Part shown: in pieces, positions 1-64,000 of the stretch
How positions within the stretch are numbered: the stretch's first letter is position 1
Layout of the letters: every line of letters begins with the position of its first letter
Source of the DNA: a virus
Lineage: Duplodnaviria; Heunggongvirae; Uroviricota; Caudoviricetes
Strand: one strand, 5' to 3'
DNA length: 64,000 nt
IMG/VR virus record: IMGVR_UViG_3300029858_000327
Position numbers and translations under genes: made by a program
The notes under the pieces: generated by a model
Database searches by the model: none
What the model was told of the DNA's origin: nothing
What the model saw: only the letters and a program-made list of their open reading frames with translations

Positions 1-366
1 ATGACAAAGATAGAAACAAAAGCTCAATACGATTGGGCAGTAAAAAGAGTTGAGGAATTACTTCCACTGGTTACAGATGAAACCCCTCTGGATAATCCTC
101 ACAGTATAGAGTTAGAATTACTTTCTAATCTCGTTGCAGATTATTCTGAGGAGCATTTCGCACTGGGAGAACCAACGCTGGTTGATGTCCTCAAACTTCG
201 TATGTATGAGATGGGACTTAATCAGAAATCTTTAGCAAAATTAATCGGAGTCAGTCCTTCACGCTTGAGTGATTATATTTCCGGTAAATGTGAACCGACC
301 TTGAAAGTAGCCCGCGAAATCAGCCAGAAATTGAATATTGACGCCAATATAGTACTGGGTGTTTAA
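1..366 (+). CDS. HTH (XRE-like) antitoxin-like DNA-binding protein, HigA-type architecture
   Basis: 121 aa. C-terminal HTH signature (QKSLAKLIGVSPSRLSDYISGK) with an N-terminal extension like HigA-family antitoxins. Followed by a hairpin terminator. The partner toxin, if any, would lie upstream of the window. Confidence 0.45.
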   Translation: MTKIETKAQYDWAVKRVEELLPLVTDETPLDNPHSIELELLSNLVADYSEEHFALGEPTLVDVLKLRMYEMGLNQKSLAKLIGVSPSRLSDYISGKCEPTLKVAREISQKLNIDANIVLGV

Positions 367-384
367 TATGAGTATAGAAAACAG

Positions 385-424
385 AAAAACCGCTTAATTC
401 ACCATGGAATAAGCGGTTTTAAGT
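385..424 (+). terminator. rho-independent terminator
   Basis: Inverted repeat AACCGCTTA...TAAGCGGTT followed by a T-run directly after the stop of the 1..366 ORF. Confidence 0.5.
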
Positions 425-475
425 CGGAGCCGAAAGCGGGACTCGAACCCGCGACTTACTCATTACGAATGATTA
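424..475 (-). other. partial tRNA 3' end (T-arm plus acceptor 3' strand only), candidate prophage att core
   Basis: The minus strand reads ...GCGGGTTCGAGTCCCGCTTTCGGCTCC, a canonical T-stem/TTCGAGT loop plus acceptor 3' strand. No matching 5' acceptor, D-arm or anticodon arm is found. That pattern is typical of the duplicated tRNA 3' segment at a prophage junction. Confidence 0.4.
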
Positions 476-559
476 TCTAAGAATAATATAAAATCACTGT
501 GTATCAGTTGTTTATGATTAAATTTAAGCTAAATAAGGATACTCATTAGAACATTTTTT

Positions 560-898
560 CTACTTGAATGCCTTCCCTATCCTGTCACCGGATACCCAGC
601 CATCGCCGAACTGGCAGTTCTTGATGTCTACAATATAGACTCCTTTTATCTCCAGTCCTTTACCTTGTGCTTCTTCCAGGTATGTACGTGCATAAGCATC
701 AAAGTTTGCTCCAGAATAAGCGTCTACGGCAAGGATGAGAAAGTTTGCGTCGGTCAGTTCGCCTTTGTAGATTCCTATATCGGCATCCACGAGACTTTGG
801 ACGTATCTGTCAGCTTTATCCTTCTGTTCCTGGGACGGCTTGTTCCCTCCGCAGCCAAACAATGATATTGCCAGTATAGTCAATAATATTTTTCTCAT
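560..898 (-). CDS. small lipoprotein (signal peptide plus lipobox Cys)
   Basis: N-terminus MRKILLTILAISLFGCGG is hydrophobic and ends in a lipobox-like LFGC. 112 aa. Confidence 0.45.
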   Translation of the reverse strand: MRKILLTILAISLFGCGGNKPSQEQKDKADRYVQSLVDADIGIYKGELTDANFLILAVDAYSGANFDAYARTYLEEAQGKGLEIKGVYIVDIKNCQFGDGWVSGDRIGKAFK

Positions 899-912
899 AA
901 CACAGAATTTTA

Positions 913-1569
913 TTAATGGCCGATTAAATACATTTCATTTGTTATATAGTCTTCAAAAACTGTAATGATATAACTGCAGTATGTATTAATATCATTATAA
1001 ATGCATTCTATTTCACTGATTGTATATCGTCCTCCTATAACAGAGGCCAATTCTCTTCCATGTGCTATTGCATTTCGATTATCAGCTAAAGCTGCAAGTC
1101 GTCCTTTAATTTTTACATCTGTAACGACATCATGAGTAATCCCAAAAGTATTCCAGATGGACTCTAATTGACTATATTTTATATTGCCAATACTTGTAGG
1201 AAACAAACAATCTTCAATGTTTGCTATTTTAGTTCCTCCAAGCTGAGAAAATAATTCATATCTTTTAGTCCATTTTTTATCCCTTGCATCCATTATAGCG
1301 TTACATTCTTTGTGAAATATAAGCGAATATAATGTTGGTTTCAATGCATGTATGTCATATTGTCTTTTATTTAAGATACTAATACATCTTTGCACAACTG
1401 CAGTAATCGTATATTCTAAAGCCCCATATAATAACACAAAGAATGCACCTTTATGTACCTTAGAATCTAAATTTAATGACCGCATCAAATCTTCATTTTT
1501 AATTAATAGTACTAAAGATTTGGCTTCTGTTAATCTTCTAGTTGATTCAGCATTAATGTCACTAAACAT
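913..1569 (-). CDS. HEPN-like domain protein (Rx4HG motif), candidate defence RNase
   Basis: 218 aa. C-terminal DNRNAIAHGRE fits the HEPN Rx4-6H(G) signature. Overlaps and is co-oriented with the DUF262 gene downstream. Confidence 0.45.
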   Translation of the reverse strand: MFSDINAESTRRLTEAKSLVLLIKNEDLMRSLNLDSKVHKGAFFVLLYGALEYTITAVVQRCISILNKRQYDIHALKPTLYSLIFHKECNAIMDARDKKWTKRYELFSQLGGTKIANIEDCLFPTSIGNIKYSQLESIWNTFGITHDVVTDVKIKGRLAALADNRNAIAHGRELASVIGGRYTISEIECIYNDINTYCSYIITVFEDYITNEMYLIGH

Positions 1570-2623
1570 TCTCTTCTAAAAATTTATTTTTGCAGTATTC
1601 TATTCTAGAATTGACACGGTTCTTTGTATTGGTAGCCCCCGTTATAAGATTATTAAAATCTCTATTCATCACCCATTGATAAAAACCATCAAGATTAATC
1701 TGATCTTGTTCTTTGATAGCTTCTGCAGCACCAACACTAACAGCTTCAAATAATATAATAGAGGTAACAGAACGAGTTCTTGTTTTTACTATTCCGTGAT
1801 CTAACCGTGCTAACTCCTCAAAAGTTCTACAGAAAATTCTTTCATTATTATTATAATCAAAATTTCTGCTTGCACTTTCCATATAATCATTTAAAAATCC
1901 AACAACGCTATGTTCAAACTTATCTCTACCATTAAGATAAGCAAAAAACCTTAATATCAACTCTTCTTTTGTTCCATCATTTTCAGAAGATTTTGATAGC
2001 TTTATTACAGAATTAAAAGATGGATTTTCAGAAAGGGCTTTAATAAAATCATTGAACCTTCCACGATAAATACAACTTCTGATTTCCTGGTCTGATAATT
2101 TAATTCCTCCTGTATTTAATCTTTCAAACAAATCAAATCTTACAGATTTATCACTTTTATCACTTAATGTCGTAATTTTTATGGGTTTCAACAAGAAGTC
2201 AATCTGGAGAGATCGAGGTAAATCGGGGAATCTTAAACCATTAAAACTTTCCAATTTTTTTAATTCACATAAAGTAAGCGGAATATCCCGATTGATTTTG
2301 GCCCTTGCAGCAGAAATTGCATCTGCAGCGAAGTTAATGATAGAACTAAGTCTCTGCACCCCGTCAATTACCTCCCAAGTCCCATCATTATTTGTTGCCA
2401 TAAACAATGAGGGAACAGGAATACCTAAAAAAATAGACTCAATCAGTGCAGATTGTCTAGAATCATCCCATCTAAATTGCCTTTGGTATTCTGGTGCAAT
2501 ATCTATAATATTGTCATTGACCATAGATATTAATTCTTTTACACTCATATCATAAGAATTAAAATCTACTTTTCGCTTTTGGTCATTTAGTTCTGCAGTA
2601 ATATTTACCATATATAAATTCAT
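1562..2623 (-). CDS. DUF262 / ParB-like (GmrSD N-terminal type) nuclease-NTPase domain protein
   Basis: 353 aa. The VIDGVQRLSSI motif matches the DGQQR signature of DUF262. Confidence 0.55.
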   Translation of the reverse strand: MNLYMVNITAELNDQKRKVDFNSYDMSVKELISMVNDNIIDIAPEYQRQFRWDDSRQSALIESIFLGIPVPSLFMATNNDGTWEVIDGVQRLSSIINFAADAISAARAKINRDIPLTLCELKKLESFNGLRFPDLPRSLQIDFLLKPIKITTLSDKSDKSVRFDLFERLNTGGIKLSDQEIRSCIYRGRFNDFIKALSENPSFNSVIKLSKSSENDGTKEELILRFFAYLNGRDKFEHSVVGFLNDYMESASRNFDYNNNERIFCRTFEELARLDHGIVKTRTRSVTSIILFEAVSVGAAEAIKEQDQINLDGFYQWVMNRDFNNLITGATNTKNRVNSRIEYCKNKFLEENV

Positions 2624-2632
2624 ATAAATTAT

Positions 2633-3271
2633 TTATAATCTTTTCATACAGCCAAGAACTTGATATATATGTTCTATCATATTCTTAGGAAGTTCCTGAA
2701 TACCATATTCCGGAGATTTATTTGTAGGAACCAGCGTATAGCATTTCGGATCGGTTGAAGGGCCTAATCTCTTGATTGTTCGCATTCCGTTGGTTGTCAC
2801 TATTGCATACACTTCACCTAATGGAAGAAAAGACTTATCTTCTATTTTCTTTAACGCAATAATATCTCCATGAGTTATCTCAGGTTCCATTGAATGGCCT
2901 GTAACATTACACCAGCAAGTAGCTTCATTGTATTTCTTGAAATCTATCAAGTATTCAGGTTTTGCAGTCTGGTCATTTAAGACAATATCAAACCCTCCTA
3001 TAAAATCCACATTATAATAAGGTACACCTTCAGTAAAACTCTTTTTAGGAACTGAATCAAGACCATTTAATAACATACTGCCTTCACCTGTGAGCAGCCA
3101 ATTTGTGTTTAGTTCTGGATACGATTTAGATATTTTATCTATTGTACTTCTTCTTGTATTATTACCCATTTTTGAAACAGCACCATTGCTGAGACTACAC
3201 TGAAGCTCAAAAGACTGCACAGATAGACCTTTATATTCAATAAATTCAATTAATCTGCCCTTTAAATCCAT
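2633..3271 (-). CDS. CI/LexA-like phage repressor (N-terminal HTH plus C-terminal S24 peptidase)
   Basis: 212 aa. The C-terminal domain has the S24 catalytic context GHSMEP (Ser) and IKRL (Lys). Divergently oriented to the rightward early operon. Confidence 0.75.
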   Translation of the reverse strand: MDLKGRLIEFIEYKGLSVQSFELQCSLSNGAVSKMGNNTRRSTIDKISKSYPELNTNWLLTGEGSMLLNGLDSVPKKSFTEGVPYYNVDFIGGFDIVLNDQTAKPEYLIDFKKYNEATCWCNVTGHSMEPEITHGDIIALKKIEDKSFLPLGEVYAIVTTNGMRTIKRLGPSTDPKCYTLVPTNKSPEYGIQELPKNMIEHIYQVLGCMKRL

Positions 3272-3408
3272 ATTTCGCGTTAATTAGAGTTAATATCTAA
3301 ATATAATTAGATTTACAGATTGCAATATTAGATATTATATCTATATTTGCATATCGAAACTTAGGTACGAAACAAATATAGTAAAAAACAACTAACCCTC
3401 ACACGATT
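3272..3408. promoter_or_regulatory. divergent early promoter/operator region with near-palindromic repeats
   Basis: AT-rich 137 bp between the repressor and the first rightward gene. Contains ATCTAAATATAATTAGAT and TAGATATTATATCTA near-palindromes. Ends with the CACGATTATG start motif. Confidence 0.4.
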
Positions 3409-3729
3409 ATGAAAAAGAATTTATTACACGAGATTATGAGCCTTGCATGGCAGTTGGTAAAGAGAAACGGTTTCTCTATGAGTGAAGCAATGAAATGCGC
3501 CTGGGCAAACATGAAGCTGAAAGCTGCAATGAAGCAAAGAATCGTAAAGTTCTACTTCAAAAAGGTAGATGGTTCTGTTCGTGAAGCCTACGGCACGCTG
3601 AAAGAAAATCTGATACCAGCCACATCAGGTGAAAGCAGAAAGAAGAATGACACAGTAGCAATATACTTTGATACCGAAAAACAATCTTGGCGATCATTTA
3701 AAAAAGCCAACTTATTGAACATAGCATAA
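3409..3729 (+). CDS. hypothetical early protein (paralog of 44504..44830)
   Basis: 106 aa. Clear similarity to the 44504 ORF (LL.EIMSLAW...NG.SMSEA.KCAW.N.KL.A......V.FYFKK.DG..R.A.GTL). Both sit just downstream of a divergent regulator. Confidence 0.5.
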   Translation: MKKNLLHEIMSLAWQLVKRNGFSMSEAMKCAWANMKLKAAMKQRIVKFYFKKVDGSVREAYGTLKENLIPATSGESRKKNDTVAIYFDTEKQSWRSFKKANLLNIA

Positions 3730-4226
3730 TGGATATAAAAAGAATAGTTCTCGAATCAAACAATGAAGAAGAGACAGATTATTTCGTCTCTTCTGATGGT
3801 AGAATATTCAAAGAAATTACACCATCAAAAAATGGAAATGGCTATGCCATGGTAACGATATATAAGAATGGAATTGGCTATACAAAGAGTGTCCACCGGA
3901 TTGTGGCAAAAGCATTTCTTCAAAAGGTAAAAGGAAAAGAGTATATCAATCATATCAATGGCGATAAAATGGATAATAGATTAGAAAATCTTGAATGGTG
4001 TACACCACACGAAAATACAGAACATTATCACAAGACGCTGAGAAATGGCAAACCAATGTACAATCAAAAAGCATGTTTGCAGATTATAGATGGTGAAGTT
4101 ATAGCAGAATATAAGAGCTTGAATGAAGCCTCACGAAGAACAGGTGTAAGTGTTTCAAACATCTATTGCTGCTGTATCGGAAAAACGACAACGGCTGGTG
4201 GCTATCAATGGAAATATAAAATTTGA
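3729..4226 (+). CDS. HNH homing endonuclease (NUMOD4/HNH_3-like)
   Basis: HRIVAKAF...INHINGDKMDNRLENLEWCTPHENTEHY is the HNH_3 motif. Confidence 0.7.
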   Translation: MDIKRIVLESNNEEETDYFVSSDGRIFKEITPSKNGNGYAMVTIYKNGIGYTKSVHRIVAKAFLQKVKGKEYINHINGDKMDNRLENLEWCTPHENTEHYHKTLRNGKPMYNQKACLQIIDGEVIAEYKSLNEASRRTGVSVSNIYCCCIGKTTTAGGYQWKYKI

Positions 4227-4244
4227 CAACCTTTTAAACATCGC

Positions 4245-4499
4245 ATGACTATGACACGCCACGAAATCGAAGAAGAACTTGACGGGCTGAACAAAGACCT
4301 GAATTTCGCCTACAACGCAGATGAAGAAACTTTACGCAGGGCTTTCAATGCTGACAGCAAGCAAGAATACATCAAAGCACTTACTGAAGAGGTGGACAAA
4401 TACGAAGCTCTTCTTGAAGAATACAACCTGCCTGAAGATGATGGCATGGACTACATTAACCTTCAGTTATCACAAGGCATGGCAGTGACGCACTGGTAA
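4245..4499 (+). CDS. hypothetical acidic protein
   Basis: 84 aa ORF in the operon. No recognisable motif. Confidence 0.35.
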   Translation: MTMTRHEIEEELDGLNKDLNFAYNADEETLRRAFNADSKQEYIKALTEEVDKYEALLEEYNLPEDDGMDYINLQLSQGMAVTHW

Positions 4500-5162
4500 C
4501 TCACCTACCCTGCTGACGGACTGAACGGCAACCGATAGCGAGAATCGGGCAGGGTTCTACTTGATTGGTTCTTTGACATGATGGAAATTTAGGCTTACCG
4601 TTAAGCCTGACGTGAAACGGACGACTGAGTAGCGATAACGGCTGTGTGAAAAGAGTATGAGTAAAGGGCTGCACTAAGCAAACGCAGCATACGAATCACA
4701 CAGATAACAAAAAGACACTTATACGATTGCAGGTGGCCGTAGGCCGGCTACAAAGACAATCTTCACTGATTAGACACCAGCATGAACTATATATACCCGT
4801 GGCTTACCAGACCTTTGATAAGCAGTAAGGCAACCACCGGAACGCCCACGGGAACGATATTTAATACACACGGTTATGAAAATACAACTTTTTCTCTGTG
4901 CATTGTCCGTTCTGGTAATGCACTTCAATCAGGATTTGAATCCGGTCTATTGGATTGGATTTTCAGGGTTTGTAATAACTGGCTTCTGGGCCGCTTATAA
5001 AATGGATAAGGATGGAAGAGCTTCAAAAGGTAATAAAGAGCATCTGCGATGAATTTGCGGACATCAGTGCCATTCTGGCGGCACGCTCAAGGGAACTGGA
5101 CAGACGGGAGCTGTTCGACAAGGAGATAGAAACCGAAATCAAGAACATTAAAAAGAATAGAC

Positions 5163-5351
5163 ATGAAAACAAATGAGGAATTACAGGGTATGACGCATGA
5201 TGAACTCGTGGCATACACACAGAATCTGCAACGCGAATCAGAGGAATACAAAAAATCAATGCTGTATTATATGGAAGAAAAGAAAAAGATTGAATCGAAG
5301 TTTGACAACTTCAAGAACATGGTCAAATCGCTGGTTGTCTTAGTCGATTAG
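5163..5351 (+). CDS. hypothetical small coiled-coil protein
   Basis: 62 aa, charged and helical. Confidence 0.3.
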   Translation: MKTNEELQGMTHDELVAYTQNLQRESEEYKKSMLYYMEEKKKIESKFDNFKNMVKSLVVLVD

Positions 5352-5409
5352 TTTTTATGGGTTATAGAAAATGGGTAGATGCCGGGCTATGAAAGTCCGG
5401 CATTTTTAT

Positions 5410-5485
5410 TGGCAGATAGTTCAGGCGGTAGAACACCATGTAAGGGTTAGCATGGAAGTCACGGGTTCAAGTCCCGTTCTGCCAG
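5410..5485 (+). tRNA. tRNA-like gene with enlarged anticodon loop
   Basis: Acceptor TGGCAGA/TCTGCCA. D-arm GTTC-AGGCGGTA-GAAC. T-arm ACGGG-TTCAAGT-CCCGT. The anticodon stem CCATG/CATGG encloses a 10-nt loop (TAAGGGTTAG), or an 8-nt loop if a G-U pair extends the stem. Identity is undetermined. Confidence 0.5.
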
Positions 5486-5507
5486 CAAACAATCAAATAC
5501 TTAAACT

Positions 5508-5750
5508 ATGGTTAGAGAAATTACAGTAGACGAAAACTACCAGACAGTACGTCTTTTTGATGAAATGAAGAAAGGGGACATCTACAAGGTTCCCTATGAC
5601 AAGAAACGGCATACCGGAATCAAACTGGAAGCATCACGCCGCAATCGTGACCTCCGCTTGATCGGGACACTTAAAAACAAAATGGACGTGAAATACCGGG
5701 TATCAGCAACAGAGTATCCGGGTTTTTCGGCAATTATCTGCTTAAAATAA
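5508..5750 (+). CDS. hypothetical protein
   Basis: 80 aa ORF. Confidence 0.35.
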   Translation: MVREITVDENYQTVRLFDEMKKGDIYKVPYDKKRHTGIKLEASRRNRDLRLIGTLKNKMDVKYRVSATEYPGFSAIICLK

Positions 5751-5751
5751 A

Positions 5752-5964
5752 ATGCTTATGATAAACGAAGATGTATTGAAAATCGTCTTAAACAACAAGT
5801 CTTTCGGGAAATACGAAGCAGCTTCGATAGTAGGCGGTCTCAAAAGGCTGAAAGAGTTGTGCGAATCCGGAAGAATAAGATACAAGACCAAAGAAGGCGT
5901 GCCACACAGCAGATGGGCTTGTAATGCCTGGGACGTGATAAAACATGCAAAATTGATGTATTAA
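5752..5964 (+). CDS. hypothetical protein
   Basis: 70 aa ORF, tightly packed with its neighbours. Confidence 0.35.
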   Translation: MLMINEDVLKIVLNNKSFGKYEAASIVGGLKRLKELCESGRIRYKTKEGVPHSRWACNAWDVIKHAKLMY

Positions 5965-5989
5965 TATATTACTTTAAAACTATTGCGTT

Positions 5990-6925
5990 ATGAGTTTGAT
6001 TAAGAAATCCAATGAATTAGTAATTCCTTCCACCGTTAAGATGATGATTTACGGTCAGGCAGGTATGGGTAAGACAACAGTAGCATTGAGCGCACCGAAA
6101 CCGCTGCTGCTCGACTTTGACAATGGTGTGAAACGTGTGAATATGGCACATCTGGACGGTATAGACATCGTACAGGTAAGTTCATGGCAGGATGTACAAC
6201 AGGTATTGCAGGAAGACCTTTCGGCCTATCAGACAATAGTTGTGGACACCATCGGAAAGATGATGGATTTCATCATTTCTTACAAATGCGGTACACGACA
6301 GCCGCAAATCAAGGACTGGGGAGGTATCAACGCTGAGTTCTCATGGATGACACGAACCCTTTCATCACTTAACAAGAACGTAGTGTTTGTGGCCCACCGT
6401 GACACTCGGAAAGAAGGTGACGACACCGTGTTCATACCTGCTTTAAGAGAAAAATCGTACAACTCTATTGTTACGGAACTTGATTTGCTGGGGTATCTGG
6501 AAATGCGCAATGAGAACGGTGTGCAGAAGCGTACAATCACATTTGACCCCACATCAAGAAATGACGGGAAAAACACCTGCAATTTGCCGGGACTGATGCA
6601 GGTGCCTACAATTCTTGACAAGAATGGAAATCCCACTGCCAAGAACGACTTTATCACTGCAAAGGTAATTATGCCCTACCTGAGCATGTTGCAGGTAAAG
6701 AAAGAAGAAGCTGCAAGGTATGATAAGGTCATAGCTGAAATCAAAGAGAACATCGAACTTATTACTGATGCCAGTTCTGCAAATGAGTTTGCGTCAAGAA
6801 TTAATGAGTTTGAGCATGTAGGCAGTTCCTTGAATATGGCCAGAAATCTGTTTTCAGCAAAAGTAAAAGCTCTCGGGCTGGTATTCGATAAAGAGACAAA
6901 GACTTATGCAGACAAAGCAGCCTAA
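5990..6925 (+). CDS. Sak4-like / AAA_24 RecA-fold ATPase (phage recombination protein)
   Basis: Walker A YGQAGMGKTT and a Walker B-like IVVDTIG. Size and layout are typical of phage Sak4 / AAA_24 proteins. Confidence 0.6.
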   Translation: MSLIKKSNELVIPSTVKMMIYGQAGMGKTTVALSAPKPLLLDFDNGVKRVNMAHLDGIDIVQVSSWQDVQQVLQEDLSAYQTIVVDTIGKMMDFIISYKCGTRQPQIKDWGGINAEFSWMTRTLSSLNKNVVFVAHRDTRKEGDDTVFIPALREKSYNSIVTELDLLGYLEMRNENGVQKRTITFDPTSRNDGKNTCNLPGLMQVPTILDKNGNPTAKNDFITAKVIMPYLSMLQVKKEEAARYDKVIAEIKENIELITDASSANEFASRINEFEHVGSSLNMARNLFSAKVKALGLVFDKETKTYADKAA

Positions 6926-7673
6926 ATTCAAGTTCTATGCTACACTTTTGGATGCCTTTACAAGCTATCTGAAAAGTGATGCCATCTGGGAAAGGTATTG
7001 GGGATTCAGTGAGAATCCCCCACATACCCCCGAAGAGTTCAGACAGCAGCAGTTTCAGAGCCTGATTGACACTATAAACCGTGTCCCGTTTGATAGTGAA
7101 GCAGCCGACAAGGGAACGGCTTTCAATGAGGTAGTCGACTGTATGGTTGAAAACAGGAAATCAGACAAGGTACAGGTGGAAAGACTATTGTCAGACATGC
7201 AGGATGGCAGACAGACATTGGTCGGGCTGAGAGCCACCTATAAATGCCGTCAGTTCGATTTCCCTATCTCAATCTGCCGTGAGTTTGCAGACTATTACAA
7301 AGGGGCCTTGACCCAGCAACGGGTTGAAGCAGTTTTGCCAACATGCTTCGGAGGAGTTCTTCTATATGGTTATATAGATGAACTGATGCCGATGTCAGTA
7401 CATGACATCAAGACTACCGGAAGTTACTATGTAGGTAAGTTCAAAGACCACTGGCAGCACATGGTTTATCCATACTGTCTGATGCAGAACGGAAGTGATG
7501 TAAGGTCATTTGAGTATAATGTTACGGACTTCAAATCAACCTATACTGAAAGCTACACTTTCGTACCGGCACGGGATATACCTATCCTTATAAATCATTG
7601 TGAGGACTTTATCCGGTTCTTGAATGACAACAGAGATTTGATAACCGATAAGAAAATTTTTGCAGAAGACTAG
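6906..7673 (+). CDS. PD-(D/E)XK nuclease superfamily protein
   Basis: GYIDEL...VHDIKT fits the D...(D/E)xK core. Lies between the Sak4-like ATPase and SSB. Confidence 0.45.
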   Translation: MQTKQPKFKFYATLLDAFTSYLKSDAIWERYWGFSENPPHTPEEFRQQQFQSLIDTINRVPFDSEAADKGTAFNEVVDCMVENRKSDKVQVERLLSDMQDGRQTLVGLRATYKCRQFDFPISICREFADYYKGALTQQRVEAVLPTCFGGVLLYGYIDELMPMSVHDIKTTGSYYVGKFKDHWQHMVYPYCLMQNGSDVRSFEYNVTDFKSTYTESYTFVPARDIPILINHCEDFIRFLNDNRDLITDKKIFAED

Positions 7674-7843
7674 ATAAATGGATGAAATTGAATACAATGG
7701 AAGGATTTATGAGCTTAGAGGTGAACAAAATGGACTTCTGACCTATCTTACTAGAGATTGTGCCTACGCATTGATAACAAATGAACGGCGAAAAATTCTG
7801 ATGGATATTAGAGTTAATTCGTCAAATCTTCTATCTATATATT

Positions 7844-8290
7844 ATGCCTAATCAAATAACCGGACGGCTGGTCTATATTGGCCAGCCCCAAGAAATCCCA
7901 TCCAAAAGCGGTGGCAACCCGTTTGTGAAACGTGAATTTATTCTTGATGCCACAACCTATGACCCCTATACAGGTGAACGAAGCCAGTACGAGAACGTCC
8001 TGCCACTTGAAGTAAGTGGTGACAAATGTGCCGAACTTGACCAGTTCAGAACCGGTGATGTAATAACGGTTTCCTTTTCCCTGCAAGGTCGGGAATGGAC
8101 AAATCAGGACGGACAACTAAAACGCATGGTGTCCATCCGCTGCTATAAACTGGAAGGCCGTCAGCCAATGCACCAGCCAGCATCCGTGCCAGCACAGCAA
8201 CCGGCACCGACACAAACGCCAACCATGGCACAGGCGTTTCCACCTGATGTAGATGCGAATGGAAATCCCAAAGATGACTTACCGTTCTAG
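7844..8290 (+). CDS. ssb: single-stranded DNA-binding protein
   Basis: OB-fold-like N-terminus, Gln/Pro-rich linker, acidic C-terminal tail ending DDLPF. Confidence 0.7.
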   Translation: MPNQITGRLVYIGQPQEIPSKSGGNPFVKREFILDATTYDPYTGERSQYENVLPLEVSGDKCAELDQFRTGDVITVSFSLQGREWTNQDGQLKRMVSIRCYKLEGRQPMHQPASVPAQQPAPTQTPTMAQAFPPDVDANGNPKDDLPF

Positions 8291-8293
8291 CCT

Positions 8294-8734
8294 ATGAGCA
8301 TATTCAATCTGAAGAATGAATACGATATACCCAAGTTCAAGGCTTATGTAAACAAGCTGTTCCAGGAGCATGCAGTTGTGGAAGTGAGAAAGAAGCTCCC
8401 TAACCGCACGCTATCCCAGAACAGCTATTTGCATCTGCTTTTAGGGTATTTCGGCAGTGAGTACGGTTGCAGCCTTGATGAAGCAAAGATAGACTTCTAC
8501 AAAAGGACTTGCAACCGTGATTTGTTTGAGAGAAAGACGGTCAACAAGAAAGGCAAGGAAGTAACCTATCTGCGAAGTTCTGCAGAACTGACAACAGGTG
8601 AAATGACTTTGAGCATTGACCGCTTTCGTAACTGGAGCGCATCTGTGGCCGGTATTTACTTACCAAGTAGTTCTGAACGTGATTTTTTAATCCATATCCA
8701 ACAGGCAATAGAAAATAATAAAGAATTTTTATAA
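8294..8734 (+). CDS. NinB/Orf-like recombination mediator (putative)
   Basis: RTLSQNSYLHLLLG resembles the lambda NinB RSLDQN...LG core. Sits in the recombination module. Confidence 0.4.
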   Translation: MSIFNLKNEYDIPKFKAYVNKLFQEHAVVEVRKKLPNRTLSQNSYLHLLLGYFGSEYGCSLDEAKIDFYKRTCNRDLFERKTVNKKGKEVTYLRSSAELTTGEMTLSIDRFRNWSASVAGIYLPSSSERDFLIHIQQAIENNKEFL

Positions 8735-8744
8735 AACTATTCTT

Positions 8745-9389
8745 ATGGAAGAAGTTTGGAAGGATATTATAGGGTATGAAGAATATTACCAAGTATCCAA
8801 TAAAGGCAATGTCAGGTCAAAAGACAGATGGTATGATGCTCCTTATCTAAAAAATAAACAAGTTATTTTCAGAAAAGGAGTTAGTATCAAACCAAGACCT
8901 AATAAGTATGGCTATTTAACAGTTTGTTTAAAAAAGAACAGTAAAGGGAAAACAATTCCTATTCACAAGCTTGTTGCAGCCGCCTTTATTGAAAATGTAT
9001 TAAGAAAGACGTGTATAGACCATATAAATGGAAATAGAACGGATAATAGAGTTGAAAATCTAAGATGGGTAACAATAAAGGAAAATCAAAATAACCCGAT
9101 TACTAAAAAGAGATTGAGTGAATGCAAAATAGGAGCAAAACATCATTTTTATGGAAAACATCTATCAAAAGAGCATTCTCAAAAAATAGGTAATGCCAAT
9201 AAAAATGGTAAATGCTCTATACCTGTCGTACAGTTGGATTTAGACGGCAATTTTGTTAATGAATATCCCTCAACAAATGAAGCAGAAAGGCAGACTGGTA
9301 TTCATCATGGTGGCATATGGCGTGCTGTAAAAAAGCATTCAACAGCTGGAGGATATAGATGGATATATAAACGAGATTATAAACCGTAA
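8745..9389 (+). CDS. HNH homing endonuclease (NUMOD4 N-terminus plus HNH_3)
   Basis: GYEEYYQVSNKGNVRS (NUMOD4-like) and IDHINGNRTDNRVENLRWVTIKEN (HNH). Confidence 0.7.
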   Translation: MEEVWKDIIGYEEYYQVSNKGNVRSKDRWYDAPYLKNKQVIFRKGVSIKPRPNKYGYLTVCLKKNSKGKTIPIHKLVAAAFIENVLRKTCIDHINGNRTDNRVENLRWVTIKENQNNPITKKRLSECKIGAKHHFYGKHLSKEHSQKIGNANKNGKCSIPVVQLDLDGNFVNEYPSTNEAERQTGIHHGGIWRAVKKHSTAGGYRWIYKRDYKP

Positions 9390-9475
9390 GATATGCTGCC
9401 AACGAACAGCAGATGCTAATTTTTGCACAACAAGAAATCGAACGTAATAAAGAGTTTATCTAAAATTTTGAGATT

Positions 9476-9661
9476 ATGAAAAAAAGAAAATTTCCCCAAG
9501 ATGTAGCAAGATTCTTTAATCCAGAGAAGTCAATTAATCCTAATTCAAGCGGCATTCATCAAAGAGAGAAGGCCTTACAAAGAAGTTTCATCCCTGTTTA
9601 TAATGGTATGGGTACCGCTAAAAAGATTTATAATAGGTTCGGTGTAAAAAGTTATAGATAA
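9476..9661 (+). CDS. hypothetical small basic protein
   Basis: 61 aa ORF. Confidence 0.25.
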   Translation: MKKRKFPQDVARFFNPEKSINPNSSGIHQREKALQRSFIPVYNGMGTAKKIYNRFGVKSYR

Positions 9662-9663
9662 TT

Positions 9664-10095
9664 ATGGACAAATTTTTAGGACAAGACATTCCTGAGCAGG
9701 AACGATGGCAGTTCCTTCAGGACAACGCCGATGCAGTGGAGAAAATCGGCTACACCCACAGATTCACCCCCGAAGAACTGGCTCAGAAGAAAGAAACATT
9801 GGCTGAGGTATCTATCACCATCAACGATGTCGAGATGGAGAAGAAAGAGGCTATGGAGAGTTTCAAAGAACGCCTAAAGCCTTTGAATGAAGAAAAACAG
9901 GAACTTTTGGACCACATCAAAAGAGGTTCGGAGTTCGTCGAGAATGAAGAATGTGCAAAATTCCTATACCATAAAGAAAAGATGGTAGGATTCTACAACA
10001 AGTTAGGTGAACTGGTTTATAGCCGCCCAATCATGCCACAAGAAATGCAGAAGACAGTATTTAGTATTAACCGTAAAACTGGAACAGAATCATGA
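9664..10095 (+). CDS. hypothetical protein
   Basis: 143 aa, overlaps the next gene start (ATGA). Confidence 0.4.
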   Translation: MDKFLGQDIPEQERWQFLQDNADAVEKIGYTHRFTPEELAQKKETLAEVSITINDVEMEKKEAMESFKERLKPLNEEKQELLDHIKRGSEFVENEECAKFLYHKEKMVGFYNKLGELVYSRPIMPQEMQKTVFSINRKTGTES

Positions 10096-10829
10096 GTGAA
10101 AACAAAATCAATTTGGTAGTACCGAAAGAGTACAATGGTACCCCCATCGAAGTAGTATTGAGAGAAGGTAAAGCATCCGTAGCCCTTGACCCGAAAGAAC
10201 CGGAGAGAGTAGTTATCAATGGAACGATAGAAGCACCCTTCAGATGGCTGGAAAAGCGTGTCGAACTGATTAATCAGAAATCGGCCAATATCATTGTGAA
10301 CCGTGATAAGATGTGTCTGGCTTTGACTATTGATGAAACCAATTATTACCAGACAGTAATTAGTGGAGTTTTACAGGCTTCAAAGGAAATGCAGGAGTTC
10401 GGTATCAATGCGGAAAGGAAATGGGAACCTATTAAGTTATCCCAGTTCTTCAAGATGCACCGTGCTTTCTTCAAAGACAAATCACAGAACATGATGCTGG
10501 TTTCTACTTTGAAGAATTTCAAGGCGAAAGTAAACCAGGATATAGAACGTAGTAAAGAGGAAAACGGAAACAAGACGGATAACTATTCTCAAGTGGTTGA
10601 TTCCAATCTGCCAAAATCGTTCAAACTGAATATCCCTCTTTTCAAAGGTTTTGCCTGTGAAGAAATCGAAGTTGAAATCTACGCCGATGTGGACGGACGG
10701 GAAGTTTCCCTTTCTTTGGTTTCTGCCGGTGCGAATGAGGCCATTGAAGAATACAAGAATAAGGTGATTGACAAACAGGTTGAAGCAATCAAAGGTGTTG
10801 CACCTGACATCGTAATCATTGAGGTGTAA
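10092..10829 (+). CDS. hypothetical protein
   Basis: 245 aa ORF. Confidence 0.4.
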   Translation: MSENKINLVVPKEYNGTPIEVVLREGKASVALDPKEPERVVINGTIEAPFRWLEKRVELINQKSANIIVNRDKMCLALTIDETNYYQTVISGVLQASKEMQEFGINAERKWEPIKLSQFFKMHRAFFKDKSQNMMLVSTLKNFKAKVNQDIERSKEENGNKTDNYSQVVDSNLPKSFKLNIPLFKGFACEEIEVEIYADVDGREVSLSLVSAGANEAIEEYKNKVIDKQVEAIKGVAPDIVIIEV

Positions 10830-10982
10830 CAATGAGAAAGCAAATTTATTTAATTCTGTTTCTGGTAGTCGGAGTATCTATCGGAAACAGAATATTCAAT
10901 CACCTCAACGCTTGGCTGGGCGTGGTAATAATATCAGCCACAGTGATTTATTTCGTTTATAAACTAATTAAAAATTTGAAGA

Positions 10983-11789
10983 ATGAAAAGATTGATTAAT
11001 CTAATGTTGGTCTGTATGACCTTAGTGGTATTTGCTTCATGCGAAAGAGTAGCCCCTAATTATGCCGGTGTTCTAATGGAGAACTATGGGAAGCAAGGAA
11101 AAGAGGATTTTAAGGTAGTGTCCGGTAAAGTTTCCACTTGGGAATGGGGCACTGAATTGTTTCAAGTTCCATTGTTTGACCAAAGAGGGGAATTTGCTGA
11201 ACCTGTCACATTGAAGGCTGCTGATAACACTGAATTTAACGCACGTCCTACTTATTCTTATAAAGTTATCAAGAATAGAGCTATAGATGTTGTATTCGAT
11301 AACAAACATATAGATAAAGCTGATACAGAATCAGGAAAAGACGGGTTTATGCAAAGCCTTGAAGATAATATACTTGAACCTCGTATTTATGATTTAATCA
11401 AAGAAGAAAGCCGTAAGCACAAGACAGACAGTTTAATGGCTGACGGTGGTTCTCTTCTTTTTGAAAAGCGGTTGGAGCAGATTGTGGATAAAGAATTTGA
11501 GAAAAGAGGGCTTCAATTGCTGACTTTTTCTGCACAGCTTGAATTTTCAAAGGCTGTGCGTGAGAAGATTGATAGTCGTAATGAGGTGAATACCAATATA
11601 TCTGTATTAGACCAGCAGATTGCAGAGCAGAAGAAACGCAACGAATTGGAGCAATTAAAAACAGAACAGGCTATCATTCAATCACGTGGGTTGACTAAAG
11701 AAATACTCTATAAGCAATTCATAGATAAATGGGATGGCCGTACACCACTTTATGGAATTGCCCCTGAGTTTTTAAAAATAACGAAATAG
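10983..11789 (+). CDS. lipoprotein, possibly SPFH/band-7-like
   Basis: Signal peptide with lipobox (VVFASC). Long coiled-coil C-terminus. The SPFH assignment is tentative. Confidence 0.4.
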   Translation: MKRLINLMLVCMTLVVFASCERVAPNYAGVLMENYGKQGKEDFKVVSGKVSTWEWGTELFQVPLFDQRGEFAEPVTLKAADNTEFNARPTYSYKVIKNRAIDVVFDNKHIDKADTESGKDGFMQSLEDNILEPRIYDLIKEESRKHKTDSLMADGGSLLFEKRLEQIVDKEFEKRGLQLLTFSAQLEFSKAVREKIDSRNEVNTNISVLDQQIAEQKKRNELEQLKTEQAIIQSRGLTKEILYKQFIDKWDGRTPLYGIAPEFLKITK

Positions 11790-11819
11790 CATGAATAAAC
11801 GCCCGGAAAGCCGGGCATT

Positions 11820-11923
11820 GGTATCGTGGCGGAATTGGTAGACGCTATGCTCAATGATTGGACGGTCAATCCATAGATGCAAAGAACTGACAACTCATGC
11901 AGGTTCGAATCCTGCCGGTACCA
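11820..11923 (+). tRNA. tRNA-like element (Leu-type D-arm, canonical T-arm and acceptor) but about 104 nt long, with an insertion or disrupted anticodon region
   Basis: Acceptor GGTATCG/CGGTACC with one G-U pair. D-arm GCGGAATTGGTAGACGC is identical to class-II tRNA-Leu. T-arm GCAGG-TTCGAAT-CCTGC. The about 60 nt between the D- and T-arms do not fold into a standard anticodon arm plus variable arm. Confidence 0.4.
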
Positions 11924-12031
11924 CAAACTAAAATTATGAATAATATGAGAAAAGGAATTAATAATAAAGGAAAATATCCGTCTCCTTTAAGAATAAATGT
12001 AAAGGGAGACGGATGGGTTTTAAATTGTAGA

Positions 12032-12277
12032 TTATCTACACAAAAATTTCTTACTAAAAAGTGAAATAAAACCACAATTAGGGCATACTGCCATCACTAC
12101 TGGATATGAACCTAAAGATTCGAGCCCTACTGTATGTCTTGAATCAATGTCTAAAGAGACAAGGTGCATTTCTTCTGGACATACATCCTTATTACCTTCA
12201 TATCCACAATTAGGACATCTGCCAACTTTCAAATTCTGTTGCAATTTTAATAATTGCTCGTTTGTAAATCTACCCAT
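12032..12277 (-). CDS. zinc-ribbon protein (two CxxC pairs)
   Basis: 81 aa. CPNCG...CPNCG motifs. Confidence 0.4.
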   Translation of the reverse strand: MGRFTNEQLLKLQQNLKVGRCPNCGYEGNKDVCPEEMHLVSLDIDSRHTVGLESLGSYPVVMAVCPNCGFISLFSKKFLCR

Positions 12278-12418
12278 AATTGAAAAAATTAAAATTAGAC
12301 AAAGACAAAGATAATAAATAACTGGGGCATATCCAATCTTTTATGATTAAGTTAAAATTAGACACATTACACTTCTTTTTGGGAAGGATATGCCCCTTCT
12401 TAAATTTATAATTTAATA

Positions 12419-12895
12419 ATGCCATATTACATAAAAAGAAAAACAAAGAAGAAAGAAAAGCCTTTACCGTTATTTGACAAGGCAGGTATCAAGATTAAGA
12501 AGAAGCCGGATTTAGTGGCCAAACTCGACAAAGTTTTCAGCCGCTATATCCGGCTTCGTGATTGTATGCCGAACGGGTATTTCCGCTGTATATCATGCGG
12601 CCAGATAAAGCCATACGAACAGGCCGATTGCGGACACTTCCATTCGCGCCGCCACATGGCCACACGCTTTGACGAGGACAACGCCCACGCAGAATGCCGG
12701 GCGTGCAACCGATTCAGTGCCGACCATCTGATACAATATGAAAAGAACCTGAAAGCTAAAATCGGCCAGCTACGATTCGACAAGCTGGCATGGAGAGCAA
12801 GCCAGGCGAAGAAATGGACTGATTTTGAATTAATCGAACTCACCAAGTATTACAAGGCTTTGGGAGACAAACTGAGTAAGGAGAAAGGATTATGA
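12419..12895 (+). CDS. NinG-like protein
   Basis: Cys/His cluster CISCG...CGHFHSRRH...CRACN and the size match the lambda NinG family. Confidence 0.45.
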   Translation: MPYYIKRKTKKKEKPLPLFDKAGIKIKKKPDLVAKLDKVFSRYIRLRDCMPNGYFRCISCGQIKPYEQADCGHFHSRRHMATRFDEDNAHAECRACNRFSADHLIQYEKNLKAKIGQLRFDKLAWRASQAKKWTDFELIELTKYYKALGDKLSKEKGL

Positions 12896-14064
12896 GTTAT
12901 GTTTTACGGGATTACCAGCAGAAGGCCAGTAATGCAGCAGTCAGCTTCTTTGCTAACAGGGCCAAGAAGAACAATGCCATCATGGTGCTGCCTACCGGAG
13001 CCGGCAAGAGTCTTGTGATTACCGACATCGCCAGCCGTCTTGAAGGGCACACGCTGGTATTTCAGCCAAGTAAAGAAATACTCGAACAGAACTATCTGAA
13101 GCTCTGTTCGTATGGTGTTCTGGACTGTTCCATCTACTCTGCCTCATTCGGGCGAAAGGAGATTTCAAGAATAACTTTCGCCACTATCGGAAGCGTAGTC
13201 AACCATCCGGAACTCTTCCAGCATTTTCAGAATATCATCATCGACGAGTGCCATCTGGTTAACCCGAAAGACGGAATGTACAAGAGATTTCTTTCGATGC
13301 TGAAATGTAAAGTTCTTGGATTGACGGCTACGCCCTACCGTCTTTCATCAAGCAGGGATTTCGGCAGCATGTTGAAGTTCATCACACGCACACGCCCGTG
13401 CGTGTTCTCTGAGGTAATCTATCAGGTTCAAATCTCTACTCTATTGGATATGGGGTATCTTTCGAAGCTGAACTATTATCCGATGAATCCTTTGGGATGG
13501 AACGAACTTAACCTGAAGGTGAACACTACCGGAGCCGACTACACGGACAAGTCTGTAGTAAAAGAGTATGAGCGTATCGACTTCTACGGGTTTCTGGTAA
13601 GTATCGTCCAAAGGCTTATGAATCCCAAGAGCGGTGTAAAACGAAAAGGTATATTGGTTTTCACTCGTTTTCTGAAGGAAGCAGAACGCCTTACCTGGTC
13701 CATTCCCGGAACTGCCATCGTTTCAGGAGAAACACCGAAGAAAGAACGTGAACATATCCTTGAAGCGTTCAAGGCTGGAGAGATACCGGTCGTTGCCAAT
13801 GTAGGTGTACTTACTACCGGATTTGACTATCCTGAACTGGATACGATTGTCATGGCCCGTCCGACGATGTCTTTAGATCTATGGTACCAAATAGTCGGTC
13901 GTGCTATCCGTCCGCATCCTAACAAGGAGGCTGGCTGGATCGTTGACCTTTGCGGGAATTTGAAACGATTTGGCGAAGTCAAGGATTTACGCCTGGTGGA
14001 TAGCGGAAACGGCAAATGGGCCGTGTACTCCAATAGCAGACAGTTGACTAACGTAAGATTCTGA
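12892..14064 (+). CDS. SF2 DEAD/DEAH-box DNA helicase
   Basis: Walker A LPTGAGKS and a DEAH-like IIIDECH. A C-terminal helicase domain is present. Confidence 0.7.
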   Translation: MSYVLRDYQQKASNAAVSFFANRAKKNNAIMVLPTGAGKSLVITDIASRLEGHTLVFQPSKEILEQNYLKLCSYGVLDCSIYSASFGRKEISRITFATIGSVVNHPELFQHFQNIIIDECHLVNPKDGMYKRFLSMLKCKVLGLTATPYRLSSSRDFGSMLKFITRTRPCVFSEVIYQVQISTLLDMGYLSKLNYYPMNPLGWNELNLKVNTTGADYTDKSVVKEYERIDFYGFLVSIVQRLMNPKSGVKRKGILVFTRFLKEAERLTWSIPGTAIVSGETPKKEREHILEAFKAGEIPVVANVGVLTTGFDYPELDTIVMARPTMSLDLWYQIVGRAIRPHPNKEAGWIVDLCGNLKRFGEVKDLRLVDSGNGKWAVYSNSRQLTNVRF

Positions 14065-14068
14065 AACT

Positions 14069-14983
14069 ATGGAAGAAGGATTTTTGAGGCTAAGCCGCAG
14101 GTTTTTCTCGAATGAAATGTGGAAAGTAGCCCGTGAGTTTTCGGAATGCGAAGCGTGGCTTGACTTGATTCAGTCAGCACGATTTGATGCAACCGGCGAG
14201 GCGTACAGCGAACTCATCGGAGGTCGGGAAATCTCTTATTCAAGAGGTCAATATCCAGCATCCATATCGTTTCTGATGAAGCGTTGGAAATGGTCTGAGA
14301 AGAAGGTCAGATATTTCCTGTCCAAACTGAAGAAGAAGGGGATGATTACAACCTGTAACCAACAGGGCATGACTGTCATAACCTTATGCAATTACGATGA
14401 CTACAATCCTATCAAGGACAATCCAAAGGACAAAGATAAGGGCATAGACAACAATAAAGAAATCAGCGATTTAAAGGTGTCTATGGGCGAACTAAGGGCA
14501 GAGCTAAGGGCAATGTCGCAAAAAATGGCCGAAAAAATTGAAGATTTGGGACAAGGTAAGGGCAATAAGAAAAAGAAAGATAAAGAAACTGTTAATGATA
14601 ATATTCCCCCCACACCCCCCAAGGGGGAGGGTATTAACTATAAAGCCCGTTCCCTTTTTGAAACCTATTACAGACAGTTGTTCGGAAGTGATTATTACTG
14701 GACGGCCAAGGATGCAGGAGCAATGTCCCAGCTGCTTCAAAAACTGAAGTTCCAACGGGAACAGAAGCAGATGGATGTCGCCGATGAATCAATCCTGTAT
14801 GCACTTCAATATTTGCTTTTATCCATAAAAGAAGGTTGGATATTCGAGAATTTTAGCGTGACAAACATCAACTCAAAATTTAATGAGATAGTTTCTCAGG
14901 CCAAGAAAAAAGCTCTTTCAAAAACAGATGTAGGCATAGTTCTGAAGGATAATTCACCGGAAAAATACAAGAAAGGCTGGTAA
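14069..14983 (+). CDS. replisome organiser / replication initiation protein (putative)
   Basis: Sits between the helicase and the DnaC-like loader. Has a low-complexity Lys-rich linker and internal iteron-like DNA repeats. Confidence 0.45.
   Translation: MEEGFLRLSRRFFSNEMWKVAREFSECEAWLDLIQSARFDATGEAYSELIGGREISYSRGQYPASISFLMKRWKWSEKKVRYFLSKLKKKGMITTCNQQGMTVITLCNYDDYNPIKDNPKDKDKGIDNNKEISDLKVSMGELRAELRAMSQKMAEKIEDLGQGKGNKKKKDKETVNDNIPPTPPKGEGINYKARSLFETYYRQLFGSDYYWTAKDAGAMSQLLQKLKFQREQKQMDVADESILYALQYLLLSIKEGWIFENFSVTNINSKFNEIVSQAKKKALSKTDVGIVLKDNSPEKYKKGW
14435..14566. repeat. iteron-like direct repeats TAAGGGCA(A/G) x4 inside the replication gene (candidate ori)
   Basis: Copies at about 14437, 14493, 14505 and 14557. 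Additional AAGGACA repeats lie nearby. Confidence 0.4.
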
Positions 14984-14985
14984 AC

Positions 14986-15570
14986 ATGGAACAGATAAAT
15001 TTTCAACAGACAATCGAACGGCTCAAAGATACGGGCTTCTCCCCTATTCCTAACATCGTACAGGTAACCGTTCCGGATGCCAAAAGAGTTCTCTGGGCCG
15101 GTATCAGGTACTTCACTGGAGAAAATGCCAGATGGCTTCCTGAGTACGAAGAAGTGGCAGGCTGGCTGGCCGGCAATGAAGGTCGCGGACTTCTGTGTTT
15201 CGGCAACTGCGGACGCGGAAAGACCCTTATTTGCGGAAAGATTCTCCCTTTGGTTCTTAACCATTACTGCCGCAAGGTGGTAAGCTGCTACGATGCACAG
15301 CAGATGAATGCAGATTTAGACGCTGTGAAGCAAAAACACATCATCTACGTTGACGATATAGGAACAGAGAATCTTAGCGTCAAATACGGCGAAAAAAGGC
15401 TTGCATTCGCTGAGCTGGCAGACGAAGCCGAGAAGAAAGGAAAGCTTCTTATCCTGACCACCAATCTCACGATAGACGAGCTGAGAGAGAAATATGGGGA
15501 AAGAACCATTGACCGGCTGAGGGCGATAACGAAAACCGTCCTCTTCAGCGGTGAAAGCCTGAGAAAATGA
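14986..15570 (+). CDS. DnaC/IstB-like AAA+ helicase loader
   Basis: Walker A GNCGRGKT and Walker B IIYVDDIG. Confidence 0.6.
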   Translation: MEQINFQQTIERLKDTGFSPIPNIVQVTVPDAKRVLWAGIRYFTGENARWLPEYEEVAGWLAGNEGRGLLCFGNCGRGKTLICGKILPLVLNHYCRKVVSCYDAQQMNADLDAVKQKHIIYVDDIGTENLSVKYGEKRLAFAELADEAEKKGKLLILTTNLTIDELREKYGERTIDRLRAITKTVLFSGESLRK

Positions 15571-15753
15571 TATGAAAATCACAATCAACTGGGTAACTCG
15601 TGACTGGAACCTGATCAGGAGGTTACGCGAGAAATACCGTCTTCCACAATACATGAACGTGAACGGACTCACAGAAGCAGAGGTTGACGAAGAGACATTA
15701 AGCAATCTCCGCAAGGGTGAGCCAAAGTATTTAATCATCAGAAAAGTAGAGAA

Positions 15754-16200
15754 ATGACAAGACAAGAATCAGAAAGAAAGCTCAATGAACTGAGAAAGAA
15801 GTATATCGCTTTGATTTCATCCATGAACTTTGCCAAAGCACAGAAAATCAAGAACAAGATTGACTCCCTTGAAAGAGAACTGGAACCGCATTCCTTGGGA
15901 GAACTTCTTCAGGACTATACCCCGGAGTTCAAGGTAGAAATGCTTCGCAAGATGCACAAGCTGTTCATCTACTCCGATTTGCTTGAAGGTGCGGCACTGG
16001 AGTTCCAGTCTGAACTTGAATCAAACGGAATAGATGCTCAGGTAGTTTTTCAGGTAAAGCGCGTACTGAAAGAACTGAGAAGCATAGTACGAATACCGGA
16101 TGAAGAGAAAAACGCTTCATTGTCTGACAACTTTGCCGGGATGTGTGATGAAGCCGGACTTGTAGTGAGTAACATAATCAACAAATATCTTTCAAAATGA
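15754..16200 (+). CDS. hypothetical protein
   Basis: 148 aa ORF. Confidence 0.35.
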   Translation: MTRQESERKLNELRKKYIALISSMNFAKAQKIKNKIDSLERELEPHSLGELLQDYTPEFKVEMLRKMHKLFIYSDLLEGAALEFQSELESNGIDAQVVFQVKRVLKELRSIVRIPDEEKNASLSDNFAGMCDEAGLVVSNIINKYLSK

Positions 16201-16430
16201 TAACGGAAAATGACCCGATGCTTCCACGTAAAGTGGATTTGGAGAAGAACCCTTCTGGAACTGAATTGAAAATTGCCCAGCATCGGGAACTGGAGAAACA
16301 TGGAAAGTATGTAGCTATCCCAGGCGACAAGACACGGACGCGAATTTTCGTCCGCAACGGCGAGGATGCGGAAAAGAAGATAGCTGCATACCTGGAGAGA
16401 ATCAACAACCGACCTCAAAGATGGAACTGA
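16197..16430 (+). CDS. hypothetical protein
   Basis: 77 aa ORF, ATGA overlap with its neighbours. Confidence 0.3.
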   Translation: MITENDPMLPRKVDLEKNPSGTELKIAQHRELEKHGKYVAIPGDKTRTRIFVRNGEDAEKKIAAYLERINNRPQRWN

Positions 16431-16431
16431 T

Positions 16432-18108
16432 ATGATAAAGTTATTTTATATAGACCTTTTCTGCGGTGCCGGGGGAACCAGTACCGGAGTAGAAAACGCA
16501 CGCTACGCAGATGAACAATGCGCGAAAGTTGTCGCTTGTGTGAACCATGACGCAAACGCCATCGCCAGTCATGCTGCCAATCACCCGGATGCGCTCCACT
16601 TCACGGAGGACATCAGAACTTTGGAACTGTCTCCTTTGGTGGCCCATGTAGAACGAATGAAGAAGATTTATCCGGATGCGTATGTAGTTCTATGGGCTTC
16701 GCTGGAATGTACCAATTTCAGCAAGGCAAAAGGAGGACAGCCACGGAACGCTGATAGTCGTACTCTTGCTGAACACCTTTTCCGTTATATAGAATCAATT
16801 GATCCAGACTACATACAGATAGAGAACGTTGAGGAGTTCATGTCATGGGGCGATATGGATGAAAAAGGACACCCTATCAGTAAGGACAAAGGACGGTGCT
16901 ACGAGAAATGGAAACGGAATGTGAAGCGATACGGCTATGACTTTGATTGGCGTATTCTGAACGCTGCTGATTATGGTGCCTATACTACCCGTAAGCGGTT
17001 CTTTGGTATCTTCGCCAAACGCGGCCTGCCTATCGTATTCCCAGAACCGACACACTGCAAGGATGGGAAAAACGATATGTTCGGACGATTGGAAAAGTGG
17101 AAGCCCGTCAAGGAAGTACTGGACTTTTCAGATGAAGGGGAAAGTATCTTTTGCCGGAAGAAGCCGCTGGCCGAGAAAACTCTTGAACGCATCTATGCCG
17201 GACTGATTAAGTTTGTAGCTGGAGGTAAGGAGGCTTTTATTGTAAAGTATAACTCTATGAGTCGGACGGGGAAATACCAGGCACCAAGCGTTGACGAACC
17301 ATGCCCGGTTGTGGCAACACAAGGACGGTTGGCTTTAGCTAAGGTAAACTTTCTTTCCAAGCAATTCAGCGGCCATCCAGATAGCAAGAACATATCTGTG
17401 GAAGGACCTTCCGGAACTATCACTTGTAAAGACCACCACGCTTTCGTGTCTGCCTACTACGGAAACGGTCACAACCATTCGGTCGAGCTTCCAGCCCCTA
17501 CGGTTACGACTAAAGACAGGTTGGCATTGGTAAATTCTGTTTTCATAGATAACCAGTATGGTACCGGGAAACCGACATCCATTAATCAACCAGTTGGTAC
17601 AGTAACCACGGTGCCTAAGTTCAATATGGTAAGCTGCAAGCCGTGGATAATGAATACAGCTTTCTCGAATATTGGAAGCAGCATTGAGCAACCTTCTCAG
17701 ACCATTACAGCCAACCGCAAATGGCATTACCTTATGAATCCTCAGTTTGCCAGCGCCGGAGGTTCTGTAAACAACCCATGTTTCACACTTATAGCCCGCA
17801 TGGACAAAATGCCGCCTTATCTGGTAGAGGTTGAAGGAGGTATCGGCATACAGGTTACACCTGATGACAGTCCGATGACAATCAAGATTAAGGAGTTTAT
17901 GGCTTTGTATGGCATCATTGACATAAAAATGCGTATGCTTCGGATAGCAGAACTCAAGAAAATAATGGGATTTCCTGAAGACTATGTACTGATTGGCCCC
18001 CAGTCAGACCAGAAGAAGTTCATCGGCAACGCCGTGGAGGTGAACATGGCTCGTGTGCTTTGTGAGGCTATCTGTAAGGAGATTATAAGAAAAAGAAAGG
18101 TTGCGTGA
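16432..18108 (+). CDS. DNA (cytosine-5)-methyltransferase, orphan (no cognate restriction enzyme seen)
   Basis: Motif I IDLFCGAGG. Motif IV-like SLECTNFS, with Cys in the catalytic position. ENV motif IQIENVEEF. Motif X KFIGNAVEV. A large variable target-recognition region lies between them. Confidence 0.8.
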   Translation: MIKLFYIDLFCGAGGTSTGVENARYADEQCAKVVACVNHDANAIASHAANHPDALHFTEDIRTLELSPLVAHVERMKKIYPDAYVVLWASLECTNFSKAKGGQPRNADSRTLAEHLFRYIESIDPDYIQIENVEEFMSWGDMDEKGHPISKDKGRCYEKWKRNVKRYGYDFDWRILNAADYGAYTTRKRFFGIFAKRGLPIVFPEPTHCKDGKNDMFGRLEKWKPVKEVLDFSDEGESIFCRKKPLAEKTLERIYAGLIKFVAGGKEAFIVKYNSMSRTGKYQAPSVDEPCPVVATQGRLALAKVNFLSKQFSGHPDSKNISVEGPSGTITCKDHHAFVSAYYGNGHNHSVELPAPTVTTKDRLALVNSVFIDNQYGTGKPTSINQPVGTVTTVPKFNMVSCKPWIMNTAFSNIGSSIEQPSQTITANRKWHYLMNPQFASAGGSVNNPCFTLIARMDKMPPYLVEVEGGIGIQVTPDDSPMTIKIKEFMALYGIIDIKMRMLRIAELKKIMGFPEDYVLIGPQSDQKKFIGNAVEVNMARVLCEAICKEIIRKRKVA

Positions 18109-18520
18109 TATGAGTGAACTGAAAGTGTATTATGGGTGGGCTAGAATAGGAAATGTCCGTAAGAAGCGTGCAATATCTGTCATGTTCGAGAATGAATGGC
18201 ATGGTTGCAGGAGCGAACGAGGACAAAGAATACTGAAAGCAGCCCAGGAAACAGTAATAGAGCGATACCAGGATGCGGAAGAAGAGAAAGCTGCAAAGGA
18301 TTGCACCCGGATATTTACCGAGTATAACCTGTTCTTTGATGAAAAGCCAATAAACGGCAGTCTTAACAAGATACTCCAAATGAACAGCGAAGCCGACAAG
18401 AACCATGTATCTAAAGAAATGCGTGATAAGATTGCTGAAGCCCTACGGAAAGCCTTTATGCAGTCGAATCGCAAATACAGAGAACCGGGTTGGCAACAAC
18501 TTGAATTGAACTTTGAATGA
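18101..18520 (+). CDS. hypothetical protein
   Basis: 139 aa ORF. Confidence 0.35.
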   Translation: MRDMSELKVYYGWARIGNVRKKRAISVMFENEWHGCRSERGQRILKAAQETVIERYQDAEEEKAAKDCTRIFTEYNLFFDEKPINGSLNKILQMNSEADKNHVSKEMRDKIAEALRKAFMQSNRKYREPGWQQLELNFE

Positions 18521-19031
18521 TATGGGAAAGCAAGAAAGTATGGATAACTGGTTCCAGATGGCTAAGGATTATGCCAAAGCAGAAAAGGAACTGAAAATCG
18601 AGAATTGGGTGCAAATCAGCATCTGCTACGGTCACGGCCATCAATCTGTCACCCTATACACCTACGACCTTCCTCGTGAAGTGTACGAAAGAAGGATGTG
18701 GGTAATCAGATGGAGGGTGGCCAGACTGCAATGCCAGTATCCGAGGAATGATGTGTACACTTCTTTTTACTACTACGACAAGCATTCAGGAGAGTCGCTT
18801 GAAGTGAGTTCTTGCCTATCTAAACTGATTTCTGCAAAAGCCAAGATAACAAAAGCAGAACGCAGGATGAATGAATACATAGAGTACAACCGTCAGAACA
18901 ACATGTTCTTTGACGAGGAATCCGATGAGGAACTGGTTAAGTTCCGGGAGAAACTGGGACGCAAGAAACTCGAATGTGCCGAGTGTGAAAAGAGACTTGA
19001 GCAGCTTGTAGAAAAAAGGAGAAATAATTAA
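18513..19031 (+). CDS. hypothetical protein
   Basis: 172 aa ORF. C-terminal CAECEKR. Confidence 0.35.
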   Translation: MNDMGKQESMDNWFQMAKDYAKAEKELKIENWVQISICYGHGHQSVTLYTYDLPREVYERRMWVIRWRVARLQCQYPRNDVYTSFYYYDKHSGESLEVSSCLSKLISAKAKITKAERRMNEYIEYNRQNNMFFDEESDEELVKFREKLGRKKLECAECEKRLEQLVEKRRNN

Positions 19032-19159
19032 TGAAAACGAAATTGTATTACCTGTTCCTGGCTGCTATTATATATGTTTAAATGTTAAAATATATTGATA
19101 ATTTGCAAGAAAGAATGTAAAACTTTATTTTTGTTTAAAAGACTTTAATTGTATGTGTT

Positions 19160-20167
19160 ATGGAACGGGGAAATAAAAAAGAATGGTGGTCTAAATATAA
19201 GACTCGTTACTTTGTTTGTATGGCAGTAATTACATGCCTATTGGCTTATATCCTGAAAGACAATTATGAATTTATTGCGAATGTCTTTTTAGGCGTAGCT
19301 TTATCTGTATTTGCTGGATTAATTCTGGGAGTTTATATTGATGTTCCTAATATGGTAAAAAACTATAAGGATACTATGCTTAATATTTTGACGAGCAATG
19401 AATATTTAAGGGAATTGGATACATCTAGATTGGCGCAACTTCGAGAATCTACAACATCAATTCTATATTCTGTCCCTAATAATTATGAACCAGGACTGAT
19501 ATTGTTAGATAAAGAAATCTGTTCTTTATTAACGCATCCTTATTATGATTGGTATAGACAAACAATTGTTTGTGAAAAAGCTGATGAAGATGGCAATGTT
19601 TTAAAGCATGTGGAAGTTGATTATGGAATTAAAAGTCCTAATAATGATTCAAATGTGGTTTTTAACGAAGATATAGGGGTAAGAATTTTTACTCATAAAG
19701 TCCAAGGTCGGAATCAAGATGAACTTGTAACAATAAAGCAATTGTCATATAAGGTTGATGGAGGAGAGTGGGTATACCTAAAGAAAGGAGATTTTGTGAA
19801 TTTTGTTGAAAAATGTGATTACAAAAAGGATAATACATATCCTCTTTGTATAACCATATCTTCTAATAAAGATAGATTTGTACCAATAATAAAATCTTTT
19901 AAGCAATCTTTGGAGGTAAAAATATCTTATGATACAATTATTGCTGCCATGGATAAAACATTTTGTAAAAGATTGAGGCATCCTACAAAAAGTTTTATTT
20001 TGAATTATAGTGTAAAGGATACAACTCAAAAACTTCATGGTGAGTTATTAGGAACATTAGTTGATGTTAGTGACTTTTCAATTATAGGAAATGAAACTAA
20101 TACTGTTTTCCTAGAATCTAGGAAGTGGATGCTTCCGAAAAATGGAGCTGTTATCATGATAATGTAA
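19160..20167 (+). CDS. membrane-anchored protein of unknown function (moron; candidate abortive-infection type)
   Basis: 335 aa. Two N-terminal TM helices, then a large soluble domain. The gene and its flanks are strongly AT-rich relative to the phage backbone. Own terminators at 20440-20520. Confidence 0.45.
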   Translation: MERGNKKEWWSKYKTRYFVCMAVITCLLAYILKDNYEFIANVFLGVALSVFAGLILGVYIDVPNMVKNYKDTMLNILTSNEYLRELDTSRLAQLRESTTSILYSVPNNYEPGLILLDKEICSLLTHPYYDWYRQTIVCEKADEDGNVLKHVEVDYGIKSPNNDSNVVFNEDIGVRIFTHKVQGRNQDELVTIKQLSYKVDGGEWVYLKKGDFVNFVEKCDYKKDNTYPLCITISSNKDRFVPIIKSFKQSLEVKISYDTIIAAMDKTFCKRLRHPTKSFILNYSVKDTTQKLHGELLGTLVDVSDFSIIGNETNTVFLESRKWMLPKNGAVIMIM

Positions 20168-20519
20168 TGTTATAATCAAAAATATTGAGAAAAAGTTTGT
20201 GTTCCGAGTACTTTTTATTATTTTTGCAATACTCAATATGGAACTAAAACATAAAGCTATGATGGAAAGTGAAGATTAAAAGTAAATCTTTAAAAGATTT
20301 GCTTTAGTTCCTTATATAGGTTAATAATATAAGGAATAATTTGAGAATTTTAGTATTTGATAAAAGAGAGGCTGTCGCAAATAATTTTGAGATGGCCTTT
20401 TTTGTGTCCCAACAACTTTGCTCTTGAGTTTTACTTATTTAATGTAGAATTCCACTGACAGCCCTTGTCAGTGCTTTTTGAATCCCCGGTAACTGCTTTG
20501 TGGCGGTTATCGGGGATTT

Positions 20520-20930
20520 TTATTTGAATATGGATACCAATAATGCTGCGATGGCAATAAAAGTATTGACTATAAGAAGCCATTTTTCAAGGTTGGATTC
20601 TTTACGTTGCTCTTCACGATATTCTTGTTGAGCAAGTATTTCCTTCTGATGCAACTCACGATATTTCTGTTGAGCGAGGATTTCTGACTTCTGAATTTGA
20701 AGAAAGTTGTATTGCTCTTCCATGAGAGTACGTCTTTTCTTCTCATCCAGATCTTTCATGTAATCAGAATTTCCTGAGAATCCCGAACCTATTTCAAAAC
20801 CAAAATCATTCTTATAAGAATCAAATTCATTCATATAGATATAATCAAATTTTATTACGGGCATACAATATGTGTGCCAGAGAAATGATGTCAAAATGTC
20901 ATAAATATAGAAAATTATGAACTTAAACAA
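20520..20930 (-). CDS. hypothetical protein with C-terminal TM helix and EILAQQ-YRE tandem peptide repeats
   Basis: 136 aa. The true start may be an internal Met. Confidence 0.3.
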   Translation of the reverse strand: MFKFIIFYIYDILTSFLWHTYCMPVIKFDYIYMNEFDSYKNDFGFEIGSGFSGNSDYMKDLDEKKRRTLMEEQYNFLQIQKSEILAQQKYRELHQKEILAQQEYREEQRKESNLEKWLLIVNTFIAIAALLVSIFK

Positions 20931-21510
20931 ATTGAGAGATAAGGCCTACCAGTGCGCAGTAGCCCATGGTTGGCACGAAGAAAACCTGAGTGACGAACAT
21001 TTCCTCTGTCTGGTCATATCCGAACTGATGGAAGCGGTGGAAGCTGACCGGAAAGGGAAACATGCTGATACCAAAAAGTTCAATCAGGAATTGGATTACT
21101 ATATGCATGAGATGAAGTTGTATGGAGAAAACTATGATGAAGCCTATCGTGATACGTTTGAATATTATCTTAAAGACAGCGTGGAGGATGAACTTGCTGA
21201 TGCCTGTATTCGTCTGCTGGATTTGGCCGGATTGAGGAACGTGGATTTGGGTGAGGTCAATTCTGATGAATTGAAATGTTCAGAGGGCTTCCTCGATTGG
21301 ACTTTCACGGAATCTGTTTTCTCGTTGGTATGTAACATAACAGATTCAGATTACATTGAAAACCATTCATTCGACAGTTTTCTTCGAATGGCTTTAATTG
21401 AAATATTGGTTTTCTGTGTACAAAAAGACATCGACATCTTCTGGCACATCAAGCAGAAGATGAAATACAATGAACTACGTCCGTATAAGCACGGAGATAA
21501 AAGCTACTGA
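20917..21510 (+). CDS. MazG-like nucleotide pyrophosphohydrolase (putative)
   Basis: Two EExxxE/DELAD-type helices (SELMEAVEADR, EDELADACIRLLDLA). Confidence 0.4.
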   Translation: MNLNKLRDKAYQCAVAHGWHEENLSDEHFLCLVISELMEAVEADRKGKHADTKKFNQELDYYMHEMKLYGENYDEAYRDTFEYYLKDSVEDELADACIRLLDLAGLRNVDLGEVNSDELKCSEGFLDWTFTESVFSLVCNITDSDYIENHSFDSFLRMALIEILVFCVQKDIDIFWHIKQKMKYNELRPYKHGDKSY

Positions 21511-21512
21511 CC

Positions 21513-21869
21513 ATGAAACACGTATTCTACACCTTAATCATCATACAAGCCCTGTACGAGCTTGTGAAGCTGTTTAGATGTAAATCCCTGTACCGACATG
21601 TGAAAGTCTTTCAGAGGCTCGATAAGACATCAAAAAGATGGTATCTGATGGCGCATCCGTGGCTTCATGTTGCATTATTCATGGATACCATCGGACTTTT
21701 ATTGCTGGTGATGGGATTGTTTTCAAGCCAGTGGGTGTGTTTCCTTGTTGTCCTGGTCATGAGTTTCAGTCAAATCCAAAAGCTGGGAGCATGGGCGGTG
21801 TTCCTGGACAGTCTGGTAACGGTTATCATTTACGCTTTCGCCATCCTGAATGCATATCACTTGGCATAA
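21513..21869 (+). CDS. small integral membrane protein
   Basis: 118 aa, 3-4 hydrophobic segments. Confidence 0.4.
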   Translation: MKHVFYTLIIIQALYELVKLFRCKSLYRHVKVFQRLDKTSKRWYLMAHPWLHVALFMDTIGLLLLVMGLFSSQWVCFLVVLVMSFSQIQKLGAWAVFLDSLVTVIIYAFAILNAYHLA

Positions 21870-21963
21870 AATAAAAAAGGGAGCCAGCCCACACGATTAG
21901 AAGCCAACTCCCCCACACGATTATGATGCAAATATAAAAATTTCCAACTAAATAAATCGTTCT

Positions 21964-22401
21964 ATGACAAAAGAATTTTCATCAATCGTGGAGTTGAAAT
22001 CAATACGTGAACAGAAATCAAGATTATCTGAACGTGAACAGGAGTTATCCTCCCCTATCCTGACTGATTTTACTCTCATCCCAAAGATTTATGAGTGGTT
22101 CAGAGAGATACTTTCCGGGGCAGATTGTCCGCCCAATTCGGAAAGTGTTACCCAGCGAAAGAAGTTCCTCTTCATCGTGCTGTTCCTCTTTGCACCCAGC
22201 GTGCTTGCCGGTGGACGGTTGCCGAACGGTATCCGGGCAGAGATTTCCGGTGTGTTCCCGGATGTTTCCCCGTGTGTAATATCGAACAATATCGCCGATG
22301 TTTCCTTTATCTACCAACAGTATAAGGATTTCCGGCAGGATATAGAGTATCTTTACAATCAGATTGTAGAAAGGTTGAAGGTCAAAGGACTAATCAAGTA
22401 A
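21964..22401 (+). CDS. hypothetical protein
   Basis: 145 aa, followed by a strong terminator. Confidence 0.4.
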   Translation: MTKEFSSIVELKSIREQKSRLSEREQELSSPILTDFTLIPKIYEWFREILSGADCPPNSESVTQRKKFLFIVLFLFAPSVLAGGRLPNGIRAEISGVFPDVSPCVISNNIADVSFIYQQYKDFRQDIEYLYNQIVERLKVKGLIK

Positions 22402-22431
22402 CCCCGTTCCGAAAGGCTCGGGGTATTTTTA
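22402..22431 (+). terminator. rho-independent terminator
   Basis: CCCCGTTCCGAAAGGCTCGGGG hairpin plus a T-run. Confidence 0.55.
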
Positions 22432-22621
22432 TGAAACATATTGCCAATTGTTTGTTCTTGGTTAAAGCAATCTTAGGCTAAAAATCACCATGTTGGTAAC
22501 TTTGTCTTAAAGAGATAATAACAGCTATCCTCACGGCTGAAAAGTATAAACCCTGCCATCGGTAAGAAGTGAGGAGCTTGCCTTTGGTGGGGTAATTTTT
22601 TAATCTAAGATTCACTGAGAC

Positions 22622-23281
22622 ATGAAAACAAATCAAGAAATGGTAAGGCAAATGGGGAATTTAGAGGTTATTCAACGCACTGTTGACGGCTATTTCAATG
22701 CTACCAGGCTTGTAAAGTTATGGAACGAACGAAACTCCTCAAACAAAGAATTGAAGAAATACTTTGAAAATGAATCAACCAAGGAATTAATCGCTACCAT
22801 CGTTGAAAAAGAAAATCTAAATGGGCAAAATTCTCCCTATTTAAGTTCACGCGGTAAATGCGGTGGAACCTGGGTTCATCCTGTATTGTTCATTGATTTG
22901 GCTATGTGGCTAAATGCGTCATTCAAATATGATGTAATCAAATTCGTTTCTGATCAAATGATTCGTTACCGGAATGATGCTGGGGACGCTTATAGGGAAC
23001 TCTCTTCTGCCATTATGAAAATCGTTCCCAAAGACTTTATGCCTAAAGCCATGCAGAAGGTCGGTGAAGCCTTGAACTGGGTTATCTTCAACAGTCATGA
23101 AAAGATGCTACGTAATAAGCATGGTGAGGAACAAAAACAACGTGAATTGTGGCAGCTCGAAAAGAAGGTTGCTGATTTGGTCAATGAAGGTTTCTTGACC
23201 GACTATGAAAGCCTTATCGGGTATCTGAGAATTCAATACCAGAAAAGGAACTATCCAAAGGTCTTTGCTAATGCTGGATAA
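22622..23281 (+). CDS. KilA-N domain protein (antirepressor-like DNA-binding protein)
   Basis: DGYFNATRL...GGTWVHPVLFIDLAMWLNASFKYDV is the KilA-N/APSES core. Confidence 0.6.
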   Translation: MKTNQEMVRQMGNLEVIQRTVDGYFNATRLVKLWNERNSSNKELKKYFENESTKELIATIVEKENLNGQNSPYLSSRGKCGGTWVHPVLFIDLAMWLNASFKYDVIKFVSDQMIRYRNDAGDAYRELSSAIMKIVPKDFMPKAMQKVGEALNWVIFNSHEKMLRNKHGEEQKQRELWQLEKKVADLVNEGFLTDYESLIGYLRIQYQKRNYPKVFANAG

Positions 23282-23310
23282 AATATTACATAAGTAGAAA
23301 AGCCGGAGCG

Positions 23311-24018
23311 TTATGCTTCCGGCTTTATTTGTGATTTTATATTAATATCGGATAAATATTCTTTGGATTCTTTTATAAACTTGTCTGTTAATTCTTTAAT
23401 TTCATTCCCTTGCAACTTGGTGCATTCAGTAGCAAATGAGGTTAATTTCCGGCTGCGTGTAACATTGTCGTTAGGATTATTTAAATTTATATCTTGAATC
23501 TCAAACAATAACATTCTTTGTTTGAAAATAATTTCTGACATCTTAGATAACAGCATATGTAAATTTTCAATGTATGAGTTATCATCTATGTATAATATTA
23601 ATTTATGATAAGCCAAGGTAACCGCTAAATCATTATCTTTTTCTTTTTGAATTAATTCATTAATTATGTGATTATTATCTGCGTTGTTTCTCCAGCTTCC
23701 CATAAACGTCTCATTCCAATTCATATATTTACTCCAAAAATCAACTATAGCTTCATTTCTTTGCTGTATAAATAGAGTTTGAGCCTGAGACTGTACATTC
23801 AAAACTGACTTTAAAATCTCAATTTCTTTCATAAATTGGGTTTCTACTGATTTTATTTTTCTTGTAAAACCACTTATCGTCTTTTTTTCTATTTTTTTCT
23901 TTATTAGTTCTGCAAAAAAAACAATAATAAGTTGTATTCCAATAAACAAAGAAACAATCATCCAAATTGGATATTGTGATTCAATTAATGTTTTAGTTAT
24001 TTGTTCTTCCATAATCAA
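23311..24018 (-). CDS. single-pass membrane protein, coiled-coil (island 1, gene 4)
   Basis: 235 aa. TM at residues about 18-40. AT-rich. Confidence 0.45.
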   Translation of the reverse strand: MIMEEQITKTLIESQYPIWMIVSLFIGIQLIIVFFAELIKKKIEKKTISGFTRKIKSVETQFMKEIEILKSVLNVQSQAQTLFIQQRNEAIVDFWSKYMNWNETFMGSWRNNADNNHIINELIQKEKDNDLAVTLAYHKLILYIDDNSYIENLHMLLSKMSEIIFKQRMLLFEIQDINLNNPNDNVTRSRKLTSFATECTKLQGNEIKELTDKFIKESKEYLSDINIKSQIKPEA

Positions 24019-24875
24019 TCTTCATTTTCATCAAATACAAATGCCCCTTTTTTATATTCATTGCTCATATCTCTATTTTTATCTTGAGATGCCAAGTAAC
24101 TATCTTCGAATTTAGAAGCATATAATTCTTTCTCTCTATCTGTTGCCAATAATTCAACTCGAAGATTATTGAATATTGCATATTTTTCAATTAGAGGTTT
24201 AAACTTTTCTCTGCCATTACTTGATAGGCAATTGTAAAATAACATAATAAGTTCATATTGTGATAGACTAGCTCTCATAAGGCATGCATAATCATATTTT
24301 TTATTTTTGTCATTTGTAAAAATTGGAGCTTCGTCAATAAATTTAAATACTCGATATAGGTGTCGAAAATAATGGTCTAAGATTCCAATATCTTTATCTT
24401 CTTCATATGAAATTATTCCTCTTTCTTTAATATCATCTTTGATTCCACACAAAGGAGTGTATTTTTCTTCATATAAAGCTTTGAATATTTGTCTGCCTGA
24501 TATTTTTACTTTATTCAAAAAATTACTATTGGCATAAGCCAAGAATTGCAAGTTATTAGTTATATCTTCTTGGATTTGAATAAGCTGAAATAAGTTACTT
24601 TCAAATCGTTCTAATGCAATATCTTTTCTTTGCTGCTCATTAGCTTTAAATTGTACCCAGAAAGCAAGAAAAGTAAGTATAGCCGCTGCTATTGCAACAA
24701 ATGGCCCCATAATGCCTCCTATGGTATCTCCTATTGGACCGGTATTGCTAAAATCAGAAATACAGAATGGAAACTTTGTTAATAATATGGGGAGAAAAAG
24801 GATAATCAAAAAAAAGATACAAATCCATTTAAGATACTTCTTAAAGTCGTTCGAAAACATATTAGTGTCCATCAT
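24015..24875 (-). CDS. 2-TM membrane protein (island 1, gene 3); candidate membrane effector
   Basis: 286 aa. Two N-terminal TM helices (WICIFFLIILFLPILL and GGIMGPFVAIAAAILTFLAFWV), then a cytoplasmic domain. ATGA overlap with gene 4. Confidence 0.45.
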   Translation of the reverse strand: MMDTNMFSNDFKKYLKWICIFFLIILFLPILLTKFPFCISDFSNTGPIGDTIGGIMGPFVAIAAAILTFLAFWVQFKANEQQRKDIALERFESNLFQLIQIQEDITNNLQFLAYANSNFLNKVKISGRQIFKALYEEKYTPLCGIKDDIKERGIISYEEDKDIGILDHYFRHLYRVFKFIDEAPIFTNDKNKKYDYACLMRASLSQYELIMLFYNCLSSNGREKFKPLIEKYAIFNNLRVELLATDREKELYASKFEDSYLASQDKNRDMSNEYKKGAFVFDENED

Positions 24876-24884
24876 TTTGAATCA

Positions 24885-25712
24885 TCATTTGATTTTCTTA
24901 TTAAGGTAATTGATAAAAGCACTACAAGACACAAGCATGAATAATGCTTCTTCTGCTTGAGGAGCATTGGTATCATCCATCAGTGCATGACGAATACCTG
25001 TAGTTTTGTCATTAGTGTATCCATAAAGACATTCAAAAGCTTTCCTTAAGACGGTAGGGACAAAGACTCCTTTTTCCTCCATCTTTTTAAAGTTAAGTAC
25101 ATTTTCCCCAGTTATATTTCGGGAGATGGCTTCTACTGCAGATATGGATTCCTTTATGGAATTTCTATAATCAGCCACTGGCCTTTTAGAATATAATTCC
25201 AGTGCATTATTTAAATGTATCTTAATATTATCCTTACTTGTACTTAATGTAGTTTCTATTTCTTTAATTTCTTCTTCTGATGTAATTTCTACAATCTCCT
25301 TGTTTACAATTCTATATGCAAAGTTCAGCCTTTTAAAATGATGATTCAATTCACCAACAAAAATATCGGCTGAAATAGAAATTTGTGAATCTTTTTCACT
25401 TTTAAAATATAGGTATTTAATACAAACTTCAATAAGATCTAGTTTTTCAAACCATTCATTTCGTTCACTTTTTATATATTTAGATATTATATCAGTATAA
25501 GTAGTCCACTCAGATTTACGCATATTTAGGAAATTTGTCCAAATATATTCATCTAAGTTGTGGTATATATAAAGACAATCAACGATATTTAGTGTTTCTT
25601 TTAAAATATCATAACAAGTTAAAATAGCGTTTTGTATCCCAGGGGTAATCTTTTCCCTAATAAATACATCTGATGGTTTTATATAACCATGTCTTTCTGA
25701 AAATAGTGCCAT
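24885..25712 (-). CDS. hypothetical cytoplasmic protein (island 1, gene 2)
   Basis: 275 aa. The C-terminal region carries a TGIRHAL motif, a weak HEPN-like hint only. Confidence 0.45.
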   Translation of the reverse strand: MALFSERHGYIKPSDVFIREKITPGIQNAILTCYDILKETLNIVDCLYIYHNLDEYIWTNFLNMRKSEWTTYTDIISKYIKSERNEWFEKLDLIEVCIKYLYFKSEKDSQISISADIFVGELNHHFKRLNFAYRIVNKEIVEITSEEEIKEIETTLSTSKDNIKIHLNNALELYSKRPVADYRNSIKESISAVEAISRNITGENVLNFKKMEEKGVFVPTVLRKAFECLYGYTNDKTTGIRHALMDDTNAPQAEEALFMLVSCSAFINYLNKKIK

Positions 25713-25760
25713 AGTTTATTCTCCTTTATCTATTTTAATATATTGAAATATATAATGCCA

Positions 25761-26789
25761 TTATTTTAGCATCTTATTGAGAATTTCCACTTTTTCTTTA
25801 AACTCATCTATCAATTTCGCTTCATTAATATGAATTCCTTTTATATCTACAGAACAGGATTCACAAAACCTTTTATCTACTGGATTTTTATGGCCATGCT
25901 CACAAATAAACTTATCTTCTTCCTTCTTACTAAAAACACCAGATTTGACCTTTTCTATTTTGCCAGTATCCGGCAGATTACTATAAAAATCACATATTTT
26001 ATTCATCAAATTTACTTCGTTAGCATCGTAATAATCTGATTTTATAGGTAAGAATTTTATACCCTCGTGTATGTTTTGACTACAAACCTTTAATATGGAT
26101 GTTGCATCAAATAAATTGCATTTTTTTATTAATGATATAAGTAAATCTTTCCTATCCACCTCGATATATAATTCGTACAATAAAGGAACCATCAGTGATT
26201 TAGAATACGTTCCCAATACGTTTTCAATCATTTCTGCCTCTTTGATATATAAGCCTAATTTATTTCTAATATACAAATCCACAAGTTCCTTAATTATTTC
26301 TTTTTGCGGGTTCTCAATAAGAAACTGTACCCAATCTTCTTTTATTTGCTCTTTATTTTGAAGTTGCTTTTGGATAAAACGCTTTTTGATTTCCTTGTCC
26401 AAATCAGACTGACTAACAGTATTGGTTTTAATATTATTATCATAATCGAGGCTATACTCAATTTTACAAGCTGTACCGGATACAGATACCATAAACATTG
26501 ATTTATCTTTTCCTGATATTTCATCGAAATCAACTTTGAATCCAATAATTGCATTTGCACCAATTCTAATAGCTTTATTTTTAAGATCCTTGGATGCCTC
26601 ATTATAGATATATTCCAATTTTCTTCTATATGACTCTGATTTACCCCCAAAAAAATCAGAGAAAGAAGCTGCAAAATCAGAAAAAATATTTGTTCCAACT
26701 ACTATATTACTGCAAATAACATCAATATATTGCCTAATGATTCCATTTTCAATTCTTTCTGTTGTTGAGATTATAAATCTGTCTTTCAT
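25761..26789 (-). CDS. YbjQ/DUF74 (UPF0145)-domain protein with C-terminal zinc ribbon (island 1, gene 1)
   Basis: The N-terminal ~110 aa align convincingly with E. coli YbjQ (NIFSDFAASFSDFFGGKSESYRRKLE...IGANAIIGFKVDFDE...SMFMVSVSGTA). C-terminal CEHGHKNPVDKRFCESCS. Confidence 0.6.
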   Translation of the reverse strand: MKDRFIISTTERIENGIIRQYIDVICSNIVVGTNIFSDFAASFSDFFGGKSESYRRKLEYIYNEASKDLKNKAIRIGANAIIGFKVDFDEISGKDKSMFMVSVSGTACKIEYSLDYDNNIKTNTVSQSDLDKEIKKRFIQKQLQNKEQIKEDWVQFLIENPQKEIIKELVDLYIRNKLGLYIKEAEMIENVLGTYSKSLMVPLLYELYIEVDRKDLLISLIKKCNLFDATSILKVCSQNIHEGIKFLPIKSDYYDANEVNLMNKICDFYSNLPDTGKIEKVKSGVFSKKEEDKFICEHGHKNPVDKRFCESCSVDIKGIHINEAKLIDEFKEKVEILNKMLK

Positions 26790-26881
26790 ATTATTATGAT
26801 TTATGTTAAACTTTTCAATCCAATAACTGGCTCAAATTTCTCGAAATAATACCTATTATATCTTCTGCTTATAGATAGAAC

Positions 26882-27295
26882 TTATATCGGAGAAATTAAC
26901 GTATTTACTTTTTTAAAAGAATCGAATTTTTCCTTATCCAGAGTTCCACCTATTTTACTTAATCTTTCTTCAAAATAGCGGACTATATTTTTATATTTGT
27001 TTTCATAGAATTCATTCTTCATATCTTCTTGTGTTTCATATTCTTTCTGTGCTTTTTCATAGAGCTCAATAACACTGAGATAAAACGCTCTAAAATATCT
27101 GAGTCTCGCTTCTTCTATCTCTCCTTTCAAAGTCAAAATTTGAGCCTCCCTTATCAGCAAATCTTCAACCGTCTGTTTTTGAACAATACAGCTTTTGATC
27201 GCATTTACATTATTCGTCATAACCCAAACCTTGAAAAAAAGAATAATCTGTAGGATACTAAAAATCAGTATTATAATGGATAAAACATCTATCAT
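26882..27295 (-). CDS. small N-terminal-TM protein (paralog of 43706..44059)
   Basis: Shares ILQIILFFK(V/I)W(V/G)MTN(N/D) with the 43706 ORF. Same position downstream of the HTH-Zn-ribbon regulator. Confidence 0.45.
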   Translation of the reverse strand: MIDVLSIIILIFSILQIILFFKVWVMTNNVNAIKSCIVQKQTVEDLLIREAQILTLKGEIEEARLRYFRAFYLSVIELYEKAQKEYETQEDMKNEFYENKYKNIVRYFEERLSKIGGTLDKEKFDSFKKVNTLISPI

Positions 27296-27312
27296 AGAAT
27301 TACATTTAAAAA

Positions 27313-27570
27313 TTAGACTTCTGGATTTAACTTAATTTCCTTTCCACAATGAGGACAACGTATCACTCCCTCTTTAGGCTTATCAAAGAGGTCTGGTATT
27401 TCAACATCTAAAGCATCTGCAATTTCAGCGAGCCTATCCATATTAAATTTATTACGAGAGACAGCTTGTGAAAAGGAGACAGCTTGTATGCCTAATTTGT
27501 CAGCAAGTTGAGCTTGCGTTATTCCCCTCTCCTTACAAAGTTCTTTAATTCTTAATTCTGTATTTGCCAT
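27313..27570 (-). CDS. XRE-family HTH regulator with C-terminal zinc ribbon (paralog of 44079..44324)
   Basis: Likely start MANTELRIKEL. The 38-codon upstream extension in the ORF track is AT-rich low-complexity sequence. HTH ITQAQLADKLG. Zn ribbon CPHCGKEIKLNP, identical to the paralog. Confidence 0.6.
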   Translation of the reverse strand: MANTELRIKELCKERGITQAQLADKLGIQAVSFSQAVSRNKFNMDRLAEIADALDVEIPDLFDKPKEGVIRCPHCGKEIKLNPEV

Positions 27571-27805
27571 AAGATTATAGTTTTGAGTGTAAATATATAC
27601 AATATAGTTTATATGCGAAATAAAATTTGAAAAATTATTTATTAATGCTATTGTATAGGTATACAAAAACAAATTTAGCATCAATACTATATAATCAATG
27701 TTAAATATAGCATATATAAATAATATACACTTTTTTTATTTAGCATATATACTATATATTTGCACCATCAAACAAGAAGTAATAACAAATTAACCACATA
27801 CGAAT
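27571..27805. promoter_or_regulatory. divergent promoter region with TAGCATATATA direct repeats (putative operators)
   Basis: Three copies of TAGCAT(C/A)TATA within the AT-rich 230 bp. Confidence 0.35.
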
Positions 27806-28096
27806 ATGAAGACGATAGAAAAGATGCTTGCAGATGCAATCTTAAAGAGTATTGACAGCAATGAAGGCACATTCTGTGTTGATGCAGAAGACAATGAGAA
27901 TCTAATAGAAGTTGAAGGACACTACAAAGTAAAAGGATACATAGATGATAAGTTCTATCACAGCATGGATATATGGGTTACTACTGAAGCATCAGTAACC
28001 ATAGACAAGGTTAGAGCTTATGACAAAAATGAGAACGAGGTAGAAGTTGAATGTGACATTAAGGCTATCGAAGAATACGTAGAAATTAACTTATAA
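27806..28096 (+). CDS. hypothetical acidic protein
   Basis: 96 aa. Confidence 0.4.
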   Translation: MKTIEKMLADAILKSIDSNEGTFCVDAEDNENLIEVEGHYKVKGYIDDKFYHSMDIWVTTEASVTIDKVRAYDKNENEVEVECDIKAIEEYVEINL

Positions 28097-28129
28097 CATT
28101 GTAACAAAGATTATTAAATACGCACGATT

Positions 28130-28771
28130 ATGAATACATATTGCAAATTTTGTCCAAACGTATTTCTTGCTAAATGCGATGCTAAGCATGAAAAAGGTGA
28201 AACCATCCTTGTAACCACCAAATACGGCAAAGAGAATGAAAGCATAGTGTTTAATCTGATATTTGAACGTGATGGCTTCTACTATTATTCGATAGTTCGC
28301 GCTGATGGCTTTAACGTTCAAGAATGGGCAAAGCGAAAGGCAGAACGCCGGCTGGATTGGGCTGCCACTGCAGAACGAAAGAGTGAAGAATACTTCAAAG
28401 CGTCAAATAAAGACAGCGATTTTCTCTCGTTGGGTGAACCTATTAAAATCGGCCATCATAGCGAAAGACGACACAGAAAAGCCATTGAAGATGCTTGGCA
28501 TAATATGGGCAAAAGTGTAGAGTTTGACGAGAAAGCCAGAGAGCATGAAAGAATAGCTCAGTATTGGGCAAACAAGGCTGATACTATAAACCTTTCAATG
28601 CCTGAAAGCGTGGACTACTATGAACATAAGTTAGCAGCAGCTAAAGAGTACCATGAGGGGCTGAAATCCGGCAAATATCCGCGTGAGCACTCATACTCTT
28701 TGACTTATGCGAAAAAGGCCGTCAATGAAGCTCAAAAGAATTTCGACTTGGCAAAGAAACTTTGGCTATAA
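28130..28771 (+). CDS. hypothetical protein
   Basis: 213 aa. Start preceded by CGCACGATTATG. Confidence 0.45.
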   Translation: MNTYCKFCPNVFLAKCDAKHEKGETILVTTKYGKENESIVFNLIFERDGFYYYSIVRADGFNVQEWAKRKAERRLDWAATAERKSEEYFKASNKDSDFLSLGEPIKIGHHSERRHRKAIEDAWHNMGKSVEFDEKAREHERIAQYWANKADTINLSMPESVDYYEHKLAAAKEYHEGLKSGKYPREHSYSLTYAKKAVNEAQKNFDLAKKLWL

Positions 28772-28983
28772 ACCCGGTAGCCTTCGGGCTACCACTATTT
28801 AAGATGGTTATGAAAGAGAAAGAAATCCTGCAAGAAATAATCGAGTGGCTGGGTAATGATACTAGTTACCTGTCTACAAGAACAGACTATGCTAAAGGGT
28901 ATAAATCCGGTATAGAATGTGCAAAAGAAATTGTTGAAAGCATCATCAATAAACACGAGCCTGATTTATTAGCAAACAATTAG
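28762..28983 (+). CDS. hypothetical protein
   Basis: 73 aa. Confidence 0.3.
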   Translation: MAINPVAFGLPLFKMVMKEKEILQEIIEWLGNDTSYLSTRTDYAKGYKSGIECAKEIVESIINKHEPDLLANN

Positions 28984-29056
28984 CAAATTGTTTCGTATGC
29001 GTTGAATTGTTATTCAAAATTGTCTTCATAATGGGGTATCTTTGTATAGATACTAT

Positions 29057-29129
29057 CGCGGGTTAGAGCAGTGGTCAGCTCGTCACTTTGACTTGGTGAA
29101 GGCCGGTGGTTCGAATCCATCACCCGCAA
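29057..29129 (+). tRNA. tRNA, anticodon probably GAC (Val), with a C1-A72 mismatch
   Basis: D-arm GAGC-AGTGGTCA-GCTC. Anticodon stem TCACT/GGTGA with loop TTGACTT. T-arm GGTGG-TTCGAAT-CCATC. Acceptor CGCGGGT/ACCCGCA. Confidence 0.5.
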
Positions 29130-29152
29130 CTAACATTTAACTTTACACGATT

Positions 29153-29542
29153 ATGAAAGTATTGACATTACAGATTAACAAAGAATGTTTTCAAGACATT
29201 CTAAATGGCAAACAAGATGTAGAACACAGGTATGTATATCCCTCTAATGTATCACGATATGTTTATTTTAGACATGATGGCAAAGAATACAAACGACAAG
29301 AGGATATACCCGACGATGATAAAGAGATTGAAGTAATACCAATCAAATATGATGCCTTATACTTAATCAATGGCAGACGAAAAGATGCGCCACGTCTCAC
29401 TGTGGAGGTGAAATCTGCCGAGTATGTTATTTTCGCTGATGAAGAAGGCAATGATCTTACAAAAATAGAAAACGGCGTAGAATACTTGATAAGTCAAGTA
29501 TGGTATCATCTTGGCAAAGTAATAAGTACAGAGAACATTTAA
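29153..29542 (+). CDS. hypothetical protein
   Basis: 129 aa. Start within ACACGATTATG. Confidence 0.4.
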   Translation: MKVLTLQINKECFQDILNGKQDVEHRYVYPSNVSRYVYFRHDGKEYKRQEDIPDDDKEIEVIPIKYDALYLINGRRKDAPRLTVEVKSAEYVIFADEEGNDLTKIENGVEYLISQVWYHLGKVISTENI

Positions 29543-29732
29543 TCTAAATAGTCAAAAGCTGAGTCACAAGAGCAATTAACAGAGTTGCCGGGCCAAGACG
29601 AAATATGAATGGTGCCGGTTTAGGTGGAAGACTGGTAGCAAACCGTAGAAATACGGCAAGTGCTTCACAGTTAGGTAGTAGAGAACAAAGGCGATATGAC
29701 TTAAATGTTGCCTTTAGTGGTGCAGGGGGTAA

Positions 29733-30422
29733 ATGATGAACAAATATTTACTGTCTATGCAGATAATACAGAGTATCCGTGAAAAAACTGATACTGCTGT
29801 ATTATATTATTCAGCCGGAGGTAAAGATAGTATAGCCTTATTGGACATGCTTGCTGGTATGTTTAATAAGGTTATATGCTATTATATGTACCTTATTCCC
29901 AACTTAGACCATGTCCAACCTTATATCAAATGGGCAGAAACAAAATACAATAACGTAGAAATTCGCCAAATAAAGCATTTTCAACGTGATTATTATGATG
30001 CCTGTGGATTCTTTCGTGAACCTAACATTTCAATCAAGCCAAGAAAAATTGGAGAAATAGAACAAGCTGTGAGAGAAGAAACAGGCATATCATACGCATT
30101 CAGCGGGATGAAAGGTGTAGATGGATACATGAAGCGGATGCGTTTAAAGAAATTCGCGAAGTCCAGTTATATAACAGACAAAGGTATGGTCTATCCTCTT
30201 GCATTATGGACGAACAAGGAAGTGCTTCAATATATTAGACTAAGAGGATTAATACAACCTTTTGTGTATGATCCAGGTGCTATAAGTCAAGGTTTTACCA
30301 TTGATTTAAAAACAATGCTCATGATGCGAAACAAATATCCACATGATTTTAAACGTATTTTGGAAGAGTTCCCATACTCTGAAAAGCTAATTTTCGATTA
30401 TGAATATAAACACAGAAAGTAG
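29733..30422 (+). CDS. PAPS reductase-like / PP-loop ATPase family protein
   Basis: PP-loop YSAGGKDS near the N-terminus. Confidence 0.55.
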   Translation: MMNKYLLSMQIIQSIREKTDTAVLYYSAGGKDSIALLDMLAGMFNKVICYYMYLIPNLDHVQPYIKWAETKYNNVEIRQIKHFQRDYYDACGFFREPNISIKPRKIGEIEQAVREETGISYAFSGMKGVDGYMKRMRLKKFAKSSYITDKGMVYPLALWTNKEVLQYIRLRGLIQPFVYDPGAISQGFTIDLKTMLMMRNKYPHDFKRILEEFPYSEKLIFDYEYKHRK

Positions 30423-30679
30423 AGGTATTGAGTCAGAAAAAAATCGTTATCGGAATTAGAAAGTCAAAGAATGCGTATTCTGTATCGTGCAGCTCGTCAA
30501 TATGGGCTAGGCACAAACAGACAGCATTCTGTACGTGATAGAGTCAATTCTGTTACAAGTAGATATAGAACAAATATGTTCAGATACTTTGGCTCAGACA
30601 CGATTTCTCCTGCACAAGTAAAACAAGGAGTACCAAAAAGATTTTATGTAGGATTAAAAAACGCGCAAGGTAGTAAAGG

Positions 30680-31480
30680 ATGATGACAAGAAATAAAATA
30701 ACGCAACCGGAAAGTAGGGAGATACAACGAAGTATCATAAAATTTGCCAATTATAATCCCCGTAAAATTGCCCCAGAAGCTCGAAAGAACTTGAAAGCAA
30801 ACTTAAAACGTATAGGATTATTGGGCGGTGTAGTTTGGAATGAAGTTACAGGTAATCTTGTATCAGGGCATCAGCGTATTTCGATTATGGATGAGGTGAA
30901 TAAGTATAGCTCTGACACGAAAGAAAATGACTATCTAATTCGTGTTGAAGTAGTTCACATGGATGAAAAAACCGAGAAAGAACAAAATATCTTTATGAAT
31001 AACAGAAATGTTCAAGGAGAGTTTGATTCCGATATGTTGAAAGAACTACTTGATGGCATTGATTATAATTATGCTGGGCTAAATGATTTTGACCTAAATA
31101 TGTTAGGTGTCGGTGATATTGATTTTGCTGTAAATGATGAAATTTGGAGTAAAGACAATATTCTAAACGATTCACTATACAGTATAGATGAAATAACCAA
31201 AGAAGGAGAAGAAAATAAAAACATTGATCGTTCCGGGGACTTTTATAGCGATTCAAAAGAAAATCAGATTGCACGCCACAATGAAGTACAAAAAATAAAA
31301 GACAGAATAGGACGTCAAAATAGTTTTGAGAAAGACAATGGTATGTTAAGTTATGTCGTTTTGTCTTTCAAAAGTCCTACAGAAAGAGCGAACTTCATGG
31401 AAATGTTCGGTTATGGATTTGATGAACGTTATATTGACGGAAAGGAGTTTATGGATAGGGTCGAATTTGGAATTGAGTAA
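30680..31480 (+). CDS. ParB-like nuclease domain protein
   Basis: GNLVSGHQR motif (ParB/Srx GxxR box) in the N-terminal domain. Confidence 0.5.
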   Translation: MMTRNKITQPESREIQRSIIKFANYNPRKIAPEARKNLKANLKRIGLLGGVVWNEVTGNLVSGHQRISIMDEVNKYSSDTKENDYLIRVEVVHMDEKTEKEQNIFMNNRNVQGEFDSDMLKELLDGIDYNYAGLNDFDLNMLGVGDIDFAVNDEIWSKDNILNDSLYSIDEITKEGEENKNIDRSGDFYSDSKENQIARHNEVQKIKDRIGRQNSFEKDNGMLSYVVLSFKSPTERANFMEMFGYGFDERYIDGKEFMDRVEFGIE

Positions 31481-31503
31481 TCAAAATAAACAGATACGCG
31501 CGC

Positions 31504-31908
31504 ATGGGAAAGAAGCCAGACATATCGAAATTCAGAGAGGTCCTTCATAAAACAGGTGGAAATCTCTCTAAAGTTGCTGCTGTATTCAATGTAACCCGAA
31601 AAACCGTGTATGATTGGGCCAGAGCAGACAGCCAGTTCAAAGATGCTATCACCGACGAAAGAGGTTCTCTGGTAGATGAATGCCTTGTATCTGCACGTGT
31701 ACTTGCGCTTGGTATCCCTGAGAAAGATGAAAATGGAAACTTTATCGGATGGCGTGAACGTCCAGATGGGTATATGATTCGCTATTTACTTTCCACATTA
31801 GGAAGAAAAGAAGGTTTTGGAGACCGAGAAGACGAAGATGCAGATATTCCAAAGGATATTGACCACGGAATTTCTATTGACTCATGGATTAAAGACAAAC
31901 TGAAATGA
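31504..31908 (+). CDS. terS: terminase small subunit (putative)
   Basis: N-terminal HTH (GGNLSKVAAVFNVTRKTVYDW) immediately upstream of TerL, overlapping it. Confidence 0.5.
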   Translation: MGKKPDISKFREVLHKTGGNLSKVAAVFNVTRKTVYDWARADSQFKDAITDERGSLVDECLVSARVLALGIPEKDENGNFIGWRERPDGYMIRYLLSTLGRKEGFGDREDEDADIPKDIDHGISIDSWIKDKLK

Positions 31909-33173
31909 TTGTACCCCAAGCGATATATCATCCGCTATATACCGATAGCGAGAAGTTTATCATTCTCATTACCGGTGGTCGTGGTTCGGGGAAGTCTTTC
32001 AACGCTTCTACCTTCATAGAGCGGCTGACGTTCGAGATGACTCCCACAGAGAAGATAGTCCACCAGATTCTTTATACCCGTTACACGATGGTATCTGCCG
32101 GGATGTCTATCATTCCAGAGATGATGGAAAAGATAGATTTGGATGGAACAACAAAGTATTTCAAGACCACTAAAACCGATATTGTAAACCGGATGACCGG
32201 CAGTCGTATCATGTTCCGGGGTATCAAGACTTCTTCCGGGAATCAGACGGCAAAGTTGAAATCAATTCAGGGTATCACCACCTTTGTTTGTGATGAAGCA
32301 GAGGAATGGACCAGTGAGGAAGAGTTTGACAAGATTATGCTCTCCATCCGTAAGAAGGGAATTCAGAACCGGATTATCATCATCATGAATCCATGTGACT
32401 CCAATCACTTCATCTACAAGAAATACATCGAGAATACTCATCGGCTGGTGGAGATTGACGGCGTCCAGGTACAGATTTCCACCCATCCGAATGTACTTCA
32501 TATCCATACGACTTACTTCGACAATATCGAGAACCTTTCTCCTGAGTTCCTGAGAGAAGTCAAGGAAATGAAAGAGAAGAATCCGGAGAAGTACGCTCAT
32601 GTGGTTATCGGTCGATGGGCAGACGTGGCCGAAGGTGCAGTGTTCAAGAAATGGGGTATCGTGGATGAGTTCCCCATGTGGTGCAAGAAGGTGGCTATTG
32701 GACAGGACTTTGGTTATACAAATGATCCATCGGCTTCTATTCGATGTGGCATCGTAGACAATGCGCTTTATCTGGATGAAGTGGATTATAGAACTGGATT
32801 ACTTTCTGGGGATATTATAAAGACGCTACGCCCGTGGAATTTGAGAGTGATTGCCGACAGTGCGGACCCGCGACTCATTCAGGAGATTCATAACGGAGGG
32901 ATTAAAATATACGCGGTAGAGAAAGGGCAAGGTTCTGTCAATGCCGGTATTGACAAGATGCAGGGAATGGAAATATTCATCACCAAGCGTTCTTATAACC
33001 TTCAACGGGAGTTCAGAAACTATGTATGGGCAAAGGATAAGGATGGAAACTACATCAACGAACCTGAAGACCATGATAATCATGGCATAGATGCTGCACG
33101 CTACTATGTGCTGGGAGAACTTCTCGGTAGAATTATGAAACCCAAAGACGTTTCAGGAATATTTGGACATTAA
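31905..33173 (+). CDS. terL: terminase large subunit
   Basis: Walker A ILITGGRGSGKSF. A C-terminal nuclease-like domain with acidic residues. 422 aa. Confidence 0.8.
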   Translation: MIVPQAIYHPLYTDSEKFIILITGGRGSGKSFNASTFIERLTFEMTPTEKIVHQILYTRYTMVSAGMSIIPEMMEKIDLDGTTKYFKTTKTDIVNRMTGSRIMFRGIKTSSGNQTAKLKSIQGITTFVCDEAEEWTSEEEFDKIMLSIRKKGIQNRIIIIMNPCDSNHFIYKKYIENTHRLVEIDGVQVQISTHPNVLHIHTTYFDNIENLSPEFLREVKEMKEKNPEKYAHVVIGRWADVAEGAVFKKWGIVDEFPMWCKKVAIGQDFGYTNDPSASIRCGIVDNALYLDEVDYRTGLLSGDIIKTLRPWNLRVIADSADPRLIQEIHNGGIKIYAVEKGQGSVNAGIDKMQGMEIFITKRSYNLQREFRNYVWAKDKDGNYINEPEDHDNHGIDAARYYVLGELLGRIMKPKDVSGIFGH

Positions 33174-33183
33174 ACTTTGAGAT

Positions 33184-34695
33184 ATGACTATAGAAGAAAT
33201 TTTAGCTATGCCGGAAGTAGAGAGAAAAATCTACTATCTGAAAAAAGGACGAAAAACCGAGCAACCAAACGCTCACGCTCTTTACAACGACTGGAATCCG
33301 AACAAGCACGAGATAGTGATAGATGAAGAGAAATACCCGAAAATTAAAATCACTACCCAGCCTGAGAAACGGATTACAGACCCGAAAACCGGGAAAGAAT
33401 ATGTTGAGCCGGCGGTCAGGAAAGAAGTTGACCCAAACAGGATTGCTCTTCCTATCGAGCAGGACATCGTGAACATTCAGACTGCCTTCACCGTGGGAAC
33501 AGAACCGGTCCTTGATTGCCAGCCGGATGAATCGGAGGAGAATCTTCTTTCGGCCTTGAAGCAGGTGTTCAAGAAAAACAAGTTGAAATACCAGAACAAG
33601 AAAGTAGTCCGGGCATGGCTGGCCGAGCAGGAAGTAGCCGAATACTGGTATGTGGTGAAGGATGACGGCTTCTGGGCAAAGCTCAAACGAAAGATTTCAG
33701 GAATCTTCGGCAAATCAAAACCTGAATACCGTCTGAAGAGTGCCATCTGGTCTCCGTTCCGTGGCGACAAGCTCTACCCTTTCTTCAATGACCAGGGGGA
33801 TTTGGTGGCCCTATCCCGTGAATATAAGAAAAAAGACCTGAACGATGTAGAGATTACCTGTTTCATGACCATTACCAAGGATATGGTTTACCAGTGGGAG
33901 CTAACGAGCAGCTGGTCCGACAAAGGCTCATTTGCTCATGGATTCAAGAAGATGCCAGTGATTTATATGTACCGTCCGGAAGCATACTGTGAAAAGATAA
34001 AGAGCCTCCGTGTAAGACTGGAGAAACTTCTTTCAAACTATGCAGACTGTATCGACTACCACTTCTTCCCTATTCTCATGCTATTTGGTAACGTGGAGAA
34101 CTTCTCCGGTGAGTTCAAAAACCGGGTGGTCGAGCTGACCGGCCAGGGAGCAAATGCCCAGTATCTTACCTGGTCACAGGTACCAGATACTGTCAAGTTC
34201 GAGGTGGAGACGCTGTTAAGTCAGATATACGGACTGACCAATACGCCCAGAATCTCTTTCGACTCCCTGAAGGGTACAGGAAACGCCGTTTCCGGTGTTA
34301 CCTTCGATTATGTGTTCATGTCCACACACCTGAATGTGGAGAACCTGAATGAAACCGTCGGCGAGTTCATGCAACGACGGGTAAACTTTCTTGTCTCTGC
34401 GTTGGGTTCCGTGAATTCCACCCTAGAAGAAGCCTCCGAGACTATTGATGTGGATGTGCAGATGCAGCCATATAAACTGGAGGACATCAAAGACAAGATA
34501 GACACTGCTATCAAGGCTAAGGACGGCGAAATCTGGTCGCAGCAACGGGCTATCACCTTTGTGGGGAACGTGGATGCAGTTCTGGACGAGATTGAAGCCA
34601 TCAAGGAAGAGCAGGCTGAGAAACAGAAGAACGACATTGAGAAACAGAAACAGCTTTCCTCTCTTAAAAGTTCCAGCAGCAAATCTGAAGAATAG
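33184..34695 (+). CDS. portal protein
   Basis: 503 aa, immediately after TerL. Acidic C-terminus. Confidence 0.6.
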   Translation: MTIEEILAMPEVERKIYYLKKGRKTEQPNAHALYNDWNPNKHEIVIDEEKYPKIKITTQPEKRITDPKTGKEYVEPAVRKEVDPNRIALPIEQDIVNIQTAFTVGTEPVLDCQPDESEENLLSALKQVFKKNKLKYQNKKVVRAWLAEQEVAEYWYVVKDDGFWAKLKRKISGIFGKSKPEYRLKSAIWSPFRGDKLYPFFNDQGDLVALSREYKKKDLNDVEITCFMTITKDMVYQWELTSSWSDKGSFAHGFKKMPVIYMYRPEAYCEKIKSLRVRLEKLLSNYADCIDYHFFPILMLFGNVENFSGEFKNRVVELTGQGANAQYLTWSQVPDTVKFEVETLLSQIYGLTNTPRISFDSLKGTGNAVSGVTFDYVFMSTHLNVENLNETVGEFMQRRVNFLVSALGSVNSTLEEASETIDVDVQMQPYKLEDIKDKIDTAIKAKDGEIWSQQRAITFVGNVDAVLDEIEAIKEEQAEKQKNDIEKQKQLSSLKSSSSKSEE

Positions 34696-34883
34696 AACAA
34701 TTCAGTCAGAATATTTACGGGGATAATACAAAACAGAATGATATAAATCTAAAACATTGACTATTTGAATAGCGGTATCTTTCGAGGTATCGCTATTTTC
34801 TTTATCATAGTAAAAACATGAATACTCCTTTGTAATTATTCGTTATTTTACTATATTTGCATCGTAATTAAGTCTTAAACGCT

Positions 34884-35072
34884 ATGAGCTACAAATCAGT
34901 TAAAGACGTTGTAACGCTGCTTACTGAAAATGGCTTTTGGTTCGTGAGGCAGAAAGGCAGTCACATGGTTTACACTGATGGTAGCCATGTAGTGATTGTC
35001 CCCGACCACGGCAAGAAAGGCGTTGAGAAAGGCACTTATTACAACATTCTGAGGCAAGCGGGGCTAAAATAG
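34884..35072 (+). CDS. hicA: HicA-family mRNA interferase toxin
   Basis: 62 aa. Motif GFWFVRQKGSHMVY...HGKKGVEKGTYYNILRQAG. Confidence 0.7.
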   Translation: MSYKSVKDVVTLLTENGFWFVRQKGSHMVYTDGSHVVIVPDHGKKGVEKGTYYNILRQAGLK

Positions 35073-35111
35073 CCCCCGCCTCTTTTGTTTAACGATAAAA
35101 AGGAGGTCAGT

Positions 35112-35516
35112 ATGAAAACCGTAGAAGTGATTGTAGAACATGCTGGAAATAATCTTAGTGCTTACATTGAAGGTGCTCCGGTGATAACGGTTGGCAACGA
35201 TGTGAAGGAAATCGAGAAGAACATGAAGGAAGCTGTTGAACTATACCTGGAGTCATGCAAGGAGATGAACATCGCTCCAGTGGAAATTTTGCAGGGAGAG
35301 TTCACATTGAAGTTCAAGATAGATGCTGCCACTTTCATCAACTATTACAGCAGTATCTTTACTAAAGCTGCTTTGAGCCGGATAACTGGAATTAATGAGC
35401 GTCAGTTGTGGCATTATGCGGCTGGAGTACACAAACCCCGTAAACAGCAGTTGGAGAAGATTCAGAAAGGTATTAACGCGCTGACAGAGGAACTGGCAGC
35501 TATAAATTTGTTATGA
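35112..35516 (+). CDS. hicB: HicB-family antitoxin
   Basis: A strong AAAGGAGG sits before the ATG at 35112. The N-terminal HicB-like fold is followed by a DNA-binding tail. Confidence 0.55.
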   Translation: MKTVEVIVEHAGNNLSAYIEGAPVITVGNDVKEIEKNMKEAVELYLESCKEMNIAPVEILQGEFTLKFKIDAATFINYYSSIFTKAALSRITGINERQLWHYAAGVHKPRKQQLEKIQKGINALTEELAAINLL

Positions 35517-35532
35517 TTATTAATTAAATATA

Positions 35533-35826
35533 ATGGAGGATAGTACAATGAAAGCAAAAGATGTAAATCCAAGTAATTTTAAGGTTGAGAATGTTGTATT
35601 TGAAAATGATGATTTTTCTATAGCGATAGGTATTTGGGAAAATGGGGAAAGAAGAATGGCAATGAGATGGAATGGCTATGGAGATGATCCCGGATACCCA
35701 AAATTATTTAAAAATCCAGTCTGGTTCATGGTTGATGACTCTTTAATTTTACCTTTCCTGAATGCTTTGAGGAACGTAAAAGATTCTGACAAAAAAGAAA
35801 TAGAAGCAGCTATATTGAAATTTTAA
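35533..35826 (+). CDS. hypothetical protein
   Basis: 97 aa. Confidence 0.3.
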   Translation: MEDSTMKAKDVNPSNFKVENVVFENDDFSIAIGIWENGERRMAMRWNGYGDDPGYPKLFKNPVWFMVDDSLILPFLNALRNVKDSDKKEIEAAILKF

Positions 35827-35995
35827 AAGTATAATTGAATGATGTTCCAGCGTGATTACCCTAGTAGTCACGCTTTCTTTTTGTCTAAAAACGAACATTC
35901 CCCTAATTGTTTCGTATCGTTAGCCTTAAAATTTCCCCTTCCCTTTCTCTATAAGTAAATTTACCGTATGAAATTATTAATCAAACTCATACGGT

Positions 35996-36652
35996 ATGAC
36001 AATCTTTGAACAAATCTTGGCAGGACTGCAACAGAAATTCGCTGGGGTGGACACTGCCACACTCACCCGTATCGCCACAAAGAAGGCAGAGGGTGTAACG
36101 GACGAAACGAAGGTGACCTCCATCGTTGAGGGTATCTCATTTCAGGACGTGATGCAAAACTATGGTGATTTCCGTGCAGGACAGGCGCAGACTTCCGCTG
36201 TTTCAAACTACGAGAAGAAGCATGGACTGAAAGACGGAAAACCAATCGAGAATCCGAAACCAGAACCACCGAAACCAAACGACCCTCCAAAGCCGCAGGA
36301 GACAGACATCGCAAAGATGATTGCCGATGGCATTGCCGCCGGTATCAAGCCGTTTGCCGACAAGCTGGCCAAAATGGAGGAAAATGAAGCGCAGGCGCAG
36401 CGCAATTCTCAGATTTCAGCAGTGGCGAAGAAGTACGGTATTCCCGAATTTATGCTGAAAGACCGCAACATTCCTGAGAACACGGACTTGGATACTTATT
36501 TCAAGGACATGAAGCAGGATATGTCTAACAACGGGTTTCAGTTCTCCAAAGCTCCTGAGACTGCCGAACAGAAGCAGGAGAAAGAAGCGAGTGAGTTCGC
36601 CAAAATGATTGAGGCGGACACAAAATCTATTGTCGAACAACAAAACAAGTAA
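35996..36652 (+). CDS. scaffolding-like protein (putative)
   Basis: Helical, charged, Pro-rich linker. Sits between the portal and capsid genes. Confidence 0.4.
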   Translation: MTIFEQILAGLQQKFAGVDTATLTRIATKKAEGVTDETKVTSIVEGISFQDVMQNYGDFRAGQAQTSAVSNYEKKHGLKDGKPIENPKPEPPKPNDPPKPQETDIAKMIADGIAAGIKPFADKLAKMEENEAQAQRNSQISAVAKKYGIPEFMLKDRNIPENTDLDTYFKDMKQDMSNNGFQFSKAPETAEQKQEKEASEFAKMIEADTKSIVEQQNK

Positions 36653-36655
36653 TTT

Positions 36656-37552
36656 ATGTCAGCAGGATACAAGTATTACATGGAGCCTGAACCGTCCATC
36701 GAGGAACGCTATGATGTTTCTACCGGAGTAAGACGCAGAGGGCCTTACAAGCTGGATACGACCAACCTTGTTGCTGGTTCATTTCTTCCATCCTTCACTC
36801 CCATTGCCGCCGACTTAGTAAAGAAAACCGCTCAGGTGGCCATCCGTGTAGAAGTCTATGAAAAGTTTACCACCGGTTCCAATACCACTTTGAAGATCAA
36901 GAAAAACTCTTTGGCTTATGTGGGTATGCATCTGGGTAATGGTTCTCATGGAGCTACCATCAACAGTATTGACAAATCAGACAAAGCTTTCGATAAGTTG
37001 ACACTGGCTGCCGACTTTGGCGAAACAGTGGAAGTTGGTACTGTACTCTATGAAGCTACAGCTGTAAGCGGTACTACTCCAAAGGTAGTTGCTAACTCAG
37101 CTTTGTACGGAAGAGTACAAGTAGAAGAAGGCGTTGTATTAGTTGCTCTTTTGATGCGAGCATTTGAAATTGAGCCTACCAAATTGGCTATGCCTTTCTC
37201 TGACATTGATAAGGCTAACATGCCGCATTTCCAGTTCAACGCTGCAGGCGTGCAATCCCCGGCTGGTGTTTCGTATGAACTGCCAGAAGCTTCTGATTCT
37301 GTGATGGGAGGTATTCAGTTGGGATTCTCTCAAAGCGGAAAGAAATATCCAGTAGCATTGGAAGGTGGAAAGGCGTATGTAGAAGTACCTTGGACGGACA
37401 ATAACACTACCTATCAGGCAGCTAACTCAAGTACCTTGGGATTGGTAAAGCAGGGTGCAAAAGTTGATGATGCAGCAGGTGGTGATGAGAAAGATAAAAT
37501 TAATGCTCTTCTAGCATCGTTGAGAGCAGCAGGTATAATTGCAAGCAAATAA
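36656..37552 (+). CDS. capsid-associated protein (decoration or second head protein)
   Basis: 298 aa, beta-rich. Immediately upstream of the putative major capsid gene. Confidence 0.3.
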   Translation: MSAGYKYYMEPEPSIEERYDVSTGVRRRGPYKLDTTNLVAGSFLPSFTPIAADLVKKTAQVAIRVEVYEKFTTGSNTTLKIKKNSLAYVGMHLGNGSHGATINSIDKSDKAFDKLTLAADFGETVEVGTVLYEATAVSGTTPKVVANSALYGRVQVEEGVVLVALLMRAFEIEPTKLAMPFSDIDKANMPHFQFNAAGVQSPAGVSYELPEASDSVMGGIQLGFSQSGKKYPVALEGGKAYVEVPWTDNNTTYQAANSSTLGLVKQGAKVDDAAGGDEKDKINALLASLRAAGIIASK

Positions 37553-37570
37553 AGAAAGGAGGACTAATAT

Positions 37571-38653
37571 ATGATGCTAACTATTCATACTCTGTTTAAC
37601 GACCCCAACATCGTTAACGCCGTTATTCAGCGTGTCCTTCAGACTCGTAAGGATACAATCTACTGGCAGCAGTACCTCGATTTCCGTAGAACGACTACTC
37701 GTGTGTTCAAGGACTACATCGGACAAGTTACGGGCGTGATGGCCGGTTCTATCAACTCTCGTTATGGTGAGAAGCCTATCCGTGAACGCCGGAATATCGG
37801 CTCAGGATATGGTGAAATCGCTTATCTTGGCGATGCTTACCAGATTTCCATTGACCGCTTGTCTGAGCTTCAGGACTTGATTGACAAGTTCAATGCAGCT
37901 AAACCTGCCGACCAGGTAGCAGCCATGCAGGAAATCGTGAACTTCATCTATGATGATTACCGTCAGGTACTTTTGGCAGCCCACAAGCGCATGGATATTA
38001 TTGTAGGTTCACTTCTGATGACCGGAGAAGCAACAGTCAAGAATAAGGATGACAATGCCGGAGGCGTTGACCTTCTCGACATTGAATTGCCGTTCAAGTT
38101 CATCAAGCCTGATACTGGTGCGAAGACGAACTTCATCACCTATTTGCAGCAGCAGATTAATGCTCTGAAAGCTGATTATGGAAACTTCCAGAAGATGATT
38201 ATGTCCCGAGGAACTTTCGTGAAGAATATCATCGGGTCGGCTGAGTTTGGTGACAAGTTCAAGATGCAGCTTACAGGAAATGAAATGTACCTTTCAACCG
38301 GTTTGATTACATCTCAACTGGCTTCCCAAGTGTTCACTGGCATCGGGCTTCCGGCCATTGAAATCAAGGAAGATTACGTAAAAGACCAGACCGGAAAGAA
38401 CGTGCAGATTTACGCCGACGACCGTATCACCTTGCTTCCGCAGGATAAGGTCGGTTATATGCGTTTCCACACTCCATACGAAGCAGTGGACGGCGTACCG
38501 GGACGTAACTACACCCAGGCAGACGGTGATATGCTTATTTCCGGTTACAAGGACAAGAACGGTCGTTATCTGGAATACACCGCAGAGTGGATTCCTCAGA
38601 TTACGAACCCGAATCTGATTGTGAACTTTGATTTGTCAACCATGAACGCATGA
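37571..38653 (+). CDS. major capsid protein (putative)
   Basis: 360 aa. Position after scaffold. Strong RBS AAAGGAGG upstream. Confidence 0.5.
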   Translation: MMLTIHTLFNDPNIVNAVIQRVLQTRKDTIYWQQYLDFRRTTTRVFKDYIGQVTGVMAGSINSRYGEKPIRERRNIGSGYGEIAYLGDAYQISIDRLSELQDLIDKFNAAKPADQVAAMQEIVNFIYDDYRQVLLAAHKRMDIIVGSLLMTGEATVKNKDDNAGGVDLLDIELPFKFIKPDTGAKTNFITYLQQQINALKADYGNFQKMIMSRGTFVKNIIGSAEFGDKFKMQLTGNEMYLSTGLITSQLASQVFTGIGLPAIEIKEDYVKDQTGKNVQIYADDRITLLPQDKVGYMRFHTPYEAVDGVPGRNYTQADGDMLISGYKDKNGRYLEYTAEWIPQITNPNLIVNFDLSTMNA

Positions 38654-38964
38654 CAGTAAATGACTACATATCACAGAAGTTTCAGACCTTCGGCATCAAC
38701 TTGTCGGAGGCTGACCTTTTGGAGATAAGTTTTTCTTCAGAAGTAAGCGGAGAGGATGAGATGGGCCCGTCAAACATCGGACTTGTTTCAGTGGCTATGG
38801 CGAAGTTCATCCCCTCTCTATTACTCCGTGCCACTTCCATCAGTGAGAACGGTTTCTCTATGTCATGGGATACAAAAGGCGTAAAGGAATACTATTCTTT
38901 CTTGTGCAAGAAGTATGGTCTTGAAGATACGTTAAGCGATAAACCTAAAGTCAGATTCCTATGA
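38650..38964 (+). CDS. head-tail connector / DNA-packaging protein (putative)
   Basis: 104 aa. Overlapping gene chain in the head-tail joining block. Confidence 0.3.
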   Translation: MTVNDYISQKFQTFGINLSEADLLEISFSSEVSGEDEMGPSNIGLVSVAMAKFIPSLLLRATSISENGFSMSWDTKGVKEYYSFLCKKYGLEDTLSDKPKVRFL

Positions 38965-39284
38965 TATTTGCTCCACATACATTACAGGTTAAGGTCTTTA
39001 CTCCGATGGAAACAGACGAGTTTGGCCGACCTATCCCCGGAACCGGTGGTGAAAGCTGGCAGGACGTGTGTAAATGCCGTTGTGATGATAACTCGACCAA
39101 GGAGTTTACTTCGGAGAACGGTGAGGTGTTCCGACCGAATTATCACGTAGTCTGTGAGAAGAAAATCTCACTGAGTGCTGGTGATGAAGTCAGATGTATG
39201 GACGGTGAGAATGTCCGTGGAACTGGCAAAGTTTACATGGTGAAGAATACAAACTATTTTGGTTACTCAGAGATATGGATGTGA
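38961..39284 (+). CDS. head-tail joining protein (putative)
   Basis: 107 aa. Confidence 0.3.
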   Translation: MIFAPHTLQVKVFTPMETDEFGRPIPGTGGESWQDVCKCRCDDNSTKEFTSENGEVFRPNYHVVCEKKISLSAGDEVRCMDGENVRGTGKVYMVKNTNYFGYSEIWM

Positions 39285-39571
39285 AGTTTGATTTTTCGGA
39301 CGTGGATAGCTTTTTCGAACAAGGTTATGCCGAGGTGAAAGCCGTTGAGGAGAAGGTTGGTAAAGAGGCTGTCGATTACGCTGTAAAGAATGGCAACTAT
39401 CAGAACCGGACTGGAACACTCCGTAAGTCAAATAAGTATTCAGTTGAGGATGACGGATTGGTGATTAGAAACGATGCTGAGTATGCCTCGCACGTCGAAT
39501 CTAAAGGCTATGAAGTATCAACTGGTGCGGCTCTATACGCTGAGAAACGATTGAAGGAGGAAGTCAAATGA
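39275..39571 (+). CDS. head-tail module protein, paralog of 47605..48051
   Basis: Shares YQNRTG.L...N and EYAS(H/Y)VESKG(Y/F)EV motifs with the 47605 ORF. Confidence 0.4.
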   Translation: MDVKFDFSDVDSFFEQGYAEVKAVEEKVGKEAVDYAVKNGNYQNRTGTLRKSNKYSVEDDGLVIRNDAEYASHVESKGYEVSTGAALYAEKRLKEEVK

Positions 39572-39960
39572 TAGTAACTACCGACATCGCGAACATACTC
39601 TACCGTGATTGCCAGCCTTTCGGTATTCCCATCGTTCCTCACGGCAAGAAGCTGACGGGCGAATTGAAATCCGAAAGGATTGTCATTCATGCCAAGAAAC
39701 AACAGCCAAGCAAATATTGGAAGAAATCTTTCGTAGAAGTGAACCTTTGTGTTCCCGACCTGAAAGACGGTGAAGCCAACACCATCCGTCTGAACGAGCT
39801 GGAGAAACAGGCGCAAGAATTGTTTGACGGAATAACCGGACGCTATGATGGTACCACCTATCATTATTCCATCGAGTCAATCGGAACTGAGGAGGACACA
39901 TCCTTAAAGTGTCACTATGTGAATGTAAGAATTTTGTTTGAAGTTTTAAATGTGAAATAA
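39568..39960 (+). CDS. tail completion / neck protein (putative)
   Basis: 130 aa. Confidence 0.3.
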   Translation: MIVTTDIANILYRDCQPFGIPIVPHGKKLTGELKSERIVIHAKKQQPSKYWKKSFVEVNLCVPDLKDGEANTIRLNELEKQAQELFDGITGRYDGTTYHYSIESIGTEEDTSLKCHYVNVRILFEVLNVK

Positions 39961-39961
39961 T

Positions 39962-40513
39962 ATGGCAGAATCAAAGAAAATCACCGCCGTGAATATCAAG
40001 AAACTTTGGTATGGCGAGACAAATGCTATCACAGCAGATTTGACTGGGCAGGCTTTATATACTCTTTTACAAGGTGAAACCTTAAAAGAGGTTAAGAATA
40101 TCCATCAGGATACATGGACACTTGAAGAAGCGGAAGCAAGCCGCACTAACTACAAGAACCAGCTTACCGGTCAGACTTATCGTAGTGATAAGGAAATGGG
40201 CGATGTAACCGTGAACTTCACCATTGGTGAGTACGACTATCCGACCAAGAAAGACCTCATGGGTGGTGATGTAATTAACACTGATAAGGGTTGGAAACGA
40301 GCAAGAGGCAAGGTAAACATTGAGAAGTTACTTGTCGCTTTGACTGACGATGACCAGTATTGTGTGATTCCCCGTGCTGACATCGGTGCACGTGAAGCCA
40401 CAACAGACAAGGCTGTCGGTATTCCTGTAAGTGCGGTGGAACTGGAACCACAAAATGCAGAAGTTGCACCGGAATACTGGTTTGACTCATCTGAAGTAAA
40501 AGCAGGTGCTTAA
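39962..40513 (+). CDS. major tail protein (putative)
   Basis: 183 aa, immediately before the chaperone-like gene. Confidence 0.4.
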   Translation: MAESKKITAVNIKKLWYGETNAITADLTGQALYTLLQGETLKEVKNIHQDTWTLEEAEASRTNYKNQLTGQTYRSDKEMGDVTVNFTIGEYDYPTKKDLMGGDVINTDKGWKRARGKVNIEKLLVALTDDDQYCVIPRADIGAREATTDKAVGIPVSAVELEPQNAEVAPEYWFDSSEVKAGA

Positions 40514-40596
40514 TGCCTATCCAATAGGTAGAGATTGAATTCCATAACAGGGGTGGGCTTTATGGCTTCACCCCTTAATTTTTATCTTTTATCAGA

Positions 40597-40980
40597 ATGA
40601 ATCAAGGAGCAAAAATAGTAACTGAATCCATTATCGGAAGTGATTTCAGAACGGTGTTTGTCGCTGGGAAAGCCTACACGGTCTACCCTCCTACTATCCA
40701 CAAGCTGGCCGGGGCAATCTCCCATTTGTCAGGCGTACAAGAAGCAGACAATTTGAAAGAAGTGCTTCTCTCCCTTGGAGAAAGCGAGGCTTACAGCAAG
40801 GCTCTCTCCTGGCTGATAGCTGGTGACGAAAACTTGAGTGAAGAACTGGCAAAAGGAACATACGAAGAAAACGTAAATGCTTTAGATGAAGCACTCTCTA
40901 TGATTGACTCAAAGGTTTTTCTCAAAGCTGTCAGCTTGGCGAGGAACGTAAGTCTGCTGGCAGCGAAACCGAGGTCGTAG
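40597..40980 (+). CDS. tail assembly chaperone (putative)
   Basis: 127 aa. Followed by a -1-frame ORF (40995..41177) that is open across the stop, the usual G/GT arrangement. Confidence 0.35.
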   Translation: MNQGAKIVTESIIGSDFRTVFVAGKAYTVYPPTIHKLAGAISHLSGVQEADNLKEVLLSLGESEAYSKALSWLIAGDENLSEELAKGTYEENVNALDEALSMIDSKVFLKAVSLARNVSLLAAKPRS

Positions 40981-41179
40981 GAAATGATACTCTCTTGGGA
41001 CAGATTGCATCGTTCATGGAAAATCTGCATCTGTCATACCGGGAAGTGGTCTATGAGATACCATACAGGAATTTAGTATTAATGCAGCGTGACAAGCTCC
41101 ATACAGTTACCGGTACCAAGGTTACAAAGGTGAAGGGTAAGGACATGGCTTCGCGCAGAAGAAGAAACAAGAAATAGAT

Positions 41180-41680
41180 ATGGCTACACTCATAATAAAA
41201 AATATACCTATTAGAATTGCATTATTCTGTAAAAATAATATTTTTGCGTTATCAAATATTATTTTTACACAAATGAGAAAATGCAAGTGGGTAATATATA
41301 CAGTTATTATAGGACTAATTCCCATATTCTTAAGGATAATTATGTGCCTGTTTTCACTTAATAAAGATTGGGAACAATTGATAAGTCCTGTGGATGTCGC
41401 GTTCTTTGGACTTACTTTAAATTTGACAAATTTAAACGAGTTAAATGGAGAAACAGAACTGACTCCAAAAGAAAAATCAACATTTATTGGTTATTCTGTT
41501 ATCTTCATTGTTATACTGTCAGCGATTGTTGGTGTATTATACTTTGCGGAACAAACAAAAGGATACATTGTTGATAAAACCGTTGTATTTGTTTGTTCGA
41601 TTTTATTATGCATAGTTTCTTACTTGTTTAGTAATGCTATTATGAACAAATTAAATTCTTTAGACAATGGGAACAATTGA
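41180..41680 (+). CDS. 4-TM integral membrane protein (island 2)
   Basis: 166 aa, four hydrophobic helices. AT-rich. Confidence 0.4.
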   Translation: MATLIIKNIPIRIALFCKNNIFALSNIIFTQMRKCKWVIYTVIIGLIPIFLRIIMCLFSLNKDWEQLISPVDVAFFGLTLNLTNLNELNGETELTPKEKSTFIGYSVIFIVILSAIVGVLYFAEQTKGYIVDKTVVFVCSILLCIVSYLFSNAIMNKLNSLDNGNN

Positions 41681-41811
41681 TATTATATTATTAGCATTGA
41701 CTATTATTGTTTGCCTGTCTGGAGGATATGTAGCAATTAAGTCAATTATGGAAAGCCGAAATAAGAGTATAAAACAATTTAATAAAAATAGAGAAGATCG
41801 AAGAAAGGAAT

Positions 41812-42753
41812 TTGAAAATGGATAATATTAAGTCATTTATTTATTTGGATGAATATAAAATGTACTCTATATCTTCCCAACTTTTTGAAGGATTAACAGA
41901 ATATATATTAAGTGGTGAAAAAGAATCCATCACAGAATCTGAACAACAAAAAGGTAGCTTGGGTAGTGGTAGAGTTATGGGAGATATTCTCGTCAAAGAA
42001 AAGGATTCTTCTGAAAAACGTTTTTTACATGATTATGCTTTTGAATTATTAGAAAAAGAATTAGAAGCAAGAGGAAAGTTATATACTCCATGTAATACTG
42101 ACACAATTGAAGATATTATTGATAAAAGCTTTATAAGAATTAAAGGAAAAATATTTTTCAATGACTACAAGGCTTCAACAGATACTTTGCTAAATTTTAA
42201 TACATTAGGTGAGGGACTTGGTTATATCCAATATTTTGACAATTCAGGAAAAGTAAAGGATGAATTAAAAGAACTAACAAATAAGGCTAAAGATAGAGAG
42301 CAAAGGAACAAAGTTGGGCTTCTAAAAAAAGAAATCGATAAAAGGTTTGAAGAATATTTAAAAGGTAATGGTTTAAGATTAGATGAGAAGTGGCTCGATC
42401 ATTTAAAAAATATCGTGTTATACGGCTATAAAAACAATCTTGAAATCTTACTCCCTGCTCCTAACAATATTTTATTTTCATCTGTACTAAATAGAGATTT
42501 TTTAAAAGAAAATATAGATTCATTGATATACAAGTATTCTAGAAAGAGCGAAGTTGAATTTACAATTATTGGTACTATTACACAAATAGGTAATAGTAGA
42601 GCAAATTTGGATGATGTTCATGGAGAGGGGAATGCGTTTAAATCAGCTAATCGAAATATCCTCAACATATTAGCAAAGTTGGAAGATTCCTTTACCAGTA
42701 GATTAGAAAATGAATGTATAATTGACCCAATAGCTATATATCGGGAGTTGTGA
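41812..42753 (+). CDS. hypothetical protein (island 2)
   Basis: 313 aa, AT-rich. Ends at a bidirectional terminator (AAAGCCGGATAATTTCCGGCTTT). Confidence 0.4.
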   Translation: MKMDNIKSFIYLDEYKMYSISSQLFEGLTEYILSGEKESITESEQQKGSLGSGRVMGDILVKEKDSSEKRFLHDYAFELLEKELEARGKLYTPCNTDTIEDIIDKSFIRIKGKIFFNDYKASTDTLLNFNTLGEGLGYIQYFDNSGKVKDELKELTNKAKDREQRNKVGLLKKEIDKRFEEYLKGNGLRLDEKWLDHLKNIVLYGYKNNLEILLPAPNNILFSSVLNRDFLKENIDSLIYKYSRKSEVEFTIIGTITQIGNSRANLDDVHGEGNAFKSANRNILNILAKLEDSFTSRLENECIIDPIAIYREL

Positions 42754-42788
42754 TTTTCCTTATTAATAAAGCCGGATAATTTCCGGCT

Positions 42789-43277
42789 TTATTTTGATTC
42801 CATTTCCATTATTGTACTTTTTATAGCATTTACGTGTTCTAAATGGCAGGCTCTTGATATTAGATGGATATAAATATGCCTATCTGCTTTAATTTCAATA
42901 GGCGTATTTATTATGTTGATAATACTATTTGATGATATATACTTATCAAACATTCTTGAGAATAGGAGACTTCTGAACTTTTGAGGCGTCAAAGCCTTAT
43001 CCCTTCTTGGAATATCATGCATATCATCACAATAAAAATACAATATAAGGTTATTGTTATCATTAAGAACTTTGCCTATGATATCTGATATTTTAAGCAA
43101 TATTCCAATATCGGTTGGATTCTCCCCTTTAACCCTCTCTAAGGTAACATCTGCTATTTCTATATCCCGAATTGATTTACGCACTTCACACGGAATTATA
43201 TCTTGGTTGAAAGGAGACAATATAATTCGATATTCATCATTCGATTTTGAACTAATAGAAATGGAAATTTCCTCCAT
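42789..43277 (-). CDS. hypothetical protein (island 2)
   Basis: 162 aa. Confidence 0.4.
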   Translation of the reverse strand: MEEISISISSKSNDEYRIILSPFNQDIIPCEVRKSIRDIEIADVTLERVKGENPTDIGILLKISDIIGKVLNDNNNLILYFYCDDMHDIPRRDKALTPQKFRSLLFSRMFDKYISSNSIINIINTPIEIKADRHIYIHLISRACHLEHVNAIKSTIMEMESK

Positions 43278-43286
43278 CTAAAAAAA

Positions 43287-43496
43287 TTATGCTTTTATTT
43301 CGATATTAAATGCTTTTTGATTGCGCAATTTTTCTTGCTGAGATAATTTCCTGTCTCTCAGTTGATTTATAAAGTTTAATAAGCCCTTAGAAGGTTTCTC
43401 TATTATCAATGTCTCTTGTGTATAAGTAGAAGTTTTCATATCCAGTAATGTAACTTTGTTACGAAATGATGTTGCAAATATAACAATAAACATCAA
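43287..43496 (-). CDS. hypothetical small protein (island 2)
   Basis: 69 aa or shorter from an internal Met. Confidence 0.25.
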   Translation of the reverse strand: MMFIVIFATSFRNKVTLLDMKTSTYTQETLIIEKPSKGLLNFINQLRDRKLSQQEKLRNQKAFNIEIKA

Positions 43497-43705
43497 ACAA
43501 TAGCATTATTATGAGTAGCAACATTATGATTTTAACTATTATTACTAATAATATTATCATCAATAGCAATATTAGTTCTAATAAGATGTACTTTATGGTT
43601 TATAAAGTTTAATGAAGAAGACAGTAATAGAGAAAGTGTTTTTATTCTTTATCTCATTATAAAAAATAAATTAACCCCGAACCTCAAGGAACGGGGATGG
43701 AACGG

Positions 43706-44059
43706 TTATTTATAGTATATAATTTTATAATCATTCAGTTCAGATAAACTATTAGAATCATATACAACTAACTTCCCTTTTATTAAAAGTATTACTTCAT
43801 TATCCATCAATTTGGGAACTAAACTTTGTGCCATATTTTTCTCCTCTTCTGAAACATCTTTTCCCCATGTTCCTTTTAAAAGGTTAATGGCATTTTCATT
43901 AGGAATTTTATTGTGTTTAGCTATTGTTTTCTGCTGGATTTCTTTTTCAATAATGCTCCTTATCCTGCTAATGTCGTTTGTCATTCCCCATATTTTGAAG
44001 AATAGGATAATTTGTAAGATGCCGAATACCAGCATAACAATAGAAAGAAATTCCATCAT
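43706..44059 (-). CDS. small N-terminal-TM protein (paralog of 26882..27295)
   Basis: Shared TM motif ILQIILFFKIWGMTND. Confidence 0.45.
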   Translation of the reverse strand: MMEFLSIVMLVFGILQIILFFKIWGMTNDISRIRSIIEKEIQQKTIAKHNKIPNENAINLLKGTWGKDVSEEEKNMAQSLVPKLMDNEVILLIKGKLVVYDSNSLSELNDYKIIYYK

Positions 44060-44078
44060 AGTCTTTCGTTTTTAATGA

Positions 44079-44324
44079 TTATACATTCGGATTCAATTTT
44101 ATCTCCTTTCCGCAATGAGGGCAATGTATAACCCCCTCTTTAGGTTTTTCAAAGAGTTCTGTTACTGGCACGCCTAAAGCAGCGGCGATTTGTTCTAATC
44201 TCTTTAATGGTGGGTTTCCATTATCTCCCATGGCGATACTTAACCCAGTTTCAGTCATACCGATTTTTGAAGCCAGTTCTTTTGCGGTAATTCCTTTTTC
44301 TCGCAACAATTCTTTAATTCTCAT
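44079..44324 (-). CDS. XRE-family HTH regulator with C-terminal zinc ribbon
   Basis: HTH ITAKELASKIG. CPHCGKEIKLNP is identical to the 27313 paralog. Confidence 0.6.
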   Translation of the reverse strand: MRIKELLREKGITAKELASKIGMTETGLSIAMGDNGNPPLKRLEQIAAALGVPVTELFEKPKEGVIHCPHCGKEIKLNPNV

Positions 44325-44503
44325 TTAAATTTGATTTTATAGTACAAAAATATCTATTACTTAAATAATAGGCAAATAATTTAAATGTCAATTTTATATT
44401 TAACTTTTATTGTCTATAAAGACTTGTGATATAATTTAAATATCAGTTATATTTGCGGTGTAAAATTTAAACAGCATTTAAAGAACTGATAAATATAAGA
44501 ACT

Positions 44504-44830
44504 ATGGCAACAGAAAAGAGAAACCTATTAAAAGAGATTATGAGCCTTGCTTGGTCATTTGCACGCAAGAACGGTTATTCAATGAGTGAAGCTTTGAAAT
44601 GTGCGTGGACTAATATCAAACTTCGTGCATTGCTTCATAAAAAAGTGGTTGAGTTCTATTTCAAAAAAACAGACGGCACGCTGCGTCAGGCTTTCGGTAC
44701 TTTAATGAGTGGTAGAATACCAGAAACAAAGGGTACAAAGAAAACAGCAGATAACTGCCAAGTGTACTTCGATTGTGAAAAAGAAGAATGGCGTTGTTTC
44801 AAAAAATGCAACCTTATGAAGATAGCTTAG
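44504..44830 (+). CDS. hypothetical protein (paralog of 3409..3729)
   Basis: See 3409. Confidence 0.5.
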   Translation: MATEKRNLLKEIMSLAWSFARKNGYSMSEALKCAWTNIKLRALLHKKVVEFYFKKTDGTLRQAFGTLMSGRIPETKGTKKTADNCQVYFDCEKEEWRCFKKCNLMKIA

Positions 44831-44854
44831 TATTAACATTAAAACAATATAGAT

Positions 44855-45211
44855 ATGGATTTTTCAGAACTTAGTAAAAAAATGGGTGGTCTTACTGCAG
44901 AGCAAATTTTTGAGTTAGCCACACTTGGTAAAGGTATTTTAAACATGTATGGCAGTGTAGACTTGGCTTCTAACCTAACTAACCTTGTAAGCCATATAAT
45001 TACAGTTGATGATTTTGATATCGAAGAAAATAAGTATGCGATTGATGCTGTTTTACGTATATCAAAAATGCTGTCAGATTTAAACGCAAAATGTTGGGGT
45101 GAGCGAAAAACAATGCTCGGACTTACTGGCGTACATATGGATAATGCAATCTATGGATTAGGTAATGCAGAAAAGATAGAAGATATAAATCTAGTCAGAA
45201 AAGCATCATAA
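44855..45211 (+). CDS. hypothetical protein
   Basis: 118 aa. Confidence 0.35.
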   Translation: MDFSELSKKMGGLTAEQIFELATLGKGILNMYGSVDLASNLTNLVSHIITVDDFDIEENKYAIDAVLRISKMLSDLNAKCWGERKTMLGLTGVHMDNAIYGLGNAEKIEDINLVRKAS

Positions 45212-45735
45212 AAACTCTCACACACGATTATGATTCTTAGAATAAGACCGCCACCTTATTGTCAATAGCGAGAATTTAATAATATCATTAACTTAAAAGT
45301 TTCATTATGAGCAAGAGATTTAAACTAGCAGTATTGCCTAAAGAAAAGCAACTGGATAATGTCAAGTATGCTTTGAGAATTGAAAATCCATCTGCACTAG
45401 GTAATGTATATGGATTAACAGAAGAAGAACTAAAAGAACTTCAAAGTCTTATTAATGAGTCATTGAAACAGTAAAAATGGATATAACGGTTATCAGACCA
45501 CCACCGATAATTTACCTGCACACAATTATTTTGAAACAATCAGCCAAATGTTTGTTCTAAACACGGTAATCTTTAGGACAAATATTTGGCGGTTGGTAAC
45601 TTTGCTTTAGAACAAAATGCGCTTCGTGGCTGTAGCGTTACAAAGATATTCAAGGCATTTCTTTCAAGGGGTAAACAGCCACTTTAGACCTCTTATAAGA
45701 TTTGCCTTTTTATATGTCAGGCGTGATAGGTCAAG

Positions 45736-45779
45736 GCAAGCCATTCAGGTGTGCATGGGTTCAAATCCCAGCTTGCTAC
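45736..45779 (+). other. tRNA-like minihelix (acceptor stem plus T-arm only)
   Basis: GCAAGC-CATTCAGGTGTGC-ATGGG-TTCAAAT-CCCA-GCTTGC then TACA. A canonical T-loop closed directly by a 6-bp acceptor-like stem. No D-arm or anticodon arm. Confidence 0.3.
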
Positions 45780-45864
45780 AAATTCAGTCAAAATAAAATC
45801 CCCAAAGGCGGAAGTGACTGAGCTGCCAATGGGGATATGTCAAATTTCAAATTTGGACAAAAAT

Positions 45865-46653
45865 ATGAATAAAATCCAGATTTTCCAAAATGAGCAATTT
45901 GGAAAGGTGAGAATTACTATGAATGAGAATGATGAACCGTTATTTTGCTTGGCAGATGTAGCAAAAGCACTTGGCTATTCAAACCCTGCAAAAGCGGTTA
46001 TAGACCATTGCAAGGGGGTTACTGTTTTGGAAACCCCTACTCAGAGTGGTATACAACCTATAAAATATGGCAAAGAGAGCGAAGTTTATAGATTAACAAT
46101 GAAATCAAAACTGCCCAATGCAGAAAAATTTCAAGATTGGGTTTGTGATGAAGTTCTACCCTCAATTCGCAAGCATGGTGCATACATGACACAAGAAACG
46201 CTTGAAAAGGCTTTGACCTCACCTGATTTCTTAATTCGGCTTGCAACCAACCTGAAAGAAGAAAAGCAGAAACGAATTGAAGCCGAACAAAAGGCAGAAC
46301 TTGCAGAACAAACAATAAAGTCCAATGCACCTAAAGTCCTATTTGCTGATGCAGTTTCAACTTCTCAACGTTCATGCTTGGTAGCCGAGCTTGCAAAGAT
46401 ATTGCAACAGAATGGCGTGAATATAGGTCAGAACCGTTTGTTCACTTGGATGCGTGAAAATGGCTACTTATGCTCAAAAGGGCAATATTACAACCAGCCC
46501 ACACAAAAGTCTATGGATTTAGGACTGTTTGAACTGAAGCAGACGACAATAAACAAGCCAGATGGTTCAATACTTGTTTCTACAACCACAAAAGTAACAG
46601 GTAAAGGTCAAGTTTACTTTGTGAATAAGTTTTTGGGTAAAGATGCAGCTTGA
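45865..46653 (+). CDS. antirepressor (Bro-N domain plus KilA-C/Ant C-terminal domain)
   Basis: IFQNEQFGKVRI...PLFCLADVAKALGYSNP is Bro-N. Start moved to 45865 because the upstream in-frame extension overlaps the tRNA-like element. Confidence 0.6.
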   Translation: MNKIQIFQNEQFGKVRITMNENDEPLFCLADVAKALGYSNPAKAVIDHCKGVTVLETPTQSGIQPIKYGKESEVYRLTMKSKLPNAEKFQDWVCDEVLPSIRKHGAYMTQETLEKALTSPDFLIRLATNLKEEKQKRIEAEQKAELAEQTIKSNAPKVLFADAVSTSQRSCLVAELAKILQQNGVNIGQNRLFTWMRENGYLCSKGQYYNQPTQKSMDLGLFELKQTTINKPDGSILVSTTTKVTGKGQVYFVNKFLGKDAA

Positions 46654-47558
46654 TTATGAGAGAAGCATTTAAAATAACGGCAGGTTTGCGATTTGGCAGA
46701 CTTGTCGTTCTAAAACAGGTAGAACGAAAATCTGATGATAAAGACAAGCATTTCAAGTGGCTTTGCCAATGCGATTGCGGCAAAACTTGTGTTGTTCGTT
46801 CAAGTAATTTGAGAAATGGGATAACAAAGAGTTGTGGGTGTTCAAAGTTTGATATAAAAGATATTACAGGTCAAAGGTTTGGAAGATTGATAGCTTTAAA
46901 ACACGTTGGATTCGCAAGTAATCATGTTGCATTATGGAAATGTAAATGCGATTGCGGTAAGATGATAGTCGCCAGAGAATGCAATTTACATAGTGGCATA
47001 ACTAAAAGTTGTGGCTGCTTAAATGTGGAAAGAACAAAAGAAACTAATATAAAACACGGTAAAACACATACAAGGCTGTATAATATATGGTCTAAGATGA
47101 AAGAACGCTGTTGCAATCCTACAAGAAAAGCATATAAAAATTATGGTAAAAAAGGTGTTAGTGTTTGTGATGAATGGCTAAACGATTTTCAGAAGTTTTG
47201 CGATTGGGCAATAGTAAACGGTTATAAAGAAAATCTTACAATAGACAGAATAAATTCAGATGGCAATTATGAGCCTAAGAATTGCAGATGGGTAACTTTA
47301 AGTGAAAATGTAAGGCAGAAATATAAATCTGACTTTATAACTGTTGGCAATAAATCTTTAACTATACATGATTGGTCGCAACGGTTAAATCTATCTCAAG
47401 ATACTTTGCGAAACAGATATAAAGAATTTGGCAAAAAATGGGTTGAAGAAGCGATAAAAACTGTATTAGAAACAGGTGATAATAGCCATATCTATAAGCG
47501 GAAAGAATATGCTAATGGTAGAATAAAACATCGAAAAAACATAAATACGCAACAATAG
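46650..47558 (+). CDS. HNH-like homing endonuclease with duplicated Cys-rich N-terminal modules
   Basis: Two copies of GRL..LK...W.C.CDCGK.....N...GITKSCGC. C-terminus TIDRINSDGNYEPKNCRWVTLSEN is an HNH_3-like box with His replaced by Arg. Confidence 0.45.
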   Translation: MIMREAFKITAGLRFGRLVVLKQVERKSDDKDKHFKWLCQCDCGKTCVVRSSNLRNGITKSCGCSKFDIKDITGQRFGRLIALKHVGFASNHVALWKCKCDCGKMIVARECNLHSGITKSCGCLNVERTKETNIKHGKTHTRLYNIWSKMKERCCNPTRKAYKNYGKKGVSVCDEWLNDFQKFCDWAIVNGYKENLTIDRINSDGNYEPKNCRWVTLSENVRQKYKSDFITVGNKSLTIHDWSQRLNLSQDTLRNRYKEFGKKWVEEAIKTVLETGDNSHIYKRKEYANGRIKHRKNINTQQ

Positions 47559-47604
47559 TTTATTTGTTCGGTATTCATTCCTCTAAAATCTGAATGTTAA
47601 TGAA

Positions 47605-48051
47605 ATGAATAGTAATTTCAAACCATTAATATTCAGATTTTTATATATGCGATTTAAGGGTGATATTTCAGGATTGGACGAACTTCAGGAACGGATTGAC
47701 GATGCGTACTTCTCTGTTCTTTCAGAAGTTGGCAGGAATGCGACACGGAACGCAAAGAATCAAAAGACATTTCAAAACAGGACAGGGAACCTTGCCAATG
47801 CAAACGGTGGGTGCGTTGTCCGCAATGGTCAGATTGTGGATATGTGGGTGGAAACGGACGGCTCCCATCCCGATGCAGTGAAGAAAACAGAGAATTTGCT
47901 TATCTATTCTGAAAAGCCCAAAGACGGACTTTATTTGGCCAATGGAATGGAATATGCGAGCTATGTGGAAAGTAAAGGGTTTGAAGTGATACTAACAAAT
48001 GGGGTCTTATTTGCGGAACGAAATATTAATAAGAAACTTAATATAAAATGA
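47605..48051 (+). CDS. structural-module protein, paralog of 39275..39571
   Basis: See 39275. Confidence 0.4.
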   Translation: MNSNFKPLIFRFLYMRFKGDISGLDELQERIDDAYFSVLSEVGRNATRNAKNQKTFQNRTGNLANANGGCVVRNGQIVDMWVETDGSHPDAVKKTENLLIYSEKPKDGLYLANGMEYASYVESKGFEVILTNGVLFAERNINKKLNIK

Positions 48052-48052
48052 T

Positions 48053-51000
48053 ATGGCAGGTATATTTTCAGATGTAAGTACTGATATTCAGAAGTTAAGA
48101 CAACTGAAAGCGGAAATCGAGAATGTAAAAAAGGCATTGAAGGGCATAGATGTCAATGTGAAAATTGATATTGCAAAAGGAATGGAAGCCCAACTACAGT
48201 CGTTGATGAAAAAATATGATGCTTTGGTTAAGAAGGTTAGTGAAGCGGAAGGAAAAATTATGAGTTCAACCAAACGCATCAATGATGCCTCAGAAAAGAT
48301 AATCAAGGCGCAAGAACAACTGTCAAAGGCAGCTGGAATGAATACAAAGCCTGATAATGGAAATGCTGACGTTTCATTAAATAATGTAGGCACAGCAAAT
48401 GTACAGGCACAGGCCAAGGCTTATGATGAATTGGCGAAAGAAATAGATTCCGTAATGGGAACACGTTCTCAAAACATTAAGCGGATGATAGATGAACAGA
48501 ATGCTATCCGTTTGATTAACGAGGAAATAAAGAAACTCACCAAATTTCAGACAGGTAATTCGACGCTTACAAACACACAGCAAAAACGATTAGAACAACT
48601 CAACAACTCGTTACTGACACACAAAGCGGCTTTGTCTGATGTACGGCAGACATTAATGAATAATGTCAAATTAGATAATTCCGCAACAACTTCAATGAAC
48701 GGGATTTCTCAGTCGTTATCACGTATGAGGATAGCTTATCGTGAATTGACAGAGGAAGAACGTAATTCACCATTTGGAAAAGAATTGCTTGCATCTATTC
48801 AGCAGGCAGATGCGAAAATTAAGGAACTAGATGCTACAATAGGGAATCACCAAAGGAATGTTGGGAATTACGCTAAAGGATATAACGGCTTGAATATGTC
48901 CGTCCAGCAGATTGTGAGAGAATTGCCATCCGCTGCGATGGGATTAAATATGTTTTTCTTGGCTATTTCAAATAACCTGCCTATTCTGACAGATGAAATT
49001 AAGCGTGCAAAGGCAGCCAATGAAGAATTAAAAGTCTCCGGACAAAAAGGTATTCCTGTTTGGAAACAAGTTGTGTCATCATTATTTAGCTGGCAATCTG
49101 CACTAATGGTAGGTATTACTTTGCTTACGGTTCACGGAGATAAGGTTTGGGAATGGGCTAAGAGGATTATAGTTGGAGAGTCAGCCGCGGAAAAAATGAA
49201 AAAAACGTTGATAGAGTTGAATGAGATAGAGAAAAATGCTTATGCGACTCAAATCAAAACGAGAATGGAGCTTAATGGAATTATTTCTTCAATAGAAAAA
49301 TTCAATGGCACAAAAGAACAGGAGAAACAAAAAATAGATGAATTAAATTCAAAATATGGCTCAATATTTGGCGCTTATAACAATTTGGCGCAATGGTATG
49401 ATGTTTTGATTAATAAAGGAGACGCTTATATTAATTCTTTATTTGCTCAAGCCAAAGCCCAGTCTTACATACAAAAAGCAATGGAAGCAGAACAAAAAAT
49501 TAGAGATATAAAAGCTAATGGAATTGAATCATATAGACCAACTTGGGGAGCTGGTGGACAAGTCTATCAATTCTTTGGCGGAGGTAAAAAGAATCAATAT
49601 GGAAGTGATCCTGCAGAGCTTGCGTATAATGCTGCATTAGCACAAGCGGAGAATGAGAAAAGTAATGCATTAAAAAATGCAGAAGAAGCACAAAGCACGT
49701 ATTTAAATGAAATAAAAAAAGGAGGAATTTTTGATTACAGAACAATTATCAACAAAGATGCCGAGCGACAAAAGAAGGAGCAGCAACAGCTTGCAGAAGA
49801 ACTCCTTCAGCTTCGCAGGAGCAATCAGCAGGAAGAAATCAACCTGATGGAAGAAGGTTCTGAAAAGAAACGCAGACAGATTGAGCTGGATTACCAGCGA
49901 GAAATCGACGAAATTAGGAAACAGCGCAAAAAATGGGAAGATGCACAAGAAGGAAAACTTACGTCTGAGCAGCGGGAAGTATTAGGAAGTCGTGCGTCTA
50001 ATGCCATGACGTCGCGTGAAAAAGGTCTGGCCGAAATTACAGAAACTGAAAATCAAGCTGCAATCGAGGCCAACGAACGTTACCTGAAAAGCTATGGTAC
50101 ATTTATGCAGAAACGTGATGCAATCATAGCCGAGTACACCCGTAAAATCTCAGAGGCCACTACTCAGGGAGACAAGGACATACTCCAAAAAGAAATGGAT
50201 AAGGCACTCTCCTCCCTTGATCTTGAGAAGCTGAAACAGGGAATCAACTGGGAACTTATCTTCGGTGACTTGGACAAGGTATCCAAAAAGTCCCTGAACA
50301 AGGTAAAGCAGCAGCTTAGGGACTTCAAGAACTCCGAAGAATACAAGAATATGGCTGTTGACCAGAAGAAGGTCATTGACGAGGCTTTAAGCAACATCCA
50401 GTCAACCCTTATCGACAAAGGAGGATTGCTGGCCGACCTACCCGAACAGTTAAGCGAATTGGCCAAGGCACAGGAAGAACTGTCACAAGCTCAGGAGGAA
50501 TACAACGAAGCCATGAGAAGCGGAACAGATGAACAGAAGGAAGCGGCCACGAAGAAACTGAATGATGCCCAGAAAAGACAGCAGAACGCTCAGGTCAATG
50601 TACAAAAGTCGACAGATAAAACGACAAGCAACCTTGTCACATTGTCGAACGTCATTACCCAGCTTGGTTCAAACTCTGAAATTTCCCTCTCTCAGGTCGG
50701 TGATTTGGCCGGAAATATAGTAGACATATTTGCAGAAGAGAGCGAGAAACTTGGAGGTATAATTGGAGCTGCATTTTCTCTTTTAGATGCCATCGGGACA
50801 CAGGGGTTGGATGGTTTCATAGGTAACATATTCAGTAGTGTCTTTAAGTCTGTAGGTGGAATATGGGATACCCTGACTTTCGGAGGATTCAGCAAACTCT
50901 TCGGTATTGGAGGAAACGAAAAAGAGGTGCAGGATACAATCAACAGACTCACGGACAGAAACGAAAAGTTGCAGTCTGCCATCGAATCCCTTACAGAAGA

Positions 51001-52051
51001 AATGAAATCCAGCAAGGGAAGCGAGAAATCCGTAGCAGAGTACAATAAAGCCATCAAGTATCAGGAGGAATACAACAAGAATGTCCTTTCAAAAGCGCAG
51101 GCCAATGCTGGCTATCACAGTAAACATCATAGCTGGGCCTATTACATGGGCTGGTCGGAAAGTGACATACAATGGATTCGGGAAAATGTCATGGCAGAGT
51201 TCACAGGTACAGATTCCTTGTGGCAGATGTCTCCGGAGCAGATGGATTTATTACGTCAGAATGTGGATTTGTGGCAGAAAATGGCCGATTCAGGGAAAGG
51301 AGGCTATGGGAATGGTGTCGTTGAAGCACTAGGTGAATATGCAGATCTGGCCGGAAACCTCGAAGAACTGAAAGAAGGGCTTTTCGAACAGCTTACCGGA
51401 ATAAGTTTTGATTCCATGTATGACAGTTTCATAGATACTCTCATGGATATGGATGCCTCGGCGGAAGATTTTGCGGATAACCTATCCGAATACTTTATGC
51501 GTGCCATGCTTTCAGATAAAATCGGTAACATGTACAGCCAGAAGCTGGAAGACTGGTGGAACAGATTCGGTGAAAGTATGAAGGACGGAAACCTGAGTGA
51601 GAGTGAACGTAATTCACTCCAAAACGAATATATGGGGTACGTGAATGAAGCATTGAAACTACGGGATGAACTTGCCGCAGCTACCGGATACGACAAGGCT
51701 GGCAGCAGTTCCCAGCAGTCGGCCTCCAGCCGCGGATTCGGTACGGAAATGACGCACGAGGATGCCGGAGAACTGAGCGGTCGGTTCACTGCCGTGTATG
51801 AGTCCAATCTTCGTATTGAGACGGCAGAACAGCAGCAAACGATAGCTATTACCGAACTGCGAGGCTCCATCAGTGCCTTGACATCACAAGTGACCGGCCT
51901 ATACAACATCGCCGACGAGACACGTACTATCCTGGCCAATTCCTATTTGGAGTTACAGCAAATCAGAGAGAACACAGGCGAAATTGTCAAACCTATCAAA
52001 CAGATGCAGGCCGACATTGCCGAAGTGAAACGTAATACAGCAAGATTATGA
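48053..52051 (+). CDS. tail tape measure protein
   Basis: 1332 aa. Long coiled-coil with a central hydrophobic segment. Lies before the distal tail genes. Confidence 0.75.
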   Translation: MAGIFSDVSTDIQKLRQLKAEIENVKKALKGIDVNVKIDIAKGMEAQLQSLMKKYDALVKKVSEAEGKIMSSTKRINDASEKIIKAQEQLSKAAGMNTKPDNGNADVSLNNVGTANVQAQAKAYDELAKEIDSVMGTRSQNIKRMIDEQNAIRLINEEIKKLTKFQTGNSTLTNTQQKRLEQLNNSLLTHKAALSDVRQTLMNNVKLDNSATTSMNGISQSLSRMRIAYRELTEEERNSPFGKELLASIQQADAKIKELDATIGNHQRNVGNYAKGYNGLNMSVQQIVRELPSAAMGLNMFFLAISNNLPILTDEIKRAKAANEELKVSGQKGIPVWKQVVSSLFSWQSALMVGITLLTVHGDKVWEWAKRIIVGESAAEKMKKTLIELNEIEKNAYATQIKTRMELNGIISSIEKFNGTKEQEKQKIDELNSKYGSIFGAYNNLAQWYDVLINKGDAYINSLFAQAKAQSYIQKAMEAEQKIRDIKANGIESYRPTWGAGGQVYQFFGGGKKNQYGSDPAELAYNAALAQAENEKSNALKNAEEAQSTYLNEIKKGGIFDYRTIINKDAERQKKEQQQLAEELLQLRRSNQQEEINLMEEGSEKKRRQIELDYQREIDEIRKQRKKWEDAQEGKLTSEQREVLGSRASNAMTSREKGLAEITETENQAAIEANERYLKSYGTFMQKRDAIIAEYTRKISEATTQGDKDILQKEMDKALSSLDLEKLKQGINWELIFGDLDKVSKKSLNKVKQQLRDFKNSEEYKNMAVDQKKVIDEALSNIQSTLIDKGGLLADLPEQLSELAKAQEELSQAQEEYNEAMRSGTDEQKEAATKKLNDAQKRQQNAQVNVQKSTDKTTSNLVTLSNVITQLGSNSEISLSQVGDLAGNIVDIFAEESEKLGGIIGAAFSLLDAIGTQGLDGFIGNIFSSVFKSVGGIWDTLTFGGFSKLFGIGGNEKEVQDTINRLTDRNEKLQSAIESLTEEMKSSKGSEKSVAEYNKAIKYQEEYNKNVLSKAQANAGYHSKHHSWAYYMGWSESDIQWIRENVMAEFTGTDSLWQMSPEQMDLLRQNVDLWQKMADSGKGGYGNGVVEALGEYADLAGNLEELKEGLFEQLTGISFDSMYDSFIDTLMDMDASAEDFADNLSEYFMRAMLSDKIGNMYSQKLEDWWNRFGESMKDGNLSESERNSLQNEYMGYVNEALKLRDELAAATGYDKAGSSSQQSASSRGFGTEMTHEDAGELSGRFTAVYESNLRIETAEQQQTIAITELRGSISALTSQVTGLYNIADETRTILANSYLELQQIRENTGEIVKPIKQMQADIAEVKRNTARL

Positions 52052-52470
52052 CAGGAGATTTATTTATTAACGGGAAGGATGCCTGGAGCACATGGGGTGT
52101 CCGCATGGGTGACGGTTTTCTCGATGCTATCGACGGATTCAATCAGATGAAAGACTACATTGAAGATGAGAGCCGTCTGGAGCACGGGAAGCGAATAATA
52201 ACCGAAAATGCAAAAGTAGCATCGCGTGAAATCACTCTCCAGTTCACAATAGAAGGAGGCTCAGAAGGTGACTATCGGACAAAGAAGAAAGCCTTTCAGT
52301 CAGAACTGGAGAAGGGAGCCGTAAACATCAAAATCCCCGCTCTTGGGAGCGAAGTCTTCAAGCTGGTTTACCTGGGGAAAAGCATCTCTTACGGGTTAAG
52401 TATTGACAGGTGTTTCGGTAAGGTTTCAAGTAAGTTTTGCGAACCGAATCCCATGGACAGAAGCGAATAA
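52048..52470 (+). CDS. distal tail protein (putative)
   Basis: 140 aa, overlaps the tape measure stop. Confidence 0.4.
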   Translation: MTGDLFINGKDAWSTWGVRMGDGFLDAIDGFNQMKDYIEDESRLEHGKRIITENAKVASREITLQFTIEGGSEGDYRTKKKAFQSELEKGAVNIKIPALGSEVFKLVYLGKSISYGLSIDRCFGKVSSKFCEPNPMDRSE

Positions 52471-52523
52471 CAAACATTTCCTTTATTGTTTCAAATGGAA
52501 GTCCGGATTTTTAGGGCTTCCAT

Positions 52524-55500
52524 TTGTTATTTATGAACTTTGGGGATATGATTGAAATTAAGGACATATCCGGAAAAACAAGGTTCTCTACCCCTATCAA
52601 CAAAGGGGCGAAGGGAAAGTTTACACTGATGAAAGAGGACTACATCGTTCTCCCCTTTTCCGTGCCTGAACCTATATATTTTAAACTTGGTGACTATGTA
52701 GACCTTTCTGGGGTTCTGGATGATTCTCTGGGCGGATTACTTTCAAAAGCATATGAGGTAACTGACTTGCAGAAACCTTCTTTCAATGCTTCTACCGCTG
52801 GATATGATTATGAGCTGAAACTGGATGCTTACTACTGGAAGTGGAAAAACAAAATTTTCAAATACACTCCTGAACATGCTGGATATGAAGCGTCATGGTC
52901 TCTCACCGCAGCCCTTGATGTACAGCTTGGTGTGTTCTTACGTAACCTGAAAGCTTTGGGATATACCTATAAGGGAAAAGAATTCGTATTTGAAATAGAT
53001 TCAACAGTAGAGAATAAGGCAGTTGCAATGACGTATGACAATATGAACCTGCTGGATGCCTTATTCTCAATGGCGGGTGAGGATAAGTGGAACTGTGATT
53101 GCTGGATAACGGACAACGTAATTCATTTTGGGCGAAACGAATTCGGTGATGCCGTGAAAATCGAGTTAGGGGCTGAAGCGTCTGCCATGACTCGCAGTGA
53201 GAGCAAAGGCACTTATGCCACCCGCATTTATGCATTCGGATCTACAAGAAACATACCTGAGAACTACCGTTCCATTGAAGAGCAGACGGTAGTAAACGGA
53301 GTTGTGCAAAGACGACTTATGCTTCCCGCTGGTACGCCATACATAGATGTGTATCCTGACATGAGCCAGGAAGAAGCAATTGAAGACATCGTGGTATTTG
53401 ACGAGGTATATCCCCGACTTGAAAGTACGATGTCAAGTGTATCTACGAGGACGGAAACCGTTACAAATGAAGACGGAGGTCAGGAAACCGTGACTTACTA
53501 TCGCTATCGTGATACTGGCCTGAATTTCTCCAAGGACTACATACTTCCGGGACAAGAGCTGACAATTATCTTTCAGTCCGGCAAAATGAATGGATTGGAG
53601 TTCGGTGTTATTTTTGACCCGGACAACAACGGAAGCCAGCTTTGGGAAATTGTCCGCAGCGAAGACTACGGACGTCCATTGCCGGATGATACCATATATC
53701 CTGAAAATGATGACAAGTATATCCTTTCCGGTTTTGATCCAAAGTTTGTTTCTGTACAAATGATTCCGGACGCGGAGCAGGAACTGAAAGAGAAGGCACA
53801 GAAGATAGCAGACCAGCGAAAAAAGGACGATGGTACATACTACACTACCCTCCGGTCAGAATGGGTTAATGAAGACAAGCTGAAACGCTTTTTCGAGTTC
53901 GGGCAAAAGATAAACCTGGTCAATAAAGCCTTTTTTGAGAATGGCCGTGAAAGCCGTGTTCTCGGATGGGAGTTTAACCTTGACATTCCATGGGATTCTC
54001 CGGTATATACTATTGGGGAAAGTATGCCCTACTCTCGCCTTAATGATGTGGAAGAGAAACTGGAGTCGATTACGTATAAAGGGCATACTTATGTTGGAGG
54101 CGGAGGAAGTAGCATATATGTGATTAAGACCAATGATTCTACTGCCCCATCGGACAGTAACGTATTTTCGGCAAAACGGTCACTTGCAACATTATTGAGA
54201 AAGGACAAGGAAGACCAGACAAACTATCTCATTAAGCTTCTTGGCGGTATCATATCTCCTTTCCTGGAATCAATTGACTTCGTGACCGGAATGATGGGTG
54301 CTGGTATGTCATTCTCTTCAGAAAAGGGCGGCGAGTCTGTCGGATGGATTGACAAACTGTACGTGCGCAAGAAAGCTATCTTCCAGTTACTTTCAATAAT
54401 GGAGACCGAGCTGGCCGGAGCTTCCTTCATGTTCAACGCCAGCGGGGCCAGAGCAACGATTACTAAGGTCGAGTTTATAGAAAAAAAGGGAATTCGTTTC
54501 AAGGATGGTAAAGGAGTCAAGTTCTCAGACGGGAAAAGAGGTTACTCATCTCCTGGAACTTATGGTTCTGTTTATCGCTGTTACTTCCTTGCAGATGATG
54601 GTGAGAAAGCCATAGAAAATCGTTTTAAGCCAGGGAATTTAGTACGCTCACAGTCCTTTAATATTAAGGAAGGCGCGTATGACGGCGTATCCAATCACTA
54701 TTGGTGGCGTCTGGTGGAAAATGTTGGTGATAACTGGATAGAGGTATCCGTGAATCATTGTGACGAAGGCAGCGACATACCGGCAGTTGGAGATGTGATG
54801 GTACAACTTGGAGACGTATCGGATACAGATTTTCAGGCTGCAATCGTGTTGTCTGCATACGGAGACGGTGCGCCTTCTCTTACCTTCTATCAGGGGATAA
54901 GTTCTTACTCCCTCTCCGGGAAAGATATAGTTTCAATCGGATATGATCGTCTAACTAAAGAAGGATACTTTAATGTTTATGGAAAGACATATATCGGTAA
55001 TAGGGACAAGACAAATTATATCAGACTTGCTTCTGGAGAAATAGAGGTACGTGCAGCAAGAATATTGTTGTCAAATGGTGAAAGCGTTGTAGATGTAGCA
55101 GAGAAAAATATCTCAATTAAACTTGGTGCTACGGGTATTGACATCGAAAAAAATGAGATTGTTATTTCTTCAGATAAGTTTAAAATTAAAAGTTCTGAAG
55201 GGAAAGGAATAGCCGTGTTTACGGTTAAAAATGGGAAACCACTTCTTCTTACAGAGTGCATAGATGTAAACTCGTTAAAAGTGAAACATCTGGATGGTGC
55301 AGACGGTACATTTTCGGGTGAACTGAAAGCCGCTAAAGGTACTTTTTCTGGAACAATATCTGCCGATGGTGCTAAGATTGGAGGTTTCACTATAGACAAC
55401 GGTTCCTTGAATTGGAAGGGAAGGGATTTTTTCGGCAATGATAGCAGGAGTATACGGATTGGTGTTCCTACGGATGATAACAGTGGTATGATTGACATAA

Positions 55501-55832
55501 ACTTCAATGGTGCGACTGACGGGAAATTTGGGGTTAAAGTAATTGGAAGCAATGACGGTGGAGCATGTATCTATGCTTCAAGGAACGGTACTAGCAAGCC
55601 ACATAGTTCTAATACTTATGCCGGATATTTTGACGGAGGAGTACATGTAAACGGAAATCTTTATACCAATACGATATTGTCTAATGAGTTCGGTACCGGA
55701 TGGTCATTGCAAGCCGATGGATCATATACATACAAAAAAGGAGCAACGAGAACAATATCATGGACTATACAGAATGGTTCGATACCTTCAACGTATAAAC
55801 TGGTTTTTGAAAATGGAATTTTAGTCGATTAA
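52524..55832 (+). CDS. large tail / baseplate hub or host-specificity protein
   Basis: 1102 aa, after the distal tail protein. Confidence 0.5.
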   Translation: MLFMNFGDMIEIKDISGKTRFSTPINKGAKGKFTLMKEDYIVLPFSVPEPIYFKLGDYVDLSGVLDDSLGGLLSKAYEVTDLQKPSFNASTAGYDYELKLDAYYWKWKNKIFKYTPEHAGYEASWSLTAALDVQLGVFLRNLKALGYTYKGKEFVFEIDSTVENKAVAMTYDNMNLLDALFSMAGEDKWNCDCWITDNVIHFGRNEFGDAVKIELGAEASAMTRSESKGTYATRIYAFGSTRNIPENYRSIEEQTVVNGVVQRRLMLPAGTPYIDVYPDMSQEEAIEDIVVFDEVYPRLESTMSSVSTRTETVTNEDGGQETVTYYRYRDTGLNFSKDYILPGQELTIIFQSGKMNGLEFGVIFDPDNNGSQLWEIVRSEDYGRPLPDDTIYPENDDKYILSGFDPKFVSVQMIPDAEQELKEKAQKIADQRKKDDGTYYTTLRSEWVNEDKLKRFFEFGQKINLVNKAFFENGRESRVLGWEFNLDIPWDSPVYTIGESMPYSRLNDVEEKLESITYKGHTYVGGGGSSIYVIKTNDSTAPSDSNVFSAKRSLATLLRKDKEDQTNYLIKLLGGIISPFLESIDFVTGMMGAGMSFSSEKGGESVGWIDKLYVRKKAIFQLLSIMETELAGASFMFNASGARATITKVEFIEKKGIRFKDGKGVKFSDGKRGYSSPGTYGSVYRCYFLADDGEKAIENRFKPGNLVRSQSFNIKEGAYDGVSNHYWWRLVENVGDNWIEVSVNHCDEGSDIPAVGDVMVQLGDVSDTDFQAAIVLSAYGDGAPSLTFYQGISSYSLSGKDIVSIGYDRLTKEGYFNVYGKTYIGNRDKTNYIRLASGEIEVRAARILLSNGESVVDVAEKNISIKLGATGIDIEKNEIVISSDKFKIKSSEGKGIAVFTVKNGKPLLLTECIDVNSLKVKHLDGADGTFSGELKAAKGTFSGTISADGAKIGGFTIDNGSLNWKGRDFFGNDSRSIRIGVPTDDNSGMIDINFNGATDGKFGVKVIGSNDGGACIYASRNGTSKPHSSNTYAGYFDGGVHVNGNLYTNTILSNEFGTGWSLQADGSYTYKKGATRTISWTIQNGSIPSTYKLVFENGILVD

Positions 55833-55834
55833 TC

Positions 55835-56095
55835 ATGAAAATAGATTTTAAGCAATTTAAGAAGTACACGAAGATAGATAAATCTGAATTCGTGGAGATT
55901 GATGTCAGAGAAATGTTTGCAGATAACATTTTCAATGTGACAGGAGTTGGTATTGCTGATTTAAAATTGGCTGAGAAAATTTTTTCCAGCGATGACGATA
56001 CCGAATTTTCAGATGATGAAGTTAACAGGGTAAGACATCATGCAGCGTCGCTTCTTCCATGGTTTCTTGCTGGGCTTAATGATGCAATGAGATAA
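55835..56095 (+). CDS. hypothetical protein
   Basis: 86 aa. Confidence 0.3.
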   Translation: MKIDFKQFKKYTKIDKSEFVEIDVREMFADNIFNVTGVGIADLKLAEKIFSSDDDTEFSDDEVNRVRHHAASLLPWFLAGLNDAMR

Positions 56096-56148
56096 TTATA
56101 ATATACAATGTTGGTAATATCATTAATAACTATAAATTAAAAACAATT

Positions 56149-56757
56149 ATGGCAGCAGAAGAAGATTTTGTATTAAGCTTTACAGGTGAAGAAACTGACA
56201 ATCTATTGAAACATACAGAAAGTATGAAGAATCAGACAACGGAAGAAGATGGTGAAACGGTACAGGTGTACGATACAAACGGCGTGCCGCATAAGGTGTC
56301 GAAAACGGAGCTGCTGAAGAAGTCTACACTGGCTCTTCCAGAGCTGGAAGACATATCCGCTTTTGTGGCTGTTAATGCCGCCGGAAATGCTATCGGATTG
56401 ATGACAAAAGAGCAGGTTGCGTCAGTCCTGGCGGGACTAACTGTTAGAAAGATGGAGTTAGGCTGGCTGACAGGATATACAAAATTAACGGATTATGCAG
56501 ACTTTGGTACAATGCTTATATATATTACTGGTGATAATAGGCAATCATTAATAATGCTTTGCGATATTCAAAGAGTGATAATGTTACATGATGAACATAG
56601 AGATGATGAATTAGCTGTATACAGGAAAGAGGATGGAGGATATTATCTATATACAGCTAGTTATAACTTATATGCATATATTATTAGCTCTTCGTTTACT
56701 CTATCTATTGTTAAAGGACAAGATGGCAACGGGCTTATTAAAATCAATAGGGCCTAA
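56149..56757 (+). CDS. hypothetical protein
   Basis: 202 aa. Confidence 0.4.
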   Translation: MAAEEDFVLSFTGEETDNLLKHTESMKNQTTEEDGETVQVYDTNGVPHKVSKTELLKKSTLALPELEDISAFVAVNAAGNAIGLMTKEQVASVLAGLTVRKMELGWLTGYTKLTDYADFGTMLIYITGDNRQSLIMLCDIQRVIMLHDEHRDDELAVYRKEDGGYYLYTASYNLYAYIISSSFTLSIVKGQDGNGLIKINRA

Positions 56758-57365
56758 TATTATAATCGAGTCCATTTAAACTATGATTAAAATTCTCTCC
56801 ACTCTCCCCATGAATTACCACCATTAGAAGACATACGGGTAAACCGTTTATTGTCATATATGGACATTGCTATTTGCGTGTGATATTCACCTTGACTGAA
56901 ATATAATAAATTCCCATAAGTGAATAAATTGAAGTTAATAGTTCCTAGAGATATATTAATCATATATACCCTATTACTCAAACAATTATCCGGATTTATG
57001 ACAATACCACTATCCCTGAACCAAGTATTGTTAATCCCAATAAGTTCCGCCAGGACTTATGGGTATGAATGAAAACAACTGAAATAAAGAAAGCTGTATT
57101 GAAAATTATTTGAGTGGTAGAAATTGGGTAGAAAATAGTAACTAGCTTGCTTATTCTACCCGGCTTCTACCAACTTACTGACAAGGCGTGTCAGTCAATT
57201 TGAAACCTTTTATTCTTTGTTCGTTTTTATATCATTTACCTTCGCTGAAAAAGGATGGTAAATGAGTAGTTTTGTGTGTGAAATAGTAGTTACGCCCATG
57301 AGCGTGTTCCATTAAGTTGGGATGCGCTTGTGGGCATTTTTTGTTTAATCTAAAACCTTAGTAAG

Positions 57366-57770
57366 ATGAAAAGATTCGTTTTCATGATGGTCGCACTGCT
57401 GATGTGCGTAGTGAGTGTTTTCGCGGAGACTTCCGTTAGTGTAGAACCTTCCGTTCCGGAGTTCCTGACCGGATTTGCCAGCTTCACCGGGCTTGTTACG
57501 GTCGTGGTTCCTGCTGTAGTAGGATTTATCGCTTCGAAGCTATCCAATCCTATGAATAAGTGGGTGACTATGTGGGTAACTGCTGTAGTTGGTGTAATCG
57601 TTACCTTCTTCAGTTGGTGGATGAATCTCGGTTTCCCTCCGGCAGATGCAAGCGTCTGGGTTGTGGTGATTGATGCGTTGTTTGTCGCCCTGGCATCTAC
57701 TGGTATCGTGTCGGTTGTAACAAGTGAATGGCTGTCCAGGTTGTTCGGTGGTAAGGTAAATAAGGAGTGA
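57366..57770 (+). CDS. membrane protein, holin-like (putative)
   Basis: 134 aa. Signal/TM plus 2-3 further TM helices. Confidence 0.35.
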   Translation: MKRFVFMMVALLMCVVSVFAETSVSVEPSVPEFLTGFASFTGLVTVVVPAVVGFIASKLSNPMNKWVTMWVTAVVGVIVTFFSWWMNLGFPPADASVWVVVIDALFVALASTGIVSVVTSEWLSRLFGGKVNKE

Positions 57771-58264
57771 TGCAGAACCTTATAACCGTCATAGCCCCGC
57801 AGATTCTTGTTGCCGGGGCTTACTCCTTCATTGGAGAAATTAAGGAAGTAGTCTTCGAGCTTCGTTGGATGCTGGCTTTTATCGTTGTGATGATTGTGGC
57901 CGACTTTGTTCTGGGAATCATCGACAGCGTGGTTAAGCGGGGCGAGGATTTCCGCTTTTCCCGTGCTGGCCGACGTACCGTGTGCAAGTTCATTGAGTAT
58001 AATTCATACCTTGTTGTTGGGTTCATGCTGGGCATTGCAATTCTTCAGCCGGTTGGCATCTGTTCCTATACAATCAGTTCTATCTGCGGGCTGGGGTTGG
58101 CTTTCATTTTCGAATTTGACAGTATTATGGAGCATATATGCACAATTCATGGTATCAAGAACAAGGTTTCCATTAAGCGCCTGCTGGTGGGCTACATTAA
58201 AAAGAAGTACACAACGGCTGGCGAAATTATCGAAAAAGTTACAAAGGATGAAGAAGACAGATAG
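57767..58264 (+). CDS. membrane protein, holin-like (putative)
   Basis: 165 aa, multiple TM helices. Overlaps the previous gene. Confidence 0.35.
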   Translation: MMQNLITVIAPQILVAGAYSFIGEIKEVVFELRWMLAFIVVMIVADFVLGIIDSVVKRGEDFRFSRAGRRTVCKFIEYNSYLVVGFMLGIAILQPVGICSYTISSICGLGLAFIFEFDSIMEHICTIHGIKNKVSIKRLLVGYIKKKYTTAGEIIEKVTKDEEDR

Positions 58265-58339
58265 ACGCCTGATAGCGGAAATCATCTACTCCGTAATCAT
58301 AATATTACTTATGACAATAAGTTTCATGACCTAGTTGAT

Positions 58340-58825
58340 ATGAGAAAGATAAGGATAGGGAAAGATATATACTTCACCTGGCAGATACTCACGAACAAGG
58401 AGCCTGTTCCACTGGAAGGAAGGGACTTGAAACTCATGCTGAAGAATCCTCTAGGCAGATTTCTCGATTTCCATTTTGAGATATATCAGGGAAACAAGCT
58501 GAAATTTACTTTTCATGGAACGGACCACAAACACCTTGGTACGTATTCGCTGACTTTGTGGGAGAACTATGGTAAGGAAGGACAGACTGCCGTTGACATG
58601 TGTGAGGCTTTCAGGCTTGTTGCAACAACTTGTGAAGAGGACAGCATAAGTGTCCCTAACCTTGAAATGGCCACCGTCAACCTTGGTGCTTCTTCCATTG
58701 ACATATCAACCGGTGGAAGCATTCCCATTCCCGATGCGCCAAAAGACGGGAAGATATACGGCCGGAAGGATGGAGAATGGGAGGAGATAACAGAAGCAGT
58801 ATGGAATGAAGAAACAAACAGTTAA
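58340..58825 (+). CDS. hypothetical protein
   Basis: 161 aa. Confidence 0.35.
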   Translation: MRKIRIGKDIYFTWQILTNKEPVPLEGRDLKLMLKNPLGRFLDFHFEIYQGNKLKFTFHGTDHKHLGTYSLTLWENYGKEGQTAVDMCEAFRLVATTCEEDSISVPNLEMATVNLGASSIDISTGGSIPIPDAPKDGKIYGRKDGEWEEITEAVWNEETNS

Positions 58826-58837
58826 AATCAGACTTTT

Positions 58838-60952
58838 ATGGCAACAACAAAATTAAAATTCTACAGGGGCTTAAAGGCCCGTTATGATGCAGCGTCAAAA
58901 CATCTGGATGCTATCTATTTTGCAACCGACACCAAAGAACTGTTGATGAACGGTGTGAATTATGGAGGAAGCGGTGTCACAGATGTCAGTTTTGACAAAG
59001 GCAGCAATAAACTTATCGTTACCAAATCATCAGGCAAGACCGAATATGATCTGACGGAACTCATCAGGTTCAAGACATCATTGCCAGACAGCCTTGCCAC
59101 TCCTTCGAAACTGGGAGGTCTTCCGGCTGGGACAAAGGTCGAGACCTTGAAGACAAAGACGCTGAGCCAGATTTTCGAGGATATTCTCTTTGAGGAAATC
59201 CAGCCGACGGTACAGGCACCAAGTGCAACAATATCATTCAAGTCTCCTTTTACCGCCAACAAGATTCTGGAGGTTGGTGAAAGCGCACCTACCGCAGAAC
59301 AGATTCAGACAGGATTTAACCGTGGTAATTGTACGGTTGTTGGCCAGGCAAACAAGAACCGCGCAGGAGAACTTATCTCCGATGACCAGTCCTTCATCTA
59401 TGTAGGAAACAGTACAAGCAACAAGACATTGCCGACGAAAGTTACACTCGGTACGATGCAGTACAATTACCAGGCTCATCATGGCGCAGGTGACACCTTG
59501 CTCACTTCAAAAGGAAACAAGGCGACCGTATCCCCTAATCCGCTTCCTGAAGGTACTGTGAAATCAGGTGCTGTCTACCTTTATGGTACCTATCCGTTTT
59601 ACTGTAATGGTTCTTCAGCTTCTACCTCTGCCGGAGATACCAATTTCCCGTCTGCCGCAGCTCCTGATACAAAGCTTCCGCTGCAGAAATGGACTGATAC
59701 ATTAATTGGAGCGAAATTTGCTTCTGAAGCAGCAACCGGAACCCGCCTTGAATTCTACTTCCCTTCAGAAAAGAATGTGTCAAAAGTCGAGTTCTATAAT
59801 ACGGTGTCCGGAAAGTGGGAAGTCTTCGGAACGGACAAGTACACCGTATCTGATGCAGGAAACAAGACCGTACAAAGTGTTCAGATTGCATACAAGAAGC
59901 TGACAACGACAGGTGCCATGTCCGGTGCATTACAACTTCGCTTCACAGTTTCCGATGCCGGGAAAAAACTTGTAGACGAGCCGGACACATATAATGGCGA
60001 GGAAATTACGGATGAAGTGATAGCCATGCTTGCACGAAACAGCCGTGAAGTTCCCTTTGCCATGCCGATGAACAATGTCATGCCGATGGCTTCGACAACA
60101 GGAAACCGTCCTGCGGGTATTGCTTCCTTTGCCGTGAACTTTGAGCCTGGAGGACAGGCGCCACTGGATGCCCGTCAGCTTGTTCCAAACAAGACAGACC
60201 TTATTGCCGCAGCTACCTATTCAGGAAAGAATACTTATAACGGCATGTTGGTCGTTGTTGGAGATAACGGGGACGGCAAACCGGCTCTGTATGTCCTGAA
60301 GGACATGACAAAGATTACCCAGGCTGATTATGGCGGATGGATTCGTCTTGACGTCGGTGCACAGACACTCATCCAGATTATCAATGACCTCACAACGGGC
60401 GGGACTAATAAGGCACTTTCCGCCGAGCAGGGTAAAGTTCTGAAAGGTCTGGTTGACACACTGACAAACAAGGTCAACGCGCTTGGTGCCGTATATGTGC
60501 CAAAGGGTACTCTGGCAGACCTTAGTGCCCTGAAAGGGGTGGCTTCTGTATCGAAAGGCCACGTATATAACGTTACGGCAGAAGTTACCCTGAACGGCAA
60601 GAAATATCCGGCTGAAACGAACTTCGTCTACATCGGAGAAACGGCCAATCAGGCAAGTGTGGAAACCAACTGGGATTCCTTGGGTGGTACGGTCGATTTG
60701 ACAGCGTATGCAAAGAAAGCTGACCTCGAAGGATTTCTTACCGAAGAGGATTTGGCCGGATATGCCAAGGCTGTAGATGTGGCGAACACCTATGCCACAA
60801 AAGCTGCACTGAGTGAGGCTATCGAAGGGCTTTCCTCCACTTATGCGACCAAGGCTGAACTGACCAGCTATGCAACGAACGAGACTCTGAAGCAGTATGC
60901 CACTAAACAGGATCTTGACGATGCGTTTGCATGGAATGAGGAAACCGAGTAA
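58838..60952 (+). CDS. tail fibre / receptor-binding protein
   Basis: 704 aa. C-terminal tandem peptide repeats YAK(K/A).DL / TYATKA(A/E)L. Confidence 0.5.
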   Translation: MATTKLKFYRGLKARYDAASKHLDAIYFATDTKELLMNGVNYGGSGVTDVSFDKGSNKLIVTKSSGKTEYDLTELIRFKTSLPDSLATPSKLGGLPAGTKVETLKTKTLSQIFEDILFEEIQPTVQAPSATISFKSPFTANKILEVGESAPTAEQIQTGFNRGNCTVVGQANKNRAGELISDDQSFIYVGNSTSNKTLPTKVTLGTMQYNYQAHHGAGDTLLTSKGNKATVSPNPLPEGTVKSGAVYLYGTYPFYCNGSSASTSAGDTNFPSAAAPDTKLPLQKWTDTLIGAKFASEAATGTRLEFYFPSEKNVSKVEFYNTVSGKWEVFGTDKYTVSDAGNKTVQSVQIAYKKLTTTGAMSGALQLRFTVSDAGKKLVDEPDTYNGEEITDEVIAMLARNSREVPFAMPMNNVMPMASTTGNRPAGIASFAVNFEPGGQAPLDARQLVPNKTDLIAAATYSGKNTYNGMLVVVGDNGDGKPALYVLKDMTKITQADYGGWIRLDVGAQTLIQIINDLTTGGTNKALSAEQGKVLKGLVDTLTNKVNALGAVYVPKGTLADLSALKGVASVSKGHVYNVTAEVTLNGKKYPAETNFVYIGETANQASVETNWDSLGGTVDLTAYAKKADLEGFLTEEDLAGYAKAVDVANTYATKAALSEAIEGLSSTYATKAELTSYATNETLKQYATKQDLDDAFAWNEETE

Positions 60953-60999
60953 TAATATGTGGGGGCTTTGTATCAGAGCCCCCCATAAATCCCAATGAC

Positions 61000-61425
61000 A
61001 TGGCGAAAAAGAGATTCAACAATTATTTGAAATATGCCACCTTCAAGAAAGAACTGGAAGCCGGTAACATATTGCCTGATTCCGTTTCCTACATCAAGGA
61101 GATACGGGCTATCTATACCCATGGGGAATATTATGGCAATGGCTGCATATCCAGCGTGAATGCTGGTACGGGTGAGGTCAGTGCCGAGCTTCTTCCGAAC
61201 GTGTTCCATGTGTTCGGAGAAGTATCCGTACTTAACGTCACATTTGGAAAAGGCTTTCCAGGCATTGCCAATGAGTACATGTTCCAGTTTTCAAGTGGTG
61301 TTACGCCTACCGTCCTGAATCTTCCTGAAGGTGTGAAATGGATAGGAAGCAGTGTTGTCAGGGCCAACAGGACGTATCAGGTAAGTATTCTTAATAATAT
61401 AGCTGTGATGGGAGGTACTTTATGA
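61000..61425 (+). CDS. hypothetical protein (tail-fibre-associated)
   Basis: 141 aa. Confidence 0.35.
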   Translation: MAKKRFNNYLKYATFKKELEAGNILPDSVSYIKEIRAIYTHGEYYGNGCISSVNAGTGEVSAELLPNVFHVFGEVSVLNVTFGKGFPGIANEYMFQFSSGVTPTVLNLPEGVKWIGSSVVRANRTYQVSILNNIAVMGGTL

Positions 61426-61637
61426 TTTTGTTAAGACGCAGATTGCTTATACTGGCGGCCATGAATAATGGACTGCCTAATATGCCGATTCGGTTTAAGA
61501 CCGGCGAAAGGGCGGTATTCAGTGACGGGAAGCATGGATATTTTTCGATGGACAGAAGATTTGTTCGTGATAAGAACATGTCACGAATGTATTTCAAAGA
61601 CGGGAAACGGATTAGTGTGCTGAAGAAAAGGAACTGA
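61422..61637 (+). CDS. hypothetical protein
   Basis: 71 aa. Confidence 0.3.
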   Translation: MILLRRRLLILAAMNNGLPNMPIRFKTGERAVFSDGKHGYFSMDRRFVRDKNMSRMYFKDGKRISVLKKRN

Positions 61638-61711
61638 ACTAAACTAAAATAAAATAAAATAGGAGTGCCACTGCACTCCTTGTAATAAATTTTTTATTAA
61701 CCATCCTACCA

Positions 61712-62239
61712 TTGGCAGAACTCCACAAATATAGATGTAATTTTATTATGAACAAAATAGATTCAATAATAATTCACTGTTCAGCCACACGTGCTGGGCT
61801 GGACATTGGTAAGAAGGAAATCACTCAGATGCACCTGCAGAAAGGGTTTTCTACAATTGGTTATAATTACGTTATCCGGCTGGATGGTACGGTAGAAGTT
61901 GGCCGTTCGCTCACTATTGACGGGGCGCACTGTAATAGCAAGGGATTCTCAGGTGTGTCGTACAACAAACATTCAATTGGTATCTGCTATGTGGGCGGTC
62001 TGGACGCGCACGGTAAGGCAGCTGACACCCGAACACCGGAACAGAAGAAAGCGTTAGCCAAACTGATTAAGGAGCTTTGCGGAAAGTACCAGATTGTGGA
62101 AGTGTTGGGCCATCGTGACACATCGCCTGACCTGGACGGAGATGGAATCGTTGAACCTGAAGAATGGACAAAGATGTGTCCTTGCTTCGATGTGCGTGCG
62201 GAATATCCATTTATCCAGGAAATCATTGTAAAGCCATGA
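61712..62239 (+). CDS. N-acetylmuramoyl-L-alanine amidase (Amidase_2/PGRP) endolysin
   Basis: IIIHCSAT...GYNYVI...H...NSKSIGICYVGG are Amidase_2 hallmarks. Confidence 0.8.
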   Translation: MAELHKYRCNFIMNKIDSIIIHCSATRAGLDIGKKEITQMHLQKGFSTIGYNYVIRLDGTVEVGRSLTIDGAHCNSKGFSGVSYNKHSIGICYVGGLDAHGKAADTRTPEQKKALAKLIKELCGKYQIVEVLGHRDTSPDLDGDGIVEPEEWTKMCPCFDVRAEYPFIQEIIVKP

Positions 62240-62700
62240 AACTATTGTATTACCTAATTATTGCTGCATTAGCCCTGTTACTTATCATAAGCCGTAGGAA
62301 TGATGCAAGTAGTGTGAATAAGGATGCGGATACTATTACTATAACGAACACGGTCAGAAAAATACAAGTAGATACAATGTATATTCTGTCTCCACAGCCT
62401 TATCTTGCATGGATTGATAATTCAGATACGATTCATGCAAGCGACACCTGCTATCATCTGCGTGAATACAAAGAATACCGTGATAGTAGCTATTATGCAA
62501 AGATTAGCGGTGTAGCACCACGTTTGGACGAAATTCGAGTGTATCCGCGTACCATCTACCAGACTGAATACATTTACCGTGACATCGTACAAAAAAACAA
62601 ACGCTGGGGGCTTGGTCTATCTGCTGGCTATGGTATCGGTAGAAACGGGTTGTCTCCTATCTTGGCGGTAACGGTAAACTACAATTTATTTCAATGGTAA
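62236..62700 (+). CDS. N-terminal-TM protein following the endolysin (spanin-like, putative)
   Basis: ATGA overlap with the amidase stop. MKLLYYLIIAALALLLIIS TM anchor. Confidence 0.35.
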   Translation: MKLLYYLIIAALALLLIISRRNDASSVNKDADTITITNTVRKIQVDTMYILSPQPYLAWIDNSDTIHASDTCYHLREYKEYRDSSYYAKISGVAPRLDEIRVYPRTIYQTEYIYRDIVQKNKRWGLGLSAGYGIGRNGLSPILAVTVNYNLFQW

Positions 62701-62796
62701 TTCCCATTTGCTATTTAACAAAAAAATATTGTTAGTTTTGTAACTTAAAATCGAATTATTATTTACATTTGTCTCGTTGTAAAAAATAATAAAACT

Positions 62797-63090
62797 ATGG
62801 CTGATTTTAAGGATTTAGAACTGATTAAAAGCTCAAAAGAAACAGAGATTGTTAATTGTAATATTTTGGGTGTAAAAGTTGCGACAAATGGATATTGTGG
62901 TGGCGATTCCGGGCATGGATCAAGAACCTATTTTAGATTAGAGGATTTAGCTTCAACTGATATTAATATTCGTTTACTCAAGGATAAAAGAGGAGTGGAA
63001 GTTATGTTAGGAGGAGATGCTGAATTAGAAACTTTCATACAGGCTTTAAGATGGGCTGCTGATAATTTGGAAGAAATGGCAAAAAAATAA
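62797..63090 (+). CDS. hypothetical protein (AT-rich moron next to the integrase)
   Basis: 97 aa, low GC. Own terminator at about 63140-63190. Confidence 0.35.
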   Translation: MADFKDLELIKSSKETEIVNCNILGVKVATNGYCGGDSGHGSRTYFRLEDLASTDINIRLLKDKRGVEVMLGGDAELETFIQALRWAADNLEEMAKK

Positions 63091-63139
63091 AGTGTCTAAT
63101 ATAAATGACTATCTTTGTCGTGTAGAAGTTTGCTTTTAT

Positions 63140-63190
63140 TGCAAACGAAAGCCCCAACCAGATTAATATCCGGAAGGGGCTTTTATTGAC
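63140..63190 (+). terminator. rho-independent terminator
   Basis: AAAGCCCC...GGGGCTTTT hairpin. Confidence 0.45.
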
Positions 63191-63202
63191 TTATACTTTA
63201 GG

Positions 63203-63469
63203 CTATTTTACATTAAAAGATACAAGCACTTCACGCGGTTTACCCTTGTAAAATTGATATACATAGCACTCCACCATTTCGCCTTTGTACTTTTGGAGTC
63301 TCTTGTATAAATACTCCTTCACTTCAACCTTACGAGAGAAGTAAAGATTCTGTTCGCTAAAGACAGGTTCATCTGCCCCAACCCAAGCTTCTAACGAGCA
63401 TGGGCATTTGTTGATAATTCTTTTCATATTACAATAAATATTATGTAGTGGCTCCATTGCCTCATACAT
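63203..63469 (-). CDS. hypothetical protein
   Basis: 88 aa, downstream of the integrase on the same strand. Confidence 0.3.
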   Translation of the reverse strand: MYEAMEPLHNIYCNMKRIINKCPCSLEAWVGADEPVFSEQNLYFSRKVEVKEYLYKRLQKYKGEMVECYVYQFYKGKPREVLVSFNVK

Positions 63470-63496
63470 AACATAACAGATAAAGTGTCAGACAAA

Positions 63497-64000
63497 TTAC
63501 CCTCTCATCATCATAATATCAGACCTCAGTTCGATATATTCTTTGTACTTTTCCGGGTTGTTCACGTAATCAATCACACGAGATATGGCCATATCAGCCT
63601 GTTTCTGCCGGACTTTGGTGTAGTATCGTATAACTCCTTTTGATTTGTCTGAGTGGCCTAAGCAGTAGTCTATTATCCCGTCAGGAATACCTATTTCAGA
63701 GGCGTACTGAGCGAAAGACTTGCGGGCCGAATAAAATGTAACACGTTCATCAATATTTAACTCTTCAGCCAAATCTCCAAGAGAATACGTAACATACTGA
63801 GAAAAGTTGTGATATGTGAATTTATACCCAAAATCAAGTTTCCCCGTCCTTTTATCCATCCACCTGCATATTATCTCTCTTGCTTGAGACGGTATTGTAA
63901 ATGTGATTACACTATCCGACTGCATTCGCCCTTTAGTCTTTGAGCGTGAATATTCCAATACATCTTTTCTAAAGTCTGTTTGCATAATGTCTATAAGATT
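63497..64000 (-). CDS. int: tyrosine recombinase / integrase, C-terminal catalytic part (gene continues beyond the window)
   Basis: LGHSDKSKGVIRYYT (HxxR...Y catalytic box) with ARKSFAQ upstream. The ORF is open to the window edge. Confidence 0.65.
   Translation of the reverse strand, partial: NLIDIMQTDFRKDVLEYSRSKTKGRMQSDSVITFTIPSQAREIICRWMDKRTGKLDFGYKFTYHNFSQYVTYSLGDLAEELNIDERVTFYSARKSFAQYASEIGIPDGIIDYCLGHSDKSKGVIRYYTKVRQKQADMAISRVIDYVNNPEKYKEYIELRSDIMMMRG

What the first reader, a model, noticed from the sequence alone, without database searches (positions are those of the whole stretch)
26882..27684. Duplicated HTH-Zn-ribbon regulator + ILQIILFFKxWxMTN small TM protein cassette marks both accessory islands
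27313-27570 and 44079-44324 encode regulators with near-identical C-terminal ribbons (GVI(R/H)CPHCGKEIKLNP). 26882-27295 and 43706-44059 share an unusual N-terminal TM motif. Both cassettes sit at the head of an AT-rich cargo block, and each has an AT-rich upstream region with its own repeat set (TAGCATATATA versus ATTTAAAT). This looks like a modular, portable control unit for morons. The TM partner could itself be a toxin or abortive-infection effector held in check by the regulator.
Basis: seen in the sequence. Interest (0 to 1): 0.65.

Follow-up and report, generated by a model that had tools for sequence, protein, structure and literature searches.

The report
Repressor-headed cargo slots in Bacteroides prophage
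Two small repressor genes in a gut Bacteroides prophage each head a swap-in slot for defence genes, and next to each sits a member of a large, unstudied family of tiny membrane proteins; the layout is a known kind of phage "moron" hotspot, not a fixed two-gene unit.

Summary
Two 81-85 aa XRE-type regulators share 56% identity (E=6e-31) and an almost identical tail, KPKEGVI(R/H)CPHCGKEIKLNP. Each is followed 17-19 nt later by a small one-pass membrane protein carrying the motif ILQIILFFK(V/I)W.MTN. Both pairs lie on the minus strand in blocks of 29% G+C.

The window is a Bacteroides/Phocaeicola temperate phage. The regulators are type-specific repressors: 18-bp palindromes flank a divergent promoter pair and co-vary with the HTH type in related phages. 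They head two positionally conserved slots, one at the early/late junction and one between tail genes and the tape measure gene. Slot cargo is highly variable and includes Abi-type, SIR2-STAND and dCTP-deaminase genes, lipoproteins and unknowns.

The pair is not obligate. Only 5 of 80 regulator loci carry the membrane gene, and only about 5 of 117 membrane-gene loci carry the regulator tail. Even so, the regulator tail and the membrane gene do move together as a recombination block.

The membrane protein belongs to an unannotated Bacteroidales family of 1,712 clusters. Its anchor is nearly invariant and its C-termini are unrelated. It usually closes repressor-headed prophage operons. Its function is untested; superinfection exclusion or defence is the best guess. 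Island 2 resembles P22 immI plus sieA, and the HK97 gene 15 moron.

The parts
27313..27570 (-). REG1: 85-aa XRE/Cro-CI-type HTH repressor with a C-terminal single CPHCG knuckle.
   Evidence: Pfam HTH_26 3.9e-10 and HTH_3 1.4e-7. PHROG 'transcriptional regulator/repressor'. 56% identical to REG2.
26882..27295 (-). TM1: 137-aa single-pass membrane protein. It has the conserved N-terminal anchor and a helical TPR/MIT-like C-terminal domain.
27571..27805 (.). Divergent control region of island 1. It holds three 18-bp palindromic operators (27603-27620, 27674-27691, 27739-27756) plus a half-site near 27705-27722, and Bacteroides-type -7 boxes (TATATTTG at 27755-27762 on +; TATATTTA-like at 27588-27595 on -).
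   Evidence: The same palindrome occurs 2.1 times per region in 37 related type-1 loci and 0 times in 17 type-2 loci. The promoter boxes were read from the sequence and are an inference.
23311..26789 (-). Cargo of island 1: YbjQ_1-domain protein 25761-26789, AbiJ_NTD4/PDC-S32 24885-25712, putAbiC/AbiP-like 24015-24875, and a 235-aa membrane protein 23311-24018.
   Evidence: Pfam and PADLOC. G+C is 28.6%. A hairpin terminator lies at 23299-23326.
44079..44324 (-). REG2: 81-aa XRE-type HTH repressor with the same CPHCG tail.
   Evidence: Pfam HTH_26 6.3e-9 and HTH_3 1.1e-8. 209 close homologues, named 'helix-turn-helix domain-containing protein' in Phocaeicola/Bacteroides records.
43706..44059 (-). 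TM2: 117-aa single-pass membrane protein. It has the same anchor as TM1 and an unrelated small alpha/beta C-terminal domain.
   Evidence: AF2 pLDDT 78. It is followed by a weak terminator-like hairpin at 43675-43689(-).
44325..44503 (.). Divergent control region of island 2. It holds AATTTAAAT-type repeats at 44378-44391 and 44433-44446, and -7 boxes (TATATTTG at 44448-44455 on +; TATTTTTG at 44345-44352 on -).
   Evidence: The repeat core is conserved in L003/L004. The promoter boxes were read from the sequence and are an inference.
44504..48051 (+). Right arm of island 2: WYL_2 protein 44504-44830, ORFs of 118 aa and 55 aa, Bro-N/KilAC antirepressor 45751-46653, HNH endonuclease 46650-47558, and a 148-aa ORF.
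   Evidence: Pfam and PHROGs. The same arm accompanies the regulator in L084, L145-147 and L246-248.
41812..43496 (.). Remaining AT-rich cargo of island 2: DUF6414 protein 41812-42753(+), a 162-aa ORF 42789-43277(-), and a 69-aa ORF 43287-43496(-).
   Evidence: Pfam DUF6414 5.5e-22; nothing for the others. This block is absent from BS-TP2, where the homologue of 40597-40980 directly precedes the tape measure gene.
560..3271 (-). Primary immunity operon, given for comparison: S24-type CI repressor 2633-3271, GmrSD_N/NsnA-like 1562-2623, HEPN 913-1569, and BDI_0842 560-898. It is divergent from WYL_2 at 3409-3729.
   Evidence: Pfam and PADLOC. It has the same repressor-then-defence-cargo logic but no TM-family gene.

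Best explanation
The window is a temperate Bacteroides/Phocaeicola siphophage. Besides its S24-type CI repressor it carries two small, heteroimmune XRE-type repressors, REG1 and REG2. Each binds its own set of palindromic operators in a ~200-bp divergent promoter region. Each thereby autoregulates a leftward operon that runs against the lytic genes. It probably also keeps the rightward promoter shut during lysogeny. For REG1 that promoter leads to the late-region genes. For REG2 it leads to a WYL_2 ... Bro-N/KilAC antirepressor ... HNH operon.

The leftward operons are moron or defence slots at two fixed genome positions. Their content is exchanged by homologous recombination. One recurrent crossover point lies inside the conserved codons for the regulator tail (..LFDKPKEGVIxCPHCGKEI..). 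The single CPxCG knuckle most likely serves dimerisation, possibly through a shared metal site.

The gene after each regulator belongs to a large, unannotated Bacteroidales family. Members have a nearly invariant N-out/C-in transmembrane anchor (FGILQIILFFKIWGMTND) fused to many unrelated cytoplasmic domains. This gene is one frequent occupant or boundary of such repressor-driven operons, not the regulator's partner. Because it is co-expressed with repressors in prophages, its most likely role is a lysogen-expressed inner-membrane protein that blocks or aborts superinfection.

Shown: the domains, the operator/HTH covariation, the slot conservation, the cargo diversity, the mosaic breakpoints, and the family's size and contexts. 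Inferred: DNA binding and repression, expression in lysogens, membrane topology, the role of the knuckle, and any exclusion or defence activity.
For: HTH domains are present and there is no S24 domain; only the HTH part matches solved structures (SinR, C.BclI, 434 repressor).

Operators: the only zero-mismatch sites in the 64 kb are at 27674 and 27739. There is reciprocal covariation: the type-1 palindrome occurs 2.1 times per region in 37 type-1 regions and 0 times in 17 type-2 regions, the type-2 palindrome occurs 1.35 versus 0 times, and shuffles give 0.05 or less.

Slots: the regulator lies between homologues of 21964-22401 and the ASCH/DUF3560 genes, or between homologues of 40597-40980 and the tape measure gene, in dozens of IMG/VR phages. 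The first downstream gene falls into 27 sequence clusters, at least 25 of them unrelated real genes. These include dCTP-deaminase-like, SIR2-STAND and DUF2971 proteins, and an 871-aa protein in which I read HD and GHKL-ATPase motifs by eye, with no family scan run.

Cargo in the window includes PDC-S32/AbiJ-like, AbiP/putAbiC-like and NsnA-like proteins.

Mosaicism: identity to L135/L137 jumps from ~55% to 98-100% at ~27400, inside REG1, and in L135 it falls again right after TM1. Pseudogene remnants of the regulator tail sit upstream of an identical TM gene in L250/L251. At that locus the slot between an HTH gene and the TM gene is empty, holds a 163-aa gene, or holds a Gp49/HTH toxin-antitoxin pair.

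TM family: 399 word-seeded hits and 1,712 clusters at 50% identity with E<=1e-3. It is spread across Bacteroidales. Eight residues are invariant within the 31-sequence alignment A3 - Q, I, L, F, F, K, M and T of Q.ILFFK...MT. It is the last gene of its same-strand chain in 82 of 126 loci, and an XRE HTH lies upstream in the chain in 34 of 46 viral loci.

Island 2 has an antirepressor arm. Its position matches that of HK97 gene 15 (PMC3594210). P22 sieA lies next to mnt (PMC10883804).
Against: There are no expression data, so lysogenic expression rests on orientation, promoter-like boxes and analogy. The sigma-70 promoter scan is not informative for Bacteroides.

The terminator after TM2 is weak (z=-0.9). 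Whether the 69-aa and 162-aa ORFs belong to the REG2 transcript is therefore open.

The TM protein has no match in any defence library, and its structure gives no functional clue.

In the genome-anchored sample only 14 of 61 TM operons had a recognisable HTH upstream. Some neighbours are housekeeping genes such as iPGM, OMP decarboxylase and PhoH. The family is therefore not strictly prophage-bound.

The related-locus lists hold the best 80 hits per scan and over-represent a few abundant lineages. Gene calls in those loci are my own longest-ORF heuristics.
Confidence: 0.6

Rival explanations
1. The regulator and the TM protein form a dedicated toxin-antitoxin or abortive-infection pair. The HTH protein would be the antitoxin or transcriptional brake, and the small hydrophobic protein would be a membrane-damaging toxin.
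For: The operon order, HTH first and small hydrophobic protein second with a 17-19 nt gap, resembles type II TA operons. The 65-aa family members look like small membrane toxins, with a TM segment plus a charged tail. The neighbours are Abi-type genes.
Against: Only 5 of 80 regulator loci have the TM gene, and the others have lipoproteins, enzymes or STAND proteins. Only 5 of 117 TM loci have the regulator tail upstream. Most TM genes follow unrelated cargo at gaps of 4-23 nt. At the P0045 locus a genuine Gp49/HTH TA pair is inserted between the HTH gene and the TM gene.
Confidence: 0.07
2. REG1 and REG2 are lytic-cycle regulators (Cro-like or timing switches). The leftward operons would then be expressed during infection rather than from the prophage, and the cargo would be anti-host or takeover genes rather than lysogen defence.
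For: They are small, lack an S24 or other sensor domain, and sit at junctions between transcription modules. The phage already has a CI-type repressor.
Against: They are transcribed against the lytic genes and co-oriented with Abi-type genes that would harm the phage's own lytic cycle. In related phages the TM gene sits in the CI operon itself. For BV01, a Bacteroides prophage I did not compare with the window, the repressor is the most transcribed prophage gene (PMC8354205).
Confidence: 0.15
3. The TM family is lysis-related (holin, antiholin or spanin-like), not an exclusion or defence protein.
For: It is a single TM helix with a charged tail of 50-140 aa, and it is abundant in phages.
Against: It is never next to an endolysin in the loci inspected. 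It lies in repressor-headed operons at the prophage edge or in moron slots. BS-TP2 annotates a holin and an endolysin elsewhere. The family also occurs beside housekeeping genes.
Confidence: 0.05
4. The resemblance of the two cassettes is a recent duplication within this genome and has no wider meaning.
For: There are two copies in one genome with near-identical junction peptides.
Against: In the regulator tail, 11 of 24 codons differ synonymously, and so do 11 of 30 codons in the TM anchor. The HTH parts and operators differ. Each cassette type is found separately in other phages.
Confidence: 0.02

Closest known systems
HK97 gene 15 moron (gp15 superinfection exclusion protein; YebO-like)
   Same: It is a small inner-membrane protein expressed from a moron that lies between the tail-chaperone and tape-measure genes. 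Its N-terminal region is conserved with a wider family and its C-terminus is diverged (PMC3594210). Island 2 occupies the equivalent position, upstream of the tape measure gene 48053-52051, and TM2 has the same conserved-N, diverged-C pattern.
   Different: There is no detectable sequence relation (no Pfam hit at E<=0.1). Here the gene is driven by its own repressor gene with operators. The family is specific to Bacteroidales. The exclusion phenotype has not been tested.
P22 immI region (mnt / arc-ant) with the adjacent sieA
   Same: It is a second immunity region far from the main repressor. A small repressor is transcribed divergently from an operon that ends in an antirepressor, and a lysogen-expressed inner-membrane exclusion gene lies beside the small repressor (sieA-orf59a-mnt; PMC10883804; the immI layout is from my own knowledge). 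Island 2 has REG2-TM2 divergent from WYL_2 ... Bro-N/KilAC antirepressor.
   Different: Mnt and Arc are ribbon-helix-helix proteins, whereas REG2 is an XRE HTH with a CPxCG tail. SieA has three TM segments, whereas TM2 has one. The first gene of the antirepressor operon is a WYL_2 protein of unknown function.
Prophage and satellite hotspots of antiviral systems (P2/P4; Rousset et al. 2022)
   Same: These are fixed genome positions with conserved flanks and highly variable defence cargo (PMC9122126, seen; details from my own knowledge). Slots 1 and 2 behave the same way.
   Different: Here one flank is a dedicated repressor gene whose 3' codons act as a crossover point, and a small membrane-protein gene often forms the other boundary.
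SinR-type small XRE repressors with a C-terminal oligomerisation module
   Same: The best solved-structure matches are the DNA-binding domains of SinR, C.BclI and 434 repressor. Both have a short protein made of an N-terminal HTH and a C-terminal tail that is not DNA-binding.
   Different: The tail is a single CPxCG knuckle followed by a beta-strand-like segment, not a helical hook. No solved structure covers it.
Lactococcal Sie2009-type and mycobacteriophage repressor-adjacent defence genes
   Same: Small N-terminally anchored membrane proteins or variable defence genes are encoded beside the repressor and expressed from the prophage (from my own knowledge, not checked here).
   Different: The host phylum is different and there is no sequence relation. 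Here the anchor is nearly invariant across an entire bacterial order while the rest of the protein varies.

Membership tests
XRE / Cro-CI helix-turn-helix regulators (Pfam HTH_3, HTH_26) | An N-terminal ~55-residue HTH domain that matches the family profile above its cut-off. | tested here: met
   REG1: HTH_26 40.3 bits (cut-off 22) and HTH_3 31.9 bits (cut-off 23). REG2: 36.4 and 35.4 bits.
Zinc-ribbon proteins | Two CxxC/CxxH knuckles that together supply four metal ligands within one chain. | tested here: not met
   There is only one CP[HN]CG knuckle per protein in all 30 tail variants seen. Pfam Zn_ribbon hits are below cut-off (15-20 bits against 25-27). No other conserved Cys or His is present.
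LexA/CI-type cleavable repressors | A C-terminal Peptidase_S24 domain. | tested here: not met
   It is absent from REG1 and REG2, which are 81-85 aa. It is present in the separate repressor at 2633-3271.
P22 immI-type secondary immunity region | A small repressor gene transcribed divergently from an operon that encodes an antirepressor. | tested here: met
   REG2 at 44079-44324(-) faces WYL_2 ... Bro-N + KilAC (ANT 6.5e-34) at 45751-46653(+). The same layout is seen in L084, L145-147 and L246-248. It holds for island 2 only; island 1 has no antirepressor arm.
P22 immI-type secondary immunity region | The repressor is a ribbon-helix-helix protein (Mnt/Arc), and repression of ant has been demonstrated. 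| tested here: not met
   The fold class is HTH, not RHH. Repression itself cannot be tested with these tools.
HK97 gp15 / YebO superinfection exclusion proteins | Sequence membership in the YebO family. | tested here: not met
   There is no Pfam hit of any kind for TM1. TM2 has only a spurious HTH_60 hit at E=0.016.
HK97 gp15 / YebO superinfection exclusion proteins | A small inner-membrane protein encoded by a moron just upstream of the tape measure gene. | tested here: met
   Island 2 lies between the tail genes (40597-40980 = BS-TP2 gp75) and the tape measure gene at 48053-52051. TM2 has one predicted TM helix. Membrane location itself is an inference.
HK97 gp15 / YebO superinfection exclusion proteins | Blocks DNA entry of superinfecting phage. 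| not testable with these tools
   This needs plating and DNA-entry assays.
Type II toxin-antitoxin pair | The two genes co-occur obligatorily as a conserved pair. | tested here: not met
   5 of 80 regulator loci have the TM gene. 5 of 117 TM loci have the regulator tail.
Moron (independent transcription unit added to a phage operon) | Composition that differs from the flanks, absence from close relatives, and its own promoter and terminator. | tested here: inconclusive
   Composition is met (29% against 42% G+C). Absence from a relative is met. The -7 boxes are only read from the sequence. One good terminator lies at 23299-23326, and the one after TM2 is weak. Expression has not been tested.
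Known anti-phage defence proteins (PADLOC) | The TM protein matches a defence-system model. | tested here: not met
   There are no hits for TM1 or TM2, whereas the neighbours hit PDC-S32, AbiP and NsnA.

The most novel reading that the evidence does not exclude
The nearly invariant helix FGILQIILFFKIWGMTND would be a membrane-embedded effector or docking module, either an oligomeric pore or a clamp on a conserved Bacteroidales inner-membrane protein used for phage DNA entry. The hundreds of unrelated cytoplasmic C-terminal domains would be interchangeable sensors. This would make a one-protein, polymorphic exclusion or abortive-infection family specific to gut Bacteroidales. In parallel, the single-knuckle tail of the small repressors would form an intersubunit Cys4 metal or redox site. 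Oxidation or metal loss would then derepress the antirepressor operon, giving these anaerobe phages a route to induction that does not depend on DNA damage.
Probability: 0.15. Interest if true: 0.75.

Novelty: new variant of a known kind. Interest (0 to 1): 0.5.

Why it matters
Temperate phages of Bacteroides and Phocaeicola are among the most abundant elements of the human gut, and almost nothing is known about how they regulate lysogeny or protect their hosts.

This locus yields three testable things. First, a predicted operator code for a family of small repressors that head defence-gene slots. Second, a concrete recombination junction, the repressor tail, that explains how cargo is swapped between phages and between positions in a genome. 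Third, a very large, unannotated family of tiny membrane proteins (about 1,700 clusters) that rides in repressor-driven prophage operons across the whole order.

If that family excludes or aborts phage infection, it would be a major and so far invisible determinant of phage susceptibility in the gut. The slots are also a ready source of uncharacterised candidate defence genes.

Tried and rejected
1. Family searches for TM1 and TM2 in Pfam, PHROGs, NCBIfam and PADLOC gave nothing.
2. A full-text literature search for the motif QIILFFK found no paper. Searches on Bacteroides prophage exclusion and hotspots found nothing specific to this system.
4. The sigma-70 promoter scan gave counts no higher than shuffles, and it is not appropriate for Bacteroides.
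5. The hairpin after TM2 is no more stable than shuffled sequence (z=-0.9), so I do not claim a terminator there.
6. The TA-pair reading was rejected on co-occurrence counts.
7. A recent intragenomic duplication was rejected on synonymous differences.
8. Conservation of the junction at the DNA or RNA level, as a regulatory RNA or an att-like site, was rejected as the main cause. The conservation is in amino acids, with many silent changes. The retained tail remnants in L250/L251 do leave open the possibility that this stretch also carries the TM gene's promoter.
9. tblastn of TM2 against 50,697 deposited phage genomes found only one unannotated, start-less remnant, in BS-TP2.
Full report
**1. 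Observation.**

Both gene pairs exist as described. REG1 is 27313-27570(-), 85 aa counted from the ATG. REG2 is 44079-44324(-), 81 aa. They share 56% identity (E=6e-31) and an almost identical tail, KPKEGVI(R/H)CPHCGKEIKLNP.

TM1 is 26882-27295(-) and TM2 is 43706-44059(-). Each starts 17-19 nt after its regulator's stop codon. They share only their first ~60 residues (46% identity, E=8e-15), including ILQIILFFK(V/I)W.MTN, and their C-terminal halves are unrelated.

The resemblance is not a recent duplication. In the last 24 regulator codons, 11 differ synonymously and 3 change the amino acid. In the first 30 TM codons, 11 differ synonymously.

Both cassettes lie in blocks of 28.6-29.2% G+C, against 42-43% for the backbone.

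Two corrections apply. The 'ribbon' is a single CPxCG knuckle. The window has four AT-rich blocks, and only two carry the cassette.

**2. Context.**

The window is a temperate Bacteroides/Phocaeicola siphophage, distantly related to Bacteroides phage BS-TP2. Its layout is as follows.

- An S24-type CI repressor at 2633-3271(-), followed by GmrSD_N/NsnA-like and HEPN genes. This operon is divergent from a WYL_2 gene and an HNH endonuclease.
- Early genes up to about 23.3 kb.
- Island 1, all on the minus strand: REG1, TM1, a YbjQ-domain protein, AbiJ_NTD4/PDC-S32, putAbiC/AbiP-like, and a 235-aa membrane protein.
- Late genes from 27.8 to 41.7 kb.
- Island 2: DUF6414, ORFs of 162 aa and 69 aa, then TM2 and REG2. 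These are divergent from WYL_2, two small ORFs, a Bro-N/KilAC antirepressor, an HNH endonuclease and a 148-aa ORF.
- The tape measure gene at 48053-52051, followed by the remaining tail genes.
- An integrase fragment at the right end.

**3. The regulators are type-specific repressors of divergent promoter pairs.**

Only the HTH part matches known families and solved structures: HTH_3/HTH_26, and SinR, C.BclI and 434 repressor.

I grouped the regulators from 80 related IMG/VR loci by their HTH sequence. Each group has its own repeated palindrome in the ~200-bp upstream region.

- For the REG1 type the palindrome is TATAGYA-N4-TRCTAWA.
- In the window it occurs at 27603, 27674 and 27739, and zero-mismatch matches occur nowhere else in the 64 kb.
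- Across 37 distinct type-1 upstream regions it occurs 2.1 times per region. Across 17 type-2 regions it occurs 0 times.
- The type-2 palindrome, ATACTAATA-N7-TATTAGTAT, occurs 1.35 times per region in type-2 regions and never in type-1. Shuffles give 0.05 or less.

The sites abut Bacteroides-type -7 boxes (TAnnTTTG) on both strands; I read these from the sequence, so they are an inference. REG2 has its own AATTTAAAT-type repeats, and their core is conserved in L003/L004.

Binding and repression are inferred, not shown.

**4. The regulators head positionally conserved slots with variable cargo.**

In related phages the regulator sits in one of two places.

- Slot 1 lies between homologues of 21964-22401 and the ASCH/DUF3560 genes.
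- Slot 2 lies between homologues of the tail gene 40597-40980 and the tape measure gene. In slot 2 the WYL_2 ... antirepressor ... HNH arm faces the regulator.

The first gene after the regulator falls into 27 sequence clusters among the 80 loci, at least 25 of them unrelated real genes. These include lipoproteins, membrane proteins, a dCTP-deaminase-like protein, a SIR2-STAND-TPR protein and a DUF2971 protein. They also include an 871-aa protein in which I read HD and GHKL-ATPase motifs by eye, with no family scan run.

Only 5 of the 80 loci carry the TM-family gene.

Regulator types move between slots. L084 has a REG1-type regulator in slot 2.

BS-TP2 lacks island 2 altogether. It has a homologous regulator followed by a single gene in slot 1. 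It also has a WYL_2/regulator module at a third position, between the portal and head genes.

**5. The TM protein belongs to a large, unannotated family.**

- A word-seeded search found 399 relatives.
- A profile search of 1.84 billion cluster representatives found 1,712 at E<=1e-3 and 848 at E<=1e-10. The best 150 listed are 51-216 aa long.
- The family spans Bacteroides, Phocaeicola, Prevotella, Alistipes, Parabacteroides, Dysgonomonas, Muribaculaceae and others.
- Within the 31-sequence alignment A3, the anchor FGILQIILFFKIWGMTN[DN][IV] has eight invariant residues - Q, I, L, F, F, K, M and T of Q.ILFFK...MT. It is fused to many unrelated C-termini: TPR-like, SH3-like, small alpha/beta, or only a charged tail in a common 65-aa form.
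- No Pfam, PHROG, NCBIfam or PADLOC model matches.
- The charge distribution, with an acidic N-terminus and K/R after the helix, suggests an N-out/C-in topology. This is an inference.

Context across loci is as follows.

- In 126 dereplicated loci it is the last gene of its same-strand chain in 82, and it has upstream same-strand genes in 107.
- In the viral sample, 34 of 46 such chains contain an XRE HTH gene. This is usually an S24-type CI at the head of the operon, and only 3 have the HTH gene directly adjacent.
- Immediate upstream neighbours include GmrSD, a CAP12/Pycsar TIR protein, T5orf172/DUF4041, Mrr_N, lambda Bor and DUF3761. Some are housekeeping genes.

**6. Even so, the regulator tail and the TM gene travel together in one sublineage.**

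Against L135 and L137, identity is ~50-60% across the HTH codons, the operators and the divergent genes. It jumps to 98-100% at about 27400, inside the codons for ..DLFDKPKEG.., and stays at that level through TM1. In L135 it collapses again directly after the TM1 stop codon, where the cargo differs.

At the P0045 locus an identical TM gene follows an HTH gene in three different arrangements: directly, after a 163-aa gene, or after a Gp49/HTH toxin-antitoxin pair. In the latter two, a pseudogene remnant of the regulator tail (..LFDKPKEGVIHCPHCGKEI*) still sits just upstream of the TM gene.

The conserved tail codons are therefore a recurrent crossover point, and the cargo slot is bracketed by a repressor gene and a TM gene. 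This junction is rare overall, occurring in 5 of 117 distinct TM loci.

**7. Mechanism proposed.**

REG1 and REG2 are secondary, heteroimmune repressors. They autoregulate leftward, lysogen-expressed moron operons and probably silence the opposing promoters.

Island 2 is organised like P22 immI. A small repressor faces an operon ending in an antirepressor, with a membrane protein gene beside the repressor. It also sits where the HK97 gene 15 exclusion moron sits.

The single knuckle is most simply a dimerisation element.

The TM protein is most likely a lysogen-expressed inner-membrane protein involved in exclusion or abortive defence. I give the Sie/defence role itself about 0.35-0.4. The 0.6 confidence is for the whole architectural statement.

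**8. What is not shown.**

None of the following has been demonstrated: expression, DNA binding, metal binding, topology, or any phenotype. The related-locus samples are the best 80 hits of each scan and are dominated by a few abundant lineages. Gene calls in those loci come from my own ORF heuristics.

**9. Verdict.**

This is a known kind of feature, a phage moron or defence hotspot with a secondary immunity-type regulator. It appears here in a Bacteroidales-specific variant with three points of interest: an operator code, a crossover point inside the repressor tail, and a very large uncharacterised membrane-protein family.

Noticed in passing
window 3409-4226 and 44504-47558; L002 (BS-TP2) 5510-6788: A WYL_2 (Sm-like SH3) protein occupies the 'Cro position' opposite the main CI repressor, opposite REG2, and opposite BS-TP2 gp62. 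In all three cases an HNH endonuclease gene lies in the same arm (3729-4226; 46650-47558; BS-TP2 gp59). Homing by the endonuclease could explain how the module reaches new positions.
   Followed up: partly
window 913-2623: The CI operon carries a GmrSD_N/NsnA-like (PD-T4-2_A-like) gene and a RiboL-PSP-type HEPN gene directly behind the repressor. This is a likely two-gene defence system expressed along with immunity.
   Followed up: partly
window 19032-20930: A fourth AT-rich block (30% G+C) lies inside the early region. It holds a 335-aa membrane protein (19160-20167, +) and a minus-strand ORF with a C-terminal TM segment (within 20520-20930). It has neither a regulator nor a TM-family gene.
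   Followed up: no
window 5410-5486 and 29057-29130: ARAGORN reports a tRNA-like gene with an odd four-base anticodon call (gggt), and a tRNA-Val(GAC). The latter lies just beside slot 1.
   Followed up: no
L001 (BS-TP2, PQ571275) 9018-9190, minus strand: An unannotated remnant of the 65-aa TM-family gene, lacking a start codon, lies after the CI repressor gp15 and gp14 and next to a DDE transposase. It was the only match to the family in 50,697 deposited phage genomes.
   Followed up: partly
L250 2100-2250; L251 1960-2080: Pseudogene remnants of the regulator's C-terminal coding region, one with a premature stop, are retained just upstream of an intact TM gene. Either the events are recent or this stretch also serves as the TM gene's promoter.
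   Followed up: partly
L246 10797-11042; L247 9961-10206: Close relatives carry an 81-aa gene with an Acb2/Tad1-hairpin (anti-CBASS/anti-Thoeris sponge) Pfam hit among the head-tail connector genes. I did not check whether the window has it near 39284-39568.
   Followed up: no
window 27806-28096 and 28130-28771: The first genes opposite REG1 are a 96-aa ORF with no family and a DUF3560 protein. In several relatives a WYL_2/antirepressor arm stands there instead (L149, L092, L161-162).
   Followed up: partly
L009 and L246-248, about 6354-6921: In slot 2 of some relatives two HTH regulators stand in tandem before the TM-family gene: a CPHCG-tailed one, then a 96-aa one with a different tail.
   Followed up: no
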